Shown here piece by piece: positions 1-64,000 of a DNA stretch of 64,000 nucleotides. The stretch covers positions 20,961 to 84,960 of the IMG/VR virus record IMGVR_UViG_3300049216_000317; one strand, written 5' to 3'. A program made the translations under genes and the position numbers. The notes below the pieces were generated by a model. That model had not been told where the DNA came from, did no database searches, and saw only the letters and a list, made by a program, of their open reading frames with translations. This stretch comes from a virus. Lineage: Duplodnaviria > Heunggongvirae > Uroviricota > Caudoviricetes. How positions within the stretch are numbered: the first letter of the stretch is position 1; each line of letters starts with the position of its first letter.

Positions 1-989
1 GCCTCTTCTTCAGAAAGGCCCATCGTGTGCTCGCCAGAATCATCGTTGTCGAAATCATCTGGACGGCTCGTACCGTCGTCCATATTTTCGCCCACAGGCA
101 TTTGATCATCGGCAGGAAGTTGCTGTTCGGCTGGGTTGCCGCCTTCTTGATCCTCAATCGCTTCGGCGATCTGCTTCATACCTTCTTCGGTATGCTCGTC
201 AATAGTGGGACTTGATGGAGGAACCTCGCCAATTTGTTGATCGTCGGTTTCAGTGTCTTGGCCATCGGCATCTTGGTTCTCTGCGCCTTGAGCCATCTGA
301 TCTTCATTTTCAGTGGCAGAACAATATTCGCATTCTTCCTCGTCATGATCCGGATCTTCCTGGTCTGGATCGATCGCTTGATCGGGATCTTGGCCTTCGG
401 CTGGACTTGCTTCGCCCTCTTGAGCCGCCTGATCTTCATCTGGGTCCGCTTCCATTTCACGGCAATATTCACAGTCGTCGCCGCTGTGTTCATGGTCCTG
501 AGCTTTGGGATCTTTTTCTTCTGATTGTTTCATGTCATTTCCTTCCAGATAGTGATCGGAGATTTTTTGATCTTCTTCACTTCCTTGACCGTTATTGAGG
601 CGGTCTGAAACCTCACTGAGTTGTTGGTCGACTTCATGACCGTACATTACGATCTGGTCTTTACCGTTGGTTTTTCCGACCAAGAGACTTTTGGCAGCTT
701 CACTTAGCTTTGATCCGATACCGCAAGTTACTGTAAAGCCAAATTGTTGCTGGACCTGCTGGCGCATCTGCTCAAGTTGAGAGACTGCGGCTTGCGGAAT
801 TTTTGCCGTCAATTCATCGCCGCCGAGTTCAATGATCTTACCGCCCAGCTTTTGGAGCGTTTCGGCCATAAACTTTTGAGCACCATTGATGATATTTGAC
901 ATATTGACCAAAGCGGCTTCGTCGTCATTTAAGACTGCACGACCCACTTTTGATCCAATACTATCTCCATCAATCGTAATGTAGAGCAT
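1..989 (-). CDS. Partial (3' end off window) GGDEF-like palm-domain protein with long polyacidic C-terminal tail
   Basis: Open frame from ATG 989 to window edge with no stop (not in ORF track because unterminated). N-term MLYITIDGDSIG..ELGGDELTAKIP..TVTCGIG..AAKSLLVGKTNGKDQIV matches GGDEF topology (DxD, GG[DE]EF-like, A-K-x-G-[RK]-[ND]). RBS GGAAGGAAA precedes second in-frame ATG at 532; tail is D/E-rich with two CEYC motifs. Confidence 0.45.
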   Translation of the reverse strand, partial: MLYITIDGDSIGSKVGRAVLNDDEAALVNMSNIINGAQKFMAETLQKLGGKIIELGGDELTAKIPQAAVSQLEQMRQQVQQQFGFTVTCGIGSKLSEAAKSLLVGKTNGKDQIVMYGHEVDQQLSEVSDRLNNGQGSEEDQKISDHYLEGNDMKQSEEKDPKAQDHEHSGDDCEYCREMEADPDEDQAAQEGEASPAEGQDPDQAIDPDQEDPDHDEEECEYCSATENEDQMAQGAENQDADGQDTETDDQQIGEVPPSSPTIDEHTEEGMKQIAEAIEDQEGGNPAEQQLPADDQMPVGENMDDGTSRPDDFDNDDSGEHTMGLSEEE

Positions 990-1029
990 ACCTTGCTCTT
1001 GTTCTGCCTTATGCAAGGCGCATAGCTTT

Positions 1030-1938
1030 TTAGCCACGACGACCTCGCAGAAGTTCAAGCAACATTTCGATGTTTTCGGGGTCCCATCCACGGCCAAAGG
1101 AGATCTTTAGACCATGTTCGGATTTTTTGATTGAGACTTTGGACTTCATGTTTTCGCCGTAGCAAATACAGCCGCTAAAGCCAGATGAGTTGAAGATTTC
1201 TTTGCCGCAGTCGTCGCAATGAACTTTGTCGCTTTTTTCCATAGCAAAGAAAAACTCGTTTTTACCGAGCTTCATTTTTCGACTATCTAGGAATTCTTTA
1301 AGCGGCAGTTTCTTTTCAGGAAGAACTTCTATAGCGGGTTCTTGTACGATCGGAGCAGGTTGAATAACTGGGGGAGGTGGCATAACGGGCTGGTTTAAAG
1401 CGTCCGTAATTTTGGCCAGCATCAAAGCATGGATTGCATCCTTGCGTTCCATTTTGCGGTCAACTACTCGATTCACGAGTTCGTACAAGTTCAAACGCTC
1501 TTCGATTATCTTTTGGATTTCTTGTTCTTTATGGTCAATGACGGGCGCCTGAGCTTCTTGCTCGACATCGTAGAGCTCATAATTCGACATAATCACTAGC
1601 GCAACGCCCGGAATTGGACGGTGAGAAAATTCCCCAACCTTTTTTACGCCCTCAAACATTTCGCCCGAATAAACGTCGGGACCAAGTTTTTGAATATGAA
1701 TACGTGCTTCTGTTGAATGGGGCAGGTACAGATCTTTATGTTCGCTGACTTGCATCGGGATAAGCTCGCGAACGAGCATAGCCATGATGGTCCGTGGAAC
1801 CAACTTCAAGCCAAGATGAATATCTTCTAAAGAAGTAACCGAACGGGTGTCTGGCTTGTAAAGCTCCGTTTTTTGCAGAGCTTCAAGCAGATCTTCACCC
1901 AGGGCCTTCTTTAGAAATTGCACTGCCTTCTTTGACAT
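1030..1938 (-). CDS. hypothetical protein with C-terminal Cys-rich (zinc-ribbon-like) segment
   Basis: 302-aa ORF; C-term HCDDCGKEIF..GCICYG; reasonable codon usage; no recognisable catalytic motifs. Confidence 0.5.
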   Translation of the reverse strand: MSKKAVQFLKKALGEDLLEALQKTELYKPDTRSVTSLEDIHLGLKLVPRTIMAMLVRELIPMQVSEHKDLYLPHSTEARIHIQKLGPDVYSGEMFEGVKKVGEFSHRPIPGVALVIMSNYELYDVEQEAQAPVIDHKEQEIQKIIEERLNLYELVNRVVDRKMERKDAIHALMLAKITDALNQPVMPPPPVIQPAPIVQEPAIEVLPEKKLPLKEFLDSRKMKLGKNEFFFAMEKSDKVHCDDCGKEIFNSSGFSGCICYGENMKSKVSIKKSEHGLKISFGRGWDPENIEMLLELLRGRRG

Positions 1939-1943
1939 AACAC

Positions 1944-2393
1944 TTAATTACCAGGCAAGATTTGGAATTCAGTCTTAATAGACGTATCGTCTTCAATTAT
2001 AAAGACGAGCAACGTCGATGCAGATGCGATGACCCAATTGTTTTTGTTACAAGCAATATACGTCCAATCATTTGGAGTACACGGAATGCCAACTTGCCCG
2101 GTTGAATTTGTTCCACCAGCTGCAAGCGAAGTTAGAGCGTTTGATGTTCCCAAGGTAATCGAACCGACAGAACCAGAGTTATTGTAAACTGCAAGGTTTT
2201 TGCCAGCGCTTGGAAGAACCGTTGCGGTCGTTGCGTTTGTGGTGAATCCACCGTTGCCATCGCCAAGTGGTAGAAGAGCACGTCCGACTTCGGAAACTTT
2301 CTTCGAGCCAGCTTGCGAACTGAACTCCATAGCGCCAATAGCGCCGTGGTCGTAGGTGTTACTGCCTGGAAGATTTCTTTTATTTTGTCCCAT
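1944..2393 (-). CDS. hypothetical protein (Gly/Ser/Thr/Asn-rich, beta-rich; possibly virion-associated)
   Basis: 149-aa ORF tightly packed (6 nt) behind upstream gene. Confidence 0.4.
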   Translation of the reverse strand: MGQNKRNLPGSNTYDHGAIGAMEFSSQAGSKKVSEVGRALLPLGDGNGGFTTNATTATVLPSAGKNLAVYNNSGSVGSITLGTSNALTSLAAGGTNSTGQVGIPCTPNDWTYIACNKNNWVIASASTLLVFIIEDDTSIKTEFQILPGN

Positions 2394-2457
2394 GGTATTG
2401 TCCTCTAATTAAAAGATTGCCGGTAAAGCTGAAAAACAGACCTCAAATCGAATTAAA

Positions 2458-3390
2458 TCACTCTTCAGCTTCAACGACGCTTTCGAATCCCGACATATCA
2501 ACGACGATTTCGCCTTTTGCCGGATCAATATTCTCAATCGGCTCCTGGACCTGCCTGCTCGGTGTTGGCCGGGGATTGTTGTTTTTCTTGTCGTTATTGT
2601 TTTGGTTGTGAAAGACGTATTCTCGTAAAATCAAAGCATAAGAGGGCATGCGCTGAGGGCTTCTTACACCGCCAGTGGTTACGTTCGTAAGCCGAACCTC
2701 TTTTGGCATGCTATGCACATACCAAAAGGCATTGTAAAGATAGCGAACCGAAAAGATCCGGCCTTTTCCTGTGTCGGGATTGATGCCTGGATTTTTACCA
2801 TCGGGAAGCCACTGAATGTTTCCGCATTTGTCGATGACGAAATCTACGCCGGGAGTATAGGTCTGGTTGCGCGAGTCAATAATAGGACCATCCAATACCG
2901 CAATTGGAAACATGGGCACACTAGGTTCGCCTGGAACGTAATCCATTTCCTGGTAATTAGGGACTTTGGCATCGGCATTGGGATCGGCAATGTAAAGCCT
3001 GTCGCCTGGAGCCAAATAGATCGTGTCACCATCGGCTAGTCCGACTTTGTTATAGTAGCGTGGCATAACCAGTCGAGATTGCGCCGGATCAACGACGCCA
3101 CCCTCTTGACGGCGCTGCTCGCGCGAATTGTCAGTCATGGTGGCGGAGAAAACTCCGGCGCACGTATAGATCATTCCGTTTGAAGTAATGGTGTCAACTG
3201 CATCATTACGACGATAATCGCCGCGGTCATTTTTGCCGATGGGCGACGGCATCGCTTTATAATGCTTGAAATCGACGGCAAACGAAGTAACGAACTGGTC
3301 CTGCTTGCGTAAGTCAAAAGAAGGCTGCACATAACTTGCGTTACGGTTAATGGTATCAACCTGGATTCCTGTGGGCTTTCTATTCGACAT
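2458..3390 (-). CDS. hypothetical protein
   Basis: 310-aa ORF; no recognisable motifs. Confidence 0.5.
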   Translation of the reverse strand: MSNRKPTGIQVDTINRNASYVQPSFDLRKQDQFVTSFAVDFKHYKAMPSPIGKNDRGDYRRNDAVDTITSNGMIYTCAGVFSATMTDNSREQRRQEGGVVDPAQSRLVMPRYYNKVGLADGDTIYLAPGDRLYIADPNADAKVPNYQEMDYVPGEPSVPMFPIAVLDGPIIDSRNQTYTPGVDFVIDKCGNIQWLPDGKNPGINPDTGKGRIFSVRYLYNAFWYVHSMPKEVRLTNVTTGGVRSPQRMPSYALILREYVFHNQNNNDKKNNNPRPTPSRQVQEPIENIDPAKGEIVVDMSGFESVVEAEE

Positions 3391-3401
3391 ATTAGGCTAT
3401 A

Positions 3402-3908
3402 TCAGGCTTTCGAGGGTCGGAACCCAATGTTGAGCATCATCGCCTTTTGGGCCATAGCATGCGCCAAAGGAACGACGTGCTCTGAATTCATGTTAATTTT
3501 TTGAGTCTGAAGGCAGTCGCCATTAATGACGCAAACCGCATCGGCGATCTTCATCCCTTGCAAAGCAAGAATGGCCTCGACCTTGTCGCCTGTTTGAACG
3601 GTATAGAGTTCATGGCCTGATTTTTTCAATTCCTCAGATAGACCATCGGTATGTTCGAGAACCAAAGACTCCGGGCCGAAAGCTAGACTTTTCATCATTG
3701 CTGGGCGGAATGTAGGGAACTGTTTTTCGACGTTATAGCGAACGATTGCAGGATGCGACCCGGCACTCAGCGCTTGATCCATGCTTTTGCCCATCGGACG
3801 GCCAGTGGCGATCCAAAAACCCCCTTTGGTCCTGACAAGTTTTACGGGTGATCCGTCAAGTTCGCCAGCATCTTGGACTTCCGCGATTTCAGATGGTTCG
3901 ATTCTCAT
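3402..3908 (-). CDS. hypothetical protein
   Basis: 168-aa ORF, 12-nt spacing from neighbour. Confidence 0.45.
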   Translation of the reverse strand: MRIEPSEIAEVQDAGELDGSPVKLVRTKGGFWIATGRPMGKSMDQALSAGSHPAIVRYNVEKQFPTFRPAMMKSLAFGPESLVLEHTDGLSEELKKSGHELYTVQTGDKVEAILALQGMKIADAVCVINGDCLQTQKINMNSEHVVPLAHAMAQKAMMLNIGFRPSKA

Positions 3909-3916
3909 TGTTTCTC

Positions 3917-4567
3917 CTAAGCCACTTTCTTGCGGCGAAAATGATTTTGTTGTTCGCGAGCTTGCTGCATCGTCATTGGCTGTTTGTTTGGATAACGATT
4001 TAAAAAGTTTTGACCTTGGCGAAGCTCGGCGTTGCCAAACGAGATACCAGCATCGGCTGCGGTCTTATGACCCTTTGCACTGATGTCGTCCCAGGTTTCT
4101 TTGTCGACACTGATGTGCGGTTTGAAATCATAGTTATTCTGGAAGCCCATGCTTTTGAACTTTGAGTTTTGATCTTTAAGGTTGTCGACTGGCGGACCCG
4201 TTAACTCTAGAGCATGAACTGTGTAGCCACCTTGTCCCTGAAGTTTAATTGGTTTGATGCCCGTTTCTTTTGGGTTCGGCGGCGGAAACGAGTTTTGGCT
4301 TGCGATTTCGTGAGCTTTTGAAGCCGTGTCTTTTTCTGTGTTAAAGGCTTTGATCGTCGAATGGTAACCAACACCGTTGTTTGGGTTTGATTTGCGTCCG
4401 TTAATTGAAACTGGATGCATCAGCGCCATGCCTTTATGGGCAAACTTTCGATATTGATCATCGTCTGAGGACTTAATCAGATAAGTAAAATGCTGCTCGG
4501 ATTTTTTTAATTCTGATTTTTTGAGGCTGGATTCTTCTAAAATCGCCTTAGCTAACCAATGGTTCAT
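3917..4567 (-). CDS. hypothetical protein
   Basis: 216-aa ORF. Confidence 0.45.
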   Translation of the reverse strand: MNHWLAKAILEESSLKKSELKKSEQHFTYLIKSSDDDQYRKFAHKGMALMHPVSINGRKSNPNNGVGYHSTIKAFNTEKDTASKAHEIASQNSFPPPNPKETGIKPIKLQGQGGYTVHALELTGPPVDNLKDQNSKFKSMGFQNNYDFKPHISVDKETWDDISAKGHKTAADAGISFGNAELRQGQNFLNRYPNKQPMTMQQAREQQNHFRRKKVA

Positions 4568-4568
4568 G

Positions 4569-5471
4569 CTAAAACTCCGAGACGAAGTATTTACTTGCGA
4601 AGATCGCTTTGATCTTCTTTACATACTCGTCGCGCTTACGCATAAGCTCTTCGATCCGCTGCAAGAAAATCATAGGTCCAGGACCGCTTGATGACTGAGA
4701 AAGACCGTCTTGGCTGAGCGATTGCGATGTCAGTGGGTAAAGAATCGGTGCGATCTCAGAAAGGATAGCAATGGCAGCGATTGTGCCAACCAATTCGTTA
4801 ACGATCGTTGGAACTTTGCCTTCCGTGTTTGAAAGCCCAGCCGTATATTGAACCTGCCAGTATCCCGGAATGTGATTTGAATTTCCGGCTGCGCCCCAAA
4901 CGGCCAAAAATGCGGCGCCGGCGCCAGTCGTTGTAGGTCCGATGATCGTACCAGAAACTGAAGCTCCCCCGTATGCAGCGAGCAAAGGGACTACGTTGAT
5001 TGTGTTCTTTGCGAAGTTAGCCGATTCAATCCATCGATTCGGGATTTCATAGATAACGGTGCCGTCAGATGCGCAAATCGACAAGCGTTCAAGGGAAATG
5101 ATTGGACCATGTTCAGTTTTTAAGTGAATGAATTGGTTGTAAAGAGCCCAGTCAAACGGAAGCTTATCTTTGAAAGCTTCGCGATTGATGTTTCGGCCCA
5201 CTAAGATCTCGGCTTCATTGCAAGCCAAATAAATACGGTCTTTGAAATCATCGGCAGTATAGGTATCGCCATTGGGCATGACCAGCGGAACGCCCTTAAA
5301 GAAGCGGCTGACCAATTGCTCGGGCGTGAGCATCGGCTCTACGCGACGCAGAAGGCCAGATGTTTGCTCTGCATGAACGGGATAGCCGGACGTTTGAAAC
5401 GTCTTCTGATTTTGGAAATCCATAAGCTCCTTAGCAACAGCCGCTGTTAGGCAAAGAACCGTCTGATCCAT
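4569..5471 (-). CDS. hypothetical protein (Gly/Ala/Thr-rich central region, hydrophobic segment)
   Basis: 300-aa ORF directly abutting downstream gene (1-nt gap). Confidence 0.5.
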   Translation of the reverse strand: MDQTVLCLTAAVAKELMDFQNQKTFQTSGYPVHAEQTSGLLRRVEPMLTPEQLVSRFFKGVPLVMPNGDTYTADDFKDRIYLACNEAEILVGRNINREAFKDKLPFDWALYNQFIHLKTEHGPIISLERLSICASDGTVIYEIPNRWIESANFAKNTINVVPLLAAYGGASVSGTIIGPTTTGAGAAFLAVWGAAGNSNHIPGYWQVQYTAGLSNTEGKVPTIVNELVGTIAAIAILSEIAPILYPLTSQSLSQDGLSQSSSGPGPMIFLQRIEELMRKRDEYVKKIKAIFASKYFVSEF

Positions 5472-5925
5472 CAGCGCCCGGATATGAAACCGCCAACAGG
5501 TTGAGCGCGCTAAAAGTTTTGATATTTAGACCTTCGGTCAGTTTGAAAACGACGTTTCCGCCAGCAGGCGTCAAAGTAGAAGGAATTGTAACGCTGAAGA
5601 TTGAACCATCATTTGGGTCTTGAAGGGCTGCAAGCGTAAGTGTCTTGGAATTGTCGATCGAGGGGAAGGTTACCTTCATGGCGACTGGCTGATTACTGCT
5701 GCCGACGCCTGCGATGTAACGTAGACCTGCGTTGCCCGAGAGCGGAGCGACAGGCAGACCATATGTCAAAGGGCCGCCAATGGAGTTGTAGGCGCCTTGG
5801 TCGATGTCGGCCAACTGGAAGTAAAGTGTGGTCGTATCGCCGGCGTTGACGTTCCATTGGTTCGCATATTGGAAAGAATTTACGTTTTGGAAGTTGACGA
5901 GCGCCTTAGCGGTTAGTCTAGCCAT
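5431..5925 (-). CDS. hypothetical protein (beta-rich, ends in CC)
   Basis: 164-aa ORF overlapping next gene by 41 nt. Confidence 0.4.
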   Translation of the reverse strand: MARLTAKALVNFQNVNSFQYANQWNVNAGDTTTLYFQLADIDQGAYNSIGGPLTYGLPVAPLSGNAGLRYIAGVGSSNQPVAMKVTFPSIDNSKTLTLAALQDPNDGSIFSVTIPSTLTPAGGNVVFKLTEGLNIKTFSALNLLAVSYPGADGSDGSLPNSGCC

Positions 5926-5939
5926 CGAATTTCACCCTT

Positions 5940-5989
5940 GCTATTAGCTATTTTCAACTTTAAGATTACGATTGAAGCGCTAATAGCGC
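5940..5989 (+). promoter_or_regulatory. Upstream region of dNMP kinase gene containing GCTATTAGC, CTATTTTCAACTT and inverted repeat GCGCTA-A-TAGCGC
   Basis: GCTATTAGC at 5940-5948, CTATTTTCAACTT at 5948-5960, GCGCTAATAGCGC at 5977-5989; the same motifs recur upstream of other plus-strand genes (see findings). Confidence 0.4.
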
Positions 5990-5998
5990 AATAAGATT

Positions 5999-6643
5999 AT
6001 GAAAAGACGAGGTTTTATGAAAGTCGTTGCCGTTTCAGGCTGGAAGCGCTCAGGAAAGGATACTATCGCCGACTATTTGGTCCAGAAGTACGAAGCGAAG
6101 CGAATTGCCTTTGCCGATCCGCTAAAAGAGATGGTTTCGGAGTTGTTTGGTCTTTCGCTTGATACAATCAACAACCCGGCAACCAAGGAAGCTCCGCTTC
6201 TAGACCTGCCGGTGGAGATGAAAGATAAGTTCTCGACCAACAACAACAGGTTTCTGTGGGGAGAATTTCGCGATCAGAATGGAAAACGTTACGGCGAAGG
6301 ATCTCCCGAATCAGTCATGTGTTGGACTCCGCGAGCTCTTTGCATCATGCTCGGCTCGTCGATGCGCTGTATTGACCCTAACTTCTGGGTAAAAAAGGCG
6401 ATTCAACAGACCAAACCGGGCCAGCTGTACGTTATTTCTGATCTTCGTTATCGCAACGAGATTGAATCCTTGAAAAAAGAAGTTTCAAACGTAAAGGCGA
6501 TCCGAATCAATCGATTTGACACCTGCGAATCAACTGATCCATCAGAACGCGATCTAGACAATTATCAGTTTGATGCTTTGATTGAGAACAAAGGAACGAT
6601 CGCTGATCTTTATTTTGCTGTTGATCGTGAATTGGCTCGGTAA
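5999..6643 (+). CDS. deoxynucleoside monophosphate kinase (T4 gp1-like)
   Basis: N-term MKVVAVSGWKRSGKDTIADYL closely parallels T4 gp1 MKLIFLSGVKRSGKDTTADFI P-loop; further collinear similarity (ADPLKE, FWVK, VISDLRYRNE). Confidence 0.75.
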   Translation: MKRRGFMKVVAVSGWKRSGKDTIADYLVQKYEAKRIAFADPLKEMVSELFGLSLDTINNPATKEAPLLDLPVEMKDKFSTNNNRFLWGEFRDQNGKRYGEGSPESVMCWTPRALCIMLGSSMRCIDPNFWVKKAIQQTKPGQLYVISDLRYRNEIESLKKEVSNVKAIRINRFDTCESTDPSERDLDNYQFDALIENKGTIADLYFAVDRELAR

Positions 6644-6873
6644 TGGCGAAGATCGCATCGCGAAACTACTACCATAATGATCGTCGAAAGATCAAAACCC
6701 GACTTTTGCGCCAGACCGATGTCTGCGCCATTTGCGGCAAAAAGTTCGTCGATATGAAGGAAGTGACGATTGATCATATCGTTCCTTTGTCAAAGGGTGG
6801 TCCCGATATTCATCAGAACATGCAGCTGGCCCACCGTTCGTGTAATCAAGAAAAAGGAAACTTGATCGAATAA
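6643..6873 (+). CDS. HNH endonuclease
   Basis: CAICGKKF..IDHIVPLSKGG..HQNMQLAHRSCNQEKGN = HNH motif with Cys pairs; TAATG overlap with upstream gene. Confidence 0.75.
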   Translation: MAKIASRNYYHNDRRKIKTRLLRQTDVCAICGKKFVDMKEVTIDHIVPLSKGGPDIHQNMQLAHRSCNQEKGNLIE

Positions 6874-6901
6874 AAAAAGGGGTCCGGCGAAGCCGAACCC
6901 C
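6872..6901 (-). terminator. Rho-independent terminator (hairpin GGGGTCCGGC-GAA-GCCGAACCCC plus T8 run on minus strand) between convergent genes
   Basis: Near-perfect 10-bp stem at 6879-6901; minus-strand reading gives hairpin then TTTTTTTTA; lies between plus gene end 6873 and minus gene end 6937. Confidence 0.6.
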
Positions 6902-6936
6902 AAAGCATCTTCAAGAACTTGAAGGCGCAGAGAAGA

Positions 6937-7581
6937 TTAAAGGACCAATTTTGGAGTTTGGACGACTTGGATCATGTTAATGATCTTCAGTGCCAATTTC
7001 ACATCGCCAAGCATTTCAGCGAAACGACGCTGAGCTTTCAATGACAATGTTGCGCCACTCAGGATCGCAGCAAGGATTTCTTGCAGCGAAGACTCGATTG
7101 ACGACTTGTTAATTACGTTTTCTGTCAGAGCAACGCCCAAAATTTTAACGACAGAAGCCGAAGGAGCAGTGCGGTTGTAGATGCTCGCAATGAACTGATC
7201 GCCTGCGGATTTACTTCCCAGCGCTTCTTCAAGCTTCACCAATTCGGTTTTGCTCAAAACAACCGTCGTGAGCGGAATTGTAGCCGCTGGAGTGGTAAGA
7301 GAGAACTGGCCAGAGTCCGCAATTGCGTTACCATTTCCGGTGTCATCAGCCGCAATTACGAAGTAATAAGTCGTGCTCGGGCTAAGTCCGCTGAATGATT
7401 GGTTAGACAGGTTTGTCGCACCAGCAACTAAGTTGCCTGCTCCTGGAGTGAATCCAGAAGTTGTGCTCATATACCATTGATAAGTATAAGGTCCTGTTCC
7501 ACCTGAAGCGGCGGTTGATGAAAGAATCGCTGACGTGGACGTCGCGCTAACTTCCGAAATTGTTCCTGCTGAAAATGACAT
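6937..7581 (-). CDS. putative head decoration protein with N-terminal Ig-like/FN3-like domain
   Basis: N-term PYTYQWY..TTYYF pattern typical of Ig-like beta-sandwich domains; immediately downstream of capsid gene; RBS AGGAGA. Confidence 0.4.
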   Translation of the reverse strand: MSFSAGTISEVSATSTSAILSSTAASGGTGPYTYQWYMSTTSGFTPGAGNLVAGATNLSNQSFSGLSPSTTYYFVIAADDTGNGNAIADSGQFSLTTPAATIPLTTVVLSKTELVKLEEALGSKSAGDQFIASIYNRTAPSASVVKILGVALTENVINKSSIESSLQEILAAILSGATLSLKAQRRFAEMLGDVKLALKIINMIQVVQTPKLVL

Positions 7582-7612
7582 TTAGGTTTTCTCCTATGAT
7601 CTTAAGATTGGT

Positions 7613-7650
7613 TCAGAAATAAAAAAGGCCCGAAAGTTACCCTTCGAGCC
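7613..7650 (-). terminator. Putative intrinsic terminator after capsid gene (minus strand)
   Basis: Hairpin GGCCCGAAAG/CCTTCGAGCC (8 of 10 bp paired, loop TTAC) at 7627-7650, followed on the minus strand by TTTTTTATTT. Confidence 0.45.
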
Positions 7651-7677
7651 TTTGTAACTAGCTAAGCTAGTGGGCGA

Positions 7678-9063
7678 TTACAGTTGGCCAGTGATATTGT
7701 CCAACAGAACGTTTTTGCGTGGCTGATATGCAGCGAGTGACAAGAAGCGGAACGATGCTTCAGGCAAGCTGAGATCAGAGATCGCAAGTTTCAGTTTCGA
7801 GAACGGAGCCAATTGAGCGAAGCCCAAAGTGTTGGCTTGGATCAAGAAACCAGTCACTGAACCTGGAGCGCGGTTACCAAGATCGGTAAACACAACCGTT
7901 GAGTTCGGACCAGCGGCGACTTTACCGATGAATTTAGCTGAAGCAGCCGATCCACCAACCAACGAGCTATACACGTTGTAGTATTGTGCGCCAGAAACTT
8001 GAGTGATCGTCACGGTGACTTTGTCACCAGCAGCGGCCACAACCGCAGTTGCAGGAGCGGAAGCAACCGATTCACCCAACATTGACACTGCTGTCACGTA
8101 GTAAACGATTGAACCAGCTTGCAAGAGCGAACCAGCTGCGCCACCGTCAGCAACCGCAATGGTTGGACCAGATGGAGCGCCGATGCGTGAACGTGCAGGG
8201 CGAGTTTTGCCAGACAGGAAGCGTGAAGCTTCGAGAGCAACAACTGCTGCGGAAGTCCACTGAGTACGCAAGTGCGCGCCAGTAGCTTCTTGAGCAGAAC
8301 CTGCCAACATAATTCTTTCCTTAGCATGGGCAATTTTGTTATATGCAGAAAGGCTAATAGGATCAAGGATCAGCTTGTCAGCCGCTCCCATATTCATAGC
8401 GCTGCGCACCGAGCTATCTTCAATTACGGATTGAGTAAGAGTTCCGCCGACTGACAAAACTACAGTTTGGTCTGAGCCGTACTCCCCAAACATAAGATCT
8501 TGTGTATTCTGCTCAGCGTCTGATTGACGAACCTGAACATCCACACCGATCATGTTTGGAAGTTTAGCGATTGCGAGCGGGTTACCGTCGAAAACACCAC
8601 CGTTTGAAAAATCGGCCATTCCACGAAAGCTGTCGAATTCAATATCACCGCTTAATTTCATCGCAGCGTTTGCAGCTGAACGATCTTCGGCTTTAACACC
8701 GTCGAATGCGCCGATGAGGTTAGCGGCAACAGTCACGCGAGTAGTCGTGCTGTAGTATGCCATTGGCACAACTGCACGAACGTAGTTCGCATCGTTTTCC
8801 GTTCCGATGCCTCCTTCGAATTGGGCCGTTGCCCCGAAGATCCCGTAGTCAAGCTGACGGTTGAATTGGTGAAGTTGTGACTTCACATCTTTCACACTAA
8901 GCATTTTTTGGAGCTTAATATGGGAATCATCAAAGGTAACATTTTGCATTACCGGCGATAAGTCTTCCACTTGAAGTGCTGAGCCCTGATTGAGTTGGCC
9001 AGGCGCTGCCATTTGGCTGCCGGCTTCCAACGCTTTCATAAGGGACTGAAGTTGTTCGATCAT
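7678..9063 (-). CDS. putative major capsid protein (HK97-fold)
   Basis: 461-aa ORF placed scaffold -> this gene -> decoration protein; Ala/Gly/Ser-rich beta-type composition; flanked by terminator. No motif proof. Confidence 0.5.
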   Translation of the reverse strand: MIEQLQSLMKALEAGSQMAAPGQLNQGSALQVEDLSPVMQNVTFDDSHIKLQKMLSVKDVKSQLHQFNRQLDYGIFGATAQFEGGIGTENDANYVRAVVPMAYYSTTTRVTVAANLIGAFDGVKAEDRSAANAAMKLSGDIEFDSFRGMADFSNGGVFDGNPLAIAKLPNMIGVDVQVRQSDAEQNTQDLMFGEYGSDQTVVLSVGGTLTQSVIEDSSVRSAMNMGAADKLILDPISLSAYNKIAHAKERIMLAGSAQEATGAHLRTQWTSAAVVALEASRFLSGKTRPARSRIGAPSGPTIAVADGGAAGSLLQAGSIVYYVTAVSMLGESVASAPATAVVAAAGDKVTVTITQVSGAQYYNVYSSLVGGSAASAKFIGKVAAGPNSTVVFTDLGNRAPGSVTGFLIQANTLGFAQLAPFSKLKLAISDLSLPEASFRFLSLAAYQPRKNVLLDNITGQL

Positions 9064-9105
9064 TTTTTACTCTCCTTAAGAGTTTCTAATCATTTGTCCC
9101 AGCCC

Positions 9106-9900
9106 TTATTTGAGCAGGTGACTAATACTTTCGATGTTAGGGTTGCTTGAAAGATAGAAAGCGTTTATTGCATCTCTATCGCTTTTTGCCAGATCAGGAC
9201 GCGAAGCCGCTTTGTTAAGCTTCTCAGTGACTTCTTTCTTCGAAAGAGATTTCACATCATTAGCTTTAACTTCTTCAGATTTATTGATGACCTGAAGTTC
9301 GGTAACCGCTTTAGCTTTAGGAGCAGTCTTGCCGACCATTTTGGTCAACAGTTCTGTCACCATATCCAAAGATTTTTTGAGTTCGTCAGCTTTAGCTTTT
9401 TCAGCTTTAACTTCAGATTTCAAAAGAGCGATTTCTTCGTTGTTCACAGCAGGGATCTCAATGGCAGCCGCTTTTTCAGACTTTTCCATTGCGGGACCTT
9501 CTTTGTGAGCGTCGAGACATTTCTTGATGCAATCGTGGTGAGCTTTGAGTTCACCCTTCTTCATTGAAGAATACATTTCATGCATCTGTGCCATGTCTTC
9601 GTCGTCGTAATCATGGGCGTCTTCGTCGTGGCCTTCTTCATGCTTTTCACCTTCGGGTTTTTCGCCTTCTTCGTGTTCAGCATGTTTTTCGCCTTCGCCT
9701 TCAGACTTTTCGCCTTCCTCTTTTTCAGGAGCGGCTTCTTCTTTTGGCTCTTCGTGGCTTTTTTCTTTCTCGCCCTCTTCATCCTCTGGTTTTTCCTTTT
9801 TTGGAGGAAAATCCTCGGACTTCTTCAAGCTCAGATGAGCAGAAAACTCTGCTTCAACTGACTTGATGAGGTCTGAAAGTTCTGTTTCGGTGTATTGCAT
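9106..9900 (-). CDS. putative scaffolding protein (Glu/Lys-rich with tandem EGEK/HEEGEKPEGEK repeats)
   Basis: 264 aa, highly charged, low-complexity repeats, position immediately upstream of capsid gene. Confidence 0.45.
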   Translation of the reverse strand: MQYTETELSDLIKSVEAEFSAHLSLKKSEDFPPKKEKPEDEEGEKEKSHEEPKEEAAPEKEEGEKSEGEGEKHAEHEEGEKPEGEKHEEGHDEDAHDYDDEDMAQMHEMYSSMKKGELKAHHDCIKKCLDAHKEGPAMEKSEKAAAIEIPAVNNEEIALLKSEVKAEKAKADELKKSLDMVTELLTKMVGKTAPKAKAVTELQVINKSEEVKANDVKSLSKKEVTEKLNKAASRPDLAKSDRDAINAFYLSSNPNIESISHLLK

Positions 9901-9925
9901 GGTTATTTCCCCTCAATTCACCTAA

Positions 9926-10387
9926 TTAGTTAGATTTCGTTGGCCAGTAGAGATTCTCGATGTCGACAGTAATAGCCGCTGCGTTGAGTGAAGCTTCGGT
10001 AACAGCAGTGCCGTTAGCGATTTCTTTGAGTTGCATGCGAACGCCGCAAGCCATTGACTCGAAATCAACGATGAACAAATCAGAAGTAGCAACTTCAGGT
10101 TTGTTGGTAGCAGCCAATTCATAAGCCACTTCAAGCGTGTGCGGGGTGTATGCAGTGAGTGGGTTGCCGAAGACGTCCGGAGAAACCATCGGGACACCCT
10201 TCATGCGAATCAAACATACGGGTTGACCTTCAGCTTCGTTTCCACCGTGGGAAAGGAAAAGCATTGGCCATCCTTGTGCGTCGACTGCTTGGCGGATTGT
10301 ATTCAGACCAGCTTGGCCAGCGAAACGCTTGGACAATTTGTCGCCGAGGTCACGCATGGTAGCGTTAGCTTTTGCGAATGATGCCAT
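9926..10387 (-). CDS. hypothetical head-module protein
   Basis: 153-aa ORF, first gene of minus-strand head operon. Confidence 0.4.
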   Translation of the reverse strand: MASFAKANATMRDLGDKLSKRFAGQAGLNTIRQAVDAQGWPMLFLSHGGNEAEGQPVCLIRMKGVPMVSPDVFGNPLTAYTPHTLEVAYELAATNKPEVATSDLFIVDFESMACGVRMQLKEIANGTAVTEASLNAAAITVDIENLYWPTKSN

Positions 10388-10584
10388 TATTAAGACTCCT
10401 ATTTTGCTTAGACGAGGCCGCTAATTCGACAGCCGAACGGCTAACCTCTTGATATAACTATCTGATTGTCGCTTGGGGGTCGGTTATTAGTGATTTCAAT
10501 AACTTACGCGAGCGCCAATACGCTATTAGTCTAATTACAATTTTCAAGCAATCTTAGGGATATACGCCAAAATCGGGAGTTTTA

Positions 10585-11907
10585 ATGAATCAGGGAATGT
10601 ACATCGACGGAATCGCAAGTTCTCAAGCGATCGATACAGCGGGCGAAGTCGTCAGCATTCAAGGAATGGACATTTCTTCTTTGGTTGGTTCAGTTTTTAA
10701 CTGGGAACACAACTCAGATACGCCGATGCAAGTCGTTGGTAAGATCCTTTATGCCAAAAAGATCTTTGAAGAAGGCGATTGTGAGAATGATCGCCAGAAA
10801 AAGTGCTGGGCAAGCTGCCAAATGCCGTTTCTATATGTCATGGGCCAGCTTTTTGATGATCGTAATCCGGCAGCGAAAGAAGTCGCTGGCATGTTTATGT
10901 ACGATCAAAACGCTCCGGAACTTCCACCGACCTTAGGTTTTTCAATCGAGGGTTCAAAGATTTCCAAAGAAGGCATGATCGTTACTCGCTCGATTGCACG
11001 CAAGGTGACCATTACATGCGCGCCAGCCAACAAGACTTGCTTGGCAGGTGCTGTTCAGGACGAAGGTCAGGCGAGCCAAGATGATGACATTTCAAATATT
11101 TTTAAGACGGAGTACGTGGTTGATATGGTAAAGGCAGAGGATGCTGAAAAAATGTTGAGCAAGGCAGAAGACGAATACAAAAAAGGTAGCGTGCTTGGCC
11201 AGACGAAATCCGGCAAAGACGTTTATAGCCATGGTCCAGTTCACGCTTCTGGTTTTGATCAAAACGAACATGAAGAAGCTGCGCAAATGCACTTTAGTGC
11301 TGCCGGAAACCAAAAGGGCAATCCAAAGATGGCCCAGCATCACTACGACAAGTATAAGATGCATTCGCAAAAGATCAGTTCTATGAAGGACAAAGCTGAA
11401 CGCTTTAAAGCTTCAGCGCCAAAAACCATCTCAGAACAGCCTCCAAAGTATGGTAAGCTGCACGACCCTCGCATGAGCGGAACAGGCAAACCTCCTGGAC
11501 CAATCAAAAAAGCGATGACTGCTGATTCAGGCTTGGGCGCTCCGCAATCAAAGAACCAAGGCGCCGCACTCTGCAAACATGGCAAGAAGCCCAAAAAGTT
11601 AAAGAAATCTGATGACGTCATGGTTCCCGACGTAGGCCAAGGCCATAAAGACGATGCCCGCAATAAATCTGGTTCGGTAAAGATCGGCAAAAAGGTCATG
11701 CGCAAGTCTTCAATCTTGCAACGCGCCGAAGAAGCGTATAAAAATTGGACTAAGCGCGAAGAGTTTGAACGTTTTATGAAAAACCGCATGCCGAATCTCA
11801 CTAAGGGTGAAATTGCTGCATTCGGTCAAACCCTTGCGCTGAAAAAATCTTTGGACGCTGAAACGTTACTTGCGGATCTCGTTAATTACGAAATCAAAAA
11901 GTCCTAA
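10585..11907 (+). CDS. putative prohead protease (HK97 gp4 / S78-like N-domain) with Lys-rich C-terminal extension
   Basis: IDGIASSQAIDTAGEVV..NWEHN..LGFSIEGSK..VTITCAPAN resembles S78 motifs (His in FNHD-like box, Ser in GxSxG-like box); C-terminal ~250 aa Lys-rich. Confidence 0.45.
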   Translation: MNQGMYIDGIASSQAIDTAGEVVSIQGMDISSLVGSVFNWEHNSDTPMQVVGKILYAKKIFEEGDCENDRQKKCWASCQMPFLYVMGQLFDDRNPAAKEVAGMFMYDQNAPELPPTLGFSIEGSKISKEGMIVTRSIARKVTITCAPANKTCLAGAVQDEGQASQDDDISNIFKTEYVVDMVKAEDAEKMLSKAEDEYKKGSVLGQTKSGKDVYSHGPVHASGFDQNEHEEAAQMHFSAAGNQKGNPKMAQHHYDKYKMHSQKISSMKDKAERFKASAPKTISEQPPKYGKLHDPRMSGTGKPPGPIKKAMTADSGLGAPQSKNQGAALCKHGKKPKKLKKSDDVMVPDVGQGHKDDARNKSGSVKIGKKVMRKSSILQRAEEAYKNWTKREEFERFMKNRMPNLTKGEIAAFGQTLALKKSLDAETLLADLVNYEIKKS

Positions 11908-12064
11908 AACTTGGGAGGGCATCATGAATATTGACTCGATAAAAGAAGGACTAAAGGGCGTAGCCGAAAAAGCAGCTTCTAAAGTTCTAACCGAAAAGGC
12001 AATAGCGATGCTCTACACTCTCACCTGCCTTATTTGCCCTGACAGCGTCTGGTTCTCCGAAGAC

Positions 12065-12113
12065 TAGACTTTACCACAATTGTGGTATTTCAAAGCTAGC
12101 CCCTACCACAACT
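12065..12113 (+). promoter_or_regulatory. Two copies of palindromic operator-like site ACCACAA(T/C)TGTGGTATT upstream of RtcB gene
   Basis: 12065-12081 ACCACAATTGTGGTATT (perfect 14-bp palindrome) and 12097-12113 ACCACAACTGTGGTATT; centre-to-centre 32 bp; TTGCAA -35-like hexamer immediately follows. Confidence 0.5.
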
Positions 12114-12165
12114 GTGGTATTGCAAAAGCACAGTTTTCATTGCACTCTTTTGAAACGGGGTGACA

Positions 12166-13353
12166 ATGCAAACTATCTATGATCCTAACGAACAAAAAGT
12201 TCCAATCAAAATCTGGTCGCAATTGGACACTGTCGAATTGGGCGCCATCCAACAATTAAAGAACACGGCATCGCTTCCCTTCGTGTTCAAACACGTGGCG
12301 GCGATGCCCGACGTCCATTTTGGTATGGGCGCAACAGTAGGTTCTGTCGTTGCTACAAAAGGAGCGATTTGCCCTGCATGCGTTGGCGTCGACATTGGTT
12401 GCGGCATGATGGCCGTAAAGACCGATCTCGACCACCGCGTGGTCCAGGACAAAATCGCTGAAATTCGCCATTCAATCGAACGTTCAGTTCCGGTAGGCTT
12501 TGGCCAAAACAATCGTTACACGAAAGAAGTGGAAGATTATGCAGGTTGGAAAACATTCACCGAAGCAAACATGGGTTCAAAGAACCTTCTCAAAAAAGCT
12601 CAACATCAGCTTGGTTCTCTCGGGGGCGGAAATCATTTCATTGAGATTTGCTTGGACACCGAAAATTCCGTTTGGGTTATGCTGCATAGCGGTTCACGAG
12701 GTGTCGGAAACATCTTGGCCTCACAGCACATCGACAACGCAAAAGGATTGATGAAGAAATTCTTTGTCGAGTTACCTGATCCGGACTTGGCATTCCTTCC
12801 GATGCACACGAAAGAGTTCGATGATTACATTCGCGATCTGAATTGGGCGCAGGAATATGCCTTGGAGAATCGCGCGGAAATGATGCGACGAGTCCTAAAG
12901 GACCTTTCGTTCGCTGTTTATAAAGAGGACGGAAGAATCGCAAAATCGTATGAAGTGAATTGCCACCATAACTATATTGCGTGGGAACATCACTACGGAG
13001 AAAACGTAATGGTCACTCGTAAGGGCGCTGTTCGCGCTCGCAAGGGTGATTTGGGAATCATCCCCGGAAGTATGGGAGCTAAGTCTTTCATTGTTGAGGG
13101 ACTCGGGAATCCGAAGTCTTTCAATTCCTGTTCACATGGAGCCGGACGCAAGATGTCGCGTACTAAGGCTCGCAAAGCATTCACGCTGGAAGATCTGGCA
13201 GCCCAGACTCTTGGTGTTGAATGTCGAAAAGACGATGGCGTCCTAGATGAAATTCCGGCGGCTTATAAAGACATTGAAACTGTCATGGAGAACCAGAAAG
13301 ATTTAGTTCAAGTCGTCGCACAACTCAAACAGATTTTGTGCATAAAGGGATAA
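12166..13353 (+). CDS. rtcB: RtcB RNA 3'-phosphate/2',3'-cyclic phosphate ligase
   Basis: AAMPDVHFGMGATVG, GGGNHFIEI, HNY, RKGA, SMGAKS, SCSHGAGRK motifs; start taken at ATG 12166 (RBS GGGGTGA); ORF track starts at GTG 12160. Confidence 0.9.
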   Translation: MQTIYDPNEQKVPIKIWSQLDTVELGAIQQLKNTASLPFVFKHVAAMPDVHFGMGATVGSVVATKGAICPACVGVDIGCGMMAVKTDLDHRVVQDKIAEIRHSIERSVPVGFGQNNRYTKEVEDYAGWKTFTEANMGSKNLLKKAQHQLGSLGGGNHFIEICLDTENSVWVMLHSGSRGVGNILASQHIDNAKGLMKKFFVELPDPDLAFLPMHTKEFDDYIRDLNWAQEYALENRAEMMRRVLKDLSFAVYKEDGRIAKSYEVNCHHNYIAWEHHYGENVMVTRKGAVRARKGDLGIIPGSMGAKSFIVEGLGNPKSFNSCSHGAGRKMSRTKARKAFTLEDLAAQTLGVECRKDDGVLDEIPAAYKDIETVMENQKDLVQVVAQLKQILCIKG

Positions 13354-13355
13354 GC

Positions 13356-13625
13356 ATGCCAAAAAGAACATTTACCAAAGAATTTCTCACTGACGAACTA
13401 GACCTTCCTTTTTCAGCCATCGAAAAAAAGATCATTGATCAAGGCCGCTGGGAAACCCATTACGAAATCATTTTTGCTCACGAAGGCAAATATTACGCGA
13501 CGGGCTATTCGCGCGGATCTACTGAAATGCAGGATGAGGGACCAGATTTTGGTGGCGACGAAGTTGAATGCGATGAAGTTCATCAGGTCGAAAAAGTCGT
13601 TAAAGTTTGGGAAGAAGTAAAATAA
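13356..13625 (+). CDS. hypothetical acidic protein
   Basis: ORF track 13338..13625; ATG at 13356 just after RtcB stop preferred. Confidence 0.35.
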   Translation: MPKRTFTKEFLTDELDLPFSAIEKKIIDQGRWETHYEIIFAHEGKYYATGYSRGSTEMQDEGPDFGGDEVECDEVHQVEKVVKVWEEVK

Positions 13626-13650
13626 TTGACACTGCCTCTGTAGTCGCCGA

Positions 13651-13696
13651 CGCTATTAACGGGTTTAAAAGTAGTTAATAGCGGACGTGATATAAT
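13651..13696 (+). promoter_or_regulatory. Inverted repeat CGCTATTAAC..GTTAATAGCG followed by extended -10 TGATATAAT upstream of Prs-like gene
   Basis: 10-bp arms at 13651-13660 and 13674-13683; TG-n-TATAAT at 13688-13696; 29 nt upstream of GTG 13725. Confidence 0.5.
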
Positions 13697-13724
13697 CTTA
13701 ATGGTAGGCTCACTTGATTGATGT

Positions 13725-14576
13725 GTGGGTCTAAAAAGCGAACCATTTGGATATTATGGGGGCAAAATGATCTATCTTAACGGCGAAGCCGTACCTGTTA
13801 CGCATTTTCCAGACGGAACTTCTCAAGTCTGGAAGCTCGATGAAAAACACCTGAAAATTGGCGCTGATTCCCATGTGAAATGGGACTTTTCACACGAAGC
13901 CGAATTCTTTCACTTGGCTCAACTTCGTGACATTCTCGCGCTCTACCATCAAAATGTTTTTTTGACGATTTCTTACCTTCCATACGCTCGGCAAGATAAG
14001 CCCGTTTCCAACTCCGCCACTTTTGCTCTTAATACTTTTGGCAAAATACTGAGGGAAATGCGCTTTGGCGACATCGAAATCCTTGATCCTCATAGCCCTC
14101 TCATTATGCATATTGTCGGCGCGAATGACGTTTATCCAAAAGATGCTCTTCAGCGCGTCATCAAAATGACAGAATCATCCATCGTTTGCTACCCTGACAA
14201 GGGAGCACTGAACAAATATACCCAGGTCTATGACTGGCTCGGTGATAACTTCGCCTACGGCGAAAAAGTCCGCGACCAGGCGACTGGAAATATCACTCAC
14301 TACGCACTCTCCGCTAACGGCAAGGATTTGAAAGAACACAACGTCCTGATCGTCGATGATATTTGCGACGGCGGAGCTACATTCTTGATCTTGGCAAAAT
14401 CGCTTAGAGATGCGGGCGTTCCAGACGTAAACCTTTTCGTTACCCACGGCATCTTTTCAAAAGGCGTCAAAATTCTCAAGCAGGGCGGTATTAGCCGCGT
14501 CTTCACCTACGAAGGCGAGATCTTTCACGACTCGCGTGGTTGGCCCAATTCATTTTCAATAGAACGTTTTAACTGA
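13725..14576 (+). CDS. ribose-phosphate pyrophosphokinase family protein (Prs; alternatively ADP-ribose pyrophosphokinase Adps-like)
   Basis: FPDGTSQV, YLPYARQDK, NVLIVDDICDGGATF (PRPP-binding loop), THGIFS. Start alternatives GTG 13725 or ATG 13767 (RBS GGGGG). Confidence 0.8.
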   Translation: MGLKSEPFGYYGGKMIYLNGEAVPVTHFPDGTSQVWKLDEKHLKIGADSHVKWDFSHEAEFFHLAQLRDILALYHQNVFLTISYLPYARQDKPVSNSATFALNTFGKILREMRFGDIEILDPHSPLIMHIVGANDVYPKDALQRVIKMTESSIVCYPDKGALNKYTQVYDWLGDNFAYGEKVRDQATGNITHYALSANGKDLKEHNVLIVDDICDGGATFLILAKSLRDAGVPDVNLFVTHGIFSKGVKILKQGGISRVFTYEGEIFHDSRGWPNSFSIERFN

Positions 14577-14622
14577 GACTAAGGATATTTGGTCTCAATA
14601 ACCCATGGATAGGAGATTACCC

Positions 14623-16098
14623 ATGAAGAGCTTTCTGAACCCTATGTTACTTTGCGACTTTTATAAAGTTGCCCACCGTGAAATGTATCCGCAAAAAACG
14701 GAAATCGTGTATTCGACGTGGACACCCCGCGCAAGTCGTCTTAAAGGGGTCGACAAGGTCGTTGCCTTTGGATTTCAAGCATTCATCAAGACATACTTGA
14801 TTGAATTCTTTAATGAGAACTTCTTCTCACAAGACATCAATGAAATCACACGAAAGTATAAGCGCTTAATTAAGCATACTCTCGGCGTTCAAGATGCCCA
14901 GACATCGCACATCGAAGCCTTGCATGCTTTGGGGTATTTCCCCCTTTCAATCAAAGCTTTGCCTGAAGGTACGCTTACCCCACTTAAGGTGCCAATGTTT
15001 ACCATCGAAAATACGCATCCAGACTTTTTCTGGGTGACCAATTACATCGAAAGCTTAGCTTCGGCTGAATTGTGGCAGCCTTCGACTGCGGCAACTATTG
15101 CTTTGGAATACAAAAAGATCTTTTTGGACGCTGCAAAACGTACTGGTGGCGACCCGACTTTTGTTCCTTTTCAAGGACACGACTTTTCGTTCCGTGGAAT
15201 GGAAGGTCTCATGGGCGCTCTTTCGAGCGGCATGGGGCACTTAACTTCATTCGTGGGAACCGACACGATCCCTGCAATTGAAGCGATTGAACATTTGTAC
15301 TGCGGCAACATCGAAAAAGAACTGATCGGAACCTCTATCCCAGCCTCAGAGCATAGCATTCAATGTGCTTATGGGGATGACATGAAATATTTCGAAAACC
15401 TAATTACGCGCGTTCATCCAAACGGCTTTGTGTCGATTGTTTCCGATGGTTATGACTTTTGGGGAGTTCTGACAGACGTTTTGCCAGCACTAAAGGACAA
15501 GATCATGGCTCGCGATGGCAAAGTTGTGATCCGTCCTGACTCGGGAGATCCAGTTCTTATCGTATGCGGTGACCCTAATGCACCGGAAGGTTCTCCGGAA
15601 TATAAAGGTGCCATCGAGGTCCTTTGGGATATTTTTGGTGGAACCAAGACTTCTGAGGGCTTAGATCTATTGGATTCGCACATTGGCCTTATCTATGGCG
15701 ATGCTATTACTTTAGCTCGTGCAACTCAGATAACCGACATTTTGGAGCAAAAAGGTTTTGCTTCGACGAATGTAGTCTTCGGAATCGGATCGTATACTTA
15801 CCAGTACAATACTCGCGACACTTTTGGATTTGCTCTGAAATCGACTCTTTGCAAAATCGACGGAACTGAAAAACAGATCTTTAAAGATCCAAAAACTGAC
15901 GACGGAACAAAGAAATCATTGAAAGGTCGTGTTGCGGTCTTGAAAGATGCTTATGGAAATCTCATTGCGCGAGATCGTTTTGGTCTTGCCGACGAAATTC
16001 CAGGAAATCAACTTGTGGAAGTTTTCCGCGATGGTAAGCTTTTAGTCGAGCAAACGTTCGAAGACATTCGCAAGCGCATCCAGCAGGATTTAAAGTGA
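14623..16098 (+). CDS. nicotinamide phosphoribosyltransferase family (NadV/NAMPT; alternatively Namat-like)
   Basis: N-term NPMLLCDFYKVAHRE and overall length/architecture typical of NAMPT; RBS AGGAGA 6 nt upstream of ATG 14623 (track starts at 14605). Confidence 0.85.
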   Translation: MKSFLNPMLLCDFYKVAHREMYPQKTEIVYSTWTPRASRLKGVDKVVAFGFQAFIKTYLIEFFNENFFSQDINEITRKYKRLIKHTLGVQDAQTSHIEALHALGYFPLSIKALPEGTLTPLKVPMFTIENTHPDFFWVTNYIESLASAELWQPSTAATIALEYKKIFLDAAKRTGGDPTFVPFQGHDFSFRGMEGLMGALSSGMGHLTSFVGTDTIPAIEAIEHLYCGNIEKELIGTSIPASEHSIQCAYGDDMKYFENLITRVHPNGFVSIVSDGYDFWGVLTDVLPALKDKIMARDGKVVIRPDSGDPVLIVCGDPNAPEGSPEYKGAIEVLWDIFGGTKTSEGLDLLDSHIGLIYGDAITLARATQITDILEQKGFASTNVVFGIGSYTYQYNTRDTFGFALKSTLCKIDGTEKQIFKDPKTDDGTKKSLKGRVAVLKDAYGNLIARDRFGLADEIPGNQLVEVFRDGKLLVEQTFEDIRKRIQQDLK

Positions 16099-16556
16099 GC
16101 AAAGTAACGGTCATCAAGAAAAGTCTTTTTGATGCCCCACCGGGCTCCCTCATTGTTCACGCGTGTAATACGCGGGGCATGTGGGGCTCCGGTATAGCCA
16201 GGGAATTCGCTTTGCGTTTTCCCTGGGCTCACCGCGTTTACAGTCGTCATTGTCATCAAGCGAAAGAAGCCGATGGCACAGCGCCTTCTCTTTTGGGTAC
16301 ATCGCTGATTATTACTGAAGGTGAGCACATGGTCGGCTGCCTTTTTACTTCTGCGAGCTATGGTTCTGATGTCGACGCTCCAGAAAAAATTCTGGATGCC
16401 ACTCGACGAGCCATTGCGGATCTGATTCGTTTGAACGACGCAAAGTGCCCAATTGCACTTTGTAAAATCAATTCGGGACTCTTTAAGGTTCCTTGGGATA
16501 AAACCATGGAAATCCTAAATGAATTTAACCAGGAGTTTACAGTTTATGAGCCTTAG
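16095..16556 (+). CDS. macro domain protein (ADP-ribose binding/processing)
   Basis: SLIVHACNTRGMWGSGIAREF (cf. IVNAAN..GGGV..AI) and IALCKINSGLFKVP (cf. IAFPxISTGxxGxP); GTGA overlap with NAMPT stop. Confidence 0.6.
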   Translation: MSKVTVIKKSLFDAPPGSLIVHACNTRGMWGSGIAREFALRFPWAHRVYSRHCHQAKEADGTAPSLLGTSLIITEGEHMVGCLFTSASYGSDVDAPEKILDATRRAIADLIRLNDAKCPIALCKINSGLFKVPWDKTMEILNEFNQEFTVYEP

Positions 16557-17685
16557 CCTTCCCACCCTTTATAAAAAAGCTTCTACCGGCAAAATTCAGC
16601 AATGGAATATCCATGTTGAACCTGGGGCGATGCAAACGGCATGTATTGTGACTCAACACGGGCAAGTTGGCGGAAAAATCCAAGAGACCAAAGACTGGAT
16701 TGAAGAAGGTAAAAATCTTGGCAAAGCCAATGAGACTTCGGAGCTTCAGCAGGCAGAAGCCGAAGCTAAAGCCAAATGGGAAAAGAAAAAGAAGTCTGGT
16801 TACGTTGAGACTTTAGACGGTGCAGAGGCCGACGAAACTGATGATTTGATCGAAGGTGGCATCGTGCCGATGCTAGCGCAGTCGTTTTCAAAACACGCGC
16901 AGAAGATCAAATATCCTTGCTACGCGCAGCCGAAACTGGATGGCATTCGTTGCATTGCCATTTTAAAAGACGGCGAATGCACTCTTTGGTCGCGCACGCG
17001 AAAGCTCATCACTGGCGTTCCGCATATCGCGCGAGAAGTTGAGAAAATGTTCAAAGGTTTGGACATCGTTTTGGATGGTGAGCTTTATAATCATGAACTC
17101 AAGAAAGACTTCGAACAGATTGTCTCTTTTGTGCGACAAGAAGAGCCTCAGCCCGGATACGACATCGTCGAATACCACATTTACGATGTAGCTAACGGAG
17201 ATATGTTTCACCAGCGGTGGGAGAATTTCATTCGCCGTCTTCCTAAAGATCGTATTCTTTCGCGCAAAATCCATTTCGTTGAGACGGTTTTGATCGACGA
17301 TGAGCCATTTGTTGCCGAACTCTTCGAAAAGTTTACTGCTAGCGGATATGAAGGTTTGATGCTTCGTAACTACGATAGCAAATACGTTAACAAGCGCTCA
17401 TACGATCTTCAAAAGGTAAAAGAGTTTGAAGACGCTGAATTCAAGATCGTCGGCATTAAAGAAGGGCGAGGTAAGCTTGCGGGCCACGCGATTCACGTTT
17501 GCGAAGACGAAAAGGGTGAACAGTTCGACGTGAAAATGAAGGGCGAAACTGCGGTACTCAAAAAACACTTCGATGATCATTCTCTTTGGAAAGGCAAAAA
17601 AATGACGGTCCAGTTCCAGGGCCTAACGGGAGCCAACCAAGTTCCGCGCTTTCCTGTTGGAAAGGCAGTCCGTGATTACGAATAA
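16546..17685 (+). CDS. ATP-dependent DNA (or RNA/DNA) ligase
   Basis: Motif I KLDGIRC (adenylation Lys), DGELY, EGLMLRNYDSKY, downstream KVKEFEDAEFKIVG OB-like region; RBS AGGAG before ATG 16546 (track 16519). Confidence 0.75.
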   Translation: MSLSLPTLYKKASTGKIQQWNIHVEPGAMQTACIVTQHGQVGGKIQETKDWIEEGKNLGKANETSELQQAEAEAKAKWEKKKKSGYVETLDGAEADETDDLIEGGIVPMLAQSFSKHAQKIKYPCYAQPKLDGIRCIAILKDGECTLWSRTRKLITGVPHIAREVEKMFKGLDIVLDGELYNHELKKDFEQIVSFVRQEEPQPGYDIVEYHIYDVANGDMFHQRWENFIRRLPKDRILSRKIHFVETVLIDDEPFVAELFEKFTASGYEGLMLRNYDSKYVNKRSYDLQKVKEFEDAEFKIVGIKEGRGKLAGHAIHVCEDEKGEQFDVKMKGETAVLKKHFDDHSLWKGKKMTVQFQGLTGANQVPRFPVGKAVRDYE

Positions 17686-17968
17686 AATTATCGGTCTCTT
17701 TTTAATGTTTGGCGTGTTCGCGGGCTGCTCTCGAAGCCAAAATGAAATTGGCCGAATGGAAGACCGTTACGAGGCAGTTTGCGTTCAGCGCGAAACCAGC
17801 TATGGCTATGGGGTTACTTCCCACGGACATGTCGTGTCCACGCGTACACGAAACTGTGTACTGCATGCATGCGAGCGCAGTACGGTATTGATTGGCAAAT
17901 ATTGGTGGAACGACACGAAACTTAGCAGTTCCCGAGTTTCTATGAGCGAGTGCGAAAGGTATTTATGA
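17672..17968 (+). CDS. putative small lipoprotein (6 Cys)
   Basis: MITNKIIGLFLMFGVFAGC lipoprotein-type signal peptide with lipobox FAGC; RBS GGAAAGG 6 nt upstream of GTG 17672; overlaps ligase 3' end. Confidence 0.4.
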   Translation: MITNKIIGLFLMFGVFAGCSRSQNEIGRMEDRYEAVCVQRETSYGYGVTSHGHVVSTRTRNCVLHACERSTVLIGKYWWNDTKLSSSRVSMSECERYL

Positions 17969-18733
17969 TTCGCCGCGCTGAGCTTTGAGGGCGTCATAGC
18001 CCTTTTCAACATAAGAGACGAACCCTTTTCCGTTGAAACCATAGCCGCGACCCAAATAGGTCAACTGGCAGCGACAGTGCGGGTGTCGATTCACCATTGA
18101 TGGTGCGTCGTCTCCGCGCTTCCCGTAGCCTGCTTTAAGCTCCGACAGATACCATAGGCGAGGTATGGTGCCGTCAGGCATCATATGCAGGCGCATGCAG
18201 TCATTGCAGGTCTTGCCGTCACGCACGATCACAAAAAACACGATAGGATCTTTGTCGTTTACGGATGCAGCAACACGACTAATGTCCATTGCAACACCAA
18301 GGTTGCGCGCTTTTGTCGCTTCAGACATCGTAATTGCGCCGACGTGGCTTTTTGCCTTTTCCATCTCTTTGCCGATGACTCGCTGAACGTCGACCATACT
18401 GACGCCAACGCCTTTTGCCTTAGCTTCTTTGATCATGGCATCCAGTTGATCAGTGACATTGGATTTGGTCTTATTTTTGAGGGATTCAACATAGCCATGT
18501 GCCGTGTCTAGCATACCCTTAAGAACATCGGATTCGACTTCGTTCAAAGGTTGGTTGTTCATAGCCGCAACGAAAAGATTTGCAAGGCTGAACTGGTTCT
18601 TGGTCGTAAAGATCAGAGCCTTTTTGTCTTTAAGCGCTGGGATTGACCCGAGCAGCTTAAAGGCCATTTTGTCGAATAGAGAGTCGACGATGCCGCCGAT
18701 GTTCTCTTTGCCCTTAGAAGAAATGCCGATCAT
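17963..18733 (-). CDS. head morphogenesis protein (Mu gpF / SPP1 gp7 family)
   Basis: C-terminal CNDCMRLH..RHPHCRCQL motif characteristic of MuF-like minor head proteins; located downstream of portal. Confidence 0.55.
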   Translation of the reverse strand: MIGISSKGKENIGGIVDSLFDKMAFKLLGSIPALKDKKALIFTTKNQFSLANLFVAAMNNQPLNEVESDVLKGMLDTAHGYVESLKNKTKSNVTDQLDAMIKEAKAKGVGVSMVDVQRVIGKEMEKAKSHVGAITMSEATKARNLGVAMDISRVAASVNDKDPIVFFVIVRDGKTCNDCMRLHMMPDGTIPRLWYLSELKAGYGKRGDDAPSMVNRHPHCRCQLTYLGRGYGFNGKGFVSYVEKGYDALKAQRGES

Positions 18734-19107
18734 AAATTGAGGCCGCTACATGTAACGATAAAATTAGGGAAAGCTTGCTGACCGCATTTTATGCAAGCTG
18801 GAGGAACGGTCCCAAACCATGGATTTGGGTACTGATGTTCGCATCCGACAGGCGTTAAAATGATGTTCGGTGTAGAAATATATGGAACGGTGATTTGAGG
18901 TGCAGGTTGAGGATTTTGGGGTCTCAAAATAGCAGGGTCAAATGGAGCAAGTTTCGGTTGCCCGACCTTTTCCATCTCAATCGTCCCAATACGTTTTAGT
19001 AGCTTCTCGGAAAGCTCTTTTGTCATCGGCTCATTTAAAATTAAGTCGATTAAAAATTGAATTTCAGTCAATTTAAGCTCCTTATTTATTAACGAGACCT
19101 TCAACAC
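18730..19107 (-). CDS. hypothetical protein
   Basis: 125-aa ORF, 4-nt overlap with neighbour. Confidence 0.4.
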   Translation of the reverse strand: MLKVSLINKELKLTEIQFLIDLILNEPMTKELSEKLLKRIGTIEMEKVGQPKLAPFDPAILRPQNPQPAPQITVPYISTPNIILTPVGCEHQYPNPWFGTVPPACIKCGQQAFPNFIVTCSGLNL

Positions 19108-19705
19108 TTAAAGCGTTGCCAATTTCTTTAGTCGCGTGCTTTTCTTCTTCGTCCCATGCAGCGAAAACGTCATCGACAATTTTCTTCTGGAGTTGCAAGG
19201 TTTGTTTCGCCGTGTTTGTGAGGTTATGGTTGGCTTGCTGGCTCATTTTGAATGATGGCTTATGCAGAGCTAGGCCGATTCCCTTGATGGCCTCGTGGGA
19301 TTTTTTCATCTCGCGAAGACCTTTGATCGCCCCGAGCGATTTCTGAAGAGATTTTAGTTCCTTTGGGGTCAGTTCTGATTTGCCCATCAAGCCTTCCAAC
19401 TCATTTAAGTGTTGGTCCAATTCCGAACCCATCGGATTTGGCTGCTGGGGTTGGTCCACTGGCTCATTGCCTGGAGTTCCACCTTCCATTGCTTGTTCGT
19501 TGGCACCTGGGGCTCCGCCAGCACCTTGCATTTGCGATTGTTGTGCTGCCTGCATTTCAGCTTGTTGCTGTTGCTGAGCCATTTGGTCAACCTGTGCTTG
19601 TTGTTGCCCTTGTTCAAAGCCCAAGCGGAAAGCAAGGTCCACGGATTCCATGAACTTGCCTTTGAGGTTGCGGTATTTTTCTTCGTAGCGAATTTCTTTA
19701 GACAT
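19082..19705 (-). CDS. hypothetical Gln-rich protein
   Basis: 207 aa; poly-Q/A low-complexity centre (QQQQQAEMQAAQQSQMQ). Confidence 0.45.
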   Translation of the reverse strand: MSKEIRYEEKYRNLKGKFMESVDLAFRLGFEQGQQQAQVDQMAQQQQQAEMQAAQQSQMQGAGGAPGANEQAMEGGTPGNEPVDQPQQPNPMGSELDQHLNELEGLMGKSELTPKELKSLQKSLGAIKGLREMKKSHEAIKGIGLALHKPSFKMSQQANHNLTNTAKQTLQLQKKIVDDVFAAWDEEEKHATKEIGNALSVEGLVNK

Positions 19706-19707
19706 TT

Positions 19708-21522
19708 TTAATCCTCATCTTCGTCGAGCATGTCTTCAACTTCGAGTTTCAAGAAGTCGAAAGCAAACGGCTTAGGAGCGTAATAAGCTTGCAAAGCAGC
19801 CGGGTTGGTTTGAGCAAGAAGCTGCATGTTTTGGAGTGCGAACGGATCACGCTTGTACTTCAGAACCGGATCAAGGCTTGACGCTGGCGATCCAAAGAAG
19901 CGTGTGCGGATCTCGCCTACATCGACGTACTTATCCAAAATCAACTGGAAGCGCTCAGAGAATGGGAAGCGTCCGCCAACAACTTCGCCGACAGTTTCCT
20001 TGCCCACTTCGAGCAACATTTCGTCGTAAGTCATGTGAAGAGCGGAGTCTTGCTGCAAGCGAGTAGACTCTTGCTCTTTAGATTGGGCGTCTAGACCAGC
20101 AAACGTAATCGTACAGATCTTCGCAAGCAACGGGTCCATGATCGGAAACAAACGTTGGTTAAAGAAAGTCTGGAATGAAAGAACCAACGGGCGAAGACCT
20201 GTGTCTCGCGAAGCCGTCAATTTGAATTCGTTTGAGGATTCAGAAAGCGTTTGAGAGTTTGTCCCTTTGCTTAAATGACCATAGCCAGGCAGTTCGTCAG
20301 GCGACATATTGAATGCCGAGAGAATGTTGCGCGCCATTTGGTCATAAAGGTACTGGAAAGCACCGTCATGTAGACCTTCGTCATTGAACGGAACCCACTG
20401 AACTTTATCGTCTTGCCCTACACCAAAAATCGGCGTGCGGAATGAGTTCGAAACGCTATTGATTGAAGCGTTAAACTGAGCCTTGATAGTGTTAACCACT
20501 GCCTCGTCGACCTCATCCGATGCAATTACTAGCATCCCTTTCGAGGCACGACCGTTTTGGAAATAGAGCTTTTCATAAGCATCAATTGAGATATGCGTAG
20601 TGACTGCGTTGACTACAGTATCTAGCGGAGAAACTGGGTAGCCATTATGTTCAACGTCGGTAGACTCGTAAAGGTTATAGACGAGCATTTCTTCGTGCGT
20701 GAACGCTTGGCGCGGAGTCTCATCAATAACCTGGACCCATGCGTACTTATCTTCGGCCACTTTGGACAGATCAATGTCCATTTTGATGCCGGTGATAGAT
20801 TCAAGCATTTTAACCGCTTGTTTACGAAGAGAATCTCCCTCGTGTTCATTGCGGCGAACGGCACGACGAATCGTTGCCGTATCGACTGGACGGAATCTAT
20901 GAAAAGGGAATGAGCCATCAGCGTTTTTCTTCTCGCGATCATAGATAACTTCCGTCGCAAAACGTCCAAAAGTAAGGCCGTTATTGGTCTGGATATTTAA
21001 AAACGATGCAAGGGTCAGCTGATCTTGGGTTTCTAGGCCATCCGTAGAACCGCAATTGAGCAGTTGTTGCTCAAAGCGTTTCATGCGGACTTTAACTTTC
21101 ATGTATTGATTCGGAGTCAGAATTTTTAGGATTTCAGGCTTGATCGCGATTTCGATTCCGAGATCAAAGCGGTCTTTACGCAAATGGCCAAAAAGTGCCA
21201 TCATGTTTCCGCGCGCACGCAAAATCGCTGCAACCAAATGGTCGGTCAGACGAATTTGTTTTAAGAGCGAATCAGGAATCAGCTGCTTTTTGGTCTTATA
21301 AAAACCAACGTAGTTATCGGAGTGGTTTGGTTGCTCAATAAACGCTAAGCGCGGAGCATTTTTGTCGGCACTTCCCGTTGCTTGATCAACAACCCATTGA
21401 AGGGCACCGGCTTGAGTCGTGAGATCCTTTTTTTCGGATTTCTCTAGAGCTTCAATGTGGGAGTCAGCAATATCAAATACTGCCTTTGGCGACTCCTTTT
21501 TCTTCTTTGGCGTTCTGCTCAT
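19708..21522 (-). CDS. putative portal protein
   Basis: 604-aa ORF downstream of terminase large subunit, acidic C-terminus (DMLDEDED); size/position typical of portal; no motif proof. Confidence 0.55.
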   Translation of the reverse strand: MSRTPKKKKESPKAVFDIADSHIEALEKSEKKDLTTQAGALQWVVDQATGSADKNAPRLAFIEQPNHSDNYVGFYKTKKQLIPDSLLKQIRLTDHLVAAILRARGNMMALFGHLRKDRFDLGIEIAIKPEILKILTPNQYMKVKVRMKRFEQQLLNCGSTDGLETQDQLTLASFLNIQTNNGLTFGRFATEVIYDREKKNADGSFPFHRFRPVDTATIRRAVRRNEHEGDSLRKQAVKMLESITGIKMDIDLSKVAEDKYAWVQVIDETPRQAFTHEEMLVYNLYESTDVEHNGYPVSPLDTVVNAVTTHISIDAYEKLYFQNGRASKGMLVIASDEVDEAVVNTIKAQFNASINSVSNSFRTPIFGVGQDDKVQWVPFNDEGLHDGAFQYLYDQMARNILSAFNMSPDELPGYGHLSKGTNSQTLSESSNEFKLTASRDTGLRPLVLSFQTFFNQRLFPIMDPLLAKICTITFAGLDAQSKEQESTRLQQDSALHMTYDEMLLEVGKETVGEVVGGRFPFSERFQLILDKYVDVGEIRTRFFGSPASSLDPVLKYKRDPFALQNMQLLAQTNPAALQAYYAPKPFAFDFLKLEVEDMLDEDED

Positions 21523-21547
21523 ATCTAACCTATATCGTGGCGGGAAA

Positions 21548-22474
21548 TTACTCGACTTCGATCACAAACATATTTGCGTCAGTGAGACCCGGATTTGTGA
21601 TCTGGCATGAGTAAGCGAGCGTCGTGCTCAAATAGATGCCCGGTAGAACTGAATTTTGATTGATCATTGGTTGGATCTGGATGTTTTGAGACCCATTGAT
21701 AAGCAGGTTCAGTTTTTGATCGGTTTCAAAGTAAAGAAGTCGCTTGGCAGCTGAATAAACGGCAATCTGCGTCAGGACCGAAGTCTCGGTTGGCAACACA
21801 CCAGCATACGAAAACTCAAGGGTAGTTGAGTTGACTGCGGTAATATTGAAAGTTTGCTGCGAGAGAGGTGAGAAGCCAGACGAAATAACTAGGCTATCGC
21901 CCATTTGGACGCCCGACGAACCGAAGGCAAAAATCTCAGATGCAAAGTTCGAATCGAGAGCAATGGGTCCTTCAGGCGTTCCGGAATCGTTTTCTACCGA
22001 AATAGAGCTAGAACTTGCCGAAAGAACCTTGAAAGTACCCACGTTTAGGGGGCTAAAAACGCCAGCAAGGGTCACATAGTCGCCAGGCACAACGCTCGCG
22101 AAGCTTACATTGGTTCCGGTGAGGGTCATCAAAGGCCCATTCATCGTAACCGTAATTGTCGTCATGTTACTTGTGCTAAGGGCTCGTGCAGTTCGAAATC
22201 CTGGAGCGGTCCCCCCGACCCATTTGAGTTCATAGGCGCCGTCAGCCGCTACATTAAGGGTATATTGCGTCGTACTATCTTGCGAAAGTGAGCGGGCTTG
22301 GTTAAAAAACATGATGGATTGGCCAGCTGAGACGACCAATTCTTTGCTTACGGGGTTTGCAACCTGCAAACCATTCAAGTTCCGGCACCAGCGGACGTTA
22401 TTCAGCGACGGGGCGTTCGACGCACACGTGTCGCTGAAAGTATTCAAGTAAATCTGAGCATTTAACGTGGACAT
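21548..22474 (-). CDS. hypothetical Ser/Thr-rich beta protein
   Basis: 308-aa ORF between terminase and portal genes. Confidence 0.45.
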   Translation of the reverse strand: MSTLNAQIYLNTFSDTCASNAPSLNNVRWCRNLNGLQVANPVSKELVVSAGQSIMFFNQARSLSQDSTTQYTLNVAADGAYELKWVGGTAPGFRTARALSTSNMTTITVTMNGPLMTLTGTNVSFASVVPGDYVTLAGVFSPLNVGTFKVLSASSSSISVENDSGTPEGPIALDSNFASEIFAFGSSGVQMGDSLVISSGFSPLSQQTFNITAVNSTTLEFSYAGVLPTETSVLTQIAVYSAAKRLLYFETDQKLNLLINGSQNIQIQPMINQNSVLPGIYLSTTLAYSCQITNPGLTDANMFVIEVE

Positions 22475-22512
22475 TGCTACCCCTAAAGTGATGTCTTTAA
22501 GATTGTCTTGGC

Positions 22513-24387
22513 TCAGAAATCGAAGAAAAAGCTGCCCTTTTTGCCCTTAGTCCCCGTGAATTGGCCTCCCGGCTGTATGTGACGATTGATTTCATCGCGC
22601 ATTTGCTCCTGATGGAGTTCAGAACCCATATTTGGGGTGATTTGTCGGGGGGTTCGTTCGTCGACACCGGACTGGACCGCTTTCAAACGAAACGGACCTT
22701 TTATGGGAAACAGGTTTTGGCCCAAATAGCGCAAAGCATCGCAAATATCGGCGATTCCAGGCTCATCGTCTGGCTGTCCGGTAGGATTGCCCTGTCCGTC
22801 CAGTTTGAACTTATGCTTTTGCATGGCTGTTAAAACCTTCATCGTATTTTCGGTTTTAATGATCTTGAAAAGGCGCTTGCCGGATGCGGTAAGGATTTTT
22901 GAGCGAATCGATTCGATTCCTGCGGAGACATCCCTTGTAAAGACGGGCGCGCGCATAAAGTTTTTGTTGAAGGATTTAAGGAAAGATGGCTCTGCTTGAT
23001 CGCAGAACCATTTGTTCAATGGATATTTGTCGCGAAATTTAATTGCAACGTCCAAGACGTCCGAAAATTCCATTCCAGTAGAAGTCCAACAGTCAACAAT
23101 CCAAACTTCACCGTTGGGCATCATAGCTGCAATAATGATAACGCTGTCGTGCGTGAATCCCCAGTCGACGCCGGCATACATGGGAATTCCAAGCCTTACC
23201 AGTTCGTTAAAAAGAGCTTGTTCCGTCGGGTAATTGACCTCGATTCCAAGCAAGCCTTCCAAAGCACGTTTAATTGAAATGTAGTTTGTGGATTCGGCAT
23301 CAAGATTTGAATTCAGGCGACCATACACGAGACCTTGAGAGCCGGGCTTCCAGCAAAGAAGTTGAGACTCTGCAATCTCAGGGCTGTTTTCTCTAAACTT
23401 CTGAATGACGGTCTTGATTGGCTTATAGAAACCATCTTTTGCGCTGGAAGGAAGTTGGCTCAGGCGCATTCGGCAAATGGGCAAAAGCGAGCACTTTACG
23501 CAACCTGCATGAACGTTTTCAAGCTTATCGAATTTGACCTGTTCTGGAAGCGTTAGGAAATCGTACTTCTCTTGATTTAGCTGCTGAAGCGGAAGAGATT
23601 TTGCCACGTACATTGTGGTTTTTTCTTCCAATGGCAAATGACGTTCCGGCCCACAGACTTCTGTGACATCAAGAATATTCCAACGAAGAAGTTTGTAGTT
23701 CATTTCGTCGGCTTTTGTGATCATTTCGGCCATGAGACCGAATGAGTATTTTCGAGTCGAAAGGAAAAGAGTGAAGGGATGAATTTTACGAGAATATCCG
23801 ACGATGTTTTTGCCCTCATTCAAGGCAGATCGATCGGCAAGATCAAGCTCGTCAACAACGAGAATATTCGCATGCAACGAGTTCATACCTTTAGGCGTAC
23901 AAATAACGACTTTAATAAAAGGCTTTTTCCCGGAAGGCGTTAGAAACTCGAAAGTACGTTTGTTTTGCGAAGAATTTGTCCAACCAGCGGCTGCCAAAAG
24001 AGGTTCGAGCTTAAAAAAATAGCCTTGGATGTATTTCAAACAAACTGCGGACTGAGATTCGACGGCAGCTGCGTGAGCAATTTCGAGTTCGAAATGCAGC
24101 ATCAAAATGATCTCTAGGATCGCGCAAGATACGGTCTTGAGGCATTCACGTGCTGAAAGCCAAATGGCTCCTGGCGTGTCTCCCTTATTGTGCAAGAATG
24201 ACTCATATACTTGCCAAATAGCATCGACAGGGTTTGACGTACTCTCACGATCGGTGATCGTATTCGGGTACTCCATATCCAAGAATGCTTTGATCCAATC
24301 CTTAAGTTCGTCTGGCGAACTCAAGTGTTTGAACATCAATTCAGCGTAAAATTTCTTTTCTGGTTCAGATAAAGTCTTAAAGTTCAT
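22513..24387 (-). CDS. terminase large subunit
   Basis: ATPase-like SARECLKT (deviant Walker A), ILVVDELDLAD (Walker B); C-terminal nuclease-like region IIIAAMMPNGEVWIVD; start ambiguous (ATG 24387 or TTG 24456). Confidence 0.65.
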   Translation of the reverse strand: MNFKTLSEPEKKFYAELMFKHLSSPDELKDWIKAFLDMEYPNTITDRESTSNPVDAIWQVYESFLHNKGDTPGAIWLSARECLKTVSCAILEIILMLHFELEIAHAAAVESQSAVCLKYIQGYFFKLEPLLAAAGWTNSSQNKRTFEFLTPSGKKPFIKVVICTPKGMNSLHANILVVDELDLADRSALNEGKNIVGYSRKIHPFTLFLSTRKYSFGLMAEMITKADEMNYKLLRWNILDVTEVCGPERHLPLEEKTTMYVAKSLPLQQLNQEKYDFLTLPEQVKFDKLENVHAGCVKCSLLPICRMRLSQLPSSAKDGFYKPIKTVIQKFRENSPEIAESQLLCWKPGSQGLVYGRLNSNLDAESTNYISIKRALEGLLGIEVNYPTEQALFNELVRLGIPMYAGVDWGFTHDSVIIIAAMMPNGEVWIVDCWTSTGMEFSDVLDVAIKFRDKYPLNKWFCDQAEPSFLKSFNKNFMRAPVFTRDVSAGIESIRSKILTASGKRLFKIIKTENTMKVLTAMQKHKFKLDGQGNPTGQPDDEPGIADICDALRYLGQNLFPIKGPFRLKAVQSGVDERTPRQITPNMGSELHQEQMRDEINRHIQPGGQFTGTKGKKGSFFFDF

Positions 24388-24444
24388 ATAGTTAAGATTG
24401 CCGCATAATTTGACATTTAAGGCGCAATGCGCTACATTTGACCG

Positions 24445-24861
24445 ATGAGTGACCAAGATACGTTCACAAAGACGTGTCAGGCGTTGGCCATTGAATTAAA
24501 AATCAACTTTTATGTGGGGCGTCCTGGTAGGTGTTTCCGTAATGTCATGGCCTTTGCTTATGCGAATCCCTCATGGACAATCGTTCATGGATTGGCAAAA
24601 CAGTGCAAAGACGGCCCGCTCTTATGTCATGCTTGGTGTGAAACCAGGGTTAACATAGGCGATCGTAAACATTGGGTGGTTCATTGCCCAAGCCAGCATC
24701 CTGAATCTCCGAATTTTGGAGGAGTCCAGCTTCATCCTTTTTTCTACAAAGCATGTCGCGTTGCTTTCACCCGCAGATACACTTTCGAAGAAGCTTACAA
24801 GCAGTTGGAAAAGACCAACAATTATGGTCCCTGGGACCCAAACTTTTTAAGTTACTGCTAA
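24445..24861 (+). CDS. hypothetical Cys/His-rich protein
   Basis: 138-aa ORF; divergent from terminase. Confidence 0.4.
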   Translation: MSDQDTFTKTCQALAIELKINFYVGRPGRCFRNVMAFAYANPSWTIVHGLAKQCKDGPLLCHAWCETRVNIGDRKHWVVHCPSQHPESPNFGGVQLHPFFYKACRVAFTRRYTFEEAYKQLEKTNNYGPWDPNFLSYC

Positions 24862-25139
24862 AGCTTGATCTTAAAAGTCTGAATTCCATGAACCGCAGGT
24901 GGATACCCCTGAAAACGAGTCGCTGCTGGCTGTCTCTGTTCCATTACGGCCTGCACTTCACGTTGCGCCTGCCAGAACTTTTTCTGCGCGCGGCGATCCG
25001 CTTCTTCGGTCATCATTTTTGCGGCCTGTTCAGCAGTTGGTGGCTTTAAGGCGTCAGGATTTTTAACCTGCCCTTTGAGCGCAACAAGCTTATTGCGCTC
25101 TTCCAACTCTTCGCGGGTCATCGTAAATGGGTCACTCAT
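24858..25139 (-). CDS. hypothetical protein
   Basis: 93-aa ORF; convergent overlap with 24445..24861. Confidence 0.35.
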   Translation of the reverse strand: MSDPFTMTREELEERNKLVALKGQVKNPDALKPPTAEQAAKMMTEEADRRAQKKFWQAQREVQAVMEQRQPAATRFQGYPPAVHGIQTFKIKL

Positions 25140-25975
25140 GGCATTGGCACTTTCGGGCCTACCATTCCTTCAGGTGCAATCCAATCGCGGCGTGGGAGTT
25201 CATTTTCCTTATCAACAGGAACTAGGGGCATAAAGAAGACTACATGGCTAATCGGAACGTCTAGGTCCAAGCTCAACTTCAATTCGCTAATGGGGCTGAG
25301 AACTGAATGCAAAAAATCTTTTTCAGTCAGTTCGTTGGCAATTTCTGAAAGAAGTTTTACGGCCTGGGCTTTTTCTTCTGAACCGCTTGTCGTAAAAGAA
25401 TAGCAGGTCGATCGGAAATATTTGTCGTCGATATTTGCGATCATGGATTTACTTTTGATGGCCATTTTCTCTTTGGCTTTTTCTGATAGAAAAGGCTCGG
25501 CGTCCTTTTCCAGGCTATCGACGATCAAAGCAGTTCCTGTAGCGAAACTTCGCGGAACTGGCTCTTCATTTTTAGCAAGCGCTTCTTCTTTTTTTGCTCG
25601 GTTTTCTTCTAACTTTTCGAGAAGAAACTTAATTTCTGGGCTGAAATTTTCGATCTGTTCTTCGTACATCTTCAACTGAGCATCGTAAGACGGCATCTTC
25701 ACAGCTTCGGCGCTCTTCACTTGCCCTCTTAGGCTGATCTCCGAGTTACGTTTGATCTTTTGTTCAGGAGTCATGTCCTTCCAGAGCGGATTTTTCTTCA
25801 AATATTCACCGCTCAACTGATTAATCACAGTTTCTGAGCGACGCAAAGCTGCATGCAAACGGATATTCTCGCTCTGCAATTTTGAAACGAGGGAATGAAG
25901 TTCGAGATTCTCGAAATACTCCTGCGTTTGACTTTCTGAAACTTCATCTTCTAATAACGGTGTGCCTAATTCCAT
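25136..25975 (-). CDS. hypothetical coiled-coil protein
   Basis: Track ORF 25136..26080 trimmed to Met at 25975 to avoid ~100-nt overlap with GroEL. Confidence 0.4.
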   Translation of the reverse strand: MELGTPLLEDEVSESQTQEYFENLELHSLVSKLQSENIRLHAALRRSETVINQLSGEYLKKNPLWKDMTPEQKIKRNSEISLRGQVKSAEAVKMPSYDAQLKMYEEQIENFSPEIKFLLEKLEENRAKKEEALAKNEEPVPRSFATGTALIVDSLEKDAEPFLSEKAKEKMAIKSKSMIANIDDKYFRSTCYSFTTSGSEEKAQAVKLLSEIANELTEKDFLHSVLSPISELKLSLDLDVPISHVVFFMPLVPVDKENELPRRDWIAPEGMVGPKVPMP

Positions 25976-25976
25976 T

Positions 25977-27746
25977 TTACGGCCTTTCATTTGCTTCGTT
26001 AATAAAGTCTTGAGGGCGATCAACTGCACGACCAAAGTCTGCGTCGGCTTTCGCTTCGGTACGTTCAAATATTTCATCACGCGGATGCGCTACAATGCCG
26101 CCCATCGTTCCAAGCACGGAAGCGATCGAGACAGCATTGCTTAGGCTTTCGACGACAGCTTTTGTTGCGTCGAACAGACCCAACTTTCTGGCTTTTCCGA
26201 ATACTTGGTTTTCGACGTCATAAACCAAAGTTTCGTCGGCCAAAAGTTTAGTAATGATCTCTTCTTGCTCTTCTGAAGAGTACCCGGCGTTTTCTAAAAT
26301 TCGCCGCGGAAGTTCAAAGAAAGCGGGAGCAAGCACAACGCGCGCGGGATCGTTTTCGTCTAGTTCACAGACTAGAAGGGCCATATTAAGAGCCATGCGA
26401 CCACCGCCCGGCAGAGCACCGGAAGTAATGGCAGAACGAACTGCGCAAATCGCGTCTTCGGCACGGTCATGGGCCTCTTTAAGTTCGCCGGAGCTTCCGC
26501 CGAAGATAGTGAGTTTTGCGATACCATTGGTGATTTTCCCAATTCGTTCCTGGAGATGGATTTTTTCGGCTGCGGATTCACCATTCTCAAGCTGAGTTTG
26601 GAGTTCCGACGCACGGACCTCGACGTTAGCCGGATCAGGTTCTCCAACAACGGTGGAGCGGAAGCGGTAAGCTTCAAAATGCTCCATATTACCACCCAGG
26701 TCTCCCATCGTGGCATTTTGGATTTGATCTTTAAGACCAAAAACGCGCGCGCCTGTAAAAGCAGCCAAGTCGTAAAGGAAATGGGTCTGAGAGTTCAGGA
26801 ATTGCGCCATTGGCGTGATCATTGGCAAAACGTTAAGCGTGTTAGGATCTGAAAAATTATAGGCAAGCTGTGTAACGACGTTGTCGCTGAAGCCGTGGGC
26901 AAAAATGACCAGATTCTTAAAATCTGAATTCCCTTCGCTCACATACTTTTCCCCCAAGGAATTAACCAAAGGCAAGATTGAAACCAAATCGTTTAACTGG
27001 CCGTCAACCAATAGAAAAAGGGGCTTTTCCATGTAGCATCGTTGGTTTCCTTGATCATTGATGAAAGCCGTATGCAATTTTCCTTGGCTTTCCTCGAATC
27101 CGACGGGGATCGGGAACCCGTCGATGCGCTCAACTTTATATCCAGGCTTTCCTGTTAGCTGACGAATAGTGACATGGGATGAGTCGCCATACCCGATTTC
27201 TTCAAATGCCTGGATGACGGCTTTTGCGAGGTCCTTGTCACCGTTAGCGGAAATGGTTGCGACCATTTCCAGGAGGTTCTGATTCTTGTCGTTAATTTTA
27301 ATCGACTGCTTTTCCAAATATGGAAGCAGCACTTCTTTTAATACCTTTGCAATTCGGCGAGTCGCCTTTTGCGGACTGTATTTTGGATTTTTCTCACAGA
27401 ACTCAAATAGATTTTTAACAATATGATAGGCCAGCACTGTAGCAGTCGTAGTTCCGTCGCCTGCCTCAGTAACTGTCTTTTGGGCCACGTCGCGCGCAGA
27501 TTCGATAACCAAATGCTCGTAAGCGTTGCTTGACCCAAGGGAGCGAAAAATTGAAACACCGTCTTTGGTTAAGGTATTTGGAATTCCCGGAAGGTCCGAT
27601 TCCAAAAGTGAAAGCTTTCCACCGGGTCCCATCGACGAGCCAACAATATCGCTGACGCGTCTCATCGTATTGAGCACAATAGCCTTTAGCTTATTATGGT
27701 CGGTCTCAAACATTTTGGGCGCTGTTTTCGCTTTGCGAATACTCAT
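25977..27746 (-). CDS. groEL: chaperonin GroEL (Cpn60) homologue
   Basis: KDGVSIFRSL, AGDGTTTATVLA, C-term GALPGGGRMAL; 589 aa; RBS AAGGAGAA. Confidence 0.85.
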   Translation of the reverse strand: MSIRKAKTAPKMFETDHNKLKAIVLNTMRRVSDIVGSSMGPGGKLSLLESDLPGIPNTLTKDGVSIFRSLGSSNAYEHLVIESARDVAQKTVTEAGDGTTTATVLAYHIVKNLFEFCEKNPKYSPQKATRRIAKVLKEVLLPYLEKQSIKINDKNQNLLEMVATISANGDKDLAKAVIQAFEEIGYGDSSHVTIRQLTGKPGYKVERIDGFPIPVGFEESQGKLHTAFINDQGNQRCYMEKPLFLLVDGQLNDLVSILPLVNSLGEKYVSEGNSDFKNLVIFAHGFSDNVVTQLAYNFSDPNTLNVLPMITPMAQFLNSQTHFLYDLAAFTGARVFGLKDQIQNATMGDLGGNMEHFEAYRFRSTVVGEPDPANVEVRASELQTQLENGESAAEKIHLQERIGKITNGIAKLTIFGGSSGELKEAHDRAEDAICAVRSAITSGALPGGGRMALNMALLVCELDENDPARVVLAPAFFELPRRILENAGYSSEEQEEIITKLLADETLVYDVENQVFGKARKLGLFDATKAVVESLSNAVSIASVLGTMGGIVAHPRDEIFERTEAKADADFGRAVDRPQDFINEANERP

Positions 27747-27977
27747 CTGTTCTCCTTAAAAGTGTAACCAGGCAAGTTTCCCCACCCTTGCTCCGCAGGA
27801 CCCCGCTTTCGCAGGAAATTCACCACATGCCGATTTGCCGAGGCGGTCCCAGGATCTTTGCAGTCCTCTGAGCATGGCCATGACGGCTATCGGACCCAAC
27901 CGATCCGCTGCAACAGTTCCTGGTCACATAAGGTCTATATCACGTCGAATTTCAGAGACCTGATATTACTATTTATG

Positions 27978-29480
27978 CAGTTAACTATCGAAAGTCCGAG
28001 TCGGGCTTATTTGAGCGAATTTAGTTCAGCGGAGATCTTGGATCTTCGGCGTGAGCTTTCGTATGTAAAAGAATCGGTACGGCATCAGCTGAAACGAACG
28101 CAGCAAAATCACTGGTTCAGATCTCAAAACCCAGAAGGCTGGCAGAAAACCTGCGACGAACTGAAGTCGCAAATCAATCAGGTCGCAATGTGGACCGATA
28201 ACGGACGTCCTTATATTCGACCAGGCTCAATACCTTTCATCGAAGGTAAGGAATGGAATATCCAGTCCAAGGTCCAGTACCCAAAGTTTAAGAAAATTCC
28301 TTGGGCCAAACCATTGCCGTTCCAACTTCACCCTTACCAAGAGGAAAGCTGGGATGCTTTGCTGGCTCATCGTCATGCGAACGTTGCGCTCTGCACAGGT
28401 TCTGGCAAAAGCCCCATCATCTTGAAGGTTTGTCGCGAAGCGGGATTGTCGGCAGCGATTATTGCGCCTTCAAAATCTATTTTCTATGAACTCAAGGAAA
28501 AGTTCGAATATCACTTTGGCAAACAATACGTCGGAGCCTTTGGCGACAGCAAAAAGGTACTTGGTAAGCGGTTTACGATTTGCATTTCCGATTCGCTTTG
28601 TAACCTGAAGCCGGGAACCAAAGAGTACGACTTCTTTTCCAAACTAGACATGATGCTCGTTGACGAGTCTCATACGTTCGCTGCCGAAACCCTTGAGGAA
28701 GTCTGTCACGGTGTCTTAAAAGACGTTCCCTATCGATTCTTCTTTAGCGCAACGCAAACGCGGGGCGACGGAACAGAGAAGCTACTCCAGAGCATCATTG
28801 GCGAGACTGTCTGCGAACTTTCAACAGGTGAAGCGGTTGAAAAAGGCTACATTGCGGATCATGAATTCCGGGTTGTAGCCGTGCGATCTACAAATCTCAA
28901 CTATTCCGGCGCTGATCCATTAGAGGAAAAACGAGTTCATTTCCTTCGCAACCAGAATATCGCTAATTTCATAGCTAAATTTGCCAATGCTGACGCTACG
29001 ATCAATGGAAAGCAAACATTGGTTTTAGTTGAAGAAATGAGCCAAGTCGCAGCCCTTGCGAAGCTCTTAACGGTGCCATTTGCTTATGCTCATTCAGAAA
29101 AGAACAAAGATCGTCTCGAAGAATTGGGACTTCAAAAAGTTGATCCGGCTGAAACAGTAGAAAAGTTTAACAAGAACGAGGCCAAGGTCCTGATAGGCAC
29201 TTCTTGCGTGTCGACAGGAACCAATATTTTTCCGACCCACAATGTATTCAATTGGGTTGGCGGATCTTCAGAAATTAAGACGAAACAGGGAGCCGTCGGA
29301 CGTGCTGTTCGAAAGCATGAGGCCAATCCATGGAAAGAGCTCTGCGTCTACAAGGATAAGGCGATCATTTTTGATTTCGATATTGTCGACGTTCCCAAAA
29401 TGGCGATTTCGCTCGAAAAACGGCTTGATTGCTACAAAGAATCCAACCGCCCAATTAAATACATAAGGACAGCACCATGA
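27978..29480 (+). CDS. superfamily-2 DNA/RNA helicase (UvsW-like)
   Basis: Walker A ALCTGSGKSP, DExH box MLVDESHTF, motif VI QGAVGRAVRK; start taken at first in-frame ATG 27978 (track TTG 27858). Confidence 0.75.
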   Translation, partial: QLTIESPSRAYLSEFSSAEILDLRRELSYVKESVRHQLKRTQQNHWFRSQNPEGWQKTCDELKSQINQVAMWTDNGRPYIRPGSIPFIEGKEWNIQSKVQYPKFKKIPWAKPLPFQLHPYQEESWDALLAHRHANVALCTGSGKSPIILKVCREAGLSAAIIAPSKSIFYELKEKFEYHFGKQYVGAFGDSKKVLGKRFTICISDSLCNLKPGTKEYDFFSKLDMMLVDESHTFAAETLEEVCHGVLKDVPYRFFFSATQTRGDGTEKLLQSIIGETVCELSTGEAVEKGYIADHEFRVVAVRSTNLNYSGADPLEEKRVHFLRNQNIANFIAKFANADATINGKQTLVLVEEMSQVAALAKLLTVPFAYAHSEKNKDRLEELGLQKVDPAETVEKFNKNEAKVLIGTSCVSTGTNIFPTHNVFNWVGGSSEIKTKQGAVGRAVRKHEANPWKELCVYKDKAIIFDFDIVDVPKMAISLEKRLDCYKESNRPIKYIRTAP

Positions 29481-30103
29481 AACAACCAAAGATGACTCGA
29501 TATTTTCTACTCCTGATGTTTGTCGTGTTGTCATACTCTTTCGTCTTTACGTCACTAGAAGTAAATGCGCCGGATTTTAAAAACGTAGATACGATGGTCC
29601 GCGCGGCATCCGATGAACTCTTTGATTTTGCAGAACAATATTTAAACGCTCACCCCGATGAGTTTCCAAACAAAGCCTATATCACGGTCGTTGATTATTC
29701 TTTGCCATCAAGTCAGCCCAGAATGTACGTCAAAAATCGTACAAGCGGAGTGATTCGGGCAATTCACGTTGCTCACGGAGCCGGGTCTGATCCTGAAAAT
29801 ACCGGAACCCCGATTCGTTTTAGCGATGCCAACGGTACTCACGAATCATCACTTGGCTTTTACCGCGTCAGCGAAACCTTTTCTGGAACTCACGGAATCG
29901 AGATCGCTTTAGATGGACTTTCGCCTACAAATTTGCATGCGCGGGAACGTGCGATCTTGATTCATTCGGCAAATTACGTTTACGATACTAACCTAAAAGC
30001 GGGAATGAGTTGGGGCTGTTTTGCTATTAGCCAGGCCAACCATGACTGGGTTATTTCTGCTTTAAAGGGCGGAAGTCTCATGTATGTCGGGCAGGGCAAA
30101 TGA
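29477..30103 (+). CDS. secreted YkuD-like L,D-transpeptidase-fold protein
   Basis: Signal peptide MKQPKMTRYFLLLMFVVLSYSFVFTSLEVNA; catalytic-like HSANYVYDTNLKAGMSWGCFAIS (His..19 aa..Cys as in YkuD). Confidence 0.5.
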   Translation: MKQPKMTRYFLLLMFVVLSYSFVFTSLEVNAPDFKNVDTMVRAASDELFDFAEQYLNAHPDEFPNKAYITVVDYSLPSSQPRMYVKNRTSGVIRAIHVAHGAGSDPENTGTPIRFSDANGTHESSLGFYRVSETFSGTHGIEIALDGLSPTNLHARERAILIHSANYVYDTNLKAGMSWGCFAISQANHDWVISALKGGSLMYVGQGK

Positions 30104-30315
30104 ACAGACAATATGCAAATCTTTTGATTCTTGCTCGTATCAAGGCAGAAATCGAAGCCTATCCAGATATGCGTTTTGGCCAAATCTTGCGAAACCTCGG
30201 CGTCGTGGATGCGAAATTTGTAGATGGCGAAGCAAAGTGGACGAACACCTTCCATGAAGAGCCGTCGGTAACCCTTGACCGCATGCAAAAAGTGGCCGCG
30301 CTGATCGCGGGTTGA
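30100..30315 (+). CDS. hypothetical protein
   Basis: 71 aa, ATGA overlap. Confidence 0.35.
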   Translation: MNRQYANLLILARIKAEIEAYPDMRFGQILRNLGVVDAKFVDGEAKWTNTFHEEPSVTLDRMQKVAALIAG

Positions 30316-30327
30316 AAGGATTGAATT

Positions 30328-31008
30328 ATGCAAGAAATGCTAATCGTCGGTGATATTGCCGGAGAATACGACGCTTTAATTCGACTCGTTGCCAGAGTTC
30401 CGGAGACGACTTTCGTTTTGGCTGTGGGCGACTTGGTTGATCGGGGTCCTCAGTCGAAAGAAGTCGTTCAGTGGTTTATGGAAAACCAGCATCGCGCAGA
30501 CTGCCTGATGGGTAATCATGAGCATATGATGATAGATTTTTTGGATGATCGGGGGATTTACTACTCGGGCGTCTGGCATGGGAATGGGGGCGTCGCTACC
30601 ATGCAATCCTATGATCCTAAAAATCGCCTCTACGTTCCGAGTTCTCACCTAAACTTCCTTGCGGGTCGAGCGAAATACAAGATCATCCCCGGCGAAGGCG
30701 ACATCCCTCAGCTATTCGTTTCTCATGCGGCATTGAATCCGACCCTTACTTTAAATAAAGTTTGCGACGAGATGACAATGGACGACATTCATTTTGACGA
30801 CTCAATCATGTGGAACCGTGGCGCGCCTAAAAAGCGGGAGGGCGTATTTCAGGTCATGGGCCATAATTCGCACTGGGGCGTAACAAAGTTTGAAGATTGG
30901 GCAATTTGCATCGACGGAAGCCGCAGCAAATGCCTCACGGGATTCAAGTGGCCGTCACGAGAAATCATTCAGGAGCCGTATGAACGACCAGTACCAGCCT
31001 CGGAATGA
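30328..31008 (+). CDS. Ser/Thr protein phosphatase (lambda PPase-like metallophosphoesterase)
   Basis: VGDIAGEYD, GDLVDRGPQS, GNHEHMMIDFL closely match lambda phosphatase GDLHG / GDLVDRG / GNHEQMMIDGL. Confidence 0.85.
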   Translation: MQEMLIVGDIAGEYDALIRLVARVPETTFVLAVGDLVDRGPQSKEVVQWFMENQHRADCLMGNHEHMMIDFLDDRGIYYSGVWHGNGGVATMQSYDPKNRLYVPSSHLNFLAGRAKYKIIPGEGDIPQLFVSHAALNPTLTLNKVCDEMTMDDIHFDDSIMWNRGAPKKREGVFQVMGHNSHWGVTKFEDWAICIDGSRSKCLTGFKWPSREIIQEPYERPVPASE

Positions 31009-31198
31009 GTTCGAAGTAGAGGTTATGAAGATGTGGGAGTCCTGGGATTCACTGTTTCTGATGGATAGTGGCGCCGAATGGATTGATGAAGATATTGAGC
31101 GACGCGGCCATGAAATCCTGGACTTCCTAAAGGTTTACGACGACGAAGTTTCATTTGAATGCAAGGTCTGGGTCCGCAAACGAATTCTTTCCGACTAA
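30980..31198 (+). CDS. hypothetical small acidic protein
   Basis: Track ORF 30890..31198 trimmed to ATG 30980 (RBS AGGAG). Confidence 0.3.
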   Translation: MNDQYQPRNEFEVEVMKMWESWDSLFLMDSGAEWIDEDIERRGHEILDFLKVYDDEVSFECKVWVRKRILSD

Positions 31199-31244
31199 TA
31201 TTTAATACCTGGCCCTTTTGGGTGTGCCTGGAGAAAGCTAAAAT

Positions 31245-31544
31245 ATGAACAAATTTGGTTATTTGAATTGGCGAGGGTTTTGTTTTTCTAATAACTATAT
31301 CTCAGTTGCGGGTGGCTGGCGTACCCCTCTCGAAGTCTCCGTGCGCCTTTTTGGGCTAAGCAATCATCTCGCGCTAGTGCAGCACATTGACGATTTTCAG
31401 TTTGGTCTTTCAGTTAAGCTGAAAAAGAAAGGCTCCAAAGCTTTTGTTTGGAGCAAAGCTTGTCAAGAGACAACTCTCGCAATCGACTTAAAGCTCGGTC
31501 CTTTCGGGTTGTACTATTTTGGTGCCCCCCACGAATGGTTTTAG
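31245..31544 (+). CDS. hypothetical protein
   Basis: 99 aa, RBS GGAGAAAG. Confidence 0.4.
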   Translation: MNKFGYLNWRGFCFSNNYISVAGGWRTPLEVSVRLFGLSNHLALVQHIDDFQFGLSVKLKKKGSKAFVWSKACQETTLAIDLKLGPFGLYYFGAPHEWF

Positions 31545-31553
31545 GACTAATAT

Positions 31554-31566
31554 CTATTTTCAACTT
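31554..31566 (+). promoter_or_regulatory. CTATTTTCAACTT motif (second copy) upstream of SPFH gene
   Basis: Identical 13-mer at 5948-5960; followed by TTGCAA. Confidence 0.35.
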
Positions 31567-31615
31567 GCAAAATAGTTACTAGCAATTTAACTTTTCTTAT
31601 TCCATTGGAGGGAAA

Positions 31616-32422
31616 ATGAAATTTGCTATTTTGGTTGCCATGTTTGCTGCATCGATTACTGTTGGTTGTACTCGCGTTGATCAGGGAGAATTCGGTATTG
31701 TAAAGCACTTCGGCGGATCGGTTGACGATGCTCCGGCAGGAGCAGGATACAATATGACGCTCTTCTCATCGATTGAAACGATTGATGCCACAGAAATTCG
31801 CGTTCCAATGAAAGATTTGACGCCCAAAGACAAAGACGGCGTTCTTTTCACGCTCGACATGACTGTTACCTACAAAATCAATCCTGAAAAGGCCGTTGGT
31901 TTTTACAAACAGACTCATGAAGTCGACAAAATCGTAGAAAACAACATTGCGAACAATGTGCTCGGGTATCGCGTCCTTGAAGACGTTGTCGCGAACTCTT
32001 CGACGAAAGCCTTCAATGACTTTACCGTTGCCGAGATTGGGCCGCGGCGTAGTGACATCGAGCAAAAGATGAAAGAAATCATCCAAGCCAAGATCGACGC
32101 TCGCTATGCAGACGCATTTCAAATCGTAAACGTGAACATCAATCGCACAAAACTGGGCGATTCGGTGGAACAAGTTCTTCAAAGCCAAGCGATTGCCAAG
32201 TCTCAGCGCACTTTGCTGGACCTTCAACAGCAATTGGCCGAAAAAGAGACTGATCTTTTGAACAAAAAGTTTGAAGGAATGAAGCGCATTTCAAATACTT
32301 ACGGCATTCCAGTTGAGCGTGTCATGAATTATAAAGTTCAAGAGCAATATAATGGCGTTCTTTCTGAAATTGCTAAAAACCACCAGGGCACGACCTTGGT
32401 CAATGTAAATCAGAAAGAATAG
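31616..32422 (+). CDS. SPFH/band-7 (prohibitin/HflC-like) lipoprotein
   Basis: Signal peptide plus lipobox MKFAILVAMFAASITVGC; VDQGEFGIVKHFG SPFH signature; coiled-coil C-terminus. Confidence 0.7.
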   Translation: MKFAILVAMFAASITVGCTRVDQGEFGIVKHFGGSVDDAPAGAGYNMTLFSSIETIDATEIRVPMKDLTPKDKDGVLFTLDMTVTYKINPEKAVGFYKQTHEVDKIVENNIANNVLGYRVLEDVVANSSTKAFNDFTVAEIGPRRSDIEQKMKEIIQAKIDARYADAFQIVNVNINRTKLGDSVEQVLQSQAIAKSQRTLLDLQQQLAEKETDLLNKKFEGMKRISNTYGIPVERVMNYKVQEQYNGVLSEIAKNHQGTTLVNVNQKE

Positions 32423-32426
32423 TTTG

Positions 32427-32849
32427 ATGCTGTTCCCGAGAAACAAAAGAATTGGATTCATTGCCAGTTCTTTCGACCTAGGCCCGCATGCGGGCCACGT
32501 CGCCACCCTCGCTGAGGCAAAAGAGCATTGCGAATATCTGGTGGTCGCTTTGCATGTCAATCCGCAATCGGAACGGGACTTTAAAAACAAGCCCCTTCCG
32601 TCTGTGAGCGAACGCTTTCTGATTTTGATGGCCAATAAGTTCGTTGATCAGATCATTCCTTATGAGACCGAGCAGGAGCTTATTAACTTGCTCCACTTCG
32701 TCCAGCCCCAGGTCCGATTCCTAGGTGAGGACTATATGCATAAGGATTTTACCGGAAAAGGTATTTCTGGCATCGACATTATCTTTTGCCACAGGAAGCA
32801 TGATGTTTCCAGCAGTGGTTTGCGTAAAAAGATCCGTGGAGAAGCATGA
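32427..32849 (+). CDS. cytidylyltransferase-fold nucleotidyltransferase; candidate NMN adenylyltransferase (NadM-like) or TagD/RfaE-II-like
   Basis: SSFDLGPHAGH (HxGH) and C-terminal DVSSSGLRKKI (ISSTxIR-like) motifs; 141 aa. Confidence 0.5.
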   Translation: MLFPRNKRIGFIASSFDLGPHAGHVATLAEAKEHCEYLVVALHVNPQSERDFKNKPLPSVSERFLILMANKFVDQIIPYETEQELINLLHFVQPQVRFLGEDYMHKDFTGKGISGIDIIFCHRKHDVSSSGLRKKIRGEA

Positions 32850-33160
32850 CTAGACAAGAGGTCCGTAAATTCTTGATCGATTTTAAGTATGACAAGCACG
32901 AATTTAAAGTTCGGTTCTTGCCAAATGGAATCGCTAGAATTACGGGAACTGCTTGGCTTAAGTGCGCCGATACTGGGAAAAAGGTCCAGTTCTCCGACTC
33001 CCGCGATATGAACTATGCCAGTTTCAGTGAATTTGAACTCTTAAATTACATGCGAAACTGGCTTCTCAATATGGCCATTCACGAAAACGACGAAAAAATT
33101 CGATATAAAGGCAAAAAACTCTACGATCCGCACAAGGTCTGGAGCCATCTGTTTTACTGA
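32846..33160 (+). CDS. hypothetical protein
   Basis: 104 aa. Confidence 0.4.
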   Translation: MTRQEVRKFLIDFKYDKHEFKVRFLPNGIARITGTAWLKCADTGKKVQFSDSRDMNYASFSEFELLNYMRNWLLNMAIHENDEKIRYKGKKLYDPHKVWSHLFY

Positions 33161-33166
33161 AATTAG

Positions 33167-33190
33167 CCTATTAGCGCTACATGATATAGC
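33167..33190 (+). promoter_or_regulatory. CCTATTAGCGC motif plus TGATATAGC -10-like element; possible leaderless start of sigma-like gene
   Basis: Motif 33167-33177; TATAGC 33185-33190 ends 7 nt before ATG 33197, and no RBS is present. Confidence 0.35.
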
Positions 33191-33196
33191 GTTAGT

Positions 33197-34243
33197 ATGG
33201 CTAGAAGATCAAGCGGCTTAAAGGTCCATGAGCAGTATGATGCGAGCTTCCAACGGCTTGCAGCTGAACTCACGGCCCAACTAGAACGCAACGAAAATGG
33301 TACAGATCAAAAGCAGCAGTTTGAAGAACTGACTTCGGCGGAATTTGAATTCCGGAAAGCTGTTTGCAAATACCCCAAGCTATCGACTGATGTTTATATT
33401 CGTTTTTTACAGAAAATTACCGTAGAAAACCGAAATATTCTCAGTGCCCGACCCTATTTCCGCGAAACAGCGAAGAATTTCAGCAAGAACGTAACGCCAG
33501 CGATTAAAGCTCGCGACGCCGAAACTTTGAAGACCTTTGATATTAACTTTCAGTTAATCGAGTTCATTCGAGATCACTGGAAGGGCAAATTCCCGGCTGC
33601 GGCTGAAGTCCAGTATCAGCGCGTTTTCAAAGCAAGGAACCTGCTTTGCGAGAACAACATGCCGTTGGCAATTAACCGGGCAAAGCTCTTCTACAAGAAA
33701 ACGCCAAAAGGTCCTCTTTCATTGATGGATATGATCAACATCGCCTCGACTGGACTTGCGTCTGGCGTTGATAAGTATTGTGGAAAGTATTCCCGCATGC
33801 TCAACGGTGTAATCATTGGCCGTATCGTCGGGAATCTCATTGACGAATATTCTGCAACCACACTGCACTTCTACCCTTCGGATCGTCGTATTTTGTATAA
33901 GGCTAATAGCTTACGCGCAAAATTGAAAATTGACGATGTCGAGAAACTCGCCGATGCTGTTAATAAGAGCTTCAGGGAGGATGCGTTGGAAGGTAAAAGT
34001 GTACCCAAGATAGAAGTGACGGCTGCGCAGTTATCAAACCTGCTAAATGCCGCAACGACAGTGAGTTCGGATCAGATCGTGGACGAGGACGGAGTCGGCG
34101 TTTACGATTTCACCCCGTCTTCTTCGCCAAATGCAGAAGATACGCTCATTGAGCGTGAAACGACGGAACAGCTGTTCAATGCAATCGATCGCTTGCCGCT
34201 TCTTCATCGTAAAATTTTGCAGCTTAAGGGAGTAAAACTCTAA
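33197..34243 (+). CDS. sigma-70 family-like transcription factor (regions 2 and 4.1-like, no region 4.2 HTH)
   Basis: ARNLLCENNMPLAINRAKLFYKK..LSLMDMINIASTGLASGVDKYCGKYSRMLNGVIIGRIVG aligns with sigma region 2.1-2.4; C-term LPLLHRKILQLKG like 4.1, then stop. Confidence 0.5.
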   Translation: MARRSSGLKVHEQYDASFQRLAAELTAQLERNENGTDQKQQFEELTSAEFEFRKAVCKYPKLSTDVYIRFLQKITVENRNILSARPYFRETAKNFSKNVTPAIKARDAETLKTFDINFQLIEFIRDHWKGKFPAAAEVQYQRVFKARNLLCENNMPLAINRAKLFYKKTPKGPLSLMDMINIASTGLASGVDKYCGKYSRMLNGVIIGRIVGNLIDEYSATTLHFYPSDRRILYKANSLRAKLKIDDVEKLADAVNKSFREDALEGKSVPKIEVTAAQLSNLLNAATTVSSDQIVDEDGVGVYDFTPSSSPNAEDTLIERETTEQLFNAIDRLPLLHRKILQLKGVKL

Positions 34244-34554
34244 TGTTCTCAGTCAATAATCGCCTAATTTTAGAGAAATATACTAAAGAGGGTCTTCGCA
34301 AGGACGATTCCAAGACTGGTTTTGCGATGATCGCCCAGAAGACCCGACTTAAAGGGCTGCGTCTTCTCGTGGATGCCAAAATCGTTGATGGCACAAAAGA
34401 CGGATACGTCATTGGCAAAGGCTCGATCATTTACATCAAAGAAGAAACGCTTCATACGGCTCCTTGGGCCGCAAAGTTTTTAGAATGCGATAAGATTGGC
34501 GAACCATTCATGATCGTCGATTCAGCACATATTGAGTTTGTTGCCGATGAATAA
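34243..34554 (+). CDS. hypothetical protein (TAATG-coupled to sigma-like gene)
   Basis: 103 aa. Confidence 0.4.
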   Translation: MFSVNNRLILEKYTKEGLRKDDSKTGFAMIAQKTRLKGLRLLVDAKIVDGTKDGYVIGKGSIIYIKEETLHTAPWAAKFLECDKIGEPFMIVDSAHIEFVADE

Positions 34555-35521
34555 GCAATTTCTTTACGTGGGAGATCCCCATATTCAGATTCAGAACCTT
34601 GAGGATGCCGAAAAGCTCTTGTCGCATATTTACGACATGGTATCGGGCTCTACACCGCCAGATCGAGTCGTTTTTCTAGGAGATTTGCTTCACACGCACG
34701 CAATTGTGCGAGTGGAGGTCTTGGAATTCTGGCGCAGATGGCTTTTTCAGATTAGCAGCTTTGTTCCGGTGACGATTCTCGTGGGAAACCACGACATGAC
34801 TGGCGACTATAGTTCGAAGGCCACGGCGCTATCGCTGTTTGCAAGCGGGCGGGTCACGGTTGTGGACGAACCTCTTGCCGAAGGTGCGATTGGCTTTTTG
34901 CCTTACATCCATTCGCAAGAAGAGTTCATTGATTCCGCCAACGGACTGGTAAGCCGTGGTGTACGGACTATCGTCTGTCATCAAAGCTTCTCAGGCTCCA
35001 AATTCGAAAACGGATATTTTGATCCTCATGGAATCAATCCTGATTTGCTGACGGCGACTCTTATCATTTCTGGGCATATTCACATGCAACAGAAATTCGG
35101 GAAGGTCTGGCATCCAGGTACGCCGATGTGGCTAACTGCTTCGGATGCAAATCAAGAGAAGGGGCTTTGGCTTGTTGATCATTCTCCTGACGGTGACATT
35201 GCTGGTCTTTCGTTTATTGATACATCAAAGATCGTTACTCCGATTGTTTCCGTCCAGTGGAAGCAAGGGGAACCTAAGCCCTCGCTGCCAGAAAATGCGA
35301 AAGCGACAGTCGAACTCATCGGCTGTGCAGAATGGGTAAGCGCTAATAAAAGCGAACTTAAAGGCATCTCGGTTCAGTCGACTTTTACCGATAAGGCAAA
35401 AATTCGAATGACGAAGACCACTTCGTTTGAAGAGTTTGTCGACTCCGAATTTGAGCTTCCGCCTGAAATTGAGAAAACAGAATTCAAAGATTTTCTCAAG
35501 GAGATGGGCCTTGTCGGATAA
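34547..35521 (+). CDS. SbcD/Mre11-family nuclease
   Basis: YVGDPHI, FLGDLLH, GNHD metallophosphoesterase motifs; ATG 34547 overlapping upstream stop. Confidence 0.7.
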   Translation: MNKQFLYVGDPHIQIQNLEDAEKLLSHIYDMVSGSTPPDRVVFLGDLLHTHAIVRVEVLEFWRRWLFQISSFVPVTILVGNHDMTGDYSSKATALSLFASGRVTVVDEPLAEGAIGFLPYIHSQEEFIDSANGLVSRGVRTIVCHQSFSGSKFENGYFDPHGINPDLLTATLIISGHIHMQQKFGKVWHPGTPMWLTASDANQEKGLWLVDHSPDGDIAGLSFIDTSKIVTPIVSVQWKQGEPKPSLPENAKATVELIGCAEWVSANKSELKGISVQSTFTDKAKIRMTKTTSFEEFVDSEFELPPEIEKTEFKDFLKEMGLVG

Positions 35522-35522
35522 A

Positions 35523-35855
35523 GTGAAAGAAACCGTAAGAGAAATGGCGGCATTGACAATTTTGAGCGGGAAAATCAATCCCGTTCAGGTCAATACGATC
35601 CAAATGTATCCAATGATCATGTTTGATGGCGTGAAAAAGGCCACCATTCATTACGATCTTTCACGTCCAGAGCCTTCAGAAGAAAAAGTTAAACACAACT
35701 CGCTTATCGTTTTTGATCTAGAAACTGAGCAAGAGCAAACCAAGCTCGAAAAGCGCTGCGCTTATCTTGAGATCGCCGTTCGGGAGCTTTTCTGGAAAGA
35801 AGTGCTCATCGAAGTCCTTTTCAACGGCAAAAGCGTTTACAAGTCGGAATCCTAA
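35523..35855 (+). CDS. hypothetical protein
   Basis: Track ORF 35427..35855 trimmed to GTG 35523 (alternative ATG 35544). Confidence 0.35.
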   Translation: MKETVREMAALTILSGKINPVQVNTIQMYPMIMFDGVKKATIHYDLSRPEPSEEKVKHNSLIVFDLETEQEQTKLEKRCAYLEIAVRELFWKEVLIEVLFNGKSVYKSES

Positions 35856-36520
35856 TGTCGGAAAATACAAACCTTCAAAAAGTCGTAACTGACGTCTCCA
35901 AGCGAACTGAATTTACTGAAAAGGACCTTGAAGACCTTGAGCAGTATAAGGCCGAAGGGGCTCCGGGAATCCATGCGATTCCCCACGAAGTTTTAACCAA
36001 GTGCATGGAACTCTATTTAGAGGGTCGCTCCTTTAGGGAAATTTCGGTTACGCTTCTTTTAAAGCGCATCCAGATCATGTATTTGGCGCAGCGGTTTAAT
36101 TGGTGGGACATTCGCCAAAACTATATTGAAGAACTGCAAAACCAAATTGCCCAACGAGTGGTCGATTCAAAACTGTCTTCCCAGACGTTTATGCTGAAAC
36201 TCATCCATAACTGGGAACGGCGCATGAGTAAAAAAATCGACGAATATCAGCGAACAAACGTAGAGCCTGAAGGCGGCGTGGTAGATTTCAAAGAGGTCGA
36301 TAAGTACCTAAAAACCGTCGAAGTTTTGCATAAAATCACAGCTGAAAACACCGGACGCTTGAACGTTCCCGCTTCTCCAATCGGTTTGAACGTGGGCGAC
36401 GGCATTACCATCGAAAAGAACGGTAACCAGCTAAACATTTCACCGAAAACTAAAGAACGCTCTGTTGCCGAGATGCTCAAGGCCATTGCGGACGCAAAAC
36501 GCCAAGAAAATGGAGAATAA
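35855..36520 (+). CDS. hypothetical protein with possible HTH
   Basis: 221 aa; LYLEGRSFREISVTL segment HTH-like. Confidence 0.4.
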   Translation: MSENTNLQKVVTDVSKRTEFTEKDLEDLEQYKAEGAPGIHAIPHEVLTKCMELYLEGRSFREISVTLLLKRIQIMYLAQRFNWWDIRQNYIEELQNQIAQRVVDSKLSSQTFMLKLIHNWERRMSKKIDEYQRTNVEPEGGVVDFKEVDKYLKTVEVLHKITAENTGRLNVPASPIGLNVGDGITIEKNGNQLNISPKTKERSVAEMLKAIADAKRQENGE

Positions 36521-37381
36521 ATGAGAAACTTTTTGATCGTCATCTTTTGCTTACTTGTTTGCGTAAGTCTGCCAATTGTTCATATGGCGATTACCAAGAA
36601 TCTATCAAGCGATGTGATCACGCTGAATGCTTCTAATACGATCGTTTTGGACGCTGAAGTTAATGGCGATTCTGAAGGCCAGCTTTTGGCCATGGCTCTG
36701 TCGACCGACAAACAATTGCGCCCTGGCGATCCGATCTATCTTTACCTTCAAACGCCAGGCGGTAGTGTGACGGCTGGCGAAGAAATCATTGAAGTTTTGC
36801 ATGGCCTTGGACGTCCAGTTCATACCATCACGGCACACGCTGCCAGCATGGGCTTTTTAATCGCTCAGAACCTCGGTACACGCTATATTCTCTCGACGGG
36901 CGTAATGATGAGCCACCGCGCCTCCGGTGGCGTGGAGGGTTCGTTTGGCGGCAAAGAGCCTAGCCAAATGCAAAGCCGCTACAATCAGCTTTTGCGTGAA
37001 ATGGAAACTTTTGATCTGCAAGTCGTGAAACGTTCAAACGGAAAACAGACTTTAGAAAGCTATCGCCAGGCAAATGACCAGGAACTTTATGCCCGAGGCC
37101 AAGATGCCGTCGACAAAGGGTATGCGGACCAAGTTGCCAAGGTTAAATGCGGCGCGTCTTTAAGTGGCACGACAACGTTCGTTCAAAAAGCAAACGGACT
37201 GCAAGTCGAATTCCAAATGGCAAACTGTCCTCTCGATTCGAATCCGCAGAACATCCGAGTTATTGCGCCAAAGGTCAAAAACATGATTCCGCCCACCGAA
37301 GATCAAATTCGCGAAACTAAGCGAATTTTCTTGCAGGAATTTAACCGCGCACGCGCAAGCACGATCCCTCTGGAGTTATAA
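36521..37381 (+). CDS. ClpP-fold serine protease with N-terminal signal/anchor (NfeD/SppA-like)
   Basis: PIYLYLQTPGGSVTAG, AASMGFLIA (Ser), MMSHRASGG (His) collinear with ClpP; N-term MRNFLIVIFCLLVCVSLPIV hydrophobic. Confidence 0.65.
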   Translation: MRNFLIVIFCLLVCVSLPIVHMAITKNLSSDVITLNASNTIVLDAEVNGDSEGQLLAMALSTDKQLRPGDPIYLYLQTPGGSVTAGEEIIEVLHGLGRPVHTITAHAASMGFLIAQNLGTRYILSTGVMMSHRASGGVEGSFGGKEPSQMQSRYNQLLREMETFDLQVVKRSNGKQTLESYRQANDQELYARGQDAVDKGYADQVAKVKCGASLSGTTTFVQKANGLQVEFQMANCPLDSNPQNIRVIAPKVKNMIPPTEDQIRETKRIFLQEFNRARASTIPLEL

Positions 37382-37632
37382 TGCCGATCATGGCTTTTGT
37401 TTGCCCAGACGGGCATATTGTTAAAAAGTTCCTGCGCAAAGTGCCCAAGGGAGAACTGTCCTTCCGCTGTCCGGGATGTGGCAAGCCCTTAAGTCATCAA
37501 CTCTGTGCGCCAAATTCACAATCCCTGGTTATTGTGGATAACGGCGTTCAAGCTAAAGCGGTCGAAGTAAATCTGGATATGGTCGAAAAGATCCGTGAAC
37601 AATCAACTAAAGATTTTTCAGAAAAAGACTAG
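37381..37632 (+). CDS. zinc-ribbon protein
   Basis: CPDGH..CPGCGKPL; 83 aa. Confidence 0.4.
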   Translation: MPIMAFVCPDGHIVKKFLRKVPKGELSFRCPGCGKPLSHQLCAPNSQSLVIVDNGVQAKAVEVNLDMVEKIREQSTKDFSEKD

Positions 37633-37663
37633 CCAAAAGCACGCATGCTTGTAACGATTTGGC

Positions 37664-39775
37664 ATGCTGAAGTTCAAGACACTGACATTTCAAAATATCG
37701 GCCTTTTTGTTACACCTCAAACGGTCGAAATCGACAAGCTTGGTCGACTCGTTCAAATTGAGGGCAAAAACCTCAACACCGGGGGCTCTTCCGGGGCCGC
37801 AAAGACAACGATTTTCAATGCAATCGACTTTCTTTTTGGTCTCAATGACATCTCAAACTCAGATCTGCAATCTCGACTGACAAAAGACAGCATTAGCGTT
37901 TCCGGTCTTTTTGATTACGACGGTAAAATTCTAAAAATCACCCGTGGCAAAAAGCTTGTAATTGAAATCGATGGCGAGACGACGACCGGAAGTTCCAAAA
38001 TTGCCGAAGAAAAACTTGATCAAATTCTTGGCGTTTCGCGCGAGCTATTTCGAGCCATGCTTCATAAGCGCCAAAAAGAGGGCGGCTTTTTCCTGGACCT
38101 TAAGCCAGGCGATACATACGATTTTTTGACCGACTGTTTGGGGCTCAAAGAAATGCGTATGAAAGCGGAAATCGCCGAAAGCGCGGCTTCTGAATTTCGA
38201 AAACAATTGATCGTCCAAAATACCACGCTAGAAAGCGCTAAAGCTGCCGTGGAGGCGATCAACAATGCTTTGCTTGCTCTGGGTGACCGCCCAGCGATTC
38301 GTCATACTGACGAGGAACTCAGCAAACTATACGAGGCAGCGCGTAATGCTAGCTACGTCGTCGACAATCTCAATCAAAGACAGATTGCGGAGCTTGCTGA
38401 ATTAGAAAAAACAAGACCTGTAGCCGAAGTTGATCAGTTTGATGGATCAAAACTTGAAGCACTTTATCAGCGAAAAAAGGCTTTAGAAGACGAAACGAGC
38501 CTTTTGCGCGTTGAAGAAGTTAAAATAGCTGCTGCGCAAAAAGAGATCTCGCACCAAAAGCAGGCTAAATTTGTGCGCCAAGAAACCGACAAAAAAGCTC
38601 AGGTGAAAGTCCTCGATGGCTTCGCTGCCGCAGGCAAAAGAGCAAATGACCGCGCAATTCAGATCGCAACAGAGATCAAGGCGATCCGCGCACAAACTTG
38701 CTTTACCTGTCACCAAACCTGGACCACCGAGACTGCGAAAAAGAAGGAACGAGACCTTCTTGCTGAATTGGCTGATGTCCGAAAGGTTATGCAGGAAGGA
38801 ACAGACGCTTCGATCAAGGCCGAACTGCTTCTTTCGGAAATAGCAGCAGATCGTCTACGCCATGAAAAGGAAATGCAGGAATCTTTGGTTCCCATAGCGA
38901 GCAACCCTCGTCTTGCGGAGATTGCCGCCATATATTCTGCCGTCCTTGCGGATATTAAAAACGAAGCCGATAACCGCTCGCTTTATATGAAAGAATTGAC
39001 GGCAAAAAACGAAGCCAAAATGAAAGCTTTCGTTGATTCCGTTAATAAAATGAAAAATGAGCATGCGCGATTGATTGGAATGCTTTTAGAAGACCATCGT
39101 CAAAAAGACAGCGCGCATAAAATTGCCATGAGCAACGTTGAATCCGACCGTGCAGCAGTTGAACGCTACGAAAAGTCGACCCTGCAAATGATGCGTCAAC
39201 ACGAAGCTGCCGTTACCAAGCTTTCGGAAGCAACAAACGACCTTGTTCGTACAAAACGGCGTTCTTCTATGGCGGATGAGGCCCGACGGGCCATCAAAGA
39301 ATACACTTCACGTCAATTCGATGGCGCCTTGCAGGTGATTAGCGAAAACGCCACCAAGACAATCCGCCAGATCCCCAATATGCGAACGGCTACGGTCGAA
39401 ATTTCGGCAACTAAAGAGACTGGTGATGGGCGCGTCAAAGAAGAAGTGAATAAAATGATTCACATGAACGGCGAAGAAAAGATCTCGATTAAGACTTTGT
39501 CTGGCGGTGAGCGCACTTCTGCCGATTTGGCCGTAGATCTGGCCGTTATGCAGTTTGCGGAAGAAACTGCCGGTAAGGGAATCGACTTATTTTTGCTGGA
39601 CGAGCCATTTACTGGACTAGAGGCCGTAAATATTGAAGCGATCGTCGAAATGCTCAAAGTATCCAGCCTTACAAAGCGCATCATGGTCGTGGACCATAAT
39701 CCGATTATTGCTGAAACCTTCGAATCAAAGCTCCTGGTACAGCGAAACGGGTCCAGTAGTTTTCTATTAGCTTAA
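37664..39775 (+). CDS. SbcC/Rad50-family ATPase
   Basis: N-term GGSSGAAKTTIFNAIDF (Walker A), long coiled-coil, C-term LSGGERTSADLAV signature and LFLLDEPF Walker B. Confidence 0.75.
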   Translation: MLKFKTLTFQNIGLFVTPQTVEIDKLGRLVQIEGKNLNTGGSSGAAKTTIFNAIDFLFGLNDISNSDLQSRLTKDSISVSGLFDYDGKILKITRGKKLVIEIDGETTTGSSKIAEEKLDQILGVSRELFRAMLHKRQKEGGFFLDLKPGDTYDFLTDCLGLKEMRMKAEIAESAASEFRKQLIVQNTTLESAKAAVEAINNALLALGDRPAIRHTDEELSKLYEAARNASYVVDNLNQRQIAELAELEKTRPVAEVDQFDGSKLEALYQRKKALEDETSLLRVEEVKIAAAQKEISHQKQAKFVRQETDKKAQVKVLDGFAAAGKRANDRAIQIATEIKAIRAQTCFTCHQTWTTETAKKKERDLLAELADVRKVMQEGTDASIKAELLLSEIAADRLRHEKEMQESLVPIASNPRLAEIAAIYSAVLADIKNEADNRSLYMKELTAKNEAKMKAFVDSVNKMKNEHARLIGMLLEDHRQKDSAHKIAMSNVESDRAAVERYEKSTLQMMRQHEAAVTKLSEATNDLVRTKRRSSMADEARRAIKEYTSRQFDGALQVISENATKTIRQIPNMRTATVEISATKETGDGRVKEEVNKMIHMNGEEKISIKTLSGGERTSADLAVDLAVMQFAEETAGKGIDLFLLDEPFTGLEAVNIEAIVEMLKVSSLTKRIMVVDHNPIIAETFESKLLVQRNGSSSFLLA

Positions 39776-39834
39776 ATTCAATTGCGTAAATAGTAAATAA
39801 CGTCTTATCCTGGTTTCTCAAACGGAGGAACCAA

Positions 39835-40122
39835 ATGGGTAAGTTCAAAGAAAAGCTGTCGTTCGAAGAGAAACTTCAAAAGGACGAGCCAGCATTCTGT
39901 TCTAGCGTTGACGGCATGGGCGTTGAGGCACTCAACAAAGAACTCGTGCGCTACGCGAAATATAGCGAAGAAATCCAATCGGAAATCGAAAACAGTGCGG
40001 CGCTTAAAGAGGCCAAAGAGGCTCTTAAGCTTATCACTGGACCTTTCAACGATGCCAAAAAAGGCAATCGCACAAAAATGCGCTACATCATCAATTTGAT
40101 TAAGGCAAAAGGCGGCCAGTAA
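39835..40122 (+). CDS. hypothetical protein
   Basis: 95 aa, RBS GGAGG; directly precedes resolvase. Confidence 0.4.
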   Translation: MGKFKEKLSFEEKLQKDEPAFCSSVDGMGVEALNKELVRYAKYSEEIQSEIENSAALKEAKEALKLITGPFNDAKKGNRTKMRYIINLIKAKGGQ

Positions 40123-40782
40123 GTGACTGAGCGGGTCTTGGCCTTGGATATGAGCACAAAGACGGGCTGGGCGATGATGACAATCGTCGACCAAAAGCTT
40201 GTGCTCAATGCATATGGCCAGTTTCCCGCAATTTCGGAGCCAGCATACCCTTACCCCGAATCCTATCTGGTCTGGGCCAATCAAATCTTCGAAAAAATCA
40301 GAGATCTCTTCGATACGTTCAACCCTGATATAGCAGTTATAGAAGAAACGGCTGGCGGCTCGAAATCGAATTATTCGCAGAAGATTCTCGAATTCATTCA
40401 TTTCAGGGTTGCGCGATATGTGACCGACAGAGGAACTCCGACCAAATACTTTATGACTGAAGAATGGCGAAGAATCTGCGGATGCAAGATGACCAAAGAG
40501 GAGTCGAAGCGAAACAAAGAGGTTCGTGATTTCAAGAAGAAACACGGAACAAAGCTTGCGAAAAATACTGATGGAAAGGTGATTGGCCGCATTGGCCGAA
40601 AGCACGTAAATGTCCGTCGAGCCAATGAAATCTTCGATGGTCAGCTGAAAGAAGCACTTCGTAAAAAAGACGAAGATACGGCGGACGCGCTCCTTTTAGG
40701 GGCGGCCTATCATCTTCAAAAGTGGGCTCCCACAAAGCAAACAACCCTGAAAGGACTTAGGGATAATGGAAAAACAGCTTAA
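40123..40782 (+). CDS. RuvC-like Holliday junction resolvase
   Basis: LALDMSTKTGWAM (first Asp), IAVIEETAGG (Glu), C-term DALLLGAAY; GTG start. Confidence 0.55.
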   Translation: MTERVLALDMSTKTGWAMMTIVDQKLVLNAYGQFPAISEPAYPYPESYLVWANQIFEKIRDLFDTFNPDIAVIEETAGGSKSNYSQKILEFIHFRVARYVTDRGTPTKYFMTEEWRRICGCKMTKEESKRNKEVRDFKKKHGTKLAKNTDGKVIGRIGRKHVNVRRANEIFDGQLKEALRKKDEDTADALLLGAAYHLQKWAPTKQTTLKGLRDNGKTA

Positions 40783-41407
40783 GCCAGAGATTGTCGTAAC
40801 ACAATTCAGTGAAACCGCCGTTCATGAATATATCGACAAGCTCGAACTGATCACAGACGCGTTCGGTCCCGAACAGCCCATCGTTCTGAAAATTGATAGC
40901 TACGGTGGCGCGGCCTATGGGTTGATTATGCTTCTGGAACATTTGAAAACGATGCCCAATCCGATTGCAACATACACGATCTCAAAAGCTATGTCGGCAG
41001 GAGCATTCCTTCTATCGATCGGTGGAAGCAAAGGCCTTCGAATGGCGAGTCCGCATTCGACGATCATGGTTCACGAGATTCAAGCTGGCGCGATGGGCGA
41101 CATGAAAGAATTAGAGCAGCAAATGGGAACCTTGGTTGCTCTGAATGAACGGATTTTGACCATGTTTGCACACGCAATTGGTTTGAAGACCGCAAGCGAC
41201 GTTCGCGCTTTGATTAAGAGTCGCTCAGTTGGACATGATTTGACGATCTCCGCCTTGGAAGCCCAGCAACTGGGGTTCATCGACAAAGTCGGATACATGC
41301 GCATTGAACCAAATATGAGATTTGACCTTCACATGAGTCTTGTCGGGGCGAAGCCCGAAAAAACAAAGCCCGCCAAGAAAAAGAGACGACCAGGAGCAAA
41401 TAAATGA
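40766..41407 (+). CDS. ClpP-fold serine protease (second copy, cytoplasmic)
   Basis: IDSYGGAAYG, AMSAGAFLL (Ser), IMVHEIQAG (His); Lys-rich C-term. Confidence 0.65.
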   Translation: MEKQLKPEIVVTQFSETAVHEYIDKLELITDAFGPEQPIVLKIDSYGGAAYGLIMLLEHLKTMPNPIATYTISKAMSAGAFLLSIGGSKGLRMASPHSTIMVHEIQAGAMGDMKELEQQMGTLVALNERILTMFAHAIGLKTASDVRALIKSRSVGHDLTISALEAQQLGFIDKVGYMRIEPNMRFDLHMSLVGAKPEKTKPAKKKRRPGANK

Positions 41408-42303
41408 ATTTTTGGGACCAGCCAGAACCCTTCGTTGATCGACCAATGGGTCAAGACGAAGAAGTTACGATGCAAGATTATGCAACACCACCACCAGTTC
41501 GCCGTTCGGCCCCAGCGCAACGTGCCGAGGAAGTCGTTCAAGAAGTCATGAGCGAAGATGAAGAGTTCGAAGATACCGAATGGTTGACAGACGCACGTCT
41601 GCGACTTGAGCAAGGTCGTTTATACGAACTGCTCATGAATCACAATATGTTCGAAGGCGTCCAGGCGGATGCTCGTGCCATTCGAAATGTGCAGCGTGAA
41701 ATTCGTCAATACGCGAAAGAACGTATGGAAATCATGCTCGGAATGCGCCAAATGGCGGCTCCGGTTCAGCAGGCCCAAAGTTCAGTACCGTTCAACGAAA
41801 TGGAACTTCAAGTTTTACGTTTGCTGGCCAACAAAGCCTCTGGCGGCAAAACAGCAGAACAGCCCGCTCCAGCACGAGAAGGCTTGGCACCTATGGTAGC
41901 CCCCCCGCAACCACCAAAAGCCGTTGCAAAGCCAATGGTAGCTCAAAAACCAGCACCTTTAGCTAAAGCAGAAAAACCTTTGCCGAAATCCCCCCAAAAG
42001 CCAATCGAACGAAAGAAAGACCCAATCGTTGATCGTATCTTGCGTGAGGAAGGTCTGACGAGAGAGCACCTAGAGGAAAACTATCGTCCTTTGGATAAAG
42101 ATCCTTCGCAAATGACAGAAGAAGAGAAGATTCAGCGCAATCAAGAAATCACGAAGCGCCGGCGTCTTCAAACGAAGTCAGATTCGGCAAAGCCAATGCC
42201 GTCATTTGAGCAGCAGAACGCTTATTATTCCCAGCAGGCGGCTCAAGTCGCTGGTGGGCCGATGTCCCTTTTGCTCGCAGCAGTCGCCAATAAGAATAAA
42301 TAA
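41404..42303 (+). CDS. hypothetical protein (acidic N-term, Pro/Ala/Lys-rich C-term)
   Basis: 299 aa, ATGA-coupled to ClpP-like gene. Confidence 0.45.
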   Translation: MNFWDQPEPFVDRPMGQDEEVTMQDYATPPPVRRSAPAQRAEEVVQEVMSEDEEFEDTEWLTDARLRLEQGRLYELLMNHNMFEGVQADARAIRNVQREIRQYAKERMEIMLGMRQMAAPVQQAQSSVPFNEMELQVLRLLANKASGGKTAEQPAPAREGLAPMVAPPQPPKAVAKPMVAQKPAPLAKAEKPLPKSPQKPIERKKDPIVDRILREEGLTREHLEENYRPLDKDPSQMTEEEKIQRNQEITKRRRLQTKSDSAKPMPSFEQQNAYYSQQAAQVAGGPMSLLLAAVANKNK

Positions 42304-42334
42304 CACCTGATATAGGTTCAATAAGGAGTTCAAC

Positions 42335-42862
42335 ATGCAACAAAAACAAGCCCCAGTAGCCCCGAAACGTAATGCCGCCCAACGACTCGATGACCTCGAA
42401 GCAGGTATGTCGCAGTTTTTTAACGCATTCAACAACCTTGCCGCAGAGACGATGACTATTAAAGAAGCCATCAAGCTATTGGGCAATAAAACAGAGTCGA
42501 TCGTACAAGTGATCGGCGAAGGTAAGCCCGTCAACGACGATACGATCTCGGCACAGATGGTTGAAAACAATGTAACGACACTTAAAGAAGCCGTTACAAA
42601 AATGATCAGCGACAAAATCTTGGTTGAGCAAGATGCGATCTCGATGACTAGCTTTGTCGTCGGTCAAGAAATCAACGACGAAGGAAAAGTCATTCAACCT
42701 CGCACGCAATTCGCTCTTGCCGCGATTCCAAATGAGCTTCAGCAAAAATGTCTGGGCGCTAAGCCAGGCGACGTTTTGGAACTTCAACCAGGCAAACTGA
42801 AACTCTCAGTGCAAGAAGTTTACAACATTTGCATGCCGGAGCAGCCCAAACAAGAAGCGTAA
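42335..42862 (+). CDS. hypothetical protein
   Basis: 175 aa, RBS AAGGAG; TGATATAGG -10-like element upstream. Confidence 0.45.
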   Translation: MQQKQAPVAPKRNAAQRLDDLEAGMSQFFNAFNNLAAETMTIKEAIKLLGNKTESIVQVIGEGKPVNDDTISAQMVENNVTTLKEAVTKMISDKILVEQDAISMTSFVVGQEINDEGKVIQPRTQFALAAIPNELQQKCLGAKPGDVLELQPGKLKLSVQEVYNICMPEQPKQEA

Positions 42863-42916
42863 TCTTAAAGTTAACGGGCACTAACGACTGTTTAGTGCCT
42901 TTCTTGTGGGGGTTGG

Positions 42917-44125
42917 ATGTTTCAAGACCAGAAGTTCACAGATGCCGAAATAGCTTTTATTGCCGCCCTCAAAGAGGATTCCGGCATGGGCTGGCCCGAA
43001 ATTACCGATAAGTTCAATAAAAAGTTCAAGAATGATAAAAGCTCAAATGCTGTTCGTAAAGGCTATGAGCGGGCTCGGGATCGTATTTCTGGCGGGAACG
43101 GCGAATACGTTCGTTTATTTCGATCCGTCGCTACTACTAAAAAGAACAACTCATTAAATTCCAAAGATCTGCGCAATGTTTTAAAAGCTTGGGATGAACG
43201 CGAAGATATTTTAGAGGCCATCAAAGGCGCAGCATCTGACGTTAATAAGGTAAAAGTACCGCCTAGAACAAAGTCGAGCAAGGGCAAGCCTTGTATGACA
43301 ATGGAATTACTCATTAGCGATGTTCACGTAGGTAAACTGACGGATACATTCAATCACGATGTTTTGAAGAGACGCCTCATGCAGCTTTCTTCGACCATGA
43401 TCAAGGAAATGCATAAAAACTCGCTGACCAGTAAAATTGATCGCGTAATCCTGGCATTTCTTGGGGATTTAATCGAATCGTCAACCATGCACGGAACCGA
43501 GTCGGCTAAAGGTTGCGAATTCGGGAATTCTCGGCAAGTTCAAGAATGCTTGGTTCACCTGTTCAATCTCGTTGTTGTCCCGATCTCTCAAGCGGCAGCC
43601 CAATATGGCGCGACGGTTGATTGCGTAGGCGTTGCGGGAAACCATGATCGCACAGAACATGATCGTACCTATAACCGCGTTGGCGAAGAAAATGTGACCT
43701 GGATCATCTATAATTCGATGAAAGAGTTCACAAAGCTTGCCGGACTAAAAGATGTCAGCTGGCATATCCCCGTTGACCCTTATATTCGCTTGGAAATCTA
43801 TGGCGAAGGCGTTTTGTTTGAACATTATGACAACGCCAAAGGAAACACGCGCGCAGCGCTCGAAAACCTGCTTGCAAAGCGTGTGAATCAGCTTAAAAAG
43901 CCTATTCGCTTCATGCGCGGTGGGCATTTCCACGAACCAACAGAATATGGCGTCGGCAAAATCATCATTAACGGAAACGTTCCCGGAAACGATGGTTATA
44001 GCACCTCGCATGGATTTGATTGCGAGCCTACTCAGACGCTGAATTTTTATATCGAACGCGAGAAAGGTGACTCGGTTAAGCGTGAAACGTCTTTCTACAA
44101 ACGAATGCTTATCCAGCTAAATTGA
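42917..44125 (+). CDS. calcineurin-like metallophosphoesterase with N-terminal HTH-like region
   Basis: SDVHVG, LGDLIE, GNHD motifs; 402 aa. Confidence 0.55.
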   Translation: MFQDQKFTDAEIAFIAALKEDSGMGWPEITDKFNKKFKNDKSSNAVRKGYERARDRISGGNGEYVRLFRSVATTKKNNSLNSKDLRNVLKAWDEREDILEAIKGAASDVNKVKVPPRTKSSKGKPCMTMELLISDVHVGKLTDTFNHDVLKRRLMQLSSTMIKEMHKNSLTSKIDRVILAFLGDLIESSTMHGTESAKGCEFGNSRQVQECLVHLFNLVVVPISQAAAQYGATVDCVGVAGNHDRTEHDRTYNRVGEENVTWIIYNSMKEFTKLAGLKDVSWHIPVDPYIRLEIYGEGVLFEHYDNAKGNTRAALENLLAKRVNQLKKPIRFMRGGHFHEPTEYGVGKIIINGNVPGNDGYSTSHGFDCEPTQTLNFYIEREKGDSVKRETSFYKRMLIQLN

Positions 44126-44126
44126 T

Positions 44127-44516
44127 GTGGGGCACTACGAGGAACGAGTCGCGCTTAGCGGGCAAATCACGAGCCTGTCCGACGAAATACAAATCGCCGC
44201 GAATAAACACGAAGGACTCGCTTTCTCCATTGAAGTTTGTGAAGACCAAATTACGCTTCTTCTGGAAAATATAGCTATCATGAAATCCCCCGGAATCATC
44301 CTCGTTGCGAGCGAATACCGGAAGGCAATCATCGAATTGTCAGAAGCCAAGACCTCTCTCAAAGAACTCAAAAAGAATTTCAGGGAACTCGATATATCTC
44401 TTCGACGATTGCGCGCAAAGTTTGCCAAGCTCGTCGGCCATTCAAATGAACTAAGGCTCGTTACCGGGACAGTTCTTTATGGCAATTTCAAAAGGCCAAA
44501 AAATGGACAAAATTGA
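44127..44516 (+). CDS. hypothetical protein
   Basis: GTG start, 129 aa. Confidence 0.3.
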   Translation: MGHYEERVALSGQITSLSDEIQIAANKHEGLAFSIEVCEDQITLLLENIAIMKSPGIILVASEYRKAIIELSEAKTSLKELKKNFRELDISLRRLRAKFAKLVGHSNELRLVTGTVLYGNFKRPKNGQN

Positions 44517-44715
44517 ACTTTCAAACCGCGTAACGACCGAAGAAGACTACGTTCGCTGCCCGAAATTCGGGAACTCTCTTTCTCGCTTTACAAGCAAAAA
44601 CTCCGACGGGGTTGAAGACGCTGTGATTGCACGGCTTCTTTTGATTTCAGAAGAAGAAGTTGCGCGTCTTTACCAAGAAGCGGTCATAATGCTTCGCGAA
44701 GACATCCTAGACTAA
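44479..44715 (+). CDS. hypothetical protein
   Basis: 78 aa. Confidence 0.3.
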   Translation: MAISKGQKMDKIELSNRVTTEEDYVRCPKFGNSLSRFTSKNSDGVEDAVIARLLLISEEEVARLYQEAVIMLREDILD

Positions 44716-44765
44716 ATTTTTATTGCCTATTTACTATTTTCTACTAAGCTATTAGCGAGGTAGGG

Positions 44766-45431
44766 ATGAAAATAGACGTTTACTGCGATGGATCTGGCAC
44801 CACAGGAAATCGGGCAGCTGGTTTTGGTTGGCTTTTGCTCGTCGATGGAAAAATCCTCCGCGAAGGTAACGGCCATATGGACAAAGGCTCTAACAATGAC
44901 GCCGAGATGCAAGCCGCTATCGCAGGTCTTGCCGCCGCATTTCATTTCTATAAGGCGTGTGTTGCTAGTGGTGAAAAGAACATCATCGTCACCCTTTGTT
45001 CGGATAGCCAAATCACCCTCGGATGGGCCGACGGATCTTACCGATTCAAGCAAGAGCATAAATACGACAAATTCCTGGTGCTAAAAGAGCTTGTAAAGCG
45101 CATGCACGTAAAAACTCGCTGGGTGAAGGGTCACTCGGGCGACGTTTACAACACACGTTGCGATGTGCTCGCGAATCTTGGTCGCCATAAGCTGGCTTGC
45201 AACGAAAAACTTCCCTCAAAACATAAACGTGGAGCTCGCAGCACGAATCGCTACATGGCTGGCTGGAAAGCCCATGCAGAGCATGCCCAAGTTTTAATTG
45301 CGGCTTTGGAGCAAATTCGAAACGGACTGACACCTGATATTAACAGAGTCGAGGCCCTTACAAAGGATCTCGCCCATAAAACCCTTCTGGAATTCGATGC
45401 AAGAGTTCGAGAAGCGAAAGAGGTAAAATGA
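44766..45431 (+). CDS. rnhA: ribonuclease H (RNase HI-like)
   Basis: VYCDGSG (Asp), NNDAEMQA (Glu), CSDSQ (Asp), KGHSG..CDVLA (His/Asp). Confidence 0.8.
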   Translation: MKIDVYCDGSGTTGNRAAGFGWLLLVDGKILREGNGHMDKGSNNDAEMQAAIAGLAAAFHFYKACVASGEKNIIVTLCSDSQITLGWADGSYRFKQEHKYDKFLVLKELVKRMHVKTRWVKGHSGDVYNTRCDVLANLGRHKLACNEKLPSKHKRGARSTNRYMAGWKAHAEHAQVLIAALEQIRNGLTPDINRVEALTKDLAHKTLLEFDARVREAKEVK

Positions 45432-46063
45432 ATTACTATTTTGCATTCGATACTGAAACGGGCGGACTTTCGCCAGATGAAGCAGATCTTCTGACTTTTT
45501 ATGGTGCGATCGTCGAGACTGACACATTAAAAGTCATTGATGAACTTTATTTGAAATTGAAGCCAAACAACGGCGAACTTCCCGTTGCGGAAATAGGCGC
45601 GTTGAAAGTCAACGGGATCAAAATCCCCGAGCACATGGCAGATCCAGAAACCATTACCTATAAAGATGGCGCCGCGAAAATTAAAGGAATGCTCTCGAAG
45701 TATTCGAAAAAAGTCGGACGCTCTTTGAACATCAAGCCTTTGGGCTACAACGTACCTTTCGACGAGCGCTGGACATGGAAGCACCTTCTTTCTGAAGAAG
45801 AATGGAAGAAGTTTATGCACTACAAACGTGTCGACGTTATGGAACGCGTAGATTTCCTAAAAGAGTGCAGTTGGTTTCCGCCTGAACTTGGAAGCCTCGG
45901 CTCCGTTAATGAATTCCTCAATTTGCCGAAGCGAAACGCCCACAACGCCAAAGACGATACTTTGATGTGCCTGGACGTTTACGCAGAACTCTTAAAACTT
46001 ATGGCAAGCAAAAAATCTGGTGGGACAACGCAAGACCTGATCTCACTTTTGGAGGCCGAATGA
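45428..46063 (+). CDS. DEDDh 3'-5' exonuclease (DnaQ-like)
   Basis: Exo I FAFDTETGGL, Exo III HNAKDDTLMCLDVY. Confidence 0.7.
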   Translation: MNYYFAFDTETGGLSPDEADLLTFYGAIVETDTLKVIDELYLKLKPNNGELPVAEIGALKVNGIKIPEHMADPETITYKDGAAKIKGMLSKYSKKVGRSLNIKPLGYNVPFDERWTWKHLLSEEEWKKFMHYKRVDVMERVDFLKECSWFPPELGSLGSVNEFLNLPKRNAHNAKDDTLMCLDVYAELLKLMASKKSGGTTQDLISLLEAE

Positions 46064-46434
46064 TGTTCTTTATTCTTTTCGTTTTAGTGGTGTTTATTGT
46101 TGGTGTCGGAATTTCCTCTTGGGCTGAAGAAAGAGCTGACAACCGCGTCAAAGCACGCGCTGCTGAGTGGCTCGAAGCCGAAAAGCAGCGTCCTATGTGT
46201 GCGCTGAAAGTAACTTTTGTTGACGGAACGGATGTCATATCAGATCCGATCCCCCCGCTAGCGCAAATAGGCGATCTGAACACATTTTACCCTTCCACTT
46301 CAAAAGCTTATGCCGAAAGCATGGCCCATAGCATTTTGAGTGGCTCGGGCATCCTGCGCATCCGCGGTAAACGTTGGCCAACTTCTTCAATCAAAGTGAT
46401 TGAGGTTGTTCCAGCCGTGAGCCAGGCAAAATGA
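46060..46434 (+). CDS. hypothetical membrane protein (N-terminal TM helix)
   Basis: MMFFILFVLVVFIVGVGISSW; RBS GGAGG; ATGA overlap. Confidence 0.4.
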   Translation: MMFFILFVLVVFIVGVGISSWAEERADNRVKARAAEWLEAEKQRPMCALKVTFVDGTDVISDPIPPLAQIGDLNTFYPSTSKAYAESMAHSILSGSGILRIRGKRWPTSSIKVIEVVPAVSQAK

Positions 46435-46634
46435 ATACCGAAGAACAAATGTTCAAGTACACGCTTGGTCTTTATGGCCTTACGTGCGTGGGCTCAGAGC
46501 TTTTCGACGAAAACAATAAGCCCTACGGTTTCTTGAAAAATTACGGTTTCAATTCGGAAGGCGTCTTTTGCTTGGTTGTCAGACGTTATTCCTCCATTTC
46601 TGCGCTCCCCATCAAGATCACTTTGGAAGGTTAA
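46431..46634 (+). CDS. hypothetical protein
   Basis: 67 aa. Confidence 0.3.
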   Translation: MNTEEQMFKYTLGLYGLTCVGSELFDENNKPYGFLKNYGFNSEGVFCLVVRRYSSISALPIKITLEG

Positions 46635-46635
46635 T

Positions 46636-49600
46636 ATGAAAGTCAGTCCGCACATGCACGCCGAAAGCTTCCTTACGGGTTCATCCCTTAAGGATTTCAT
46701 TGCACGAGCAAAAGAGCTTGGGCGTTCGCACGTTGCATACACTGATCATGGCTCGCTGAGTTCGGCTTTGAAAGTTCATGGCTTGGCGAAAAAAGAAGGT
46801 CTTAAGTCCATTTTGGGCCTGGAATTTTACTTTAAAGATCCAAACTGTCAGCTGGTTGCGGGTACGCCCGCCGCTAACGCGCGGTATTTCACCGCAACCA
46901 TTTACTGCGAAGATCAGGCAGCCTATCAGGCGCTTTGCCAGCTGGTTTCTCGTACAGATTTTGCTACCGTCAAAATCAACGGCGAGCCACAAAATCTTTG
47001 GACCTGGGCACATCTCGAAGAAATGTCCAAGTTCAACACGAACATCGTTTTGACTGGTGTTCATTGCATGGTGGCCAAAACGCTTCATGCAGGCGTTCCC
47101 AAAGTTGGCGAGCAAATCCTGCTGAAACTGAAACTATTATTTCCAAATCGCCTCTTTTTGGCAATTTTAGCTTCCAAATGGGAAAAGCGTTACGCAGAAG
47201 TTGTCGAGATTTTCTTCCAAGATGGTTCTAAAAAGGCAATTTTAGCGAGTGACACGGTTTCTTCTGACAAGGCGAAAAATATCTCGGCCAAGGATATTGC
47301 TTCGCGTGCTGGGCATTCTGCGCTTTATTCAATTTTCACAAACGGCTCATTTTACGATCTTTCCTCGAAAAAAGAGGTGGTCGACAAAAAGGGAAAAAAG
47401 AAAACACAAGTTTTCCCGAAAAAGTTCACTTCGGTAAAGCTTCATAAAGGCTTTTTGCCGTACCCCAACGGTGATGTCTCCCTTATGGGCAATCGCTTCC
47501 TAAAGGCGCTCGCGGCGCGCCACAGCCTGCCCCTGTTGGTGACCGACTATGCCTACTATGCCGAGCAAGGCGACCGAATCGTTCAGGATATGAAGCTTGA
47601 GGGCGCAACGCGGATGAACGCGAGCCTTCACATGAAGGACACGTCTGAAATTCGCGATTATCTGACCGGAGTTCTAGGAATGAATCCTTCAGAAGCCGAA
47701 TGGGTCTTGGTCTCAAATCAAGCTTGGGCAAGCCGTTTCGACAATTTTGATCTCAAATATGATTGGCGCTTAGCTGAAACCGACGGTGATCCGCTTAAGC
47801 GAACCATGGAGATCATTCGAAAAGTCGGGCGCATGGATTTTGGCAATATGTTCCACGTGGAACAATTGAAGACAGAACTCGGCGTCATCGCCAAAAACGG
47901 CAAGAAAGATCTGTCATCGTATTTTTTGCCGATTTATGACGTCCTAAACCATTACCGCGAAAACGGTCAGTTGACTGGTCCAGGCCGTGGATCGGCTGCG
48001 GGTTCGTTTTTGGCCTATTGCATGGGGATCACACACGTTGATCCCTTCAAATATGGCCTAAGTTTCCAACGTTTCTACTCCTTGGATCGTATTTTGGCCG
48101 ACAAGCTGGCCGACATCGACTCGGATTTGGAAGATCGCGAGCTTTTGGTCGGTGCCGATGGCAAGTCCGGCTACCTCTATTCAAGGTGGGGGAATAAAGC
48201 AGCACAAATCGGAACACGTCAAACACTTCGTCTAAAATCTTCCATTAAAGACGCGAACCGCTTTAAAAATGGAAAGGTCGAGCCCGAAATCGAAGCTTTA
48301 ACGTCAGCTTTGCCAGATGCACCGCAAGGCACGACGGATGAGAAATTCCTCTATGGCGGAGAAGACGACGACGGCAACCACATTTCAGGACTCATCGAGA
48401 ATTCTGACAAGCTTCAGGCGTATATCGCCAAACGCCCAGACGAATGGGCATTAGTTGAAAAAGCCTTGGGCGTGACGCGCGCCTTCTCATCTCACGCATC
48501 GGCATTCGTTATTGCAGACGTGCCGGTTGATACTTTGGTCCCTGTTCGCGACGGAAATATCACGCAGTACGAAGCAAAAGAATGCGAGATGGCCGGATTG
48601 ATCAAATACGATCTCCTGGTCGTTTCTCAACTGAAAGACATTCGAGTTTGCATTGATTTAATCAACAAGAAAAACGGCGAAAAACACGATACAGGCTATT
48701 TCACACACAACGGCCAGCGCACCTACGTTTGGGATTTGCCCGTTGATCTTGAGGCGTTTAAGAGCCTTTGGGGCGGTGCTACCGAGACCTGTTTCCAGGT
48801 CAACACCAAGACTGCTACCCCGTTTGTCATGGATATGCTCCCGCAGTCCATTGAAGACTACGCGATTATTTTGGCCTTGGGTCGTCCAGGTCCAATGGAT
48901 TATATCGATGAAAATACGGGCCGATCCATGGCCCAAGAATACATTCATCGTCGCGCTGGCGGCTCCTACTCCGATATTAAGATTTTGAATGAGTTAATTC
49001 CCGAAACTTTGTCGGTCCTCGTCTACCAAGAACAGATTACGAAAATTGCAAAGGAAGTGGCTGGGTTTTCCGGAGCAGATGCCGAGCAACTTCGTGAAAA
49101 TATCGGTAAGAAGAAAAAAGACGATCTCGTGGCAACCAAGCCGCAATTCATTGCGGGATGTGTTGCCAGCGGAAAAGTCACCGAACAAGAAGATCGCGAG
49201 CTTTGGGCACGTATCGAAACAGCAGGACGTTACTCTTTTAACAAATCCCACGCCGTTTCCTACGCATTCATCACGTATGCCTGCATTTTCTTTAAGCACA
49301 ATTACAAGCTTGAATGGTGGACCGCAGTTCTTTCAAACGCCGACACAAAAGAGATCACTTCGGTCTTGTGGCCATACGTTAAAGACATGGTTTTGCCCCC
49401 CGACATCAACCTTTCGTCAGAACAAATGGTTGTGGATTATGCCAACGAGAAGATTCGCTCAAAACTAGGCGTCATTCATGGCATGGGGGAAGCTACCATT
49501 GGTCCAATCGTAGCTGGCCGCCCTTATAAGGACATCAATGATTTCATTGATAAGGACGTGGCGGGGGATGCGCTTACGCGCAAATTGATCCACGTCGGTG

Positions 49601-50250
49601 TGCTGGACTCGCTGTTTCCTCCAAAGCTGACGTTTCTTGAGAAGCTAAAAATCTTTGAAGACGCCATTGAGATTCGCGACTTCAAAGAAAAGAAAGCCAA
49701 GGCCGAAAAAGAAGGCAAGCAAATGCGCCTTTTGCAGCCTAAAGAGGGACAGATTCCTGAGATTTACGCGAATTTGAATCAGAATCCAGTCTTGGAAGCG
49801 GCTATGCGCAAATCGGTTCTTCCGAGCTTGCCAGTCGATTTCTACTCGCTCGCGAAGTACCACAGCGTAGTACGCGACAAAATGGCTTCTCGCCCTTCGC
49901 TGCTTAACAAGCGGAACATGAAGACTTTGCTTTTAAGTGGCGAGCACCTGAAGCGCTTCGATGAAATGTCGGAGCATGCTCTGGAAGACGACACTTACTT
50001 TGCCGTCATGGGTTACGTGTTGGAATCGAAAGAATTCGGCTATCCGAAGGCCAACCCTACTAAGCGGGCGCTCAAGCTTGTTTTGGACTGCGATAGCTAT
50101 GTTTCTGAAAAAGTGCTTTGGCCAGACTTTGATACGGGGCAACTGAATTACCCAGAGGGCGTCAAAAAAGGCTCCGTCGTTTCGCTTTTCATGAAAAAGC
50201 GCGTGGGCAAAAAAGACGTTCAGATCACCGAAATTGTGCTTGAGGTCTAG
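46636..50250 (+). CDS. dnaE: DNA polymerase III alpha subunit (DnaE-type, PHP domain)
   Basis: PHP N-term HMHAESFL..AYTDHGSL; GRGSAAGSFLAYCMGITHVDP matches DnaE GSAAGSLVAY..ITD.DP; ~1205 aa; ATG 46636 with RBS GGAAGG. Confidence 0.85.
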   Translation: MKVSPHMHAESFLTGSSLKDFIARAKELGRSHVAYTDHGSLSSALKVHGLAKKEGLKSILGLEFYFKDPNCQLVAGTPAANARYFTATIYCEDQAAYQALCQLVSRTDFATVKINGEPQNLWTWAHLEEMSKFNTNIVLTGVHCMVAKTLHAGVPKVGEQILLKLKLLFPNRLFLAILASKWEKRYAEVVEIFFQDGSKKAILASDTVSSDKAKNISAKDIASRAGHSALYSIFTNGSFYDLSSKKEVVDKKGKKKTQVFPKKFTSVKLHKGFLPYPNGDVSLMGNRFLKALAARHSLPLLVTDYAYYAEQGDRIVQDMKLEGATRMNASLHMKDTSEIRDYLTGVLGMNPSEAEWVLVSNQAWASRFDNFDLKYDWRLAETDGDPLKRTMEIIRKVGRMDFGNMFHVEQLKTELGVIAKNGKKDLSSYFLPIYDVLNHYRENGQLTGPGRGSAAGSFLAYCMGITHVDPFKYGLSFQRFYSLDRILADKLADIDSDLEDRELLVGADGKSGYLYSRWGNKAAQIGTRQTLRLKSSIKDANRFKNGKVEPEIEALTSALPDAPQGTTDEKFLYGGEDDDGNHISGLIENSDKLQAYIAKRPDEWALVEKALGVTRAFSSHASAFVIADVPVDTLVPVRDGNITQYEAKECEMAGLIKYDLLVVSQLKDIRVCIDLINKKNGEKHDTGYFTHNGQRTYVWDLPVDLEAFKSLWGGATETCFQVNTKTATPFVMDMLPQSIEDYAIILALGRPGPMDYIDENTGRSMAQEYIHRRAGGSYSDIKILNELIPETLSVLVYQEQITKIAKEVAGFSGADAEQLRENIGKKKKDDLVATKPQFIAGCVASGKVTEQEDRELWARIETAGRYSFNKSHAVSYAFITYACIFFKHNYKLEWWTAVLSNADTKEITSVLWPYVKDMVLPPDINLSSEQMVVDYANEKIRSKLGVIHGMGEATIGPIVAGRPYKDINDFIDKDVAGDALTRKLIHVGVLDSLFPPKLTFLEKLKIFEDAIEIRDFKEKKAKAEKEGKQMRLLQPKEGQIPEIYANLNQNPVLEAAMRKSVLPSLPVDFYSLAKYHSVVRDKMASRPSLLNKRNMKTLLLSGEHLKRFDEMSEHALEDDTYFAVMGYVLESKEFGYPKANPTKRALKLVLDCDSYVSEKVLWPDFDTGQLNYPEGVKKGSVVSLFMKKRVGKKDVQITEIVLEV

Positions 50251-50493
50251 GTGAATAAAGTCTGTCAAAAATGCTTAAAGAAGCGAGAGCTTACAGAATT
50301 TCGCACTGATCCAAGATGCATCGATGGTCATCGGAATATTTGCGAATGTTGCCGCCGTGAAAAGAATTATGCGGATTACCACAGCGGTAGTTTGCATCGT
50401 AACAAGGACGTCATTCGAGAATGGCGCTCCAAAAACAAAGATCGCGTGGCTGAAGCCAACCGCCGTTACTACGAAAAAAAGAAGAAGGTCTAG
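50251..50493 (+). CDS. Cys-rich zinc-binding protein
   Basis: CQKCLKK..CIDGHRNICECC; 80 aa. Confidence 0.4.
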   Translation: MNKVCQKCLKKRELTEFRTDPRCIDGHRNICECCRREKNYADYHSGSLHRNKDVIREWRSKNKDRVAEANRRYYEKKKKV

Positions 50494-50514
50494 TCCTTTC
50501 TATTTTGTTTGCTA

Positions 50515-50551
50515 ATTGCTATTTACAATTCTAACATTAGTAAATAGCAAT
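50515..50551 (+). promoter_or_regulatory. 12-bp perfect inverted repeat ATTGCTATTTAC..GTAAATAGCAAT
   Basis: Arms at 50515-50526 and 50540-50551 with 13-nt spacer; no T-run after it, so operator-like rather than terminator-like. Confidence 0.4.
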
Positions 50552-50573
50552 TCGGCCCATGATAGAAGGTAGT

Positions 50574-50819
50574 ATGGCTTTTCTCGATATGAAGATGGTT
50601 TCTAAAAAGAGACTCGACTCTCGTAGCGTCGTAATTGTTTCGGAAAATCTTGTTGGAGACCGCATCTTCATTGAAATCGCCACGAACGATGGACGTGCGC
50701 GCTTAGAGAGAAATTTCCCCGCAACAGATACCGGCCTGCGCGAAGCCTCAAAATTCCAATCAAAATTCAAAGGTGTTGACGACCTTTTAACCTATTTCGG
50801 ATTACCGAAGGAGCAATAA
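50574..50819 (+). CDS. hypothetical protein
   Basis: Track ORF 50559..; ATG 50574 with RBS AGAAGG preferred. Confidence 0.35.
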   Translation: MAFLDMKMVSKKRLDSRSVVIVSENLVGDRIFIEIATNDGRARLERNFPATDTGLREASKFQSKFKGVDDLLTYFGLPKEQ

Positions 50820-51586
50820 TGTCTCTGACCACATGTCTTGACGAGATCAAGAAAACGAAGCCAGTCGCCAACGAAGATGTCGAAGCTGGTAATTACCAAA
50901 CTCTCAATGCGCGACGTGGACGCAAAGCTGCTGCCATCGAGAGACTCAAGGAACTTCGTTACAACTACCGATACGAACTCGGCAAAACAGCAATGTTCTT
51001 GGTTGTGACTGGCTCTCAGGCACAAGAACTTGCTGATGCGCTTGTTCCTTTTTCTGGATTCGTTCGCAATCCAGAAGATTTTTATAACGACCTCGCCCAT
51101 CGCATGTGTCCAGTCATTGCGGCGACCAAAGGAAGTATTTCGAACTTGTTTGATGTCCTCGGACGCCACCTTGAAGACAAAATGCGGGAACTTGGAGTCA
51201 CCGAGTATAACCAAATCATTATGAAGGCTTCCTACGGGCGCACGGTTTCAAATGAAACTGAGTTCGCGGCACTGGTGAAGCAAGCAATCAATGAACAAGT
51301 TGGACCAGAAGTCGCGGGCTTGCAGGCGATTGTCTCAAGCGTTGACGAGGCTATTGAACGTGAACACTCGGGATCTGCGTCACTCTTTGTTCTTCCTACG
51401 CAAGACGAAGATTTTGTCAAAACGCTATCGACTGGACTGAAGCGTCTTTCGCCAAACGTGTTCGTCGTTACCGCAGGGAAAACATCAAAAACTATGAGAG
51501 ATCTTGCCGGGTCTCTCACCGTTAAAGCTGTCAATGAGGACAGTGTCGACGGTCTTATTAAAGCGATCAAATCACAACGAAAATAA
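50819..51586 (+). CDS. hypothetical protein
   Basis: 255 aa, RBS AAGGAG. Confidence 0.45.
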   Translation: MSLTTCLDEIKKTKPVANEDVEAGNYQTLNARRGRKAAAIERLKELRYNYRYELGKTAMFLVVTGSQAQELADALVPFSGFVRNPEDFYNDLAHRMCPVIAATKGSISNLFDVLGRHLEDKMRELGVTEYNQIIMKASYGRTVSNETEFAALVKQAINEQVGPEVAGLQAIVSSVDEAIEREHSGSASLFVLPTQDEDFVKTLSTGLKRLSPNVFVVTAGKTSKTMRDLAGSLTVKAVNEDSVDGLIKAIKSQRK

Positions 51587-51601
51587 CCAAGGAGATCACG
51601 G

Positions 51602-52564
51602 ATGAAGATCGGAAGCGCCAAGTACGGCGGTGAATATAAAAAGAAAACCTTCGCAAAATTGAAAGAAGGCGAAGCAATGTATCGCATTTTGCCCCCTTTG
51701 GGCGATTTGGCAGATAAAGGTGTATGGAGCGTTTACTGGAACGTTCACTACGGCTACACGAACTCAGCAGGAAAACTGCGCACTTTCGCAAGCCCTCTAG
51801 TTAAGAACAGCAAAACAAAAATGATCGAAGTGCCGGATGCTGCTTTAGAGCGTATCCAAAAAGGCAAAGCGCAATTGGAAGAGGCGAAAAAAGCAGGAAA
51901 TGCTGAACTAGCTTCTCGCCTGACCGTTTTGTTCAGCGGCCCAAAACCTAAGTTCAACATGGATTCAAACCATTACATGAACGCGGTTGATGCTTCTGGC
52001 AACATCGTTATTTTGCAACTTCGCCATACGGCTAAGAAATTGCTCGACATCGAGATCAAAGCTTTGCGCGACAAAGGGATTGATCCGCTTGCAGTCGATA
52101 CTGGACGTTATTTTACGTTCCGTCGTACTGGAATGGGCCTCGACACTGAATTTAAAGTTTCGGTTGCCCAAGAGACGATCAATTTGCCGGGAACCAACGA
52201 AGAAGTAAAACGCGACATCAAACATACTCTTACCCAAGAGTTGATTGCTCGTCTTGAAGCCGAAGCTGGCGATTTGGATTCTTTATATAAGACTCCGTCG
52301 GCAGCAGAAGTTGCGCAAATCGTGGCAGAAGGTGCGCCAGCAGTGGACCGCATTCTTGATGCCAAAGGTGCAAGCGCAGGGGACGAAGTGGATGCTGACG
52401 AAGCAACTACGCCGGCAGCCCAAGCTAAGCCTGCCGCAGCTACTCAGTCGGTTGTCCGCCCTCCTGTTAGCGCGCCAGTGGCAGCAGCTGCCCCTAAAGC
52501 CGCCGCACCGACTCCTGTATCAAACATGAGTGATGAAGAGTTTCTGAAATCAATTAACGGGTAA
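51602..52564 (+). CDS. putative ssDNA-binding protein (T7 gp2.5-like) with Ala/Pro-rich linker and acidic C-terminal tail
   Basis: Position upstream of RecA-like gene; C-term DEEF tail typical of SSBs; no strict motif. Confidence 0.35.
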   Translation: MKIGSAKYGGEYKKKTFAKLKEGEAMYRILPPLGDLADKGVWSVYWNVHYGYTNSAGKLRTFASPLVKNSKTKMIEVPDAALERIQKGKAQLEEAKKAGNAELASRLTVLFSGPKPKFNMDSNHYMNAVDASGNIVILQLRHTAKKLLDIEIKALRDKGIDPLAVDTGRYFTFRRTGMGLDTEFKVSVAQETINLPGTNEEVKRDIKHTLTQELIARLEAEAGDLDSLYKTPSAAEVAQIVAEGAPAVDRILDAKGASAGDEVDADEATTPAAQAKPAAATQSVVRPPVSAPVAAAAPKAAAPTPVSNMSDEEFLKSING

Positions 52565-52573
52565 GGGGTCATT

Positions 52574-53080
52574 GTGAGCGAACTTAAAGAACATTCGCTC
52601 ACCGTTCCGGCGTTCCGCAAAACGCCGGAGCTTACATTGCCCCTTACGGCTACCCGAGAAGGGGAAGCAAGGATCATCGAGGCAAAAACGGTGAGCCCAG
52701 TTAGTTATGCGGATCTTGAGAACTGCTATTCGGCAGCTTATCGAGAATTAAAATCTGCACTAGCTACTCTCGGATTTCAGAAAGACCAAGCTCAAAAGGC
52801 AATCGACGAGGCTAAAAGCGAATTTTTGATCGATCATTACTACGGCGAAATCTTAAAGGACAAGCCAAAGAGTCATGATTCTGCCGACCTACGGAACGCG
52901 CATTTAATGCGATTCGAACCGTATGTCGAAGCGCTGGATCGCTACAACATGGTGAAAGCCATGGAAGCTCTTGTGGATGGGAAAATCAAAGTTTTTGAGC
53001 GCGTTTCGGCCTACATGAAAAAGTCTATGGACCTGATTATTCGAGGCGGCTTAGCAGACAAAGGATTATGGAAAAAATGA
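52574..53080 (+). CDS. hypothetical protein
   Basis: 168 aa. Confidence 0.4.
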   Translation: MSELKEHSLTVPAFRKTPELTLPLTATREGEARIIEAKTVSPVSYADLENCYSAAYRELKSALATLGFQKDQAQKAIDEAKSEFLIDHYYGEILKDKPKSHDSADLRNAHLMRFEPYVEALDRYNMVKAMEALVDGKIKVFERVSAYMKKSMDLIIRGGLADKGLWKK

Positions 53081-53283
53081 CGAGAGTGAAAGTTGCCGCA
53101 GATACCTACATCGACCTTGCCCAAGTAACTACTGTACGTCTTGGCGATGAAGAAAAAGGCGGAAGATTGGAAGTCTTCTTTTGGTTCGTCGGCGGCGGCA
53201 CAAACTCTTGGTGGCTAAATGCAAAATTGATTCGCCAGTGGGTGGCAAATAGTTGCGTGTTCGATTTTACGGAGAATTTATAA
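53068..53283 (+). CDS. hypothetical protein
   Basis: 71 aa. Confidence 0.3.
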   Translation: MEKMTRVKVAADTYIDLAQVTTVRLGDEEKGGRLEVFFWFVGGGTNSWWLNAKLIRQWVANSCVFDFTENL

Positions 53284-54342
53284 ATGGCAAATAAATGGAT
53301 GAAGCAGCTTTTGTCTTATGACGATGCTGTTGATTATGAATATGACTCTTTTGACCCTAAAAACTGCCTCTATACGCCAAGCCCATATTTCAATTGGATC
53401 TTTGCGAACAAGGCAAACGGAATTCCTAGAAATTCCTCGGTTTTGTTTTATTCAGAACCCAAGGCAGGCAAGTCGCTCTCGATTTACGCTTTGATTATGG
53501 AAATGCAAAAGCATGATCCGGAAGGTATTGCGATTTATTTTAATACGGAGCTTCGTGGCCAGCTTCAGCACGGAGTTTTTGAGGGTCTTGATCGAGATCG
53601 AATGGTTATCTATGATACCAACGATCCAGTCGAAATTTTTGACCGTGTTGAAGTTGACATCCGTTCGATGGTTCAAGACGGAATGCCCCTGCGTATCATT
53701 GCGGTCGACTCGTTGACCAATATTCAAGGAATTAAGCGCGGCGCTGCGGAATCAGTTAGCCAGCATTTGATGGGCGATCGTGCTTTGACGATCCAAACGG
53801 GACTTTCAAAATTAGTTCCTTTTTGTAAGCGCAACGGAATCCTCCTTTTGGCTACCGATCAGCTGCGTGCAAACATGGAAGCAGGTTCCTACGGACCGAA
53901 AGAAAAGGCAGCGAGCAGCTGGGCTACTCGTCACGCTTTTGAATACTTTGTATCTTTGAAGCGCGCGGGCGCCGCTGAAGACAAGAAGGACATCGAAGGT
54001 AAAACGTTTGAAGAAGAAGACAGCAAAGATGCGCGCGGCAACAAACTGCTTACAGGTCACAAGGTATTCGTAAAAATGGATGCGTCGTCGATTGGCCAAG
54101 CAGGTCGTGCTGGCGTCTTCACGCTATCGTACACCGAAGGAATTATTAACCAGCACGAAGAGATCTTCTGGCTCGCGAAGAATTCCGGAGTGATTACGAC
54201 GACGAACAACAAGACTTATTCTTTCCACGACAAAACCTTTAACGGCAAAAACCAAACAGCGCAGGCGATTAAGGATGATCCAAAATTGGCTGCTCAGGTT
54301 CTGGCTGAAGTCATTGCGAAAGATGCAGATCGAAACACTTAG
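53284..54342 (+). CDS. RecA-like recombinase (UvsX/Sak4-type)
   Basis: Walker A YSEPKAGKSL, Walker B IIAVDSLT. Confidence 0.7.
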   Translation: MANKWMKQLLSYDDAVDYEYDSFDPKNCLYTPSPYFNWIFANKANGIPRNSSVLFYSEPKAGKSLSIYALIMEMQKHDPEGIAIYFNTELRGQLQHGVFEGLDRDRMVIYDTNDPVEIFDRVEVDIRSMVQDGMPLRIIAVDSLTNIQGIKRGAAESVSQHLMGDRALTIQTGLSKLVPFCKRNGILLLATDQLRANMEAGSYGPKEKAASSWATRHAFEYFVSLKRAGAAEDKKDIEGKTFEEEDSKDARGNKLLTGHKVFVKMDASSIGQAGRAGVFTLSYTEGIINQHEEIFWLAKNSGVITTTNNKTYSFHDKTFNGKNQTAQAIKDDPKLAAQVLAEVIAKDADRNT

Positions 54343-54542
54343 TTCTTAGAGCGGAGGCGTGGAAGCTGTGGAATGGCATCGCACCGGCCATGTAAGTTGG
54401 TAGGGATACAAGCCACTGGGGACACGCAGGGAGAAGACAATACCTGATGCCGAACGCGAGGGTAATCGCATTGCAAGGCTGAACCTCAGTAAGCATAAAC
54501 GCCGGAGTCGCGCCCGGCCCGCTCGCTTTTTAAAGGAAGTTC

Positions 54543-55478
54543 ATGAAAGACCTATTGAGACCACAAGGCGACGGACGCAAGATTCACTCGAAAGACGAGT
54601 TTGAACTTTGCTACCTACGCCATAAATATTTGCGACGTGCGAATCGCAATCCTTCTCAAGAAGAGATGGCTCCTTATCAAAAGACTATTCGCATGTGCGC
54701 GCATCGTACTTTTAGCACCTATCAAAGCCTTTTTATTGCCGTTGGATTCGATGTCGACGATCTGATTTCTGTTGGCCGTGTTCAGCTGGTAAGCTTTCTT
54801 TGCCTTTTTTCTGTTGAATCAAACCAAGGGGTTGAAGATCGATTCTTTTCGGCTTTCGTAAGAAAGAATGCAAAAATACCGAAATCAAAAGACGTCCTTG
54901 ATCGCAACCAAGCGAATTTCACACATTTCATCAAGCAGCGTTTTGAAGACGTTGTGCGCGTTTGCCGTCAAAAAGCTCGCAATATTAAGGGCTGCGGCGT
55001 TGATGAATATGAATTTTTTTATGGCGTTAAAAAGCCAAGCAAAAATATCCGCGATCTTCTAATTGATTATGCAAGCCTCGGTTTCAAGAAAACGGATCTT
55101 CCAACCTATCGTGCGGCTCGTAAAAAGGCTGGCGAAAAGGGAAGTGTGTTCAAGCACAACAGACTCTGGTGGGTTTGCATCCCCGTCGAGACAAAGCCGC
55201 TTGCTGCGGAAGACTTATTTGGTGCGGACCTGAATCCTTACGATTCGTTCCATAACATGACACCTGAGCAAATTGTATTGGAGCGTGAAAACATCGTCCA
55301 ATACGAGGAAAAGGTCGAAAAGTTTCAGCAAATGCTTCCAGAAGAGCGCGCAACGATCCTCCGTGATTTTATCTCAATGAACAAAGCGAACGGTTCAATG
55401 ACGAAAGAAATCGAAACGGCCAATAAAACGCTTCGCTTACTGGAGAAGGAATGTGAGCAACGAAAAACCGCCGATTGA
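54543..55478 (+). CDS. hypothetical protein, possible second sigma-70 region-2-like factor
   Basis: DDLISVGRVQLVSFLCLFSVESNQGVEDRFFSAFVRKNA resembles sigma 2.2-2.3 (DLIQEGNIGLMKAV.KFD..G..FSTYA). Confidence 0.35.
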   Translation: MKDLLRPQGDGRKIHSKDEFELCYLRHKYLRRANRNPSQEEMAPYQKTIRMCAHRTFSTYQSLFIAVGFDVDDLISVGRVQLVSFLCLFSVESNQGVEDRFFSAFVRKNAKIPKSKDVLDRNQANFTHFIKQRFEDVVRVCRQKARNIKGCGVDEYEFFYGVKKPSKNIRDLLIDYASLGFKKTDLPTYRAARKKAGEKGSVFKHNRLWWVCIPVETKPLAAEDLFGADLNPYDSFHNMTPEQIVLERENIVQYEEKVEKFQQMLPEERATILRDFISMNKANGSMTKEIETANKTLRLLEKECEQRKTAD

Positions 55479-55893
55479 AGATGTAATCCTGCAATGGTCC
55501 TTGGATCACGGGCAACGCTTCAAAGAAACTCGCTTTGACGATTTAGTCGAACTTTTTGAGAAACTAAAGGCTTACGGCTACACGAACGACGACATCTATT
55601 TAAAACACAAGACGGCTATCATTGAGGAAACCTTTGCTGAGCATGCAAGAATAACTCAGCAGAAAAAGGAGAGATGGCTTCGTTGTGTAAAAAAAGATAT
55701 AGAAAAAGCTCGCATTCAAGCATTTGGTCTAAAAGATCCGGACGGAAAATTCACTAAAGCAGTGAAAAAGGGTCAAGAGACCCAGCCGCAGCCTGTTGCT
55801 GTTCGTGAAATTCTCGTTCCTACGGATCACGAGGATCTCGCTATTGTTGAGCATGACGACACAATGGCGAAGCTGTTTGGTTGGGAGCCTTAA
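55453..55893 (+). CDS. hypothetical protein, paralogue A
   Basis: N-term MSNEKPPIEDVILQWSL..YGYT paralogous to the 57255..57557 product. Confidence 0.4.
   Translation: MSNEKPPIEDVILQWSLDHGQRFKETRFDDLVELFEKLKAYGYTNDDIYLKHKTAIIEETFAEHARITQQKKERWLRCVKKDIEKARIQAFGLKDPDGKFTKAVKKGQETQPQPVAVREILVPTDHEDLAIVEHDDTMAKLFGWEP

Positions 55894-64000: not shown

Follow-up and report, generated by a model that had tools for sequence, protein, structure and literature searches.

A likely NARP1-AP module, with RtcB and DNA ligase genes, in a variable cargo slot beside the prohead protease gene of an Mx1-related phage

The closest described systems are the phage NARP1 pathway (Osterman et al. 2024, 10.1101/2024.02.11.579819), for which an adjacent Adps-Namat pair is the published operational definition, and NARP1-AP (NARP1 with associated phosphatase), which is composed of Adps, Namat, and Adpp (Osterman et al., bioRxiv 10.64898/2026.01.28.702374). 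Work from 2026 established that a macro-domain protein of the Poa1p-like type extends NARP1 to NARP1-AP; Adps, Namat, and the macro protein together overcome aRES, and a macro gene of this kind occurs in 15% of NARP1 operons (10.64898/2026.01.28.702374). For the two core enzymes, the structure of ICP1 Adps provides the residue numbering used below (PMC13586617), and the published Namat consensus is GSX-phi-X-phi-X-phi-TRD (PMC12774641). The parts and the pathway found at the present locus have already been described, and it is their combination alone that is uncommon.

The window, meaning the whole 64,000-nucleotide stretch of phage DNA that was analyzed, contains a block of nine ORFs on the plus strand (10585-17968), beginning with a prohead protease gene and ending with that of a putative lipoprotein. 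An earlier note, made from the sequence letters, had begun the block at 12065 and counted six genes while naming seven. All seven lie on the plus strand where it had put them, and the profile searches it proposed (Pfam, PHROG, and NCBIfam) agreed with its family names; the count and the start did not stand, as the block has nine ORFs, the prohead protease and a 47-codon ORF coming first. Its placement of the block inside minus-strand head genes was borne out, with the major capsid protein at 7678-9063, the portal at 19708-21522, and the large terminase at 22513-24456. The refined starts from the 47-codon ORF through Namat coincide with those annotated publicly for this contig. In the following list, gene identities are shown, as are the active-site residues given further below; the enzymatic activities, like the anti-defense phenotypes and transcription units proposed later, are predictions.

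10585..11907, plus strand: prohead (head maturation) protease; matches the N-terminal part of the "putative prohead protease" of Mx1 at 38% identity (E 2e-41); weak phrog_1028 match
11924..12067, plus strand: 47-codon ORF, no assigned function; GGGAGG Shine-Dalgarno; gene in the public contig calls
12166..13353, plus strand: RtcB, 3'-phosphate/5'-OH RNA ligase; PF01139 E 3e-129, phrog_1075 E 4e-145
13356..13625, plus strand: 89-aa acidic protein; phrog_6343 family, E 2e-19
13767..14576, plus strand: Adps, Prs-like fold, 269 aa, predicted to convert ADP-ribose + ATP to ADPR-PP; phrog_619 E 9e-60, 203 bits
14623..16098, plus strand: Namat, NAMPT-like fold, 491 aa, predicted to convert ADPR-PP + nicotinamide to NAD+; structure-chain and motif matches
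16095..16556, plus strand: Poa1p-like macro-domain protein, candidate Adpp (ADPR-1''-phosphate to ADPR); PF01661 E 1e-12, phrog_335 "phosphatase"
16546..17685, plus strand: ATP-dependent DNA ligase carrying a DNA-binding extension at its N-terminus; PF01068 E 1e-17, phrog_114 E 2e-72
17672..17968, plus strand: 98-aa putative lipoprotein; MITNKIIGLFLMFGVFAGC..., a signal peptide followed by FAGC, read by eye; lipobox-like

The 47-codon ORF gave no family matches in the profile searches. We consider it likely that the block represents a variable accessory slot following a divergent protease gene and holding at least three separable modules, in an uncultivated, ~164-kb relative of Myxococcus phage Mx1. 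The first module would be NARP1-AP (13767-16556), the second RtcB with the tightly following 89-aa protein (12166-13625), and the third the ATP-dependent DNA ligase with the small lipoprotein (16546-17968). For the first, the proposed trigger is a host NADase defense (Thoeris, DSR, SIR2-type, or similar), which would split NAD+ into ADPR and nicotinamide. Adps would then pyrophosphorylate ADPR to ADPR-PP, from which, with nicotinamide, Namat would remake NAD+. Where a RES-type defense yields ADPR-1''-P, the macro protein would first remove the 1''-phosphate.

The Adps sequence scored under every NCBIfam cutoff for true Prs (best TIGR01251, 84.5 bits versus a cutoff of 113, with the equivalog models far below theirs) and had 32% identity with SPbetaL1 Adps, a validated enzyme. 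When aligned with ICP1 ORF228, the catalytic and substrate residues F18, R87, H121, D161, K185, D212, and D213 were all retained, and the PP loop read DDICDGGATF versus DDICDGAASF; changes relative to ICP1 Adps were F92V, V195T, C197Y, and F223I. Namat gave 629 bits to its best solved chains, 9w5x and 9w5w, compared with about 205 bits to true NAMPTs; these chains (491 and 496 aa) are in the same length class as SPbetaL1 Namat (structure in PMC12774641) and are likened to it by length only. Identity to SPbetaL1 Namat itself was 60%. The selectivity-clamp helix (SCH) motif, GSYTYQYNTRD, fits the published consensus with aromatic X, whereas the Mx1 NAMPT used as a control reads GGALLQMVNRD. Twenty of 21 mapped positions (20 NAD+ contacts plus Y394) were identical to SPbetaL1, the sole change being F392Y; the clamp-loop stacking residue R40 (SPbetaL1 numbering) is among the identical positions. 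The two genes are adjacent across a 46-nt gap, as in the published definition. The earlier suggestion that the Prs-like and NAMPT-like pair belongs to phage NAD+ reconstitution thus held at the residue level for both proteins and could be narrowed to NARP1.

The macro-domain protein found its best solved match in yeast Poa1p (6LFQ, E 7e-19), the next macro domain following at 1e-3. HxCN, GxWGxGIA, and INSGxF are common to both proteins, and Poa1p S30 is Met here. Its gene directly adjoins that of Namat, within the two-gene distance used for NARP1-AP. With gp175 of Vibrio phage Chester, from an Adps-macro-Namat operon, identity was only 23% (E 0.05), and the two share the invariant columns H, C, N, G, G, A, I, G, L, and W. 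The locus resembles NARP1-AP in having the same three protein types, an adjacent Adps-Namat pair, a Poa1p-like macro gene in the operon, and retained active-site and specificity residues in Adps and Namat. It differs in gene order (Adps-Namat-macro), in a macro protein from a different, more yeast-Poa1p-like branch than that of Chester, and in being housed in a head-module cargo slot. The NARP1 operons of the Bacillus phages SPbetaL1/FADO had no macro, RtcB, or ligase neighbors in the region inspected, and the host lineage differs.

In the second module, the PF01139 match spans residues 32 to 397 of RtcB, a full-length domain. Its motifs for metal binding and for the nucleophile (DxxC, GNHF, HSGSRG, HHN, and SHGAGR) align with RtcB of Pyrococcus horikoshii and T. 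thermophilus, reading GVDIGCG, GGGNHFIE, LHSGSRG, CHHNY, and CSHGAGR in the window; with every catalytic residue present, the enzyme is predicted to be catalytically intact. The full-length domain, metal ligands, and His nucleophile motif HGAGR are shared with bacterial and archaeal RtcB (Escherichia coli, P. horikoshii), from which the present gene differs in being phage encoded and in being followed by an unrelated 89-aa protein. RtcA, RtcR, archease, and PrfH partners were not detected near it, and a literature search found no report of experiments on a phage RtcB. RtcB enzymes reseal 2',3'-cyclic phosphate or 3'-phosphate ends to 5'-OH ends, and the most plausible targets here would be tRNA or rRNA cleaved by host ribonuclease defenses; the anticodon nucleases named in the earlier note are candidate sources of such breaks. 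The 89-aa protein is acidic (pI 4.6), as the earlier note had said, and carries an invariant RW...S.G.TEMQD motif; its AlphaFold2 model (pLDDT 84) gave no significant fold match. Its homologues in other phages adjoin Gad1, ArdA, DNA methylases, and RNA ligases.

For the ligase of the third module, the motif I lysine was read from the sequence in PKLDG (KxDG), the OB domain was matched under the cutoff (PF14743, E 6e-5), and the best solved match was chain 6imj, deposited as "DNA ligase" (E 8e-19). This enzyme would seal nicks in phage DNA without need for NAD+. The lipoprotein ORF, with a weak phrog_32041 match, is convergent with a 256-aa head-module gene and overlaps the end of that gene; Phe at position -3 of a lipobox is atypical.

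Translational coupling throughout the island had been claimed; only four junctions proved tight: a 2-nt gap between the RtcB stop and the 89-aa ORF, a 4-nt GTGA overlap between Namat and macro, and overlaps of 11 nt (macro/ligase) and 14 nt (ligase/lipoprotein). Adps follows a 141-nt gap and Namat a 46-nt gap, and each of these genes has its own Shine-Dalgarno sequence. Three promoter- or operator-like elements were found in or just before the block, all as motif matches only:

10522..10549, plus strand: AT-rich promoter-like element GCTATTAGTCTAATTACAATTTTCAAGC, read from the sequence
12074..12121, no strand assigned: two copies, 32 bp apart, of the palindrome-containing repeat CCACAAyTGTGGTATT, upstream of RtcB
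13652..13696, plus strand: inverted repeat GCTATTAAC-N13-GTTAATAGC, then an extended -10 (TGATATAAT), before Adps

The first, a putative promoter, lies in the divergent gap between a 153-aa head-module gene (minus strand) and the protease gene (plus strand), and similar elements stand upstream of plus-strand genes at 5999, 31616, 44766, 50819, and 58958. Read-through from this putative protease promoter may cover the whole block. The repeat before RtcB, a candidate operator or promoter element for that gene, had 4 strand matches versus 0.75 expected, a number reached in 1 of 100 shuffles, and no other sites in the 64-kb window. The third element is a candidate regulated promoter for an Adps-to-lipoprotein unit; its half-site GCTAWTARC had 12 strand matches versus 1.18 expected, which none of 100 shuffles attained, and TGNTATAAT occurred once in the window and was not significant alone. 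Generic sigma-70 promoter and terminator scans gave no enrichment over shuffles.

Mx1 (OR576727) is the closest cultured relative; its capsid (52%), portal, terminase, and protease are homologous to those of the window phage. It too has opposite-strand cargo genes between a portal-side gene and the protease, these being four small unknown genes; unlike in the window phage, the protease gene there runs in the same direction as those for the capsid. The comparison was extended to 72 related phage contigs or loci around the protease gene, in 50 of which the protease was divergent from the capsid genes. Downstream of it, 9 loci had Adps and Namat, 15 had the ligase, and 4 had macro, with one relative showing the order Adps-Namat-NADAR-Macro; RtcB was present in none of the 72. 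This shows that the site downstream of the protease is a variable cargo slot. Because slot contents vary, RtcB is missing from all 72 loci, and the repeats before RtcB and Adps differ, the island looks like a mosaic of modules.

The earlier note had instead proposed a single co-regulated composite, in which the genes from RtcB to the lipoprotein would be co-transcribed and co-selected as one anti-defense cassette against cut tRNA, NAD+ loss, ADP-ribose derivatives, and nicked DNA. The genes are indeed co-oriented, with four overlapping or near-abutting junctions, and comparable neighborhoods exist: among 80 phage RtcB loci, 5 had Adps and Namat within 2 to 4 kb of RtcB and 22 had a ligase homologue within 8 kb of it, RtcB is directly upstream of Adps and Namat in a jumbo-phage locus (L272), and a 12-kb region of L008, a distant relative, contains ligase, RtcB, macro, Adps, Namat, and NADAR in an order different from that of the window. 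The 22 ligase-RtcB loci, however, are very alike in identities and spacing and probably represent few lineages. Around the 80 nearest Namat loci, RtcB was nearby in one and a homologue of the window ligase in none; the 141-nt gap and a separate promoter-like element intervene between the 89-aa gene and Adps; and RtcB ligation yields no ADP-ribose by-product, hence no chemical tie to the macro and NARP1 enzymes. Given this distribution, in which slot subsets vary and never include RtcB among relatives, we regard the one-cassette explanation as unlikely.

A related proposal, to which we likewise give a low probability, is that selection keeps RtcB, the 89-aa protein, NARP1-AP, and the ATP-dependent ligase together as a "repair what immunity breaks" island. 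It is retained because of the L008 cluster, which could mean that selection holds the five functions (ligase, RtcB, macro, Adps, and Namat) together, and because of the RtcB-NARP1 abutment in L272. The 89-aa TEMQD-motif protein would then be a candidate counter-defense factor, its homologues having Gad1, ArdA, and three unrelated RNA ligases as neighbors. If real, the arrangement would help against hosts with combined NADase and ribonuclease effectors.

The macro protein might also act outside NARP1, by removing ADP-ribose from macromolecules (against ADP-ribosylating toxins) or by clearing by-products of Tpt1-type RNA repair. Poa1p has a native role in tRNA splicing (10.64898/2026.01.28.702374). 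The closest phage homologue of the window protein, 45% identical, is in Mx1 and outside any NARP1 operon. Poa1p-like macro genes were found in 2,961 phage records, mostly without NARP1 (in T4-like phages, for example, one adjoins a valyl-tRNA synthetase modifier gene), and an RNA ligase is located in the same island. That ligase, however, is of the RtcB type, whose reaction leaves no 2'-phosphate and requires no Tpt1, and Tpt1/KptA was not found among the island proteins and 30 other large ORFs scanned. The macro gene moreover overlaps the Namat stop codon, and relatives again have macro with Adps-Namat(-NADAR), making a role outside NARP1 distinctly improbable.

Ordinary salvage by the Prs-like and NAMPT-like proteins (ribose-5-P to PRPP, then PRPP and nicotinamide to NMN, with a host or phage NMN adenylyltransferase, either NARP2-like or metabolic) is very improbable: both proteins do fall within the Prs and NAMPT superfamilies, NCBIfam calls the 491-aa protein a nicotinate phosphoribosyltransferase above the cutoff, Mx1 has NAMPT and NMNAT, and Namat keeps some PRPP activity in vitro (PMC12774641), but the Namat-specific adenine-clamp residues are all present here and missing from the Mx1 NAMPT control, the Prs-like protein combines its subthreshold Prs scores with the Adps PP loop and K185, the pair has the adjacency that defines NARP1, and the window contains no detected NMNAT, its one cytidylyltransferase-like ORF not being NMNAT-like.

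The island reveals no new mechanism. It does extend the predicted carriers of NARP1-AP, which now include a divergent, environmentally widespread Mx1-like lineage of about 150 to 177 kb. Within that lineage the pathway moves via a defined slot by the prohead protease, through gain, loss, and recombination with NADAR, ligase, homing-endonuclease, and RtcB genes, and this protease-side slot offers a practical site for mining more counter-defense genes. The NAMPT and NMNAT genes of Mx1 (NARP2-like) lie elsewhere in its genome and are not NARP1; comparison with the NARP1 of the window phage could reveal how relatives exchange NAD+-rescue strategies.

Nine successive plus-strand genes were placed at 10585-17968 by ORF listing with inspection of start codons and Shine-Dalgarno sequences:

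10585-11907, plus strand, prohead protease, 440 aa (matching the N-terminal part of the protease of Myxococcus phage Mx1 at 38% identity, E 2e-41)
11924-12067, plus strand, 47-aa ORF (orf47)
12166-13353, plus strand, RtcB
13356-13625, plus strand, acidic protein, 89 aa, pI 4.6
13767-14576, plus strand, Adps, Prs-like, 269 aa
14623-16098, plus strand, Namat, NAMPT-like, 491 aa
16095-16556, plus strand, macro-domain protein, 153 aa
16546-17685, plus strand, ATP-dependent DNA ligase, 379 aa
17672-17968, plus strand, putative lipoprotein, 98 aa, with a signal peptide and FAGC

The refined starts from orf47 through Namat coincided with public gene calls on the same 164,531-bp contig. The gene family names given in the earlier note were each confirmed by Pfam, PHROG and NCBIfam, which supported RtcB, the Prs-like and NAMPT-like proteins, the macro-domain protein and the ligase. 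Both flanks were occupied by minus-strand head genes, comprising the major capsid protein (7678-9063), a scaffold-like acidic protein, the portal (19708-21522) and the large terminase (22513-24456). Because the 440-aa protein is a prohead protease, the first gene of the opposite-strand block is a true head gene, and the block starts at 10585, not at 12065 as first proposed. The genes themselves lay where they had been reported; the earlier observation was essentially right but its bounds were wrong. Likewise, the proposed translational coupling held at four tight junctions (one 2-nt gap and overlaps of 4, 11 and 14 nt) but not across the gaps of 141 nt before Adps and 46 nt before Namat. The base composition of the island was unremarkable, and no match to it was found by megablast among 50,697 phage records. 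At 17963-17968, the 3' ends of the lipoprotein gene and a convergent 256-aa head-module gene overlapped by 6 nt, with no terminator-like hairpin between them.

In the NARP1 pathway, Adps turns ADPR into ADPR-PP, which Namat joins to nicotinamide to give NAD+; approximately 4% of sequenced phages carry it, and it counters Thoeris, DSR1/2, SIR2-HerA and SEFIR (10.1101/2024.02.11.579819). The top solved matches of the window Namat were chains 9w5x/9w5w at 629 bits, versus ∼205 bits for genuine NAMPTs. These chains were deposited as nicotinamide phosphoribosyltransferase, and their lengths of 491 and 496 aa fit the Namat of Bacillus phage SPbetaL1 in the crystal structures of PMC12774641, a candidate identity by length. 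To the SPbetaL1 Namat in the phage record, the window protein was 60% identical. Its selectivity-clamp motif, GSYTYQYNTRD, agreed with the consensus GSX-phi-X-phi-X-phi-TRD, R40 was kept, and 20 of 21 mapped positions were identical, F392Y being the sole difference; the control, a true NAMPT from Mx1, differed at seven clamp positions. Adps was compared with ORF228 of Vibrio phage ICP1, whose numbering is exactly that of the structural paper (PMC13586617), and was found to keep F18, R87, H121, D161, catalytic K185, I194, D212, D213 and the PP loop DDICDG; it reached none of the cut-offs that NCBIfam sets for canonical Prs. With the defining residues of both proteins present, the earlier reading of the Prs/NAMPT pair as NAD+ reconstitution appears right, and the NAD+ core is predicted to be a new example of a pathway whose description and structures were published in 2024-2026. 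A 141-aa cytidylyltransferase-like ORF (32424-32849) was rejected as an NMNAT candidate, as it resembled heptose/glycerol-phosphate nucleotidyltransferases and was without similarity to the Mx1 NMNAT.

In 15% of NARP1 operons there is also a gene for a Poa1p-like macro phosphatase, Adpp. Adpp acts on the ADPR-1''-phosphate that aRES defence produces and yields ADPR, and the same group named the extended pathway NARP1-AP (10.64898/2026.01.28.702374, 2026). The start of the window macro gene overlapped the Namat stop codon, and the best solved match of its product was yeast Poa1p, an ADP-ribose 1''-phosphate phosphatase (E 7e-19), with all other macro domains trailing by sixteen orders of magnitude or more. 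The macro protein encoded in the Adps-macro-Namat operon in Vibrio phage Chester was only weakly similar to it (23% identity, E 0.05), so the case for equivalence to Adpp is built on the resemblance to Poa1p and on gene context. Judged by sequence, the NAD+ genes of the island make up NARP1-AP, with the macro protein as candidate Adpp.

The closest cultured phage was Mx1, with a capsid 52% identical. Its equivalent of the position downstream of the protease held four small opposite-strand genes, and it carried NAMPT and NMN adenylyltransferase (NMNAT) genes away from this slot (110248-128679), a NARP2-like combination. An Mx1 macro protein 45% identical to that of the window was encoded ∼4.4 kb from the adenylyltransferase gene; related phages thus differ in their route of NAD+ rescue yet have the macro gene in common. 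Querying IMG/VR with the protease, in a search that relies on exact peptide patterns, gave no confirmed relative. Relatives were found instead with capsid and portal queries, which recovered a large family of related contigs, the longest of ∼150 to 177 kb, with capsids 55 to 82% identical. In 50 of 72 related loci, the protease and capsid genes were divergently oriented. Downstream of the protease, 9 of the 72 had Adps and Namat, 15 had the ligase and 4 had the macro gene; not one had RtcB, the 89-aa protein or the lipoprotein. Gene orders in single relatives included protease-x-HNH-Adps-Namat-NADAR-Macro and Adps-Namat...2OG-oxygenase...ligase. By this comparison, the plus-strand block appears to be a cargo slot and not a fixed cassette, and the lack of RtcB from all 72 slots marks it as an insertion, specific to this lineage, that separates the protease from NARP1. 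It is suggested that NARP1 mobility is driven by homing endonucleases. Among the cargo at three compared loci (L183, 1179-5187; L140, 1068-6510; L037, 10951-14420), NADAR adjoined Namat and the macro gene, HNH preceded Adps, a 2OG-Fe(II) oxygenase was present, and a GIY-YIG endonuclease-like gene lay between Adps and Namat.

The earlier note had envisaged a single, unusual integrated cassette. In the 80 phage contigs whose RtcB homologues were closest to that of the window, Adps and Namat lay 2 to 4 kb downstream of RtcB in five (L008, L012, L037, L040 and L044), and a homologue of the window ligase lay within 8 kb of RtcB in 22, mostly 1 to 2 kb upstream. The order at L008 was ligase...RtcB-x-x-macro-Adps-Namat...NADAR, and at L037 a minus-strand portal was followed by plus-strand RtcB...Adps-GIY-YIG-Namat. 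Reciprocally, the 80 nearest Namat loci had Adps in 73, RtcB in one (L272) and a window-type ligase in none. The RtcB-NARP1 association is sporadic but recurrent. A claim of enrichment was set aside, 5/80 and 1/80 phylogenetically non-independent loci being too weak a basis, and the integrated cassette was unsupported, with RtcB in 0/72 related slots and 1/80 nearest Namat loci. In ICP1 (29815-37884), an annotated DNA ligase was located ∼4.4 kb upstream of the Adps-Namat pair, another case of a ligase near NARP1.

RtcB kept its Asp/Cys/His metal ligands and the HGAGR nucleophile motif. Ligation by RtcB leaves no 2'-phosphate and needs no Tpt1; hence, there is no ADPR-1''-P to tie RtcB chemically to the macro protein. 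A literature search found no experimental work on any phage RtcB, and its counter-defence role is therefore drawn from RtcB chemistry, which leaves the RNA-repair part of the earlier interpretation plausible. Scans of the whole window for tRNAs and Rfam families found nothing, so that neither a phage tRNA nor a known RNA element was available there to connect with RtcB.

The ligase contained motif I (PKLDG) and an OB domain, and its best solved match was chain 6imj, deposited as "DNA ligase"; nothing specific was found in the literature tying ATP-dependent ligases to NAD+ depletion. The 89-aa protein belonged to a small family with the invariant motif RW...S.G.TEMQD (window 13356-13625 and compared phage loci L005, 2983-3255; L004, 3004-3318; L193, 10001-10264; L280, 3001-3414). 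It had no Pfam or NCBIfam match, and Foldseek of its confident AlphaFold2 model (pLDDT 84) against the PDB gave no match below E 0.2. Homologues occurred in accessory or counter-defence surroundings, after Gad1 in SPbetaL1, near ArdA and beside DNA methylases, and also adjoined T4-type RNA ligase 1 (Rnl1) in an Aeromonas phage and a PF09414 RNA ligase. A dedicated RNA-ligase partnership was dropped, given the methylase, Gad1 and ArdA contexts and the presence of a homologue in 0/80 RtcB loci, and a Pfam RyR-domain (RyDEP) protein was ruled out. The TEMQD-motif protein is a candidate uncharacterised counter-defence protein.

Upstream of RtcB (12074-12121), CCACAAyTGTGGTATT occurred twice, 32 bp apart, each copy with a 12-bp palindrome; this pair, unique in the window, looks like a candidate operator. 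Upstream of Adps, an inverted repeat, GCTATTAAC-N13-GTTAATAGC, abutted TGATATAAT. The half-site GCTAWTARC had 12 strand matches in the window versus 1.18 expected, an approximately tenfold excess that 0 of 100 shuffles reached. Its places were 5940-5987, 13652-13682, 30023, 33902 and 44748, with inverted pairs at 5940/5979 and 13652/13674. Apart from the Adps pair, three of five copies were in gaps just upstream of genes and two inside ORFs; the pairs and 44748 preceded plus-strand genes, and 30023 and 33902 were the intragenic copies. GCTAWTARC may be a site at which a phage regulator binds. An AT-rich element of ∼25 nt, like GCTAWTAG-CTAWWTACAATTTTMAA, lay upstream of the prohead protease and several other plus-strand genes (10522-10549, ∼5940-5965, 31545-31575, 44720-44756, ∼50500-50545 and 58917-58945). 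It differed from the repeats upstream of RtcB and Adps and may represent a phage-specific promoter class. A generic sigma-70 promoter and terminator scan was uninformative, with fewer sites than in shuffles. The motif observations, taken by themselves, suggest a minimum of two or three separate transcripts.

Elsewhere, the window encoded two ClpP-like proteases (36521-37381 and 40766-41407), a DnaE-type Pol III alpha subunit (46576-50250), a YkuD-type L,D-transpeptidase (29477-30103), an SPFH/Band-7 protein (31616-32422) and a CYTH-domain protein (59803-60417), a set that is unusual as phage accessory genes. What novelty remains is to be found in how the cargo slot is organised, in the Poa1p-like variant of the macro protein and in a possible co-selection of the modules for RNA repair and NAD+ repair.

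Follow-up and report, generated by a model that had tools for sequence, protein, structure and literature searches.

A probable NARP1-AP operon for NAD+ reconstitution in a distant relative of Myxococcus phage Mx1

Three co-oriented genes on the + strand of an environmental phage, at 13725–16556 of the 64-kb stretch of viral DNA analysed here (the window), probably constitute a NARP1-AP operon, that is, a phage counter-defence system that rebuilds NAD+. They encode a Prs-like protein, a NAMPT-like protein and a macro-domain protein. NARP1-AP was named by Osterman et al. in January 2026 (bioRxiv 10.64898/2026.01.28.702374), so the original prediction that the macro gene lies outside described NARP systems and makes an undescribed three-component variant does not hold. 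The operational definition of NARP1-AP is a macro gene (PF01661, PF14519 or PF20016) within two genes of a NARP1 pair (bioRxiv 10.64898/2026.01.28.702374), and the window trio falls within it, with a PF01661 gene immediately downstream of the NAMPT-like gene. According to the same preprint, 15% of the phages with NARP1 have a macro gene no more than two genes away from it, and the three-gene operon of Vibrio phage Gary overcame aRES, an effect that was lost when any one gene was inactivated (bioRxiv 10.64898/2026.01.28.702374). Purified Gary Adpp, the macro protein of that operon, converted ADPR-1P to ADPR, and an H24A variant was built to knock out its activity in the assay against aRES (bioRxiv 10.64898/2026.01.28.702374). 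The window operon is a divergent example of this published system and leaves the concept unchanged.

Sequence analysis shows the family membership of the three proteins, the retention of catalytic and specificity residues, the operon arrangement and the repeated linkage; we infer the chemistry, the in vivo role and the ADPR-1''-phosphate-producing defence in the host as follows. A host defence enzyme would destroy NAD+ and the phage operon would rebuild it from the leftover fragments. RES-type NAD+ phosphorylases, e.g., aRES, produce ADP-ribose-1''-phosphate, from which the macro protein would strip the 1''-phosphate to yield ADP-ribose. Adps (ADP-ribose pyrophosphokinase) would then convert ADP-ribose to ADPR-PP with ATP, and Namat (nicotinamide ADP-ribose transferase) would combine nicotinamide with ADPR-PP to produce NAD+ directly. 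Osterman et al. reported ADPR-PP as an ion at m/z ~720. Ordinary NADases (TIR, SIR2, SEFIR) give ADP-ribose directly, in which case the Adps and Namat steps would be enough.

Operon layout and phage setting

The Adps-like gene (13725..14576, + strand, 283 aa; Pribosyltran/Pribosyl_synth, phrog_619) probably starts at ATG 13767 rather than GTG 13725, with a product of 269 aa, because homologues have their N terminus at the equivalent MIYLNG, with GGGGG just upstream in the window. It is followed by the Namat gene (14605..16098, + strand, 497 aa; NAPRTase and NAMPT_N, phrog_448) after a gap of 28 nt to ATG 14605, or of 46 nt to the alternative start ATG 14623, which has GGAG upstream. The two genes are therefore adjacent, as had been predicted, but the overlap predicted between them is replaced by this gap. 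The overlap predicted further downstream is present: the GTG start of the macro-domain gene (16095..16556, + strand, 153 aa; Macro PF01661, E = 1.4e-12) and the TGA stop of the NAMPT-like gene overlap at 16095–16098 (GTGA). The identical trio, with the same gene order and 4-nt overlap, recurs in three related loci (L004, L005 and L012) at 52–64% protein identity and with unrelated flanks, which indicates that the three genes are not side by side by chance. In the window as well as in L004 and L012, the macro start overlaps the Namat stop, which implies co-translation.

Genes for nucleic acid repair lie on both sides of the operon. Upstream is an RtcB RNA ligase gene (12160..13353, + strand; PF01139 at 3e-129, phrog_1075), followed by a 95-aa ORF with no assigned function between the RtcB and Adps genes (13338–13625; phrog_6343). 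RtcB is on the same strand and, like the gene downstream of the operon, is treated here as context only. Downstream is an ATP-dependent DNA ligase gene (16519..17685, + strand; PF01068 and PF14743, phrog_114 at 2e-72), which probably starts at ATG 16546, preceded by AGGAG, and overlaps the 3' end of the macro gene by 11 nt. In the 141 nt that precede the operon, a lone possible extended -10 promoter element, TGATATAAT (13688..13696, + strand), was noted by eye; it gives weak evidence of a promoter. A two-hexamer promoter and terminator scan of 11800–18100 gave fewer matches than shuffled sequence and provided no operon boundaries, and a tRNA scan returned none. The phage is a distant relative of Myxococcus phage Mx1, which is its closest relative at the protein level (portal 46% identity); megablast of 12000–18000 against 50,697 phage records gave no match, and close cultured relatives are lacking.

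Identity of the three enzymes

The NAMPT-like gene is identified by its sequence as Namat, a member of the Nampt superfamily. Its top PDB matches are 9W5W and 9W5X, both Namat of Bacillus phage SPbetaL1 (E = 4e-188, 629 bits), compared to ~204 bits for true Nampts. Its SCH signature, GSYTYQYNTRD, matches exactly the published Namat-only motif GSX-phi-X-phi-X-phi-TRD (aromatic X); the same site reads GSFTYQYNTRD in SPbetaL1 and GSFTYQYVTRD in Gary, whereas Nampt-type proteins of Mx1 and of three related loci (L039, L043 and L044) have GG(A/L)LLQ..(N/S)RD there (e.g., GGALLQ.VNRD). All 20 of the 20 NAD+-contact residues are kept, with a conservative aromatic change from F392 to Y397. Among them are the clamp residues R45, Y397, Y401 and D405, of which R45 corresponds to SCL residue R40, where an adenine-stacking Arg, Lys or Tyr is expected. 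The catalytic histidine is H250, within ASEHS, which is the equivalent of the mutated Gary H243. PHROG 448, Pfam NAPRTase and NCBIfam PRK09198 do not split Namat from Nampt, and the Mx1 Nampt matches PHROG 448 and NAPRTase equally; matches to phrog_448 and NAPRTase were therefore left out of the evidence for Namat identity.

The Prs-like gene behaves in model and pairwise comparisons as Adps, which belongs to the Prs superfamily. It matches phrog_619 with an E-value of 9e-60, compared to 2e-73 and 2e-82 for the tested Adps proteins of SPbetaL1 and Gary, respectively. With TIGR01251 (cut-off 113) it scores 84 bits (best 84.3), the tested Adps proteins 106 and 100 bits, and Escherichia coli Prs 423 bits, and with the equivalog Prs models it scores 25–79 bits versus cut-offs of 296–536. 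Neither it nor tested Adps reaches any of the NCBIfam Prs cut-offs, which E. coli Prs clears with 423–533 bits. In BLASTP it scores 100 bits with Gary Adps and 84 bits with SPbetaL1 Adps versus 43.5 bits with E. coli Prs. The catalytic lysine is kept: K181 aligns with K192 of Gary, a residue mutated by the authors of the preprint. Genomic position points in the same direction; 97% of Adps-clade genes lie directly upstream of a signature-bearing Namat gene, which is rare for Prs, and the window gene is directly upstream, on the same strand, of a Namat gene that bears the SCH signature. The distinction between Adps and Prs was built on HMM scores and on one cellular Prs, that of E. coli. The window proteins pass the published discriminators, which supports the NARP1 reading of the pair (Adps and Namat) in the original prediction and not Prs and NadV. 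These discriminators now separate Prs from Adps and NAMPT from Namat, which had earlier been considered inseparable from sequence.

The macro product is predicted from sequence and a structural model to be an Adpp-like ADP-ribose-1''-phosphate phosphatase of the Poa1p type. Its best PDB sequence match is yeast Poa1p (E = 7e-19). In a Foldseek search with its AlphaFold2 model (pLDDT 95), Poa1p ranks first (TM 0.89–0.91, E ~1e-16), followed by DarG and TARG1 (E ~1e-9, TM 0.7–0.78). H22 occupies the position of H23 in Poa1p and of H24 in Gary Adpp and is invariant across 34 relatives, and F130 aligns with Poa1p F152. At Poa1p S30, which was chosen for mutation by its crystallographers, the window protein has Met29 and most relatives have Val, a difference that weighs against the prediction. 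The Poa1p residue roles are drawn from titles of mutant PDB entries. Supply of ADP-ribose by clean-up of ADPR-1''-phosphate, as suggested originally, fits this predicted function, since Poa1p is closest by both sequence and fold and a macro phosphatase with exactly such a role has been shown experimentally elsewhere. The PHROG annotated as 'phosphatase', phrog_335, is matched by the window macro protein at 8e-17 and by Gary Adpp at 1e-49. Direct comparison with Gary Adpp gives a weak pairwise match (26% identity, E = 0.028) and a 98.5% probability with hhalign (18% identity at the profile level). These comparisons suggest that the window macro protein and tested Adpp are homologous and of separate sub-lineages, and that their substrates could differ.

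A DarG/TARG1-type glycohydrolase was considered as an alternative identity and rejected. The DarG model scores 19 bits versus a cut-off of 250, and Poa1p is clearly the better match in fold. A catalytic Lys in a G-K-G loop typifies DarG/TARG1-type glycohydrolases; the MGKGVA loop of Thermus aquaticus DarG aligns with WGSGIA in the window protein, in which the Lys position is Ser32.

Linkage of the macro lineage to NARP1 and rival explanations

Adps-family and Namat-family genes accompany 16 of the 41 distinct IMG/VR genes of the macro lineage, at a distance of up to 8 kb and on the same strand; across all phage genomes, NARP1 is present in only 4.3%. A macro protein 99% identical to that of the window (P0001) is encoded on a contig of 164.5 kb. 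Linked gene orders include Adps-Namat-macro, Adps-macro-Namat and Adps-Namat-x-NADAR-macro, as well as wider spacings. About 60% of the macro-lineage genes have no NARP1 at a distance of up to 8 kb. In Mx1-like relatives that lack NARP1 (L009, L019, L022, L023, L033 and L040), the macro gene still lies by the DNA ligase gene, near the portal gene. Its position in the window may thus partly be inherited, and in those phages its role must be independent of NARP1. The macro gene is beside NARP1 in none of the cultured phages with a detectable homologue (Mx1, Astolliot and Sophrita). Among phage records with homologues, the Gary type of macro protein is represented by 2,705 and the window type by 4, none of them next to NARP1. 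A single macro protein as query found none of the related loci, for which an alignment of homologues was required. Searches of the 64-kb window with queries from related loci found no homologues of their NMNAT, NADAR, metallophosphoesterase or RNA ligase.

Adps and Namat could represent NARP1 while the macro protein is functionally separate and belongs with its repair neighbours, RtcB and DNA ligase, although we consider this unlikely. The macro protein might then clear ADP-ribose from DNA or RNA ends or bases that host toxins have modified, or dispose of ADP-ribose formed as a by-product when RNA is repaired, and its adjacency to NARP1 would be a chance effect of the NARP1 insertion site. Such a separate role is consistent with the macro-DNA ligase(-portal) synteny without NARP1 within 8 kb in the Mx1-like relatives above (with L010 alongside L009), and with other neighbours of the macro gene: it overlaps a metallophosphoesterase gene downstream of an RNA ligase gene in L009, lies near an NAD-dependent DNA ligase gene in L007 and adjoins a NADAR gene in L006, L011 and L014. 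The NADAR family de-ADP-ribosylates DNA, and the next-best folds for the macro protein are DarG and TARG1. However, Poa1p is well ahead of both in E-value and TM score, and the DarG model score and the Ser at the DarG Lys position argue against a DarG-like activity. The start-stop overlap with Namat, here and in L004 and L012, also counts against a separate macro, as does linkage to NARP1 in several orders, including the arrangement of the tested Gary operon, in which the macro gene separates Adps from Namat. A Tpt1-type enzyme, which would make ADPR phosphates in RNA repair, was not seen; RtcB ligation needs no Tpt1-type enzyme. A related reading combines both contexts: the Poa1p-proper macro lineage would have been recruited into NARP1 independently and convergently, apart from Gary-type Adpp, and would possibly have a second job on ADPR adducts or phosphorylated ADPR produced by nucleic-acid damage or repair, from which freed ADP-ribose would feed NARP1 in phages that have it. 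The second job is suggested by the fixed position of the macro gene beside DNA-ligase and RNA-repair genes in relatives without NARP1; we regard this combination as distinctly unlikely.

Within a NARP1-AP operon, the macro protein might feed the pathway from a substrate other than ADPR-1''-phosphate, such as O-acetyl-ADP-ribose, ADPR-2'-phosphate, ADPR-1'',2''-cyclic phosphate or cyclic ADPR immune signals. Several feeder chemistries exist, since an unrelated enzyme, RyDEP, is already known to turn cADPR signals into material from which phage NAD+ is made, and separation of the window macro protein and tested Adpp into sub-lineages leaves room for a different substrate. Yet the nearest characterised protein was named and crystallised as an ADPR-1''-phosphate phosphatase, the histidine common to Adpp and Poa1p is invariant in the lineage, and RyDEP, before which no 2'cADPR- or 3'cADPR-degrading enzyme was known according to the RyDEP preprint, is not a macro protein; a different substrate is therefore very improbable. 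Classical PRPP salvage of the NARP2 kind, in which a genuine Prs would make PRPP, a NadV-type Nampt would make NMN and a host or distant phage NMNAT would finish NAD+, is hardly credible. The generic annotations are equally compatible with Nampt, Namat keeps some PRPP activity in vitro, and 64 kb of a ~165 kb genome are in view. Against this, the clamp motif and clamp residues of Namat are there, Nampt-type motifs are absent, and the Prs-like protein scores below all Prs cut-offs and sorts with tested Adps; a homologue of the Mx1 NMNAT was also not found by tblastn in the 64-kb window. Salvage by Prs and NadV was rejected on the Namat signature and the failed Prs cut-offs.

Relation to known systems and significance

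A close parallel to the window trio is NARP1-AP of Vibrio phage Gary (Adps, Adpp and Namat), in which a single operon of genes with one orientation encodes the same three enzyme families. Each residue that was mutated in Gary is kept in the window (Adps K192 = K181, Namat H243 = H250 and Adpp H24 = H22), both Namat proteins have the clamp motif, and Poa1p is the closest characterised relative of both macro proteins. The two operons differ in gene order, which is Adps-macro-Namat in Gary and Adps-Namat-macro in the window, and in sequence, with window Adps, Namat and macro proteins being 33%, 41% and 26% identical to those of Gary, respectively. They also differ in setting; Gary is a Vibrio demerecvirus, whereas the window phage is Mx1-like and known from sequence alone. 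NARP1 of Bacillus phage SPbetaL1 (Osterman et al. 2024) has adjacent Adps and Namat genes in the same order as here, with Adps in the same PHROG and with a Namat to which the window protein is 58% identical with every NAD+-contact residue retained, but it has no macro gene beside the pair and its Adps is only 28% identical.

Saccharomyces cerevisiae Poa1p (PDB 6LFQ to 6LFU) resembles the window macro protein in fold (TM ~0.9), in 30% sequence identity, in conservation of H23 and F152 and in the shared motifs HxCN, WGxGIA and INSG(I/L)FxVPW. Unlike the window protein, it is cellular, is linked to tRNA-splicing by-products and has an insertion of ~25 residues. NARP2 of Vibrio phage KVP40 (Nampt and bifunctional Nmnat) also restores NAD+ in infection with a Nampt-superfamily enzyme, but it uses PRPP and needs Nmnat, while the window has Adps and the ADPR-PP clamp, and a homologue of Nmnat was not found in the window.

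Two aspects of the operon are modestly new: its macro sub-lineage is distinct from that of tested Adpp, and this sub-lineage is linked to NARP1 in viral metagenomes in the proportion given above. The range of NARP1-AP now extends beyond cultured Vibrio and Pseudomonas phages into a large-phage, environmental group that is distantly related to Mx1 and has genomes of ~165 kb. A second macro sub-lineage, nearer to the fungal protein Poa1p, has moreover become linked to NARP1 on repeated occasions and in different gene orders. The window also shows that the Namat motif and Prs cut-offs resolve Namat from Nampt and Adps from Prs by sequence alone, and it provides a divergent Adpp candidate for biochemistry. 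If the macro protein does have a second job on nucleic acids, the operon would connect nucleic-acid repair with NAD+ reconstitution. More generally, the repeated coupling of this second macro sub-lineage to NARP1 supports the ideas that NAD+ destruction yielding ADPR-1''-phosphate may be a widespread selective pressure and that NARP1 feeder enzymes may be modular.

Identity of the two NAD+-pathway enzymes

The Prs-like gene (13725-14576, + strand; 283 aa; Pribosyltran/Pribosyl_synth; phrog_619) and the Nampt-like gene (14605-16098, + strand; 497 aa; NAPRTase and NAMPT_N; phrog_448; NCBIfam PRK09198 at 527 bits) were originally predicted to encode either the NARP1 pair, Adps and Namat, or PRPP-based salvage enzymes. 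Adps enzymes make up a phage clade within the Prs family, and 97% of its members adjoin a Namat; Adps of Bacillus phage SPbetaL1 pyrophosphorylates ADP-ribose and gave no product when incubated as a Prs-type reaction (Osterman et al. 2024). The window protein matches phrog_619 at 9e-60, a family that also contains the tested Adps proteins of SPbetaL1 and Vibrio phage Gary. It scores 84 bits against the NCBIfam Prs model TIGR01251 (cut-off 113 bits), compared with 106 and 100 for the tested Adps proteins and 423 for E. coli Prs. BLASTP gives 100 bits with Gary Adps, 84 with SPbetaL1 Adps and 43.5 with E. coli Prs; the corresponding score between the two tested Adps proteins is 84-87 bits. Neither the window protein nor any Namat-linked homologue has the Prs N-terminal segment, and all of them carry DPH(S/N) in place of DLHA and DGG(A/R/M)T in place of DTGGT, the loop that binds the phosphate of ribose-5-phosphate in Prs. 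K181 is the counterpart of the catalytic Lys of Gary Adps, mutated there as K192A. Judged from model scores, shared characters and gene context, including the adjacent Namat, identification as Adps is secure. Its true start is probably ATG 13767 because homologues begin at an equivalent MIYLNG and GGGGG precedes this codon.

Namat has a specific SCH motif, GSX-phi-X-phi-X-phi-TRD with an aromatic X, that stacks on the ADPR-PP adenine and is absent from Nampt, and its SCL loop contributes Arg, Lys or Tyr (2026 structural paper, PMC12774641). The motif reads GSYTYQYNTRD in the window protein, GSFTYQYNTRD and GSFTYQYVTRD in the biochemically tested Namats of SPbetaL1 and Gary, and GGALLQ.VNRD in the same region of Nampt-type proteins from Myxococcus phage Mx1 and related loci L039 and L043. 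Matches in the PDB reach 629 bits for SPbetaL1 Namat (9W5W/9W5X) and about 204 bits for every true Nampt. When the 20 reported NAD+-contact residues of SPbetaL1 Namat were placed on the window protein, 20/20 were kept, with F392 to Y397 as the sole change; these include the clamp residues (R40 to R45, Y396 to Y401 and D400 to D405). The catalytic His is also present. These sequence features make identification as Namat very secure.

The macro protein and the published NARP1-AP pathway

The third gene (16095-16556, + strand) encodes a 153-aa macro protein (PF01661, E 1.4e-12; phrog_335, 'phosphatase'). Its best PDB sequence match, over the full length, is the yeast ADP-ribose 1''-phosphate phosphatase Poa1p (E 7e-19). 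An AlphaFold2 model built with 34 homologues has a mean pLDDT of 95; Foldseek places Poa1p entries first (TM 0.89-0.91, E about 1e-16), followed by DarG and TARG1 (TM 0.70-0.78, E about 1e-9). Poa1p H23 and F152, sites of deposited mutant structures, correspond to H22 and F130, which are invariant across the 34-sequence alignment, whereas Poa1p S30 is replaced by Met29. A DarG-type macro was rejected: Ser32 replaces the GKG-loop Lys, and a score of 19 bits falls short of the 250-bit cut-off of the DarG model. The lineage is common in metagenomes (592 proteins with E values of 1e-5 or better, many of them on 155-177 kb contigs), and a 99%-identical copy occurs on a 164.5-kb contig. The fungus Serendipita sp. 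has a protein annotated as an ADP-ribose 1''-phosphate phosphatase (homologue P0095) that shares 48% identity with the phage macro, nearer than yeast Poa1p (30%) and almost all cultured-phage macros; gene exchange between phage and fungus, or contamination, could account for this.

The macro gene was originally thought to make the triad an undescribed variant. A preprint (Osterman et al., bioRxiv 10.64898/2026.01.28.702374, 28 January 2026) reports that aRES defence proteins convert NAD+ to nicotinamide and ADPR-1''-phosphate, which NARP1 cannot use, and that 15% of NARP1 phages have a macro-domain gene within two genes of the pair, with Poa1p as the closest characterised homologue. The Gary operon Adps-Adpp-Namat overcomes aRES, which requires all three genes intact; in purified form, Adpp turns ADPR-1P into ADPR, and the pathway is named NARP1-AP (same preprint). 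The window triad fits that operational definition, so the claim of novelty is out of date; no further mention of NARP1-AP was found in the literature searched outside the preprint. Gary Adpp H24, changed to H24A in the preprint, aligns with H22. The two macros are nevertheless distant, with 26% identity (E 0.028) in pairwise comparison and 98.5% probability at 18% identity between profiles. Homologues of Gary-type Adpp occur in 2,705 phage records, those of the window type in just four, from three phages (Mx1, Sophrita and Astolliot), with NARP1 beside the macro in none of these four.

Gene neighbourhood and linkage in related phages

The macro GTG start shares 16095-16098 with the TGA stop of the Namat gene, as predicted. 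The expected overlap between Adps and Namat genes is absent; the two are separated by 28 nt, or by 46 nt with the better-placed alternative Namat start at ATG 14623, which has a GGAG. RtcB RNA ligase (12160-13353), a 95-aa ORF with no assigned function (phrog_6343), the triad and, 3' of it, an ATP-dependent DNA ligase (16519/16546-17685) form a single tightly packed + strand island (12160-17685), which resembles a cassette for repair and counter-defence. Flanking head genes are the major head protein (7678-9063), a protease-like gene (10585-11907), portal (19708-21522) and terminase (22513-24456). In the island's only sizeable intergenic gap, 71 nt 5' of the probable Adps start, TGATATAAT (13688-13696) could, to judge by its form, be an extended -10 promoter element. 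At the window edge (1 to ~990, minus strand), an ORF starting MLYITIDGDSIGSKVGR runs past the window start and has an internal GGDE motif and a long acidic C-terminal tail. Over 186 aa it shares 32% identity with a protein of 549 aa annotated as mCpol (PF18182, minimal CRISPR polymerase domain), encoded in L004/L005 2.3 kb downstream of their copy of the triad. Possibly the ORF is a nucleotide cyclase-like gene carried by the phage.

Deduplication of 48 IMG/VR loci of the macro lineage left 41 distinct macro genes. For 16 of these, genes of the Adps and Namat families lie no more than 8 kb away and on the same strand; the full Namat motif is readable in 13 of the 16. Compared with a NARP1 frequency of 4.3% over all phage genomes (Osterman et al. 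2024), this enrichment is large, for loci that are phylogenetically non-independent and databases that differ. Gene order is Adps-Namat-macro with a 4-nt overlap in the window, L004/L012, L031 and L042, Gary-like Adps-macro-Namat in L030, L045 and L052, and Adps-Namat-x-NADAR-macro in L006, L011 and L014; other arrangements have spacings of 1-7 kb. A NADAR-domain gene, absent from the window, lies between Namat and macro in several related phages (L006, 5517-6029; also L011, L014-L016 and L039) and may serve NARP1 as an additional accessory that processes ADP-ribose.

Same-lineage macro genes also lie directly 5' of Nampt-type enzymes (L039, 8982-10355; L043, 9000-10403; L044/L047/L048, 8713-10152) whose SCH region reads GGALLQQVNRD or GGLLLQSHSRD, so the macro-NAD salvage link is not restricted to signature-bearing Namat. 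In L044, the other side is occupied by an Adps-like gene. No close cultured relative of the phage was found; the closest, Mx1 (L001; 46% portal identity), carries a Nampt-type enzyme and NMNAT (NARP2-like, 259-3561), with its macro gene (8001-8498) about 5-8 kb away and no Adps there. Related phages therefore differ in the NAD+ pathway carried. In L007 (212-kb contig), the macro is near a LigA-type NAD-dependent DNA ligase and a GATase/QueC protein of 941 aa that is split by a LAGLIDADG-domain intein (neighbours at 1988-3844 and 7137-9962).

Function of the triad

The triad is best explained as a NARP1-AP operon, which we consider probable. The macro phosphatase would convert ADPR-1''P to ADPR, Adps would produce ADPR-PP and Namat would then produce NAD+; homology and precedent are the grounds for taking ADPR-1''P as the macro substrate. 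The main rival accepts NARP1 and has the macro serve nucleic-acid de-ADP-ribosylation or repair. It draws on macro-DNA ligase-portal synteny, which is kept in Mx1-like relatives without NARP1 (L009, L019, L022, L023, L033 and L040), so that the macro must act independently of NARP1 in those phages, possibly in nucleic-acid repair. In L009/L010 (3671-7810), and also in L023 and L040, an RNA ligase and two small ORFs precede a metallophosphoesterase gene that overlaps the macro start, followed by DNA ligase and portal. The place of the window macro beside DNA ligase may thus be ancestral, and we regard the repair role as unlikely for the window. PRPP-based salvage of the NadV type, the original alternative, is effectively excluded because the Prs-like protein falls below the Prs cut-offs, the Nampt motif is absent and the 64-kb window yielded no Nmnat homologue (about 100 kb of the genome lies outside).

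On the NARP1-AP reading, the window triad is a divergent new example of a known system whose concept is already published. Its value for specialists lies in a second macro lineage coupled to NARP1.

What the first reader, a model, noticed from the sequence alone, without database searches (positions are those of the whole stretch)
36521..41407. Two divergent ClpP-fold proteases in one phage, one with a signal peptide, in addition to an S78 prohead protease
36521..37381 and 40766..41407 both keep the ClpP Ser (AASMG / AMSAG) and His (MMSHR / MVHE) boxes but share little else. The first begins with a signal-peptide/anchor-like hydrophobic segment, like membrane-bound NfeD/STOPP or SppA proteases. 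The second is cytoplasmic and is followed by a Pro/Lys-rich protein. A canonical prohead protease candidate already exists at 10585. NfeD-type proteases normally partner SPFH/stomatin proteins, and an SPFH lipoprotein is encoded at 31616. The phage may thus carry its own envelope SPFH-NfeD module, with a possible ClpP1/ClpP2-like pair.
Basis: partly seen in the sequence, partly recalled or inferred. Interest (0 to 1): 0.65.

Follow-up and report, generated by a model that had tools for sequence, protein, structure and literature searches.

The report
Phage-encoded exported ClpP-fold protease family
A roughly 165 kb Myxococcus-phage-Mx1-like virus encodes two unrelated ClpP-type proteases besides its normal head-maturation protease, and one of them belongs to a large, unrecognised, phage-specific family that is exported out of the cytoplasm, where the ATP-driven partners of ClpP do not exist.

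Summary
ORFs 36521-37381 (protein 1, 286 aa) and 40766-41407 (protein 2, 213 aa) both pass Pfam CLP_protease and share only 26% identity over 77 residues.

Protein 1 belongs to a phage-specific family of at least 252 IMG/VR loci. Among 78 distinct members:
- 77 have an N-terminal Sec-type signal segment, and a few have a lipobox.
- Ser and His are invariant, and Glu replaces the ClpP Asp in 75.
- None has a second membrane segment.
- A C-terminal extension carries 2 or 4 cysteines, never an odd number.

It lacks the ClpP N-terminal gating loops. I read it as an exported, ATP-independent envelope protease. Its substrate is unknown.

Protein 2 is cytoplasmic and keeps Ser-His-Asp. It lacks the N-terminal region and the AAA+ docking pocket, and it is a lineage-specific insertion between RuvC and a conserved P/K-rich gene.

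The head protease is 10585-11907. Its fold matches assemblin and T4 gp21, but Pfam S78 is not matched.

The SPFH-NfeD module and the ClpP1/ClpP2 pair are not supported. The catalytic residues are Ser-His-Glu rather than Ser-Lys, and no NfeD domain is present. The SPFH gene lies in a 3.7 kb island absent from relatives. Mx1 has SPFH but not protein 1. The two proteases vary independently and sit in different compartments.

The parts
36521..37381 (+). Protein 1 (286 aa): exported ClpP-fold (S14-like) serine protease, member of a phage-specific family
36521..36589 (+). Signal peptide or signal anchor of protein 1 (residues 1-23, MRNFLIVIFCLLVCVSLPIVHMA)
   Evidence: 77 of 78 homologs have a hydrophobic segment preceded by K/R. 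Many end in a clear AxA site and three have a lipobox-like motif. AF2 predicts an isolated helix at 2-22 followed by a low-confidence linker. A GGAG ribosome-binding site precedes the ATG at 36521.
36620..37141 (+). ClpP-fold catalytic core of protein 1 (residues 34-207). Ser109 is at 36845-36847, His132 at 36914-36916 and Glu188 at 37082-37084.
   Evidence: Ser and His are present in 78 of 78 sequences. The ClpP Asp171 position holds Glu in 75 and Asp in 2. Only about 15 mature residues precede strand beta1, against 26 in E. coli ClpP.
37142..37378 (+). C-terminal extension of protein 1 (residues 208-286): four beta-strands plus a helix. Cys210 is at 37148-37150 and Cys236 at 37226-37228.
   Evidence: Both Cys are present in 77 of 77 complete sequences. 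Cysteine counts are 2 (31 sequences) or 4 (46 sequences), never odd. Block pLDDT is about 87-96, falling at the extreme C-terminus. It has no Pfam match and no relatives outside the family.
40766..41407 (+). Protein 2 (213 aa): cytoplasmic ClpP-fold protease with a Lys-rich C-terminal tail. Ser77 is at 40994-40996, His103 at 41072-41074 and Asp158 at 41237-41239.
   Evidence: PF00574 at 79.7 bits. PDB phmmer finds ClpP at E 1.2e-14. The triad aligns with E. coli ClpP. Only 7 residues precede beta1 and the docking-pocket residues are not conserved. It has no hydrophobic N-terminus and no Cys.
10585..11907 (+). Prohead (head-maturation) protease: assemblin/T4 gp21-fold N-terminal domain (about residues 1-160) plus a helical and disordered C-terminal part. 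His42 is at 10708-10710 and Ser120 at 10942-10944.
7678..9063 (-). Major capsid protein, which places the head module about 27 kb away from the two ClpP-fold genes
   Evidence: phrog_752 at E 2.6e-39. 52% identical to the Mx1 major capsid protein.
31616..32422 (+). SPFH/Band_7 lipoprotein, part of a lineage-specific 3.7 kb island and not linked to protein 1
   Evidence: PF01145 at E 3.3e-16 and phrog_200 at E 4.6e-25. The helicase-to-p348 gap is 3720 nt here but under 400 nt in 52 of 58 relatives.
35855..36520 (+). Conserved upstream neighbour (221 aa, unknown function). Its stop codon abuts the ATG of protein 1.
   Evidence: Adjacent to protein 1 in 50 of 58 loci. No Pfam or PHROG match.
37381..37632 (+). 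Conserved downstream neighbour: 83-aa zinc-ribbon protein whose start overlaps the stop of protein 1 by 1 nt
   Evidence: Adjacent in 55 of 56 loci. Weak Zn_ribbon_8 match.
41404..42303 (+). Pro/Lys-rich 299-aa protein after protein 2. It is conserved across the clade whether or not protein 2 is present.
   Evidence: Found in 49 of 88 loci and in Mx1. It directly follows RuvC in 27 of 33 loci.

Best explanation
Protein 1 (36521-37381) is an exported ClpP-fold serine protease. It is made with a Sec signal peptide, which is either cleaved near Ala23 or kept as an N-terminal anchor; a few relatives are lipidated instead. Its catalytic domain therefore sits in the periplasm or envelope of a diderm host, probably a Myxococcota-like bacterium. 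There it uses a Ser109-His132-Glu188 triad. No ATP or Clp ATPase is available in that compartment. It also lacks the N-terminal axial loops and helix A that gate the ClpP pore and contact the ATPase. It must therefore work ATP-independently on peptides or on unfolded or exposed envelope proteins. A C-terminal beta/alpha extension, probably held by one disulfide (two in longer relatives), is the likely substrate-binding or assembly element. The gene is translationally coupled in a conserved block (221-aa protein, protein 1, Zn-ribbon protein, SbcC-like) among replication and recombination genes. From this I infer early or middle expression and a role in remodelling the host envelope during infection, for example removing a receptor or an envelope defence or quality-control protein.

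Protein 2 (40766-41407) is a separate, cytoplasmic, catalytically complete ClpP-fold peptidase (Ser77-His103-Asp158). It has no gating region and no conserved docking pocket. It was inserted between RuvC and the P/K-rich gene in this lineage. It is an accessory enzyme, not the head protease and not a partner of protein 1. Head maturation is done by the assemblin-fold protease at 10585.

Shown here: the fold, the catalytic residues, conservation of the signal segment and of the paired cysteines, synteny and distribution. Inferred: actual export, the disulfide, oligomeric state, ATP independence, timing of expression and substrates.

For: Catalytic residues: Ser and His are present in 78 of 78 family members. 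The Asp171 position holds Glu in 75 and Asp in 2. Protein 2 has Ser, His and Asp aligned with E. coli ClpP.

Export: 77 of 78 members have a hydrophobic segment preceded by K/R. Many end in a textbook AxA site and three have a lipobox-like motif. None has a second transmembrane-like segment. Cysteine counts are 2 or 4 and never odd, with Cys210 and Cys236 invariant. Long variants carry an insertion with two more Cys.

No ATPase interface: about 15 mature residues precede beta1 in protein 1 and 7 in protein 2, against 26 in E. coli ClpP. The pocket residues are not conserved in protein 2.

Phage-specific and conserved: 252 IMG/VR loci, many on 150-177 kb contigs. Only 6 loci were found in 185,579 species genomes, all in MAGs. 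Five of the six show the phage gene block or part of it. The tight conserved block is documented.

Not the head protease: the assemblin-fold protease lies next to the capsid genes. Mx1, the nearest isolate, has neither protein 1 nor protein 2.
Against: There is no experimental evidence for export, activity or oligomeric state. In the window protein itself the predicted cleavage site (VHMA|IT) has His at -3, which is atypical, so it may stay membrane-anchored. The best PHROG hits for both proteins are 'head maturation protease' families. Both are far below the NCBIfam cut-offs for true ClpP, so behaviour cannot be transferred safely from ClpP. I could not measure the Cys-Cys distance in the model. 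Placement among cytoplasmic DNA-metabolism genes gives no functional clue to an envelope role. The biological substrate is entirely inferred.
Confidence: 0.72

Rival explanations
1. One reading: protein 1 is an NfeD/STOPP-type membrane protease that partners and cleaves the phage SPFH lipoprotein (31616), forming a phage-borne SPFH-NfeD envelope module.
Against: Protein 1 has a Ser-His-Glu triad instead of the Ser-Lys dyad (PMC3795559). It has no NfeD C-terminal domain match and no internal hydrophobic stretches. NfeD1b_N scores 15.7 bits against a cut-off of 40. ClpP is the better match by sequence and structure. The two genes are not adjacent. The SPFH gene lies in a 3.7 kb island absent from 52 of 58 relatives. 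No lipoprotein-type SPFH lies within 10 kb of protein 1 in the other 87 protein-1 loci. Mx1 has SPFH without protein 1. In five other phages with this SPFH type, no NfeD- or ClpP-type gene is annotated within 3 kb, and the protein 1 HMM finds none there.
Confidence: 0.05
2. Proteins 1 and 2 form a ClpP1/ClpP2-like hetero-oligomeric protease, as in mycobacteria, Listeria or cyanobacteria.
For: There are two divergent ClpP-fold genes in one genome, 3.4 kb apart on the same strand, and both are catalytically complete.
Against: Protein 1 has a conserved export signal and paired cysteines, while protein 2 has neither. Their distributions are independent. Among the 87 other protein-1 loci, a distinct protein-2-like ORF appears only occasionally (for example L024), with weak scores. 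In the phage carrying P0047, protein 1 is absent at its syntenic site. Both lack the N-terminal region needed for ATPase coupling.
Confidence: 0.03
3. One or both ClpP-fold proteins are structural or head-maturation proteases (the ClpP-related prohead protease type common in siphophages), and the N-terminal segment of protein 1 is not used for export.
For: The best PHROG matches are 'head maturation protease' families (phrog_94 at E 5e-16 and 2e-20). There are sub-threshold NCBIfam Clp_rel_HeadMat hits. Protein 2 starts at beta1 like phage prohead ClpP-type proteases and is followed by a low-complexity protein that could be scaffold-like.
Against: Both genes sit about 27 kb from the capsid, scaffold and portal genes, among SbcCD, RuvC, exonuclease and DnaE. 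The phage has its own assemblin-fold protease beside the capsid gene, conserved in Mx1 and SPO1-like phages. Clp_rel_HeadMat scores are 45 and 54 bits against a cut-off of 120. Mx1 builds a related capsid without either protein. The P/K-rich gene is conserved without protein 2. Signal peptides and paired cysteines make no sense for a procapsid-internal enzyme.
Confidence: 0.08
4. Protein 1 is an SppA-like signal-peptide peptidase analogue. It would clear signal peptides or misfolded secretory proteins at the outer face of the inner membrane during infection. This is a specific version of the best explanation.
Against: It is not a sequence member of S49 (SppA models score 12-15 bits against cut-offs of 155 or more). 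It has Ser-His-Glu rather than Ser-Lys. It has a single ClpP domain rather than SppA's tandem domains or bowl architecture. There is no evidence on substrates.
Confidence: 0.12

Closest known systems
ClpP (MEROPS S14, Pfam PF00574), the proteolytic core of ClpXP/ClpAP
   Different: Both are far below the NCBIfam ClpP equivalog cut-offs (57 and 71 bits against 249). Both lack the N-terminal axial loops and helix A. Protein 1 has a signal peptide, Glu instead of Asp in the triad, and an 80-residue cysteine-containing C-terminal extension. Protein 2 has non-conservative changes in the IGF-loop docking pocket and a Lys-rich tail.
NfeD/STOPP long forms (e.g. Pyrococcus horikoshii PH1510, 1510-N protease)
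   Different: NfeD uses a Ser-Lys dyad, has hydrophobic stretches followed by a C-terminal OB-fold NfeD domain, and is encoded in an operon with its SPFH substrate (PMC3795559, PMC4208085, PMC2636767). None of these features is found in protein 1.
SppA / protease IV (MEROPS S49)
   Different: SppA has a Ser-Lys dyad, tandem or oligomeric bowl architecture and a different sequence family. Protein 1 matches S14 models much better than S49 models.
ClpP-related phage head-maturation proteases (NCBIfam NF045542; PHROG 94, 2976, 1684)
   Same: They are the best PHROG hits for both proteins. They are short ClpP-fold proteins starting near beta1 and are phage-encoded.
   Different: Both proteins score below the NF045542 cut-off. 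They are not in the head module. The phage already has an assemblin-fold prohead protease. Protein 1 is exported.
Non-structural 'ClpP' genes of jumbo phages (e.g. Escherichia phage A4/Asteriusvirus, Vibrio phage phiTY18 group, uncultured 595 kb phage LR756511)
   Same: They are the closest deposited relatives of protein 2 (29-37% identity). In phage A4 the gene also lies among DNA-metabolism genes rather than head genes.
   Different: None has a studied function. Protein 2 has its own Lys-rich tail and a very small detectable family (6 database hits).
T4 gp21, HK97 gp4 and herpesvirus assemblin prohead proteases (clan SH), for ORF 10585
   Different: No Pfam S78/S77 sequence match. It belongs to an Mx1/SPO1-like subfamily.

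Membership tests
ClpP fold / Pfam CLP_protease (clan SK, S14-like) | Scores above the Pfam PF00574 gathering threshold | tested here: met
   Protein 1 scores 62.4 bits and protein 2 scores 79.7 bits against a cut-off of 20.2.
ClpP fold / Pfam CLP_protease (clan SK, S14-like) | Catalytic Ser and His at the ClpP positions, with an acidic third residue | tested here: met
   Protein 1 family: Ser 78/78, His 78/78, Glu 75 and Asp 2. Protein 2: Ser, His and Asp.
Bona fide ClpP (ATP-dependent Clp protease proteolytic subunit, TIGR00493 / NF001368) | Scores above the NCBIfam equivalog or subfamily cut-off | tested here: not met
   NF001368: 56.9 and 71 bits against 249. TIGR00493: 48.9 and 65.6 bits against 308.6.
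Bona fide ClpP (ATP-dependent Clp protease proteolytic subunit, TIGR00493 / NF001368) | N-terminal axial loops and helix A that gate the pore and contact ClpX/ClpA | tested here: not met
   About 15 residues (protein 1, after the signal peptide) and 7 residues (protein 2) precede beta1, against 26 in mature E. coli ClpP.
Bona fide ClpP (ATP-dependent Clp protease proteolytic subunit, TIGR00493 / NF001368) | Conserved hydrophobic pocket for IGF/IGL loops. The residue list is from my own knowledge and was checked against the E. coli sequence. | tested here: inconclusive
   Protein 2 has Y62K, F82T, L114S, L189G and L48E. Protein 1 is partly hydrophobic but has F82G. The alignment is at about 25% identity, so individual positions are uncertain.
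Bona fide ClpP (ATP-dependent Clp protease proteolytic subunit, TIGR00493 / NF001368) | Tetradecameric double-ring assembly | not testable with these tools
   Only monomer models are available. A handle-length region is present.
NfeD/STOPP membrane protease (NfeD1b; PH1510 type) | Catalytic Ser-Lys dyad (Ser97/Lys138 in 1510-N; PMC3795559) | tested here: not met
   Invariant His132 with Glu188 at the ClpP triad positions.
NfeD/STOPP membrane protease (NfeD1b; PH1510 type) | Hydrophobic stretches followed by a soluble all-beta NfeD (OB-fold) C-terminal domain (PMC2636767, PMC4208085) | tested here: not met
   There is no second transmembrane-like segment in 78 of 78 sequences. No PF01957 hit appears even at E 10. 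The fold of the C-terminal extension itself could not be classified.
NfeD/STOPP membrane protease (NfeD1b; PH1510 type) | Encoded in an operon with, or adjacent to, an SPFH gene (PMC2636767) | tested here: not met
   The genes are 4.1 kb and eight genes apart in the window. No lipoprotein-type SPFH lies within 10 kb in the other 87 protein-1 loci, although the search missed a divergent Band_7 control. Mx1 has SPFH without protein 1.
NfeD/STOPP membrane protease (NfeD1b; PH1510 type) | Scores above the Pfam NfeD1b_N threshold | tested here: not met
   15.7 bits (protein 1) and 18.8 bits (protein 2) against a cut-off of 40.
SppA / S49 signal peptide peptidase | Matches S49/SppA models | tested here: not met
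   TIGR00706 scores 14.8 bits against 155. NF008195 scores 12.5 bits against 746. No PF01343 hit.
ClpP-related phage head maturation protease (NF045542) | Scores above the NCBIfam cut-off and is encoded in the head module next to scaffold or capsid genes | tested here: not met
   44.8 and 54.1 bits against 120. The genes lie among SbcCD, RuvC, exonuclease and DnaE, about 27 kb from the capsid gene.
Sec-exported protein | N-terminal positively charged n-region, hydrophobic h-region and small residues at -3/-1, or a lipobox, conserved across homologs | tested here: met
   77 of 78 sequences, by heuristic scoring. Three have a lipobox-like motif. No dedicated signal-peptide predictor was available.
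Sec-exported protein | Actual translocation and cleavage | not testable with these tools
   This needs PhoA or BlaM fusions, or N-terminal sequencing.
Assemblin/T4 gp21/HK97-type prohead protease (clan SH), for ORF 10585 | Assemblin fold with conserved His and Ser, encoded next to capsid genes | tested here: met
   No Pfam or NCBIfam hit even at E 10.

The most novel reading that the evidence does not exclude
Protein 1 and its 250 or more relatives would be the first S14-type ClpP working outside the cytoplasm or organelle matrix. It would be a phage-deployed, self-compartmentalised, gate-less ClpP ring with a Ser-His-Glu triad and a disulfide-stapled C-terminal cap. It would act without ATP in the periplasm of diderm hosts to destroy specific envelope proteins such as receptors, envelope defence or quality-control factors.
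Probability: 0.3. Interest if true: 0.75.

Novelty: new variant of a known kind. Interest (0 to 1): 0.55.

Why it matters
ClpP is the textbook example of a protease that depends on cytoplasmic AAA+ unfoldases. Exported ClpP-fold enzymes are known only from the Ser-Lys families SppA and NfeD. This family has three unusual features together: S14-like sequence with a His-containing triad, a signal peptide, and conserved paired cysteines. It is large, phage-specific and strongly conserved in synteny. It therefore shows that phages have repurposed the ClpP scaffold for the envelope.

It gives a concrete, testable entry point into two questions. The first is how large environmental Mx1-like phages manipulate the host envelope. 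The second is what a ClpP core can do without a gate or an ATPase.

Practically, public annotation of this family ('ATP-dependent Clp protease proteolytic subunit', and 'head maturation protease' for related PHROG families) is misleading. The finding also corrects an attractive but unsupported SPFH-NfeD story.

Tried and rejected
1. Near-identity DNA search against deposited phages found nothing. The nearest isolate, Mx1, was found only through the capsid protein.

2. I first tested SPFH co-occurrence with tblastn and phmmer using the single window sequence. The positive control (a Pfam-annotated Band_7 gene in L089) was missed. A six-sequence phage SPFH profile also missed it. The negative result therefore holds only for the lipoprotein-type SPFH subfamily and only within 10 kb. 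The synteny gap analysis and Mx1 carry the argument instead.

3. A search of 1.84 billion representatives with the 82-residue C-terminal extension returned only the protein itself and one family member, so nothing was learnt about its origin.

4. The afdb50 fold library was unavailable. BFVD was used instead.

6. Literature searches on phage-encoded or exported ClpP, on NfeD+SPFH+phage+ClpP and on the Mx1 genome found no paper on an exported or phage-encoded ClpP. Three of them returned no papers at all.

7. Promoter and terminator scans gave no usable operon boundaries. Sigma-70-type sites are depleted.

8. I considered that the hydrophobic N-terminus might come from an over-extended start codon. 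I rejected this because of the GGAG ribosome-binding site, the stop/start abutment with the upstream gene and conservation in 77 of 78 homologs.

9. I considered that the P/K-rich gene might be a partner or scaffold specific to protein 2. I rejected this because it is conserved next to RuvC in relatives that lack protein 2.


Full report
**What the window is.** The 64 kb window is part of a phage genome of about 164.5 kb. The exact products of the ORFs at 36521, 40766, 31616, 10585 and 7678 are all on record on one 164,531 bp contig. No deposited phage is close at the DNA level. The nearest isolate is Myxococcus phage Mx1 (169.6 kb), with a major capsid protein 52% identical.

The gene map comes:
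- Major capsid 7678-9063 (-), portal 19708-21522 (-), large terminase 22513-24456 (-) and GroEL 25977-27746 (-).
- Then, on the + strand: helicase, a YkuD-type L,D-transpeptidase with a signal peptide, a phosphatase, the SPFH lipoprotein (31616-32422), a cytidylyltransferase-like gene and a 348-aa homolog of Mx1's putative sigma factor.
- Then an SbcD-like gene, a 221-aa protein, protein 1 (36521-37381), a Zn-ribbon protein, SbcC-like, RuvC-like, protein 2 (40766-41407) and the P/K-rich protein.
- Then a 175-aa protein, an exonuclease, RNase H and DnaE.

**Check of the observation.** Both ORFs are real and both pass Pfam CLP_protease: 62.4 and 79.7 bits against a cut-off of 20.2. All their best matches among solved structures are ClpP, with the Ser and His boxes aligned. 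They are only 26% identical over 77 residues. The window holds no third ClpP-fold ORF. The SPFH assignment of 31616 is confirmed.

**Protein 1 is a member of a large, phage-specific, exported family.** The big protein database returns 44 homologs. The closest 38 are 35-52% identical and 253-338 aa long, several on contigs of 150-166 kb. IMG/VR holds 252 loci. The collection of 185,579 species genomes holds only six, all on MAG contigs. Five of the six carry the phage gene block or part of it.

I extracted 78 distinct sequences from 87 loci and found the following:
- The catalytic Ser and His are present in all 78. The position of ClpP Asp171 holds Glu in 75 and Asp in 2.
- 77 of 78 have an N-terminal hydrophobic segment preceded by Lys or Arg. 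The exception starts 72 bases from a contig end.
- Many have textbook Sec signal peptides, such as ...SIAVQA|KT...PAFASA|ET and ...LPMAHA|KE. Three have lipobox-like motifs, for example LLLASC in L019.
- None has a second transmembrane-like segment.
- Cys210 and Cys236 in the C-terminal extension are invariant.
- The number of cysteines after the signal segment is 2 (31 sequences) or 4 (46 sequences) and never odd. The only exception is a 174-aa truncated fragment with none. Members with a 40-residue insertion carry the extra two.

A conserved signal peptide, lipoprotein variants and strictly paired cysteines together are the classic signature of a protein that folds in the oxidising periplasm. 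This last step is inference from established knowledge.

In the window protein the start at 36521 is supported by a GGAG 5 nt upstream and by direct abutment to the upstream stop codon. Its likely cleavage site (VHMA|IT) is less canonical than in relatives, so it may remain anchored.

Only about 15 mature residues precede strand beta1, against 26 in E. coli ClpP. The axial loops and helix A that gate the pore and touch the ATPase are therefore missing. The periplasm has no ATP or Clp ATPases, and ClpP without its N-terminal gate is known to degrade unfolded substrates on its own (my knowledge of the ClpP literature). The most likely mode of action is therefore ATP-independent proteolysis of peptides or exposed envelope proteins.

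**Genomic context of protein 1.** It sits in a tight, conserved block:
- The 221-aa gene is adjacent to protein 1 in 50 of 58 loci.
- Protein 1 is adjacent to the Zn-ribbon gene in 55 of 56.
- The Zn-ribbon gene is adjacent to SbcC in 52 of 56.

The block is flanked by the helicase, sigma-like and SbcD genes upstream and by RuvC, the P/K-rich gene and p175 downstream. None of the immediate neighbours looks exported. The context suggests co-expression with replication and recombination genes but says nothing about the substrate. Mx1 lacks protein 1 altogether.

**Protein 2.** It has no hydrophobic N-terminus and no cysteines. It has Ser77, His103 and Asp158 aligned with the E. coli triad. It starts 7 residues before beta1. 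It has mostly non-conservative residues at the positions of the ClpX/ClpA docking pocket: Y62K, F82T, L114S, L189G and L48E. It ends in a Lys-rich tail.

Its detectable family is tiny, with 6 proteins. Its nearest deposited relatives are the uncharacterised 'ClpP' genes of jumbo phages at 29-37% identity. In E. coli phage A4 that gene also lies among DNA-metabolism genes.

In 27 of 33 related loci RuvC is directly followed by the P/K-rich gene. Here a 625-nt gap holds protein 2, so it is an insertion. The phage carrying P0047 (57% identical) has protein 2 at the same site but lacks protein 1 at its own site: the 229-aa gene is followed directly by the Zn-ribbon gene. Mx1 has neither. It has a third-lineage Clp-like protein, also with a basic tail, next to its primase-helicase. 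ClpP-fold genes are thus recurrent, independently acquired accessories in this clade.

**The SPFH-NfeD hypothesis.** The literature defines NfeD/STOPP long forms by three features: a Ser-Lys dyad, hydrophobic stretches followed by a soluble OB-fold NfeD domain, and operon linkage to the SPFH partner (PMC3795559, PMC4208085, PMC2636767). Protein 1 fails each of these:
- It has Ser-His-Glu.
- It has no internal hydrophobic segment and no NfeD-domain match.
- NfeD1b_N scores 15.7 bits against a cut-off of 40.
- It has no linkage to SPFH.

On linkage, the SPFH gene lies in a 3.7 kb island (YkuD, phosphatase, SPFH, cytidylyltransferase) between helicase and the sigma-like gene. Those two genes are adjacent in 52 of 58 relatives. 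No lipoprotein-type SPFH was found within 10 kb of protein 1 in the other 87 protein-1 loci.

I must flag a limit. My SPFH searches missed a divergent Band_7 control, so distant SPFH types or distant genomic positions are not excluded. Conversely, Mx1 has a clear SPFH homolog (E 1.5e-24) and no protein 1. In five other phages carrying this SPFH type, no NfeD- or ClpP-type gene is annotated within 3 kb, and the protein 1 HMM finds none there.

The ClpP1/ClpP2-pair idea fails on compartment and on independent distribution.

**Verdict.** The defensible finding has three parts:
- An unrecognised phage family of exported S14-like ClpP-fold proteases, with a Ser-His-Glu triad and a disulfide-type C-terminal extension.
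- A separate gate-less cytoplasmic ClpP-fold accessory enzyme.
- A conventional assemblin-fold head protease.

Export, disulfide formation, oligomeric state and substrates remain inferred. I rate it a new variant of a known kind, of moderate-to-good interest.

Noticed in passing
window 29477-32849: A 3.7 kb lineage-specific island lies between the helicase and the sigma-like gene. It holds a YkuD_2 L,D-transpeptidase with a signal peptide (29477-30103), a metallophosphatase (30328-31008), the SPFH lipoprotein (31616-32422) and a cytidylyltransferase-like gene (32424-32849). In 52 of 58 related loci the helicase and the sigma-like gene are adjacent. This phage therefore carries several extra envelope-directed genes.
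   Followed up: partly
Mx1 OR576727.2 124733-125671 (-) (L093): Mx1 encodes an unannotated SPFH homolog (profile E 1.5e-24) beside NMN adenylyltransferase, NAMPT and cytidylyltransferase genes. In the window the SPFH gene is likewise followed by a cytidylyltransferase-like gene, so an SPFH-nucleotidyltransferase association may be conserved.
   Followed up: partly
Mx1 OR576727.2 144701-145264 (-) (L094): A third-lineage Clp-like protein (187 aa, no signal peptide, Ser and His present, K/R/P-rich C-terminal tail) lies next to the primase-helicase. Protein 2 in the window also has a Lys-rich tail. Basic tails on cytoplasmic phage ClpP-fold proteins encoded near replication genes may be a recurring feature.
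   Followed up: partly
window 33000-44500; 33197-34243: Sigma-70-type promoter matches are depleted (3 found against 12.5 +/- 3.8 expected). The 348-aa protein at 33197 is homologous to Mx1's 'putative RNA polymerase sigma factor'. This is consistent with phage-specific promoters.
   Followed up: no
window 35855-36520: The conserved 221-aa protein upstream of protein 1 has no family match. In Mx1 a 209-aa gene at the equivalent position (after the SbcD-like gene and a small ORF) directly precedes the large terminase, so it might be a small terminase. No sequence similarity between the two was detected.
   Followed up: no
window 61434-62450: A 338-aa classical AAA (PF00004) ATPase with a Ser-rich N-terminus. 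Mx1 also annotates an AAA ATPase. It is the only candidate unfoldase-like gene in the window, and no link to protein 2 was tested.
   Followed up: no
BFVD hit A0A7D3V576 (Fadolivirus): A 299-aa giant-virus protein annotated 'Clp protease/TepA' matches the full-length protein 1 model over 243 columns (TM 0.64, 25% identity). A similar extended architecture may exist in giant viruses of eukaryotes.
   Followed up: no
window 12160-17685 and 25977-27746: The window carries auxiliary genes typical of large phages: RtcB RNA ligase (12160-13353), NAMPT-type phosphoribosyltransferase (14605-16098), ATP-dependent DNA ligase (16519-17685) and a GroEL homolog (25977-27746).
   Followed up: no
window 39805-40605 (-): This 266-aa ORF is antisense to the 95-aa gene and to the RuvC-like gene on the + strand. 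It has no support and is probably spurious.
   Followed up: no
L089 (175 kb contig) 10001-10672 and 17715-18689: A distant relative of protein 2 (34% identity) lies 7 kb from a Band_7 gene in an unrelated large phage that also encodes a Vault/MVP-shoulder protein. This is probably coincidental, but it is the only ClpP-fold/SPFH proximity seen outside the window.
   Followed up: no
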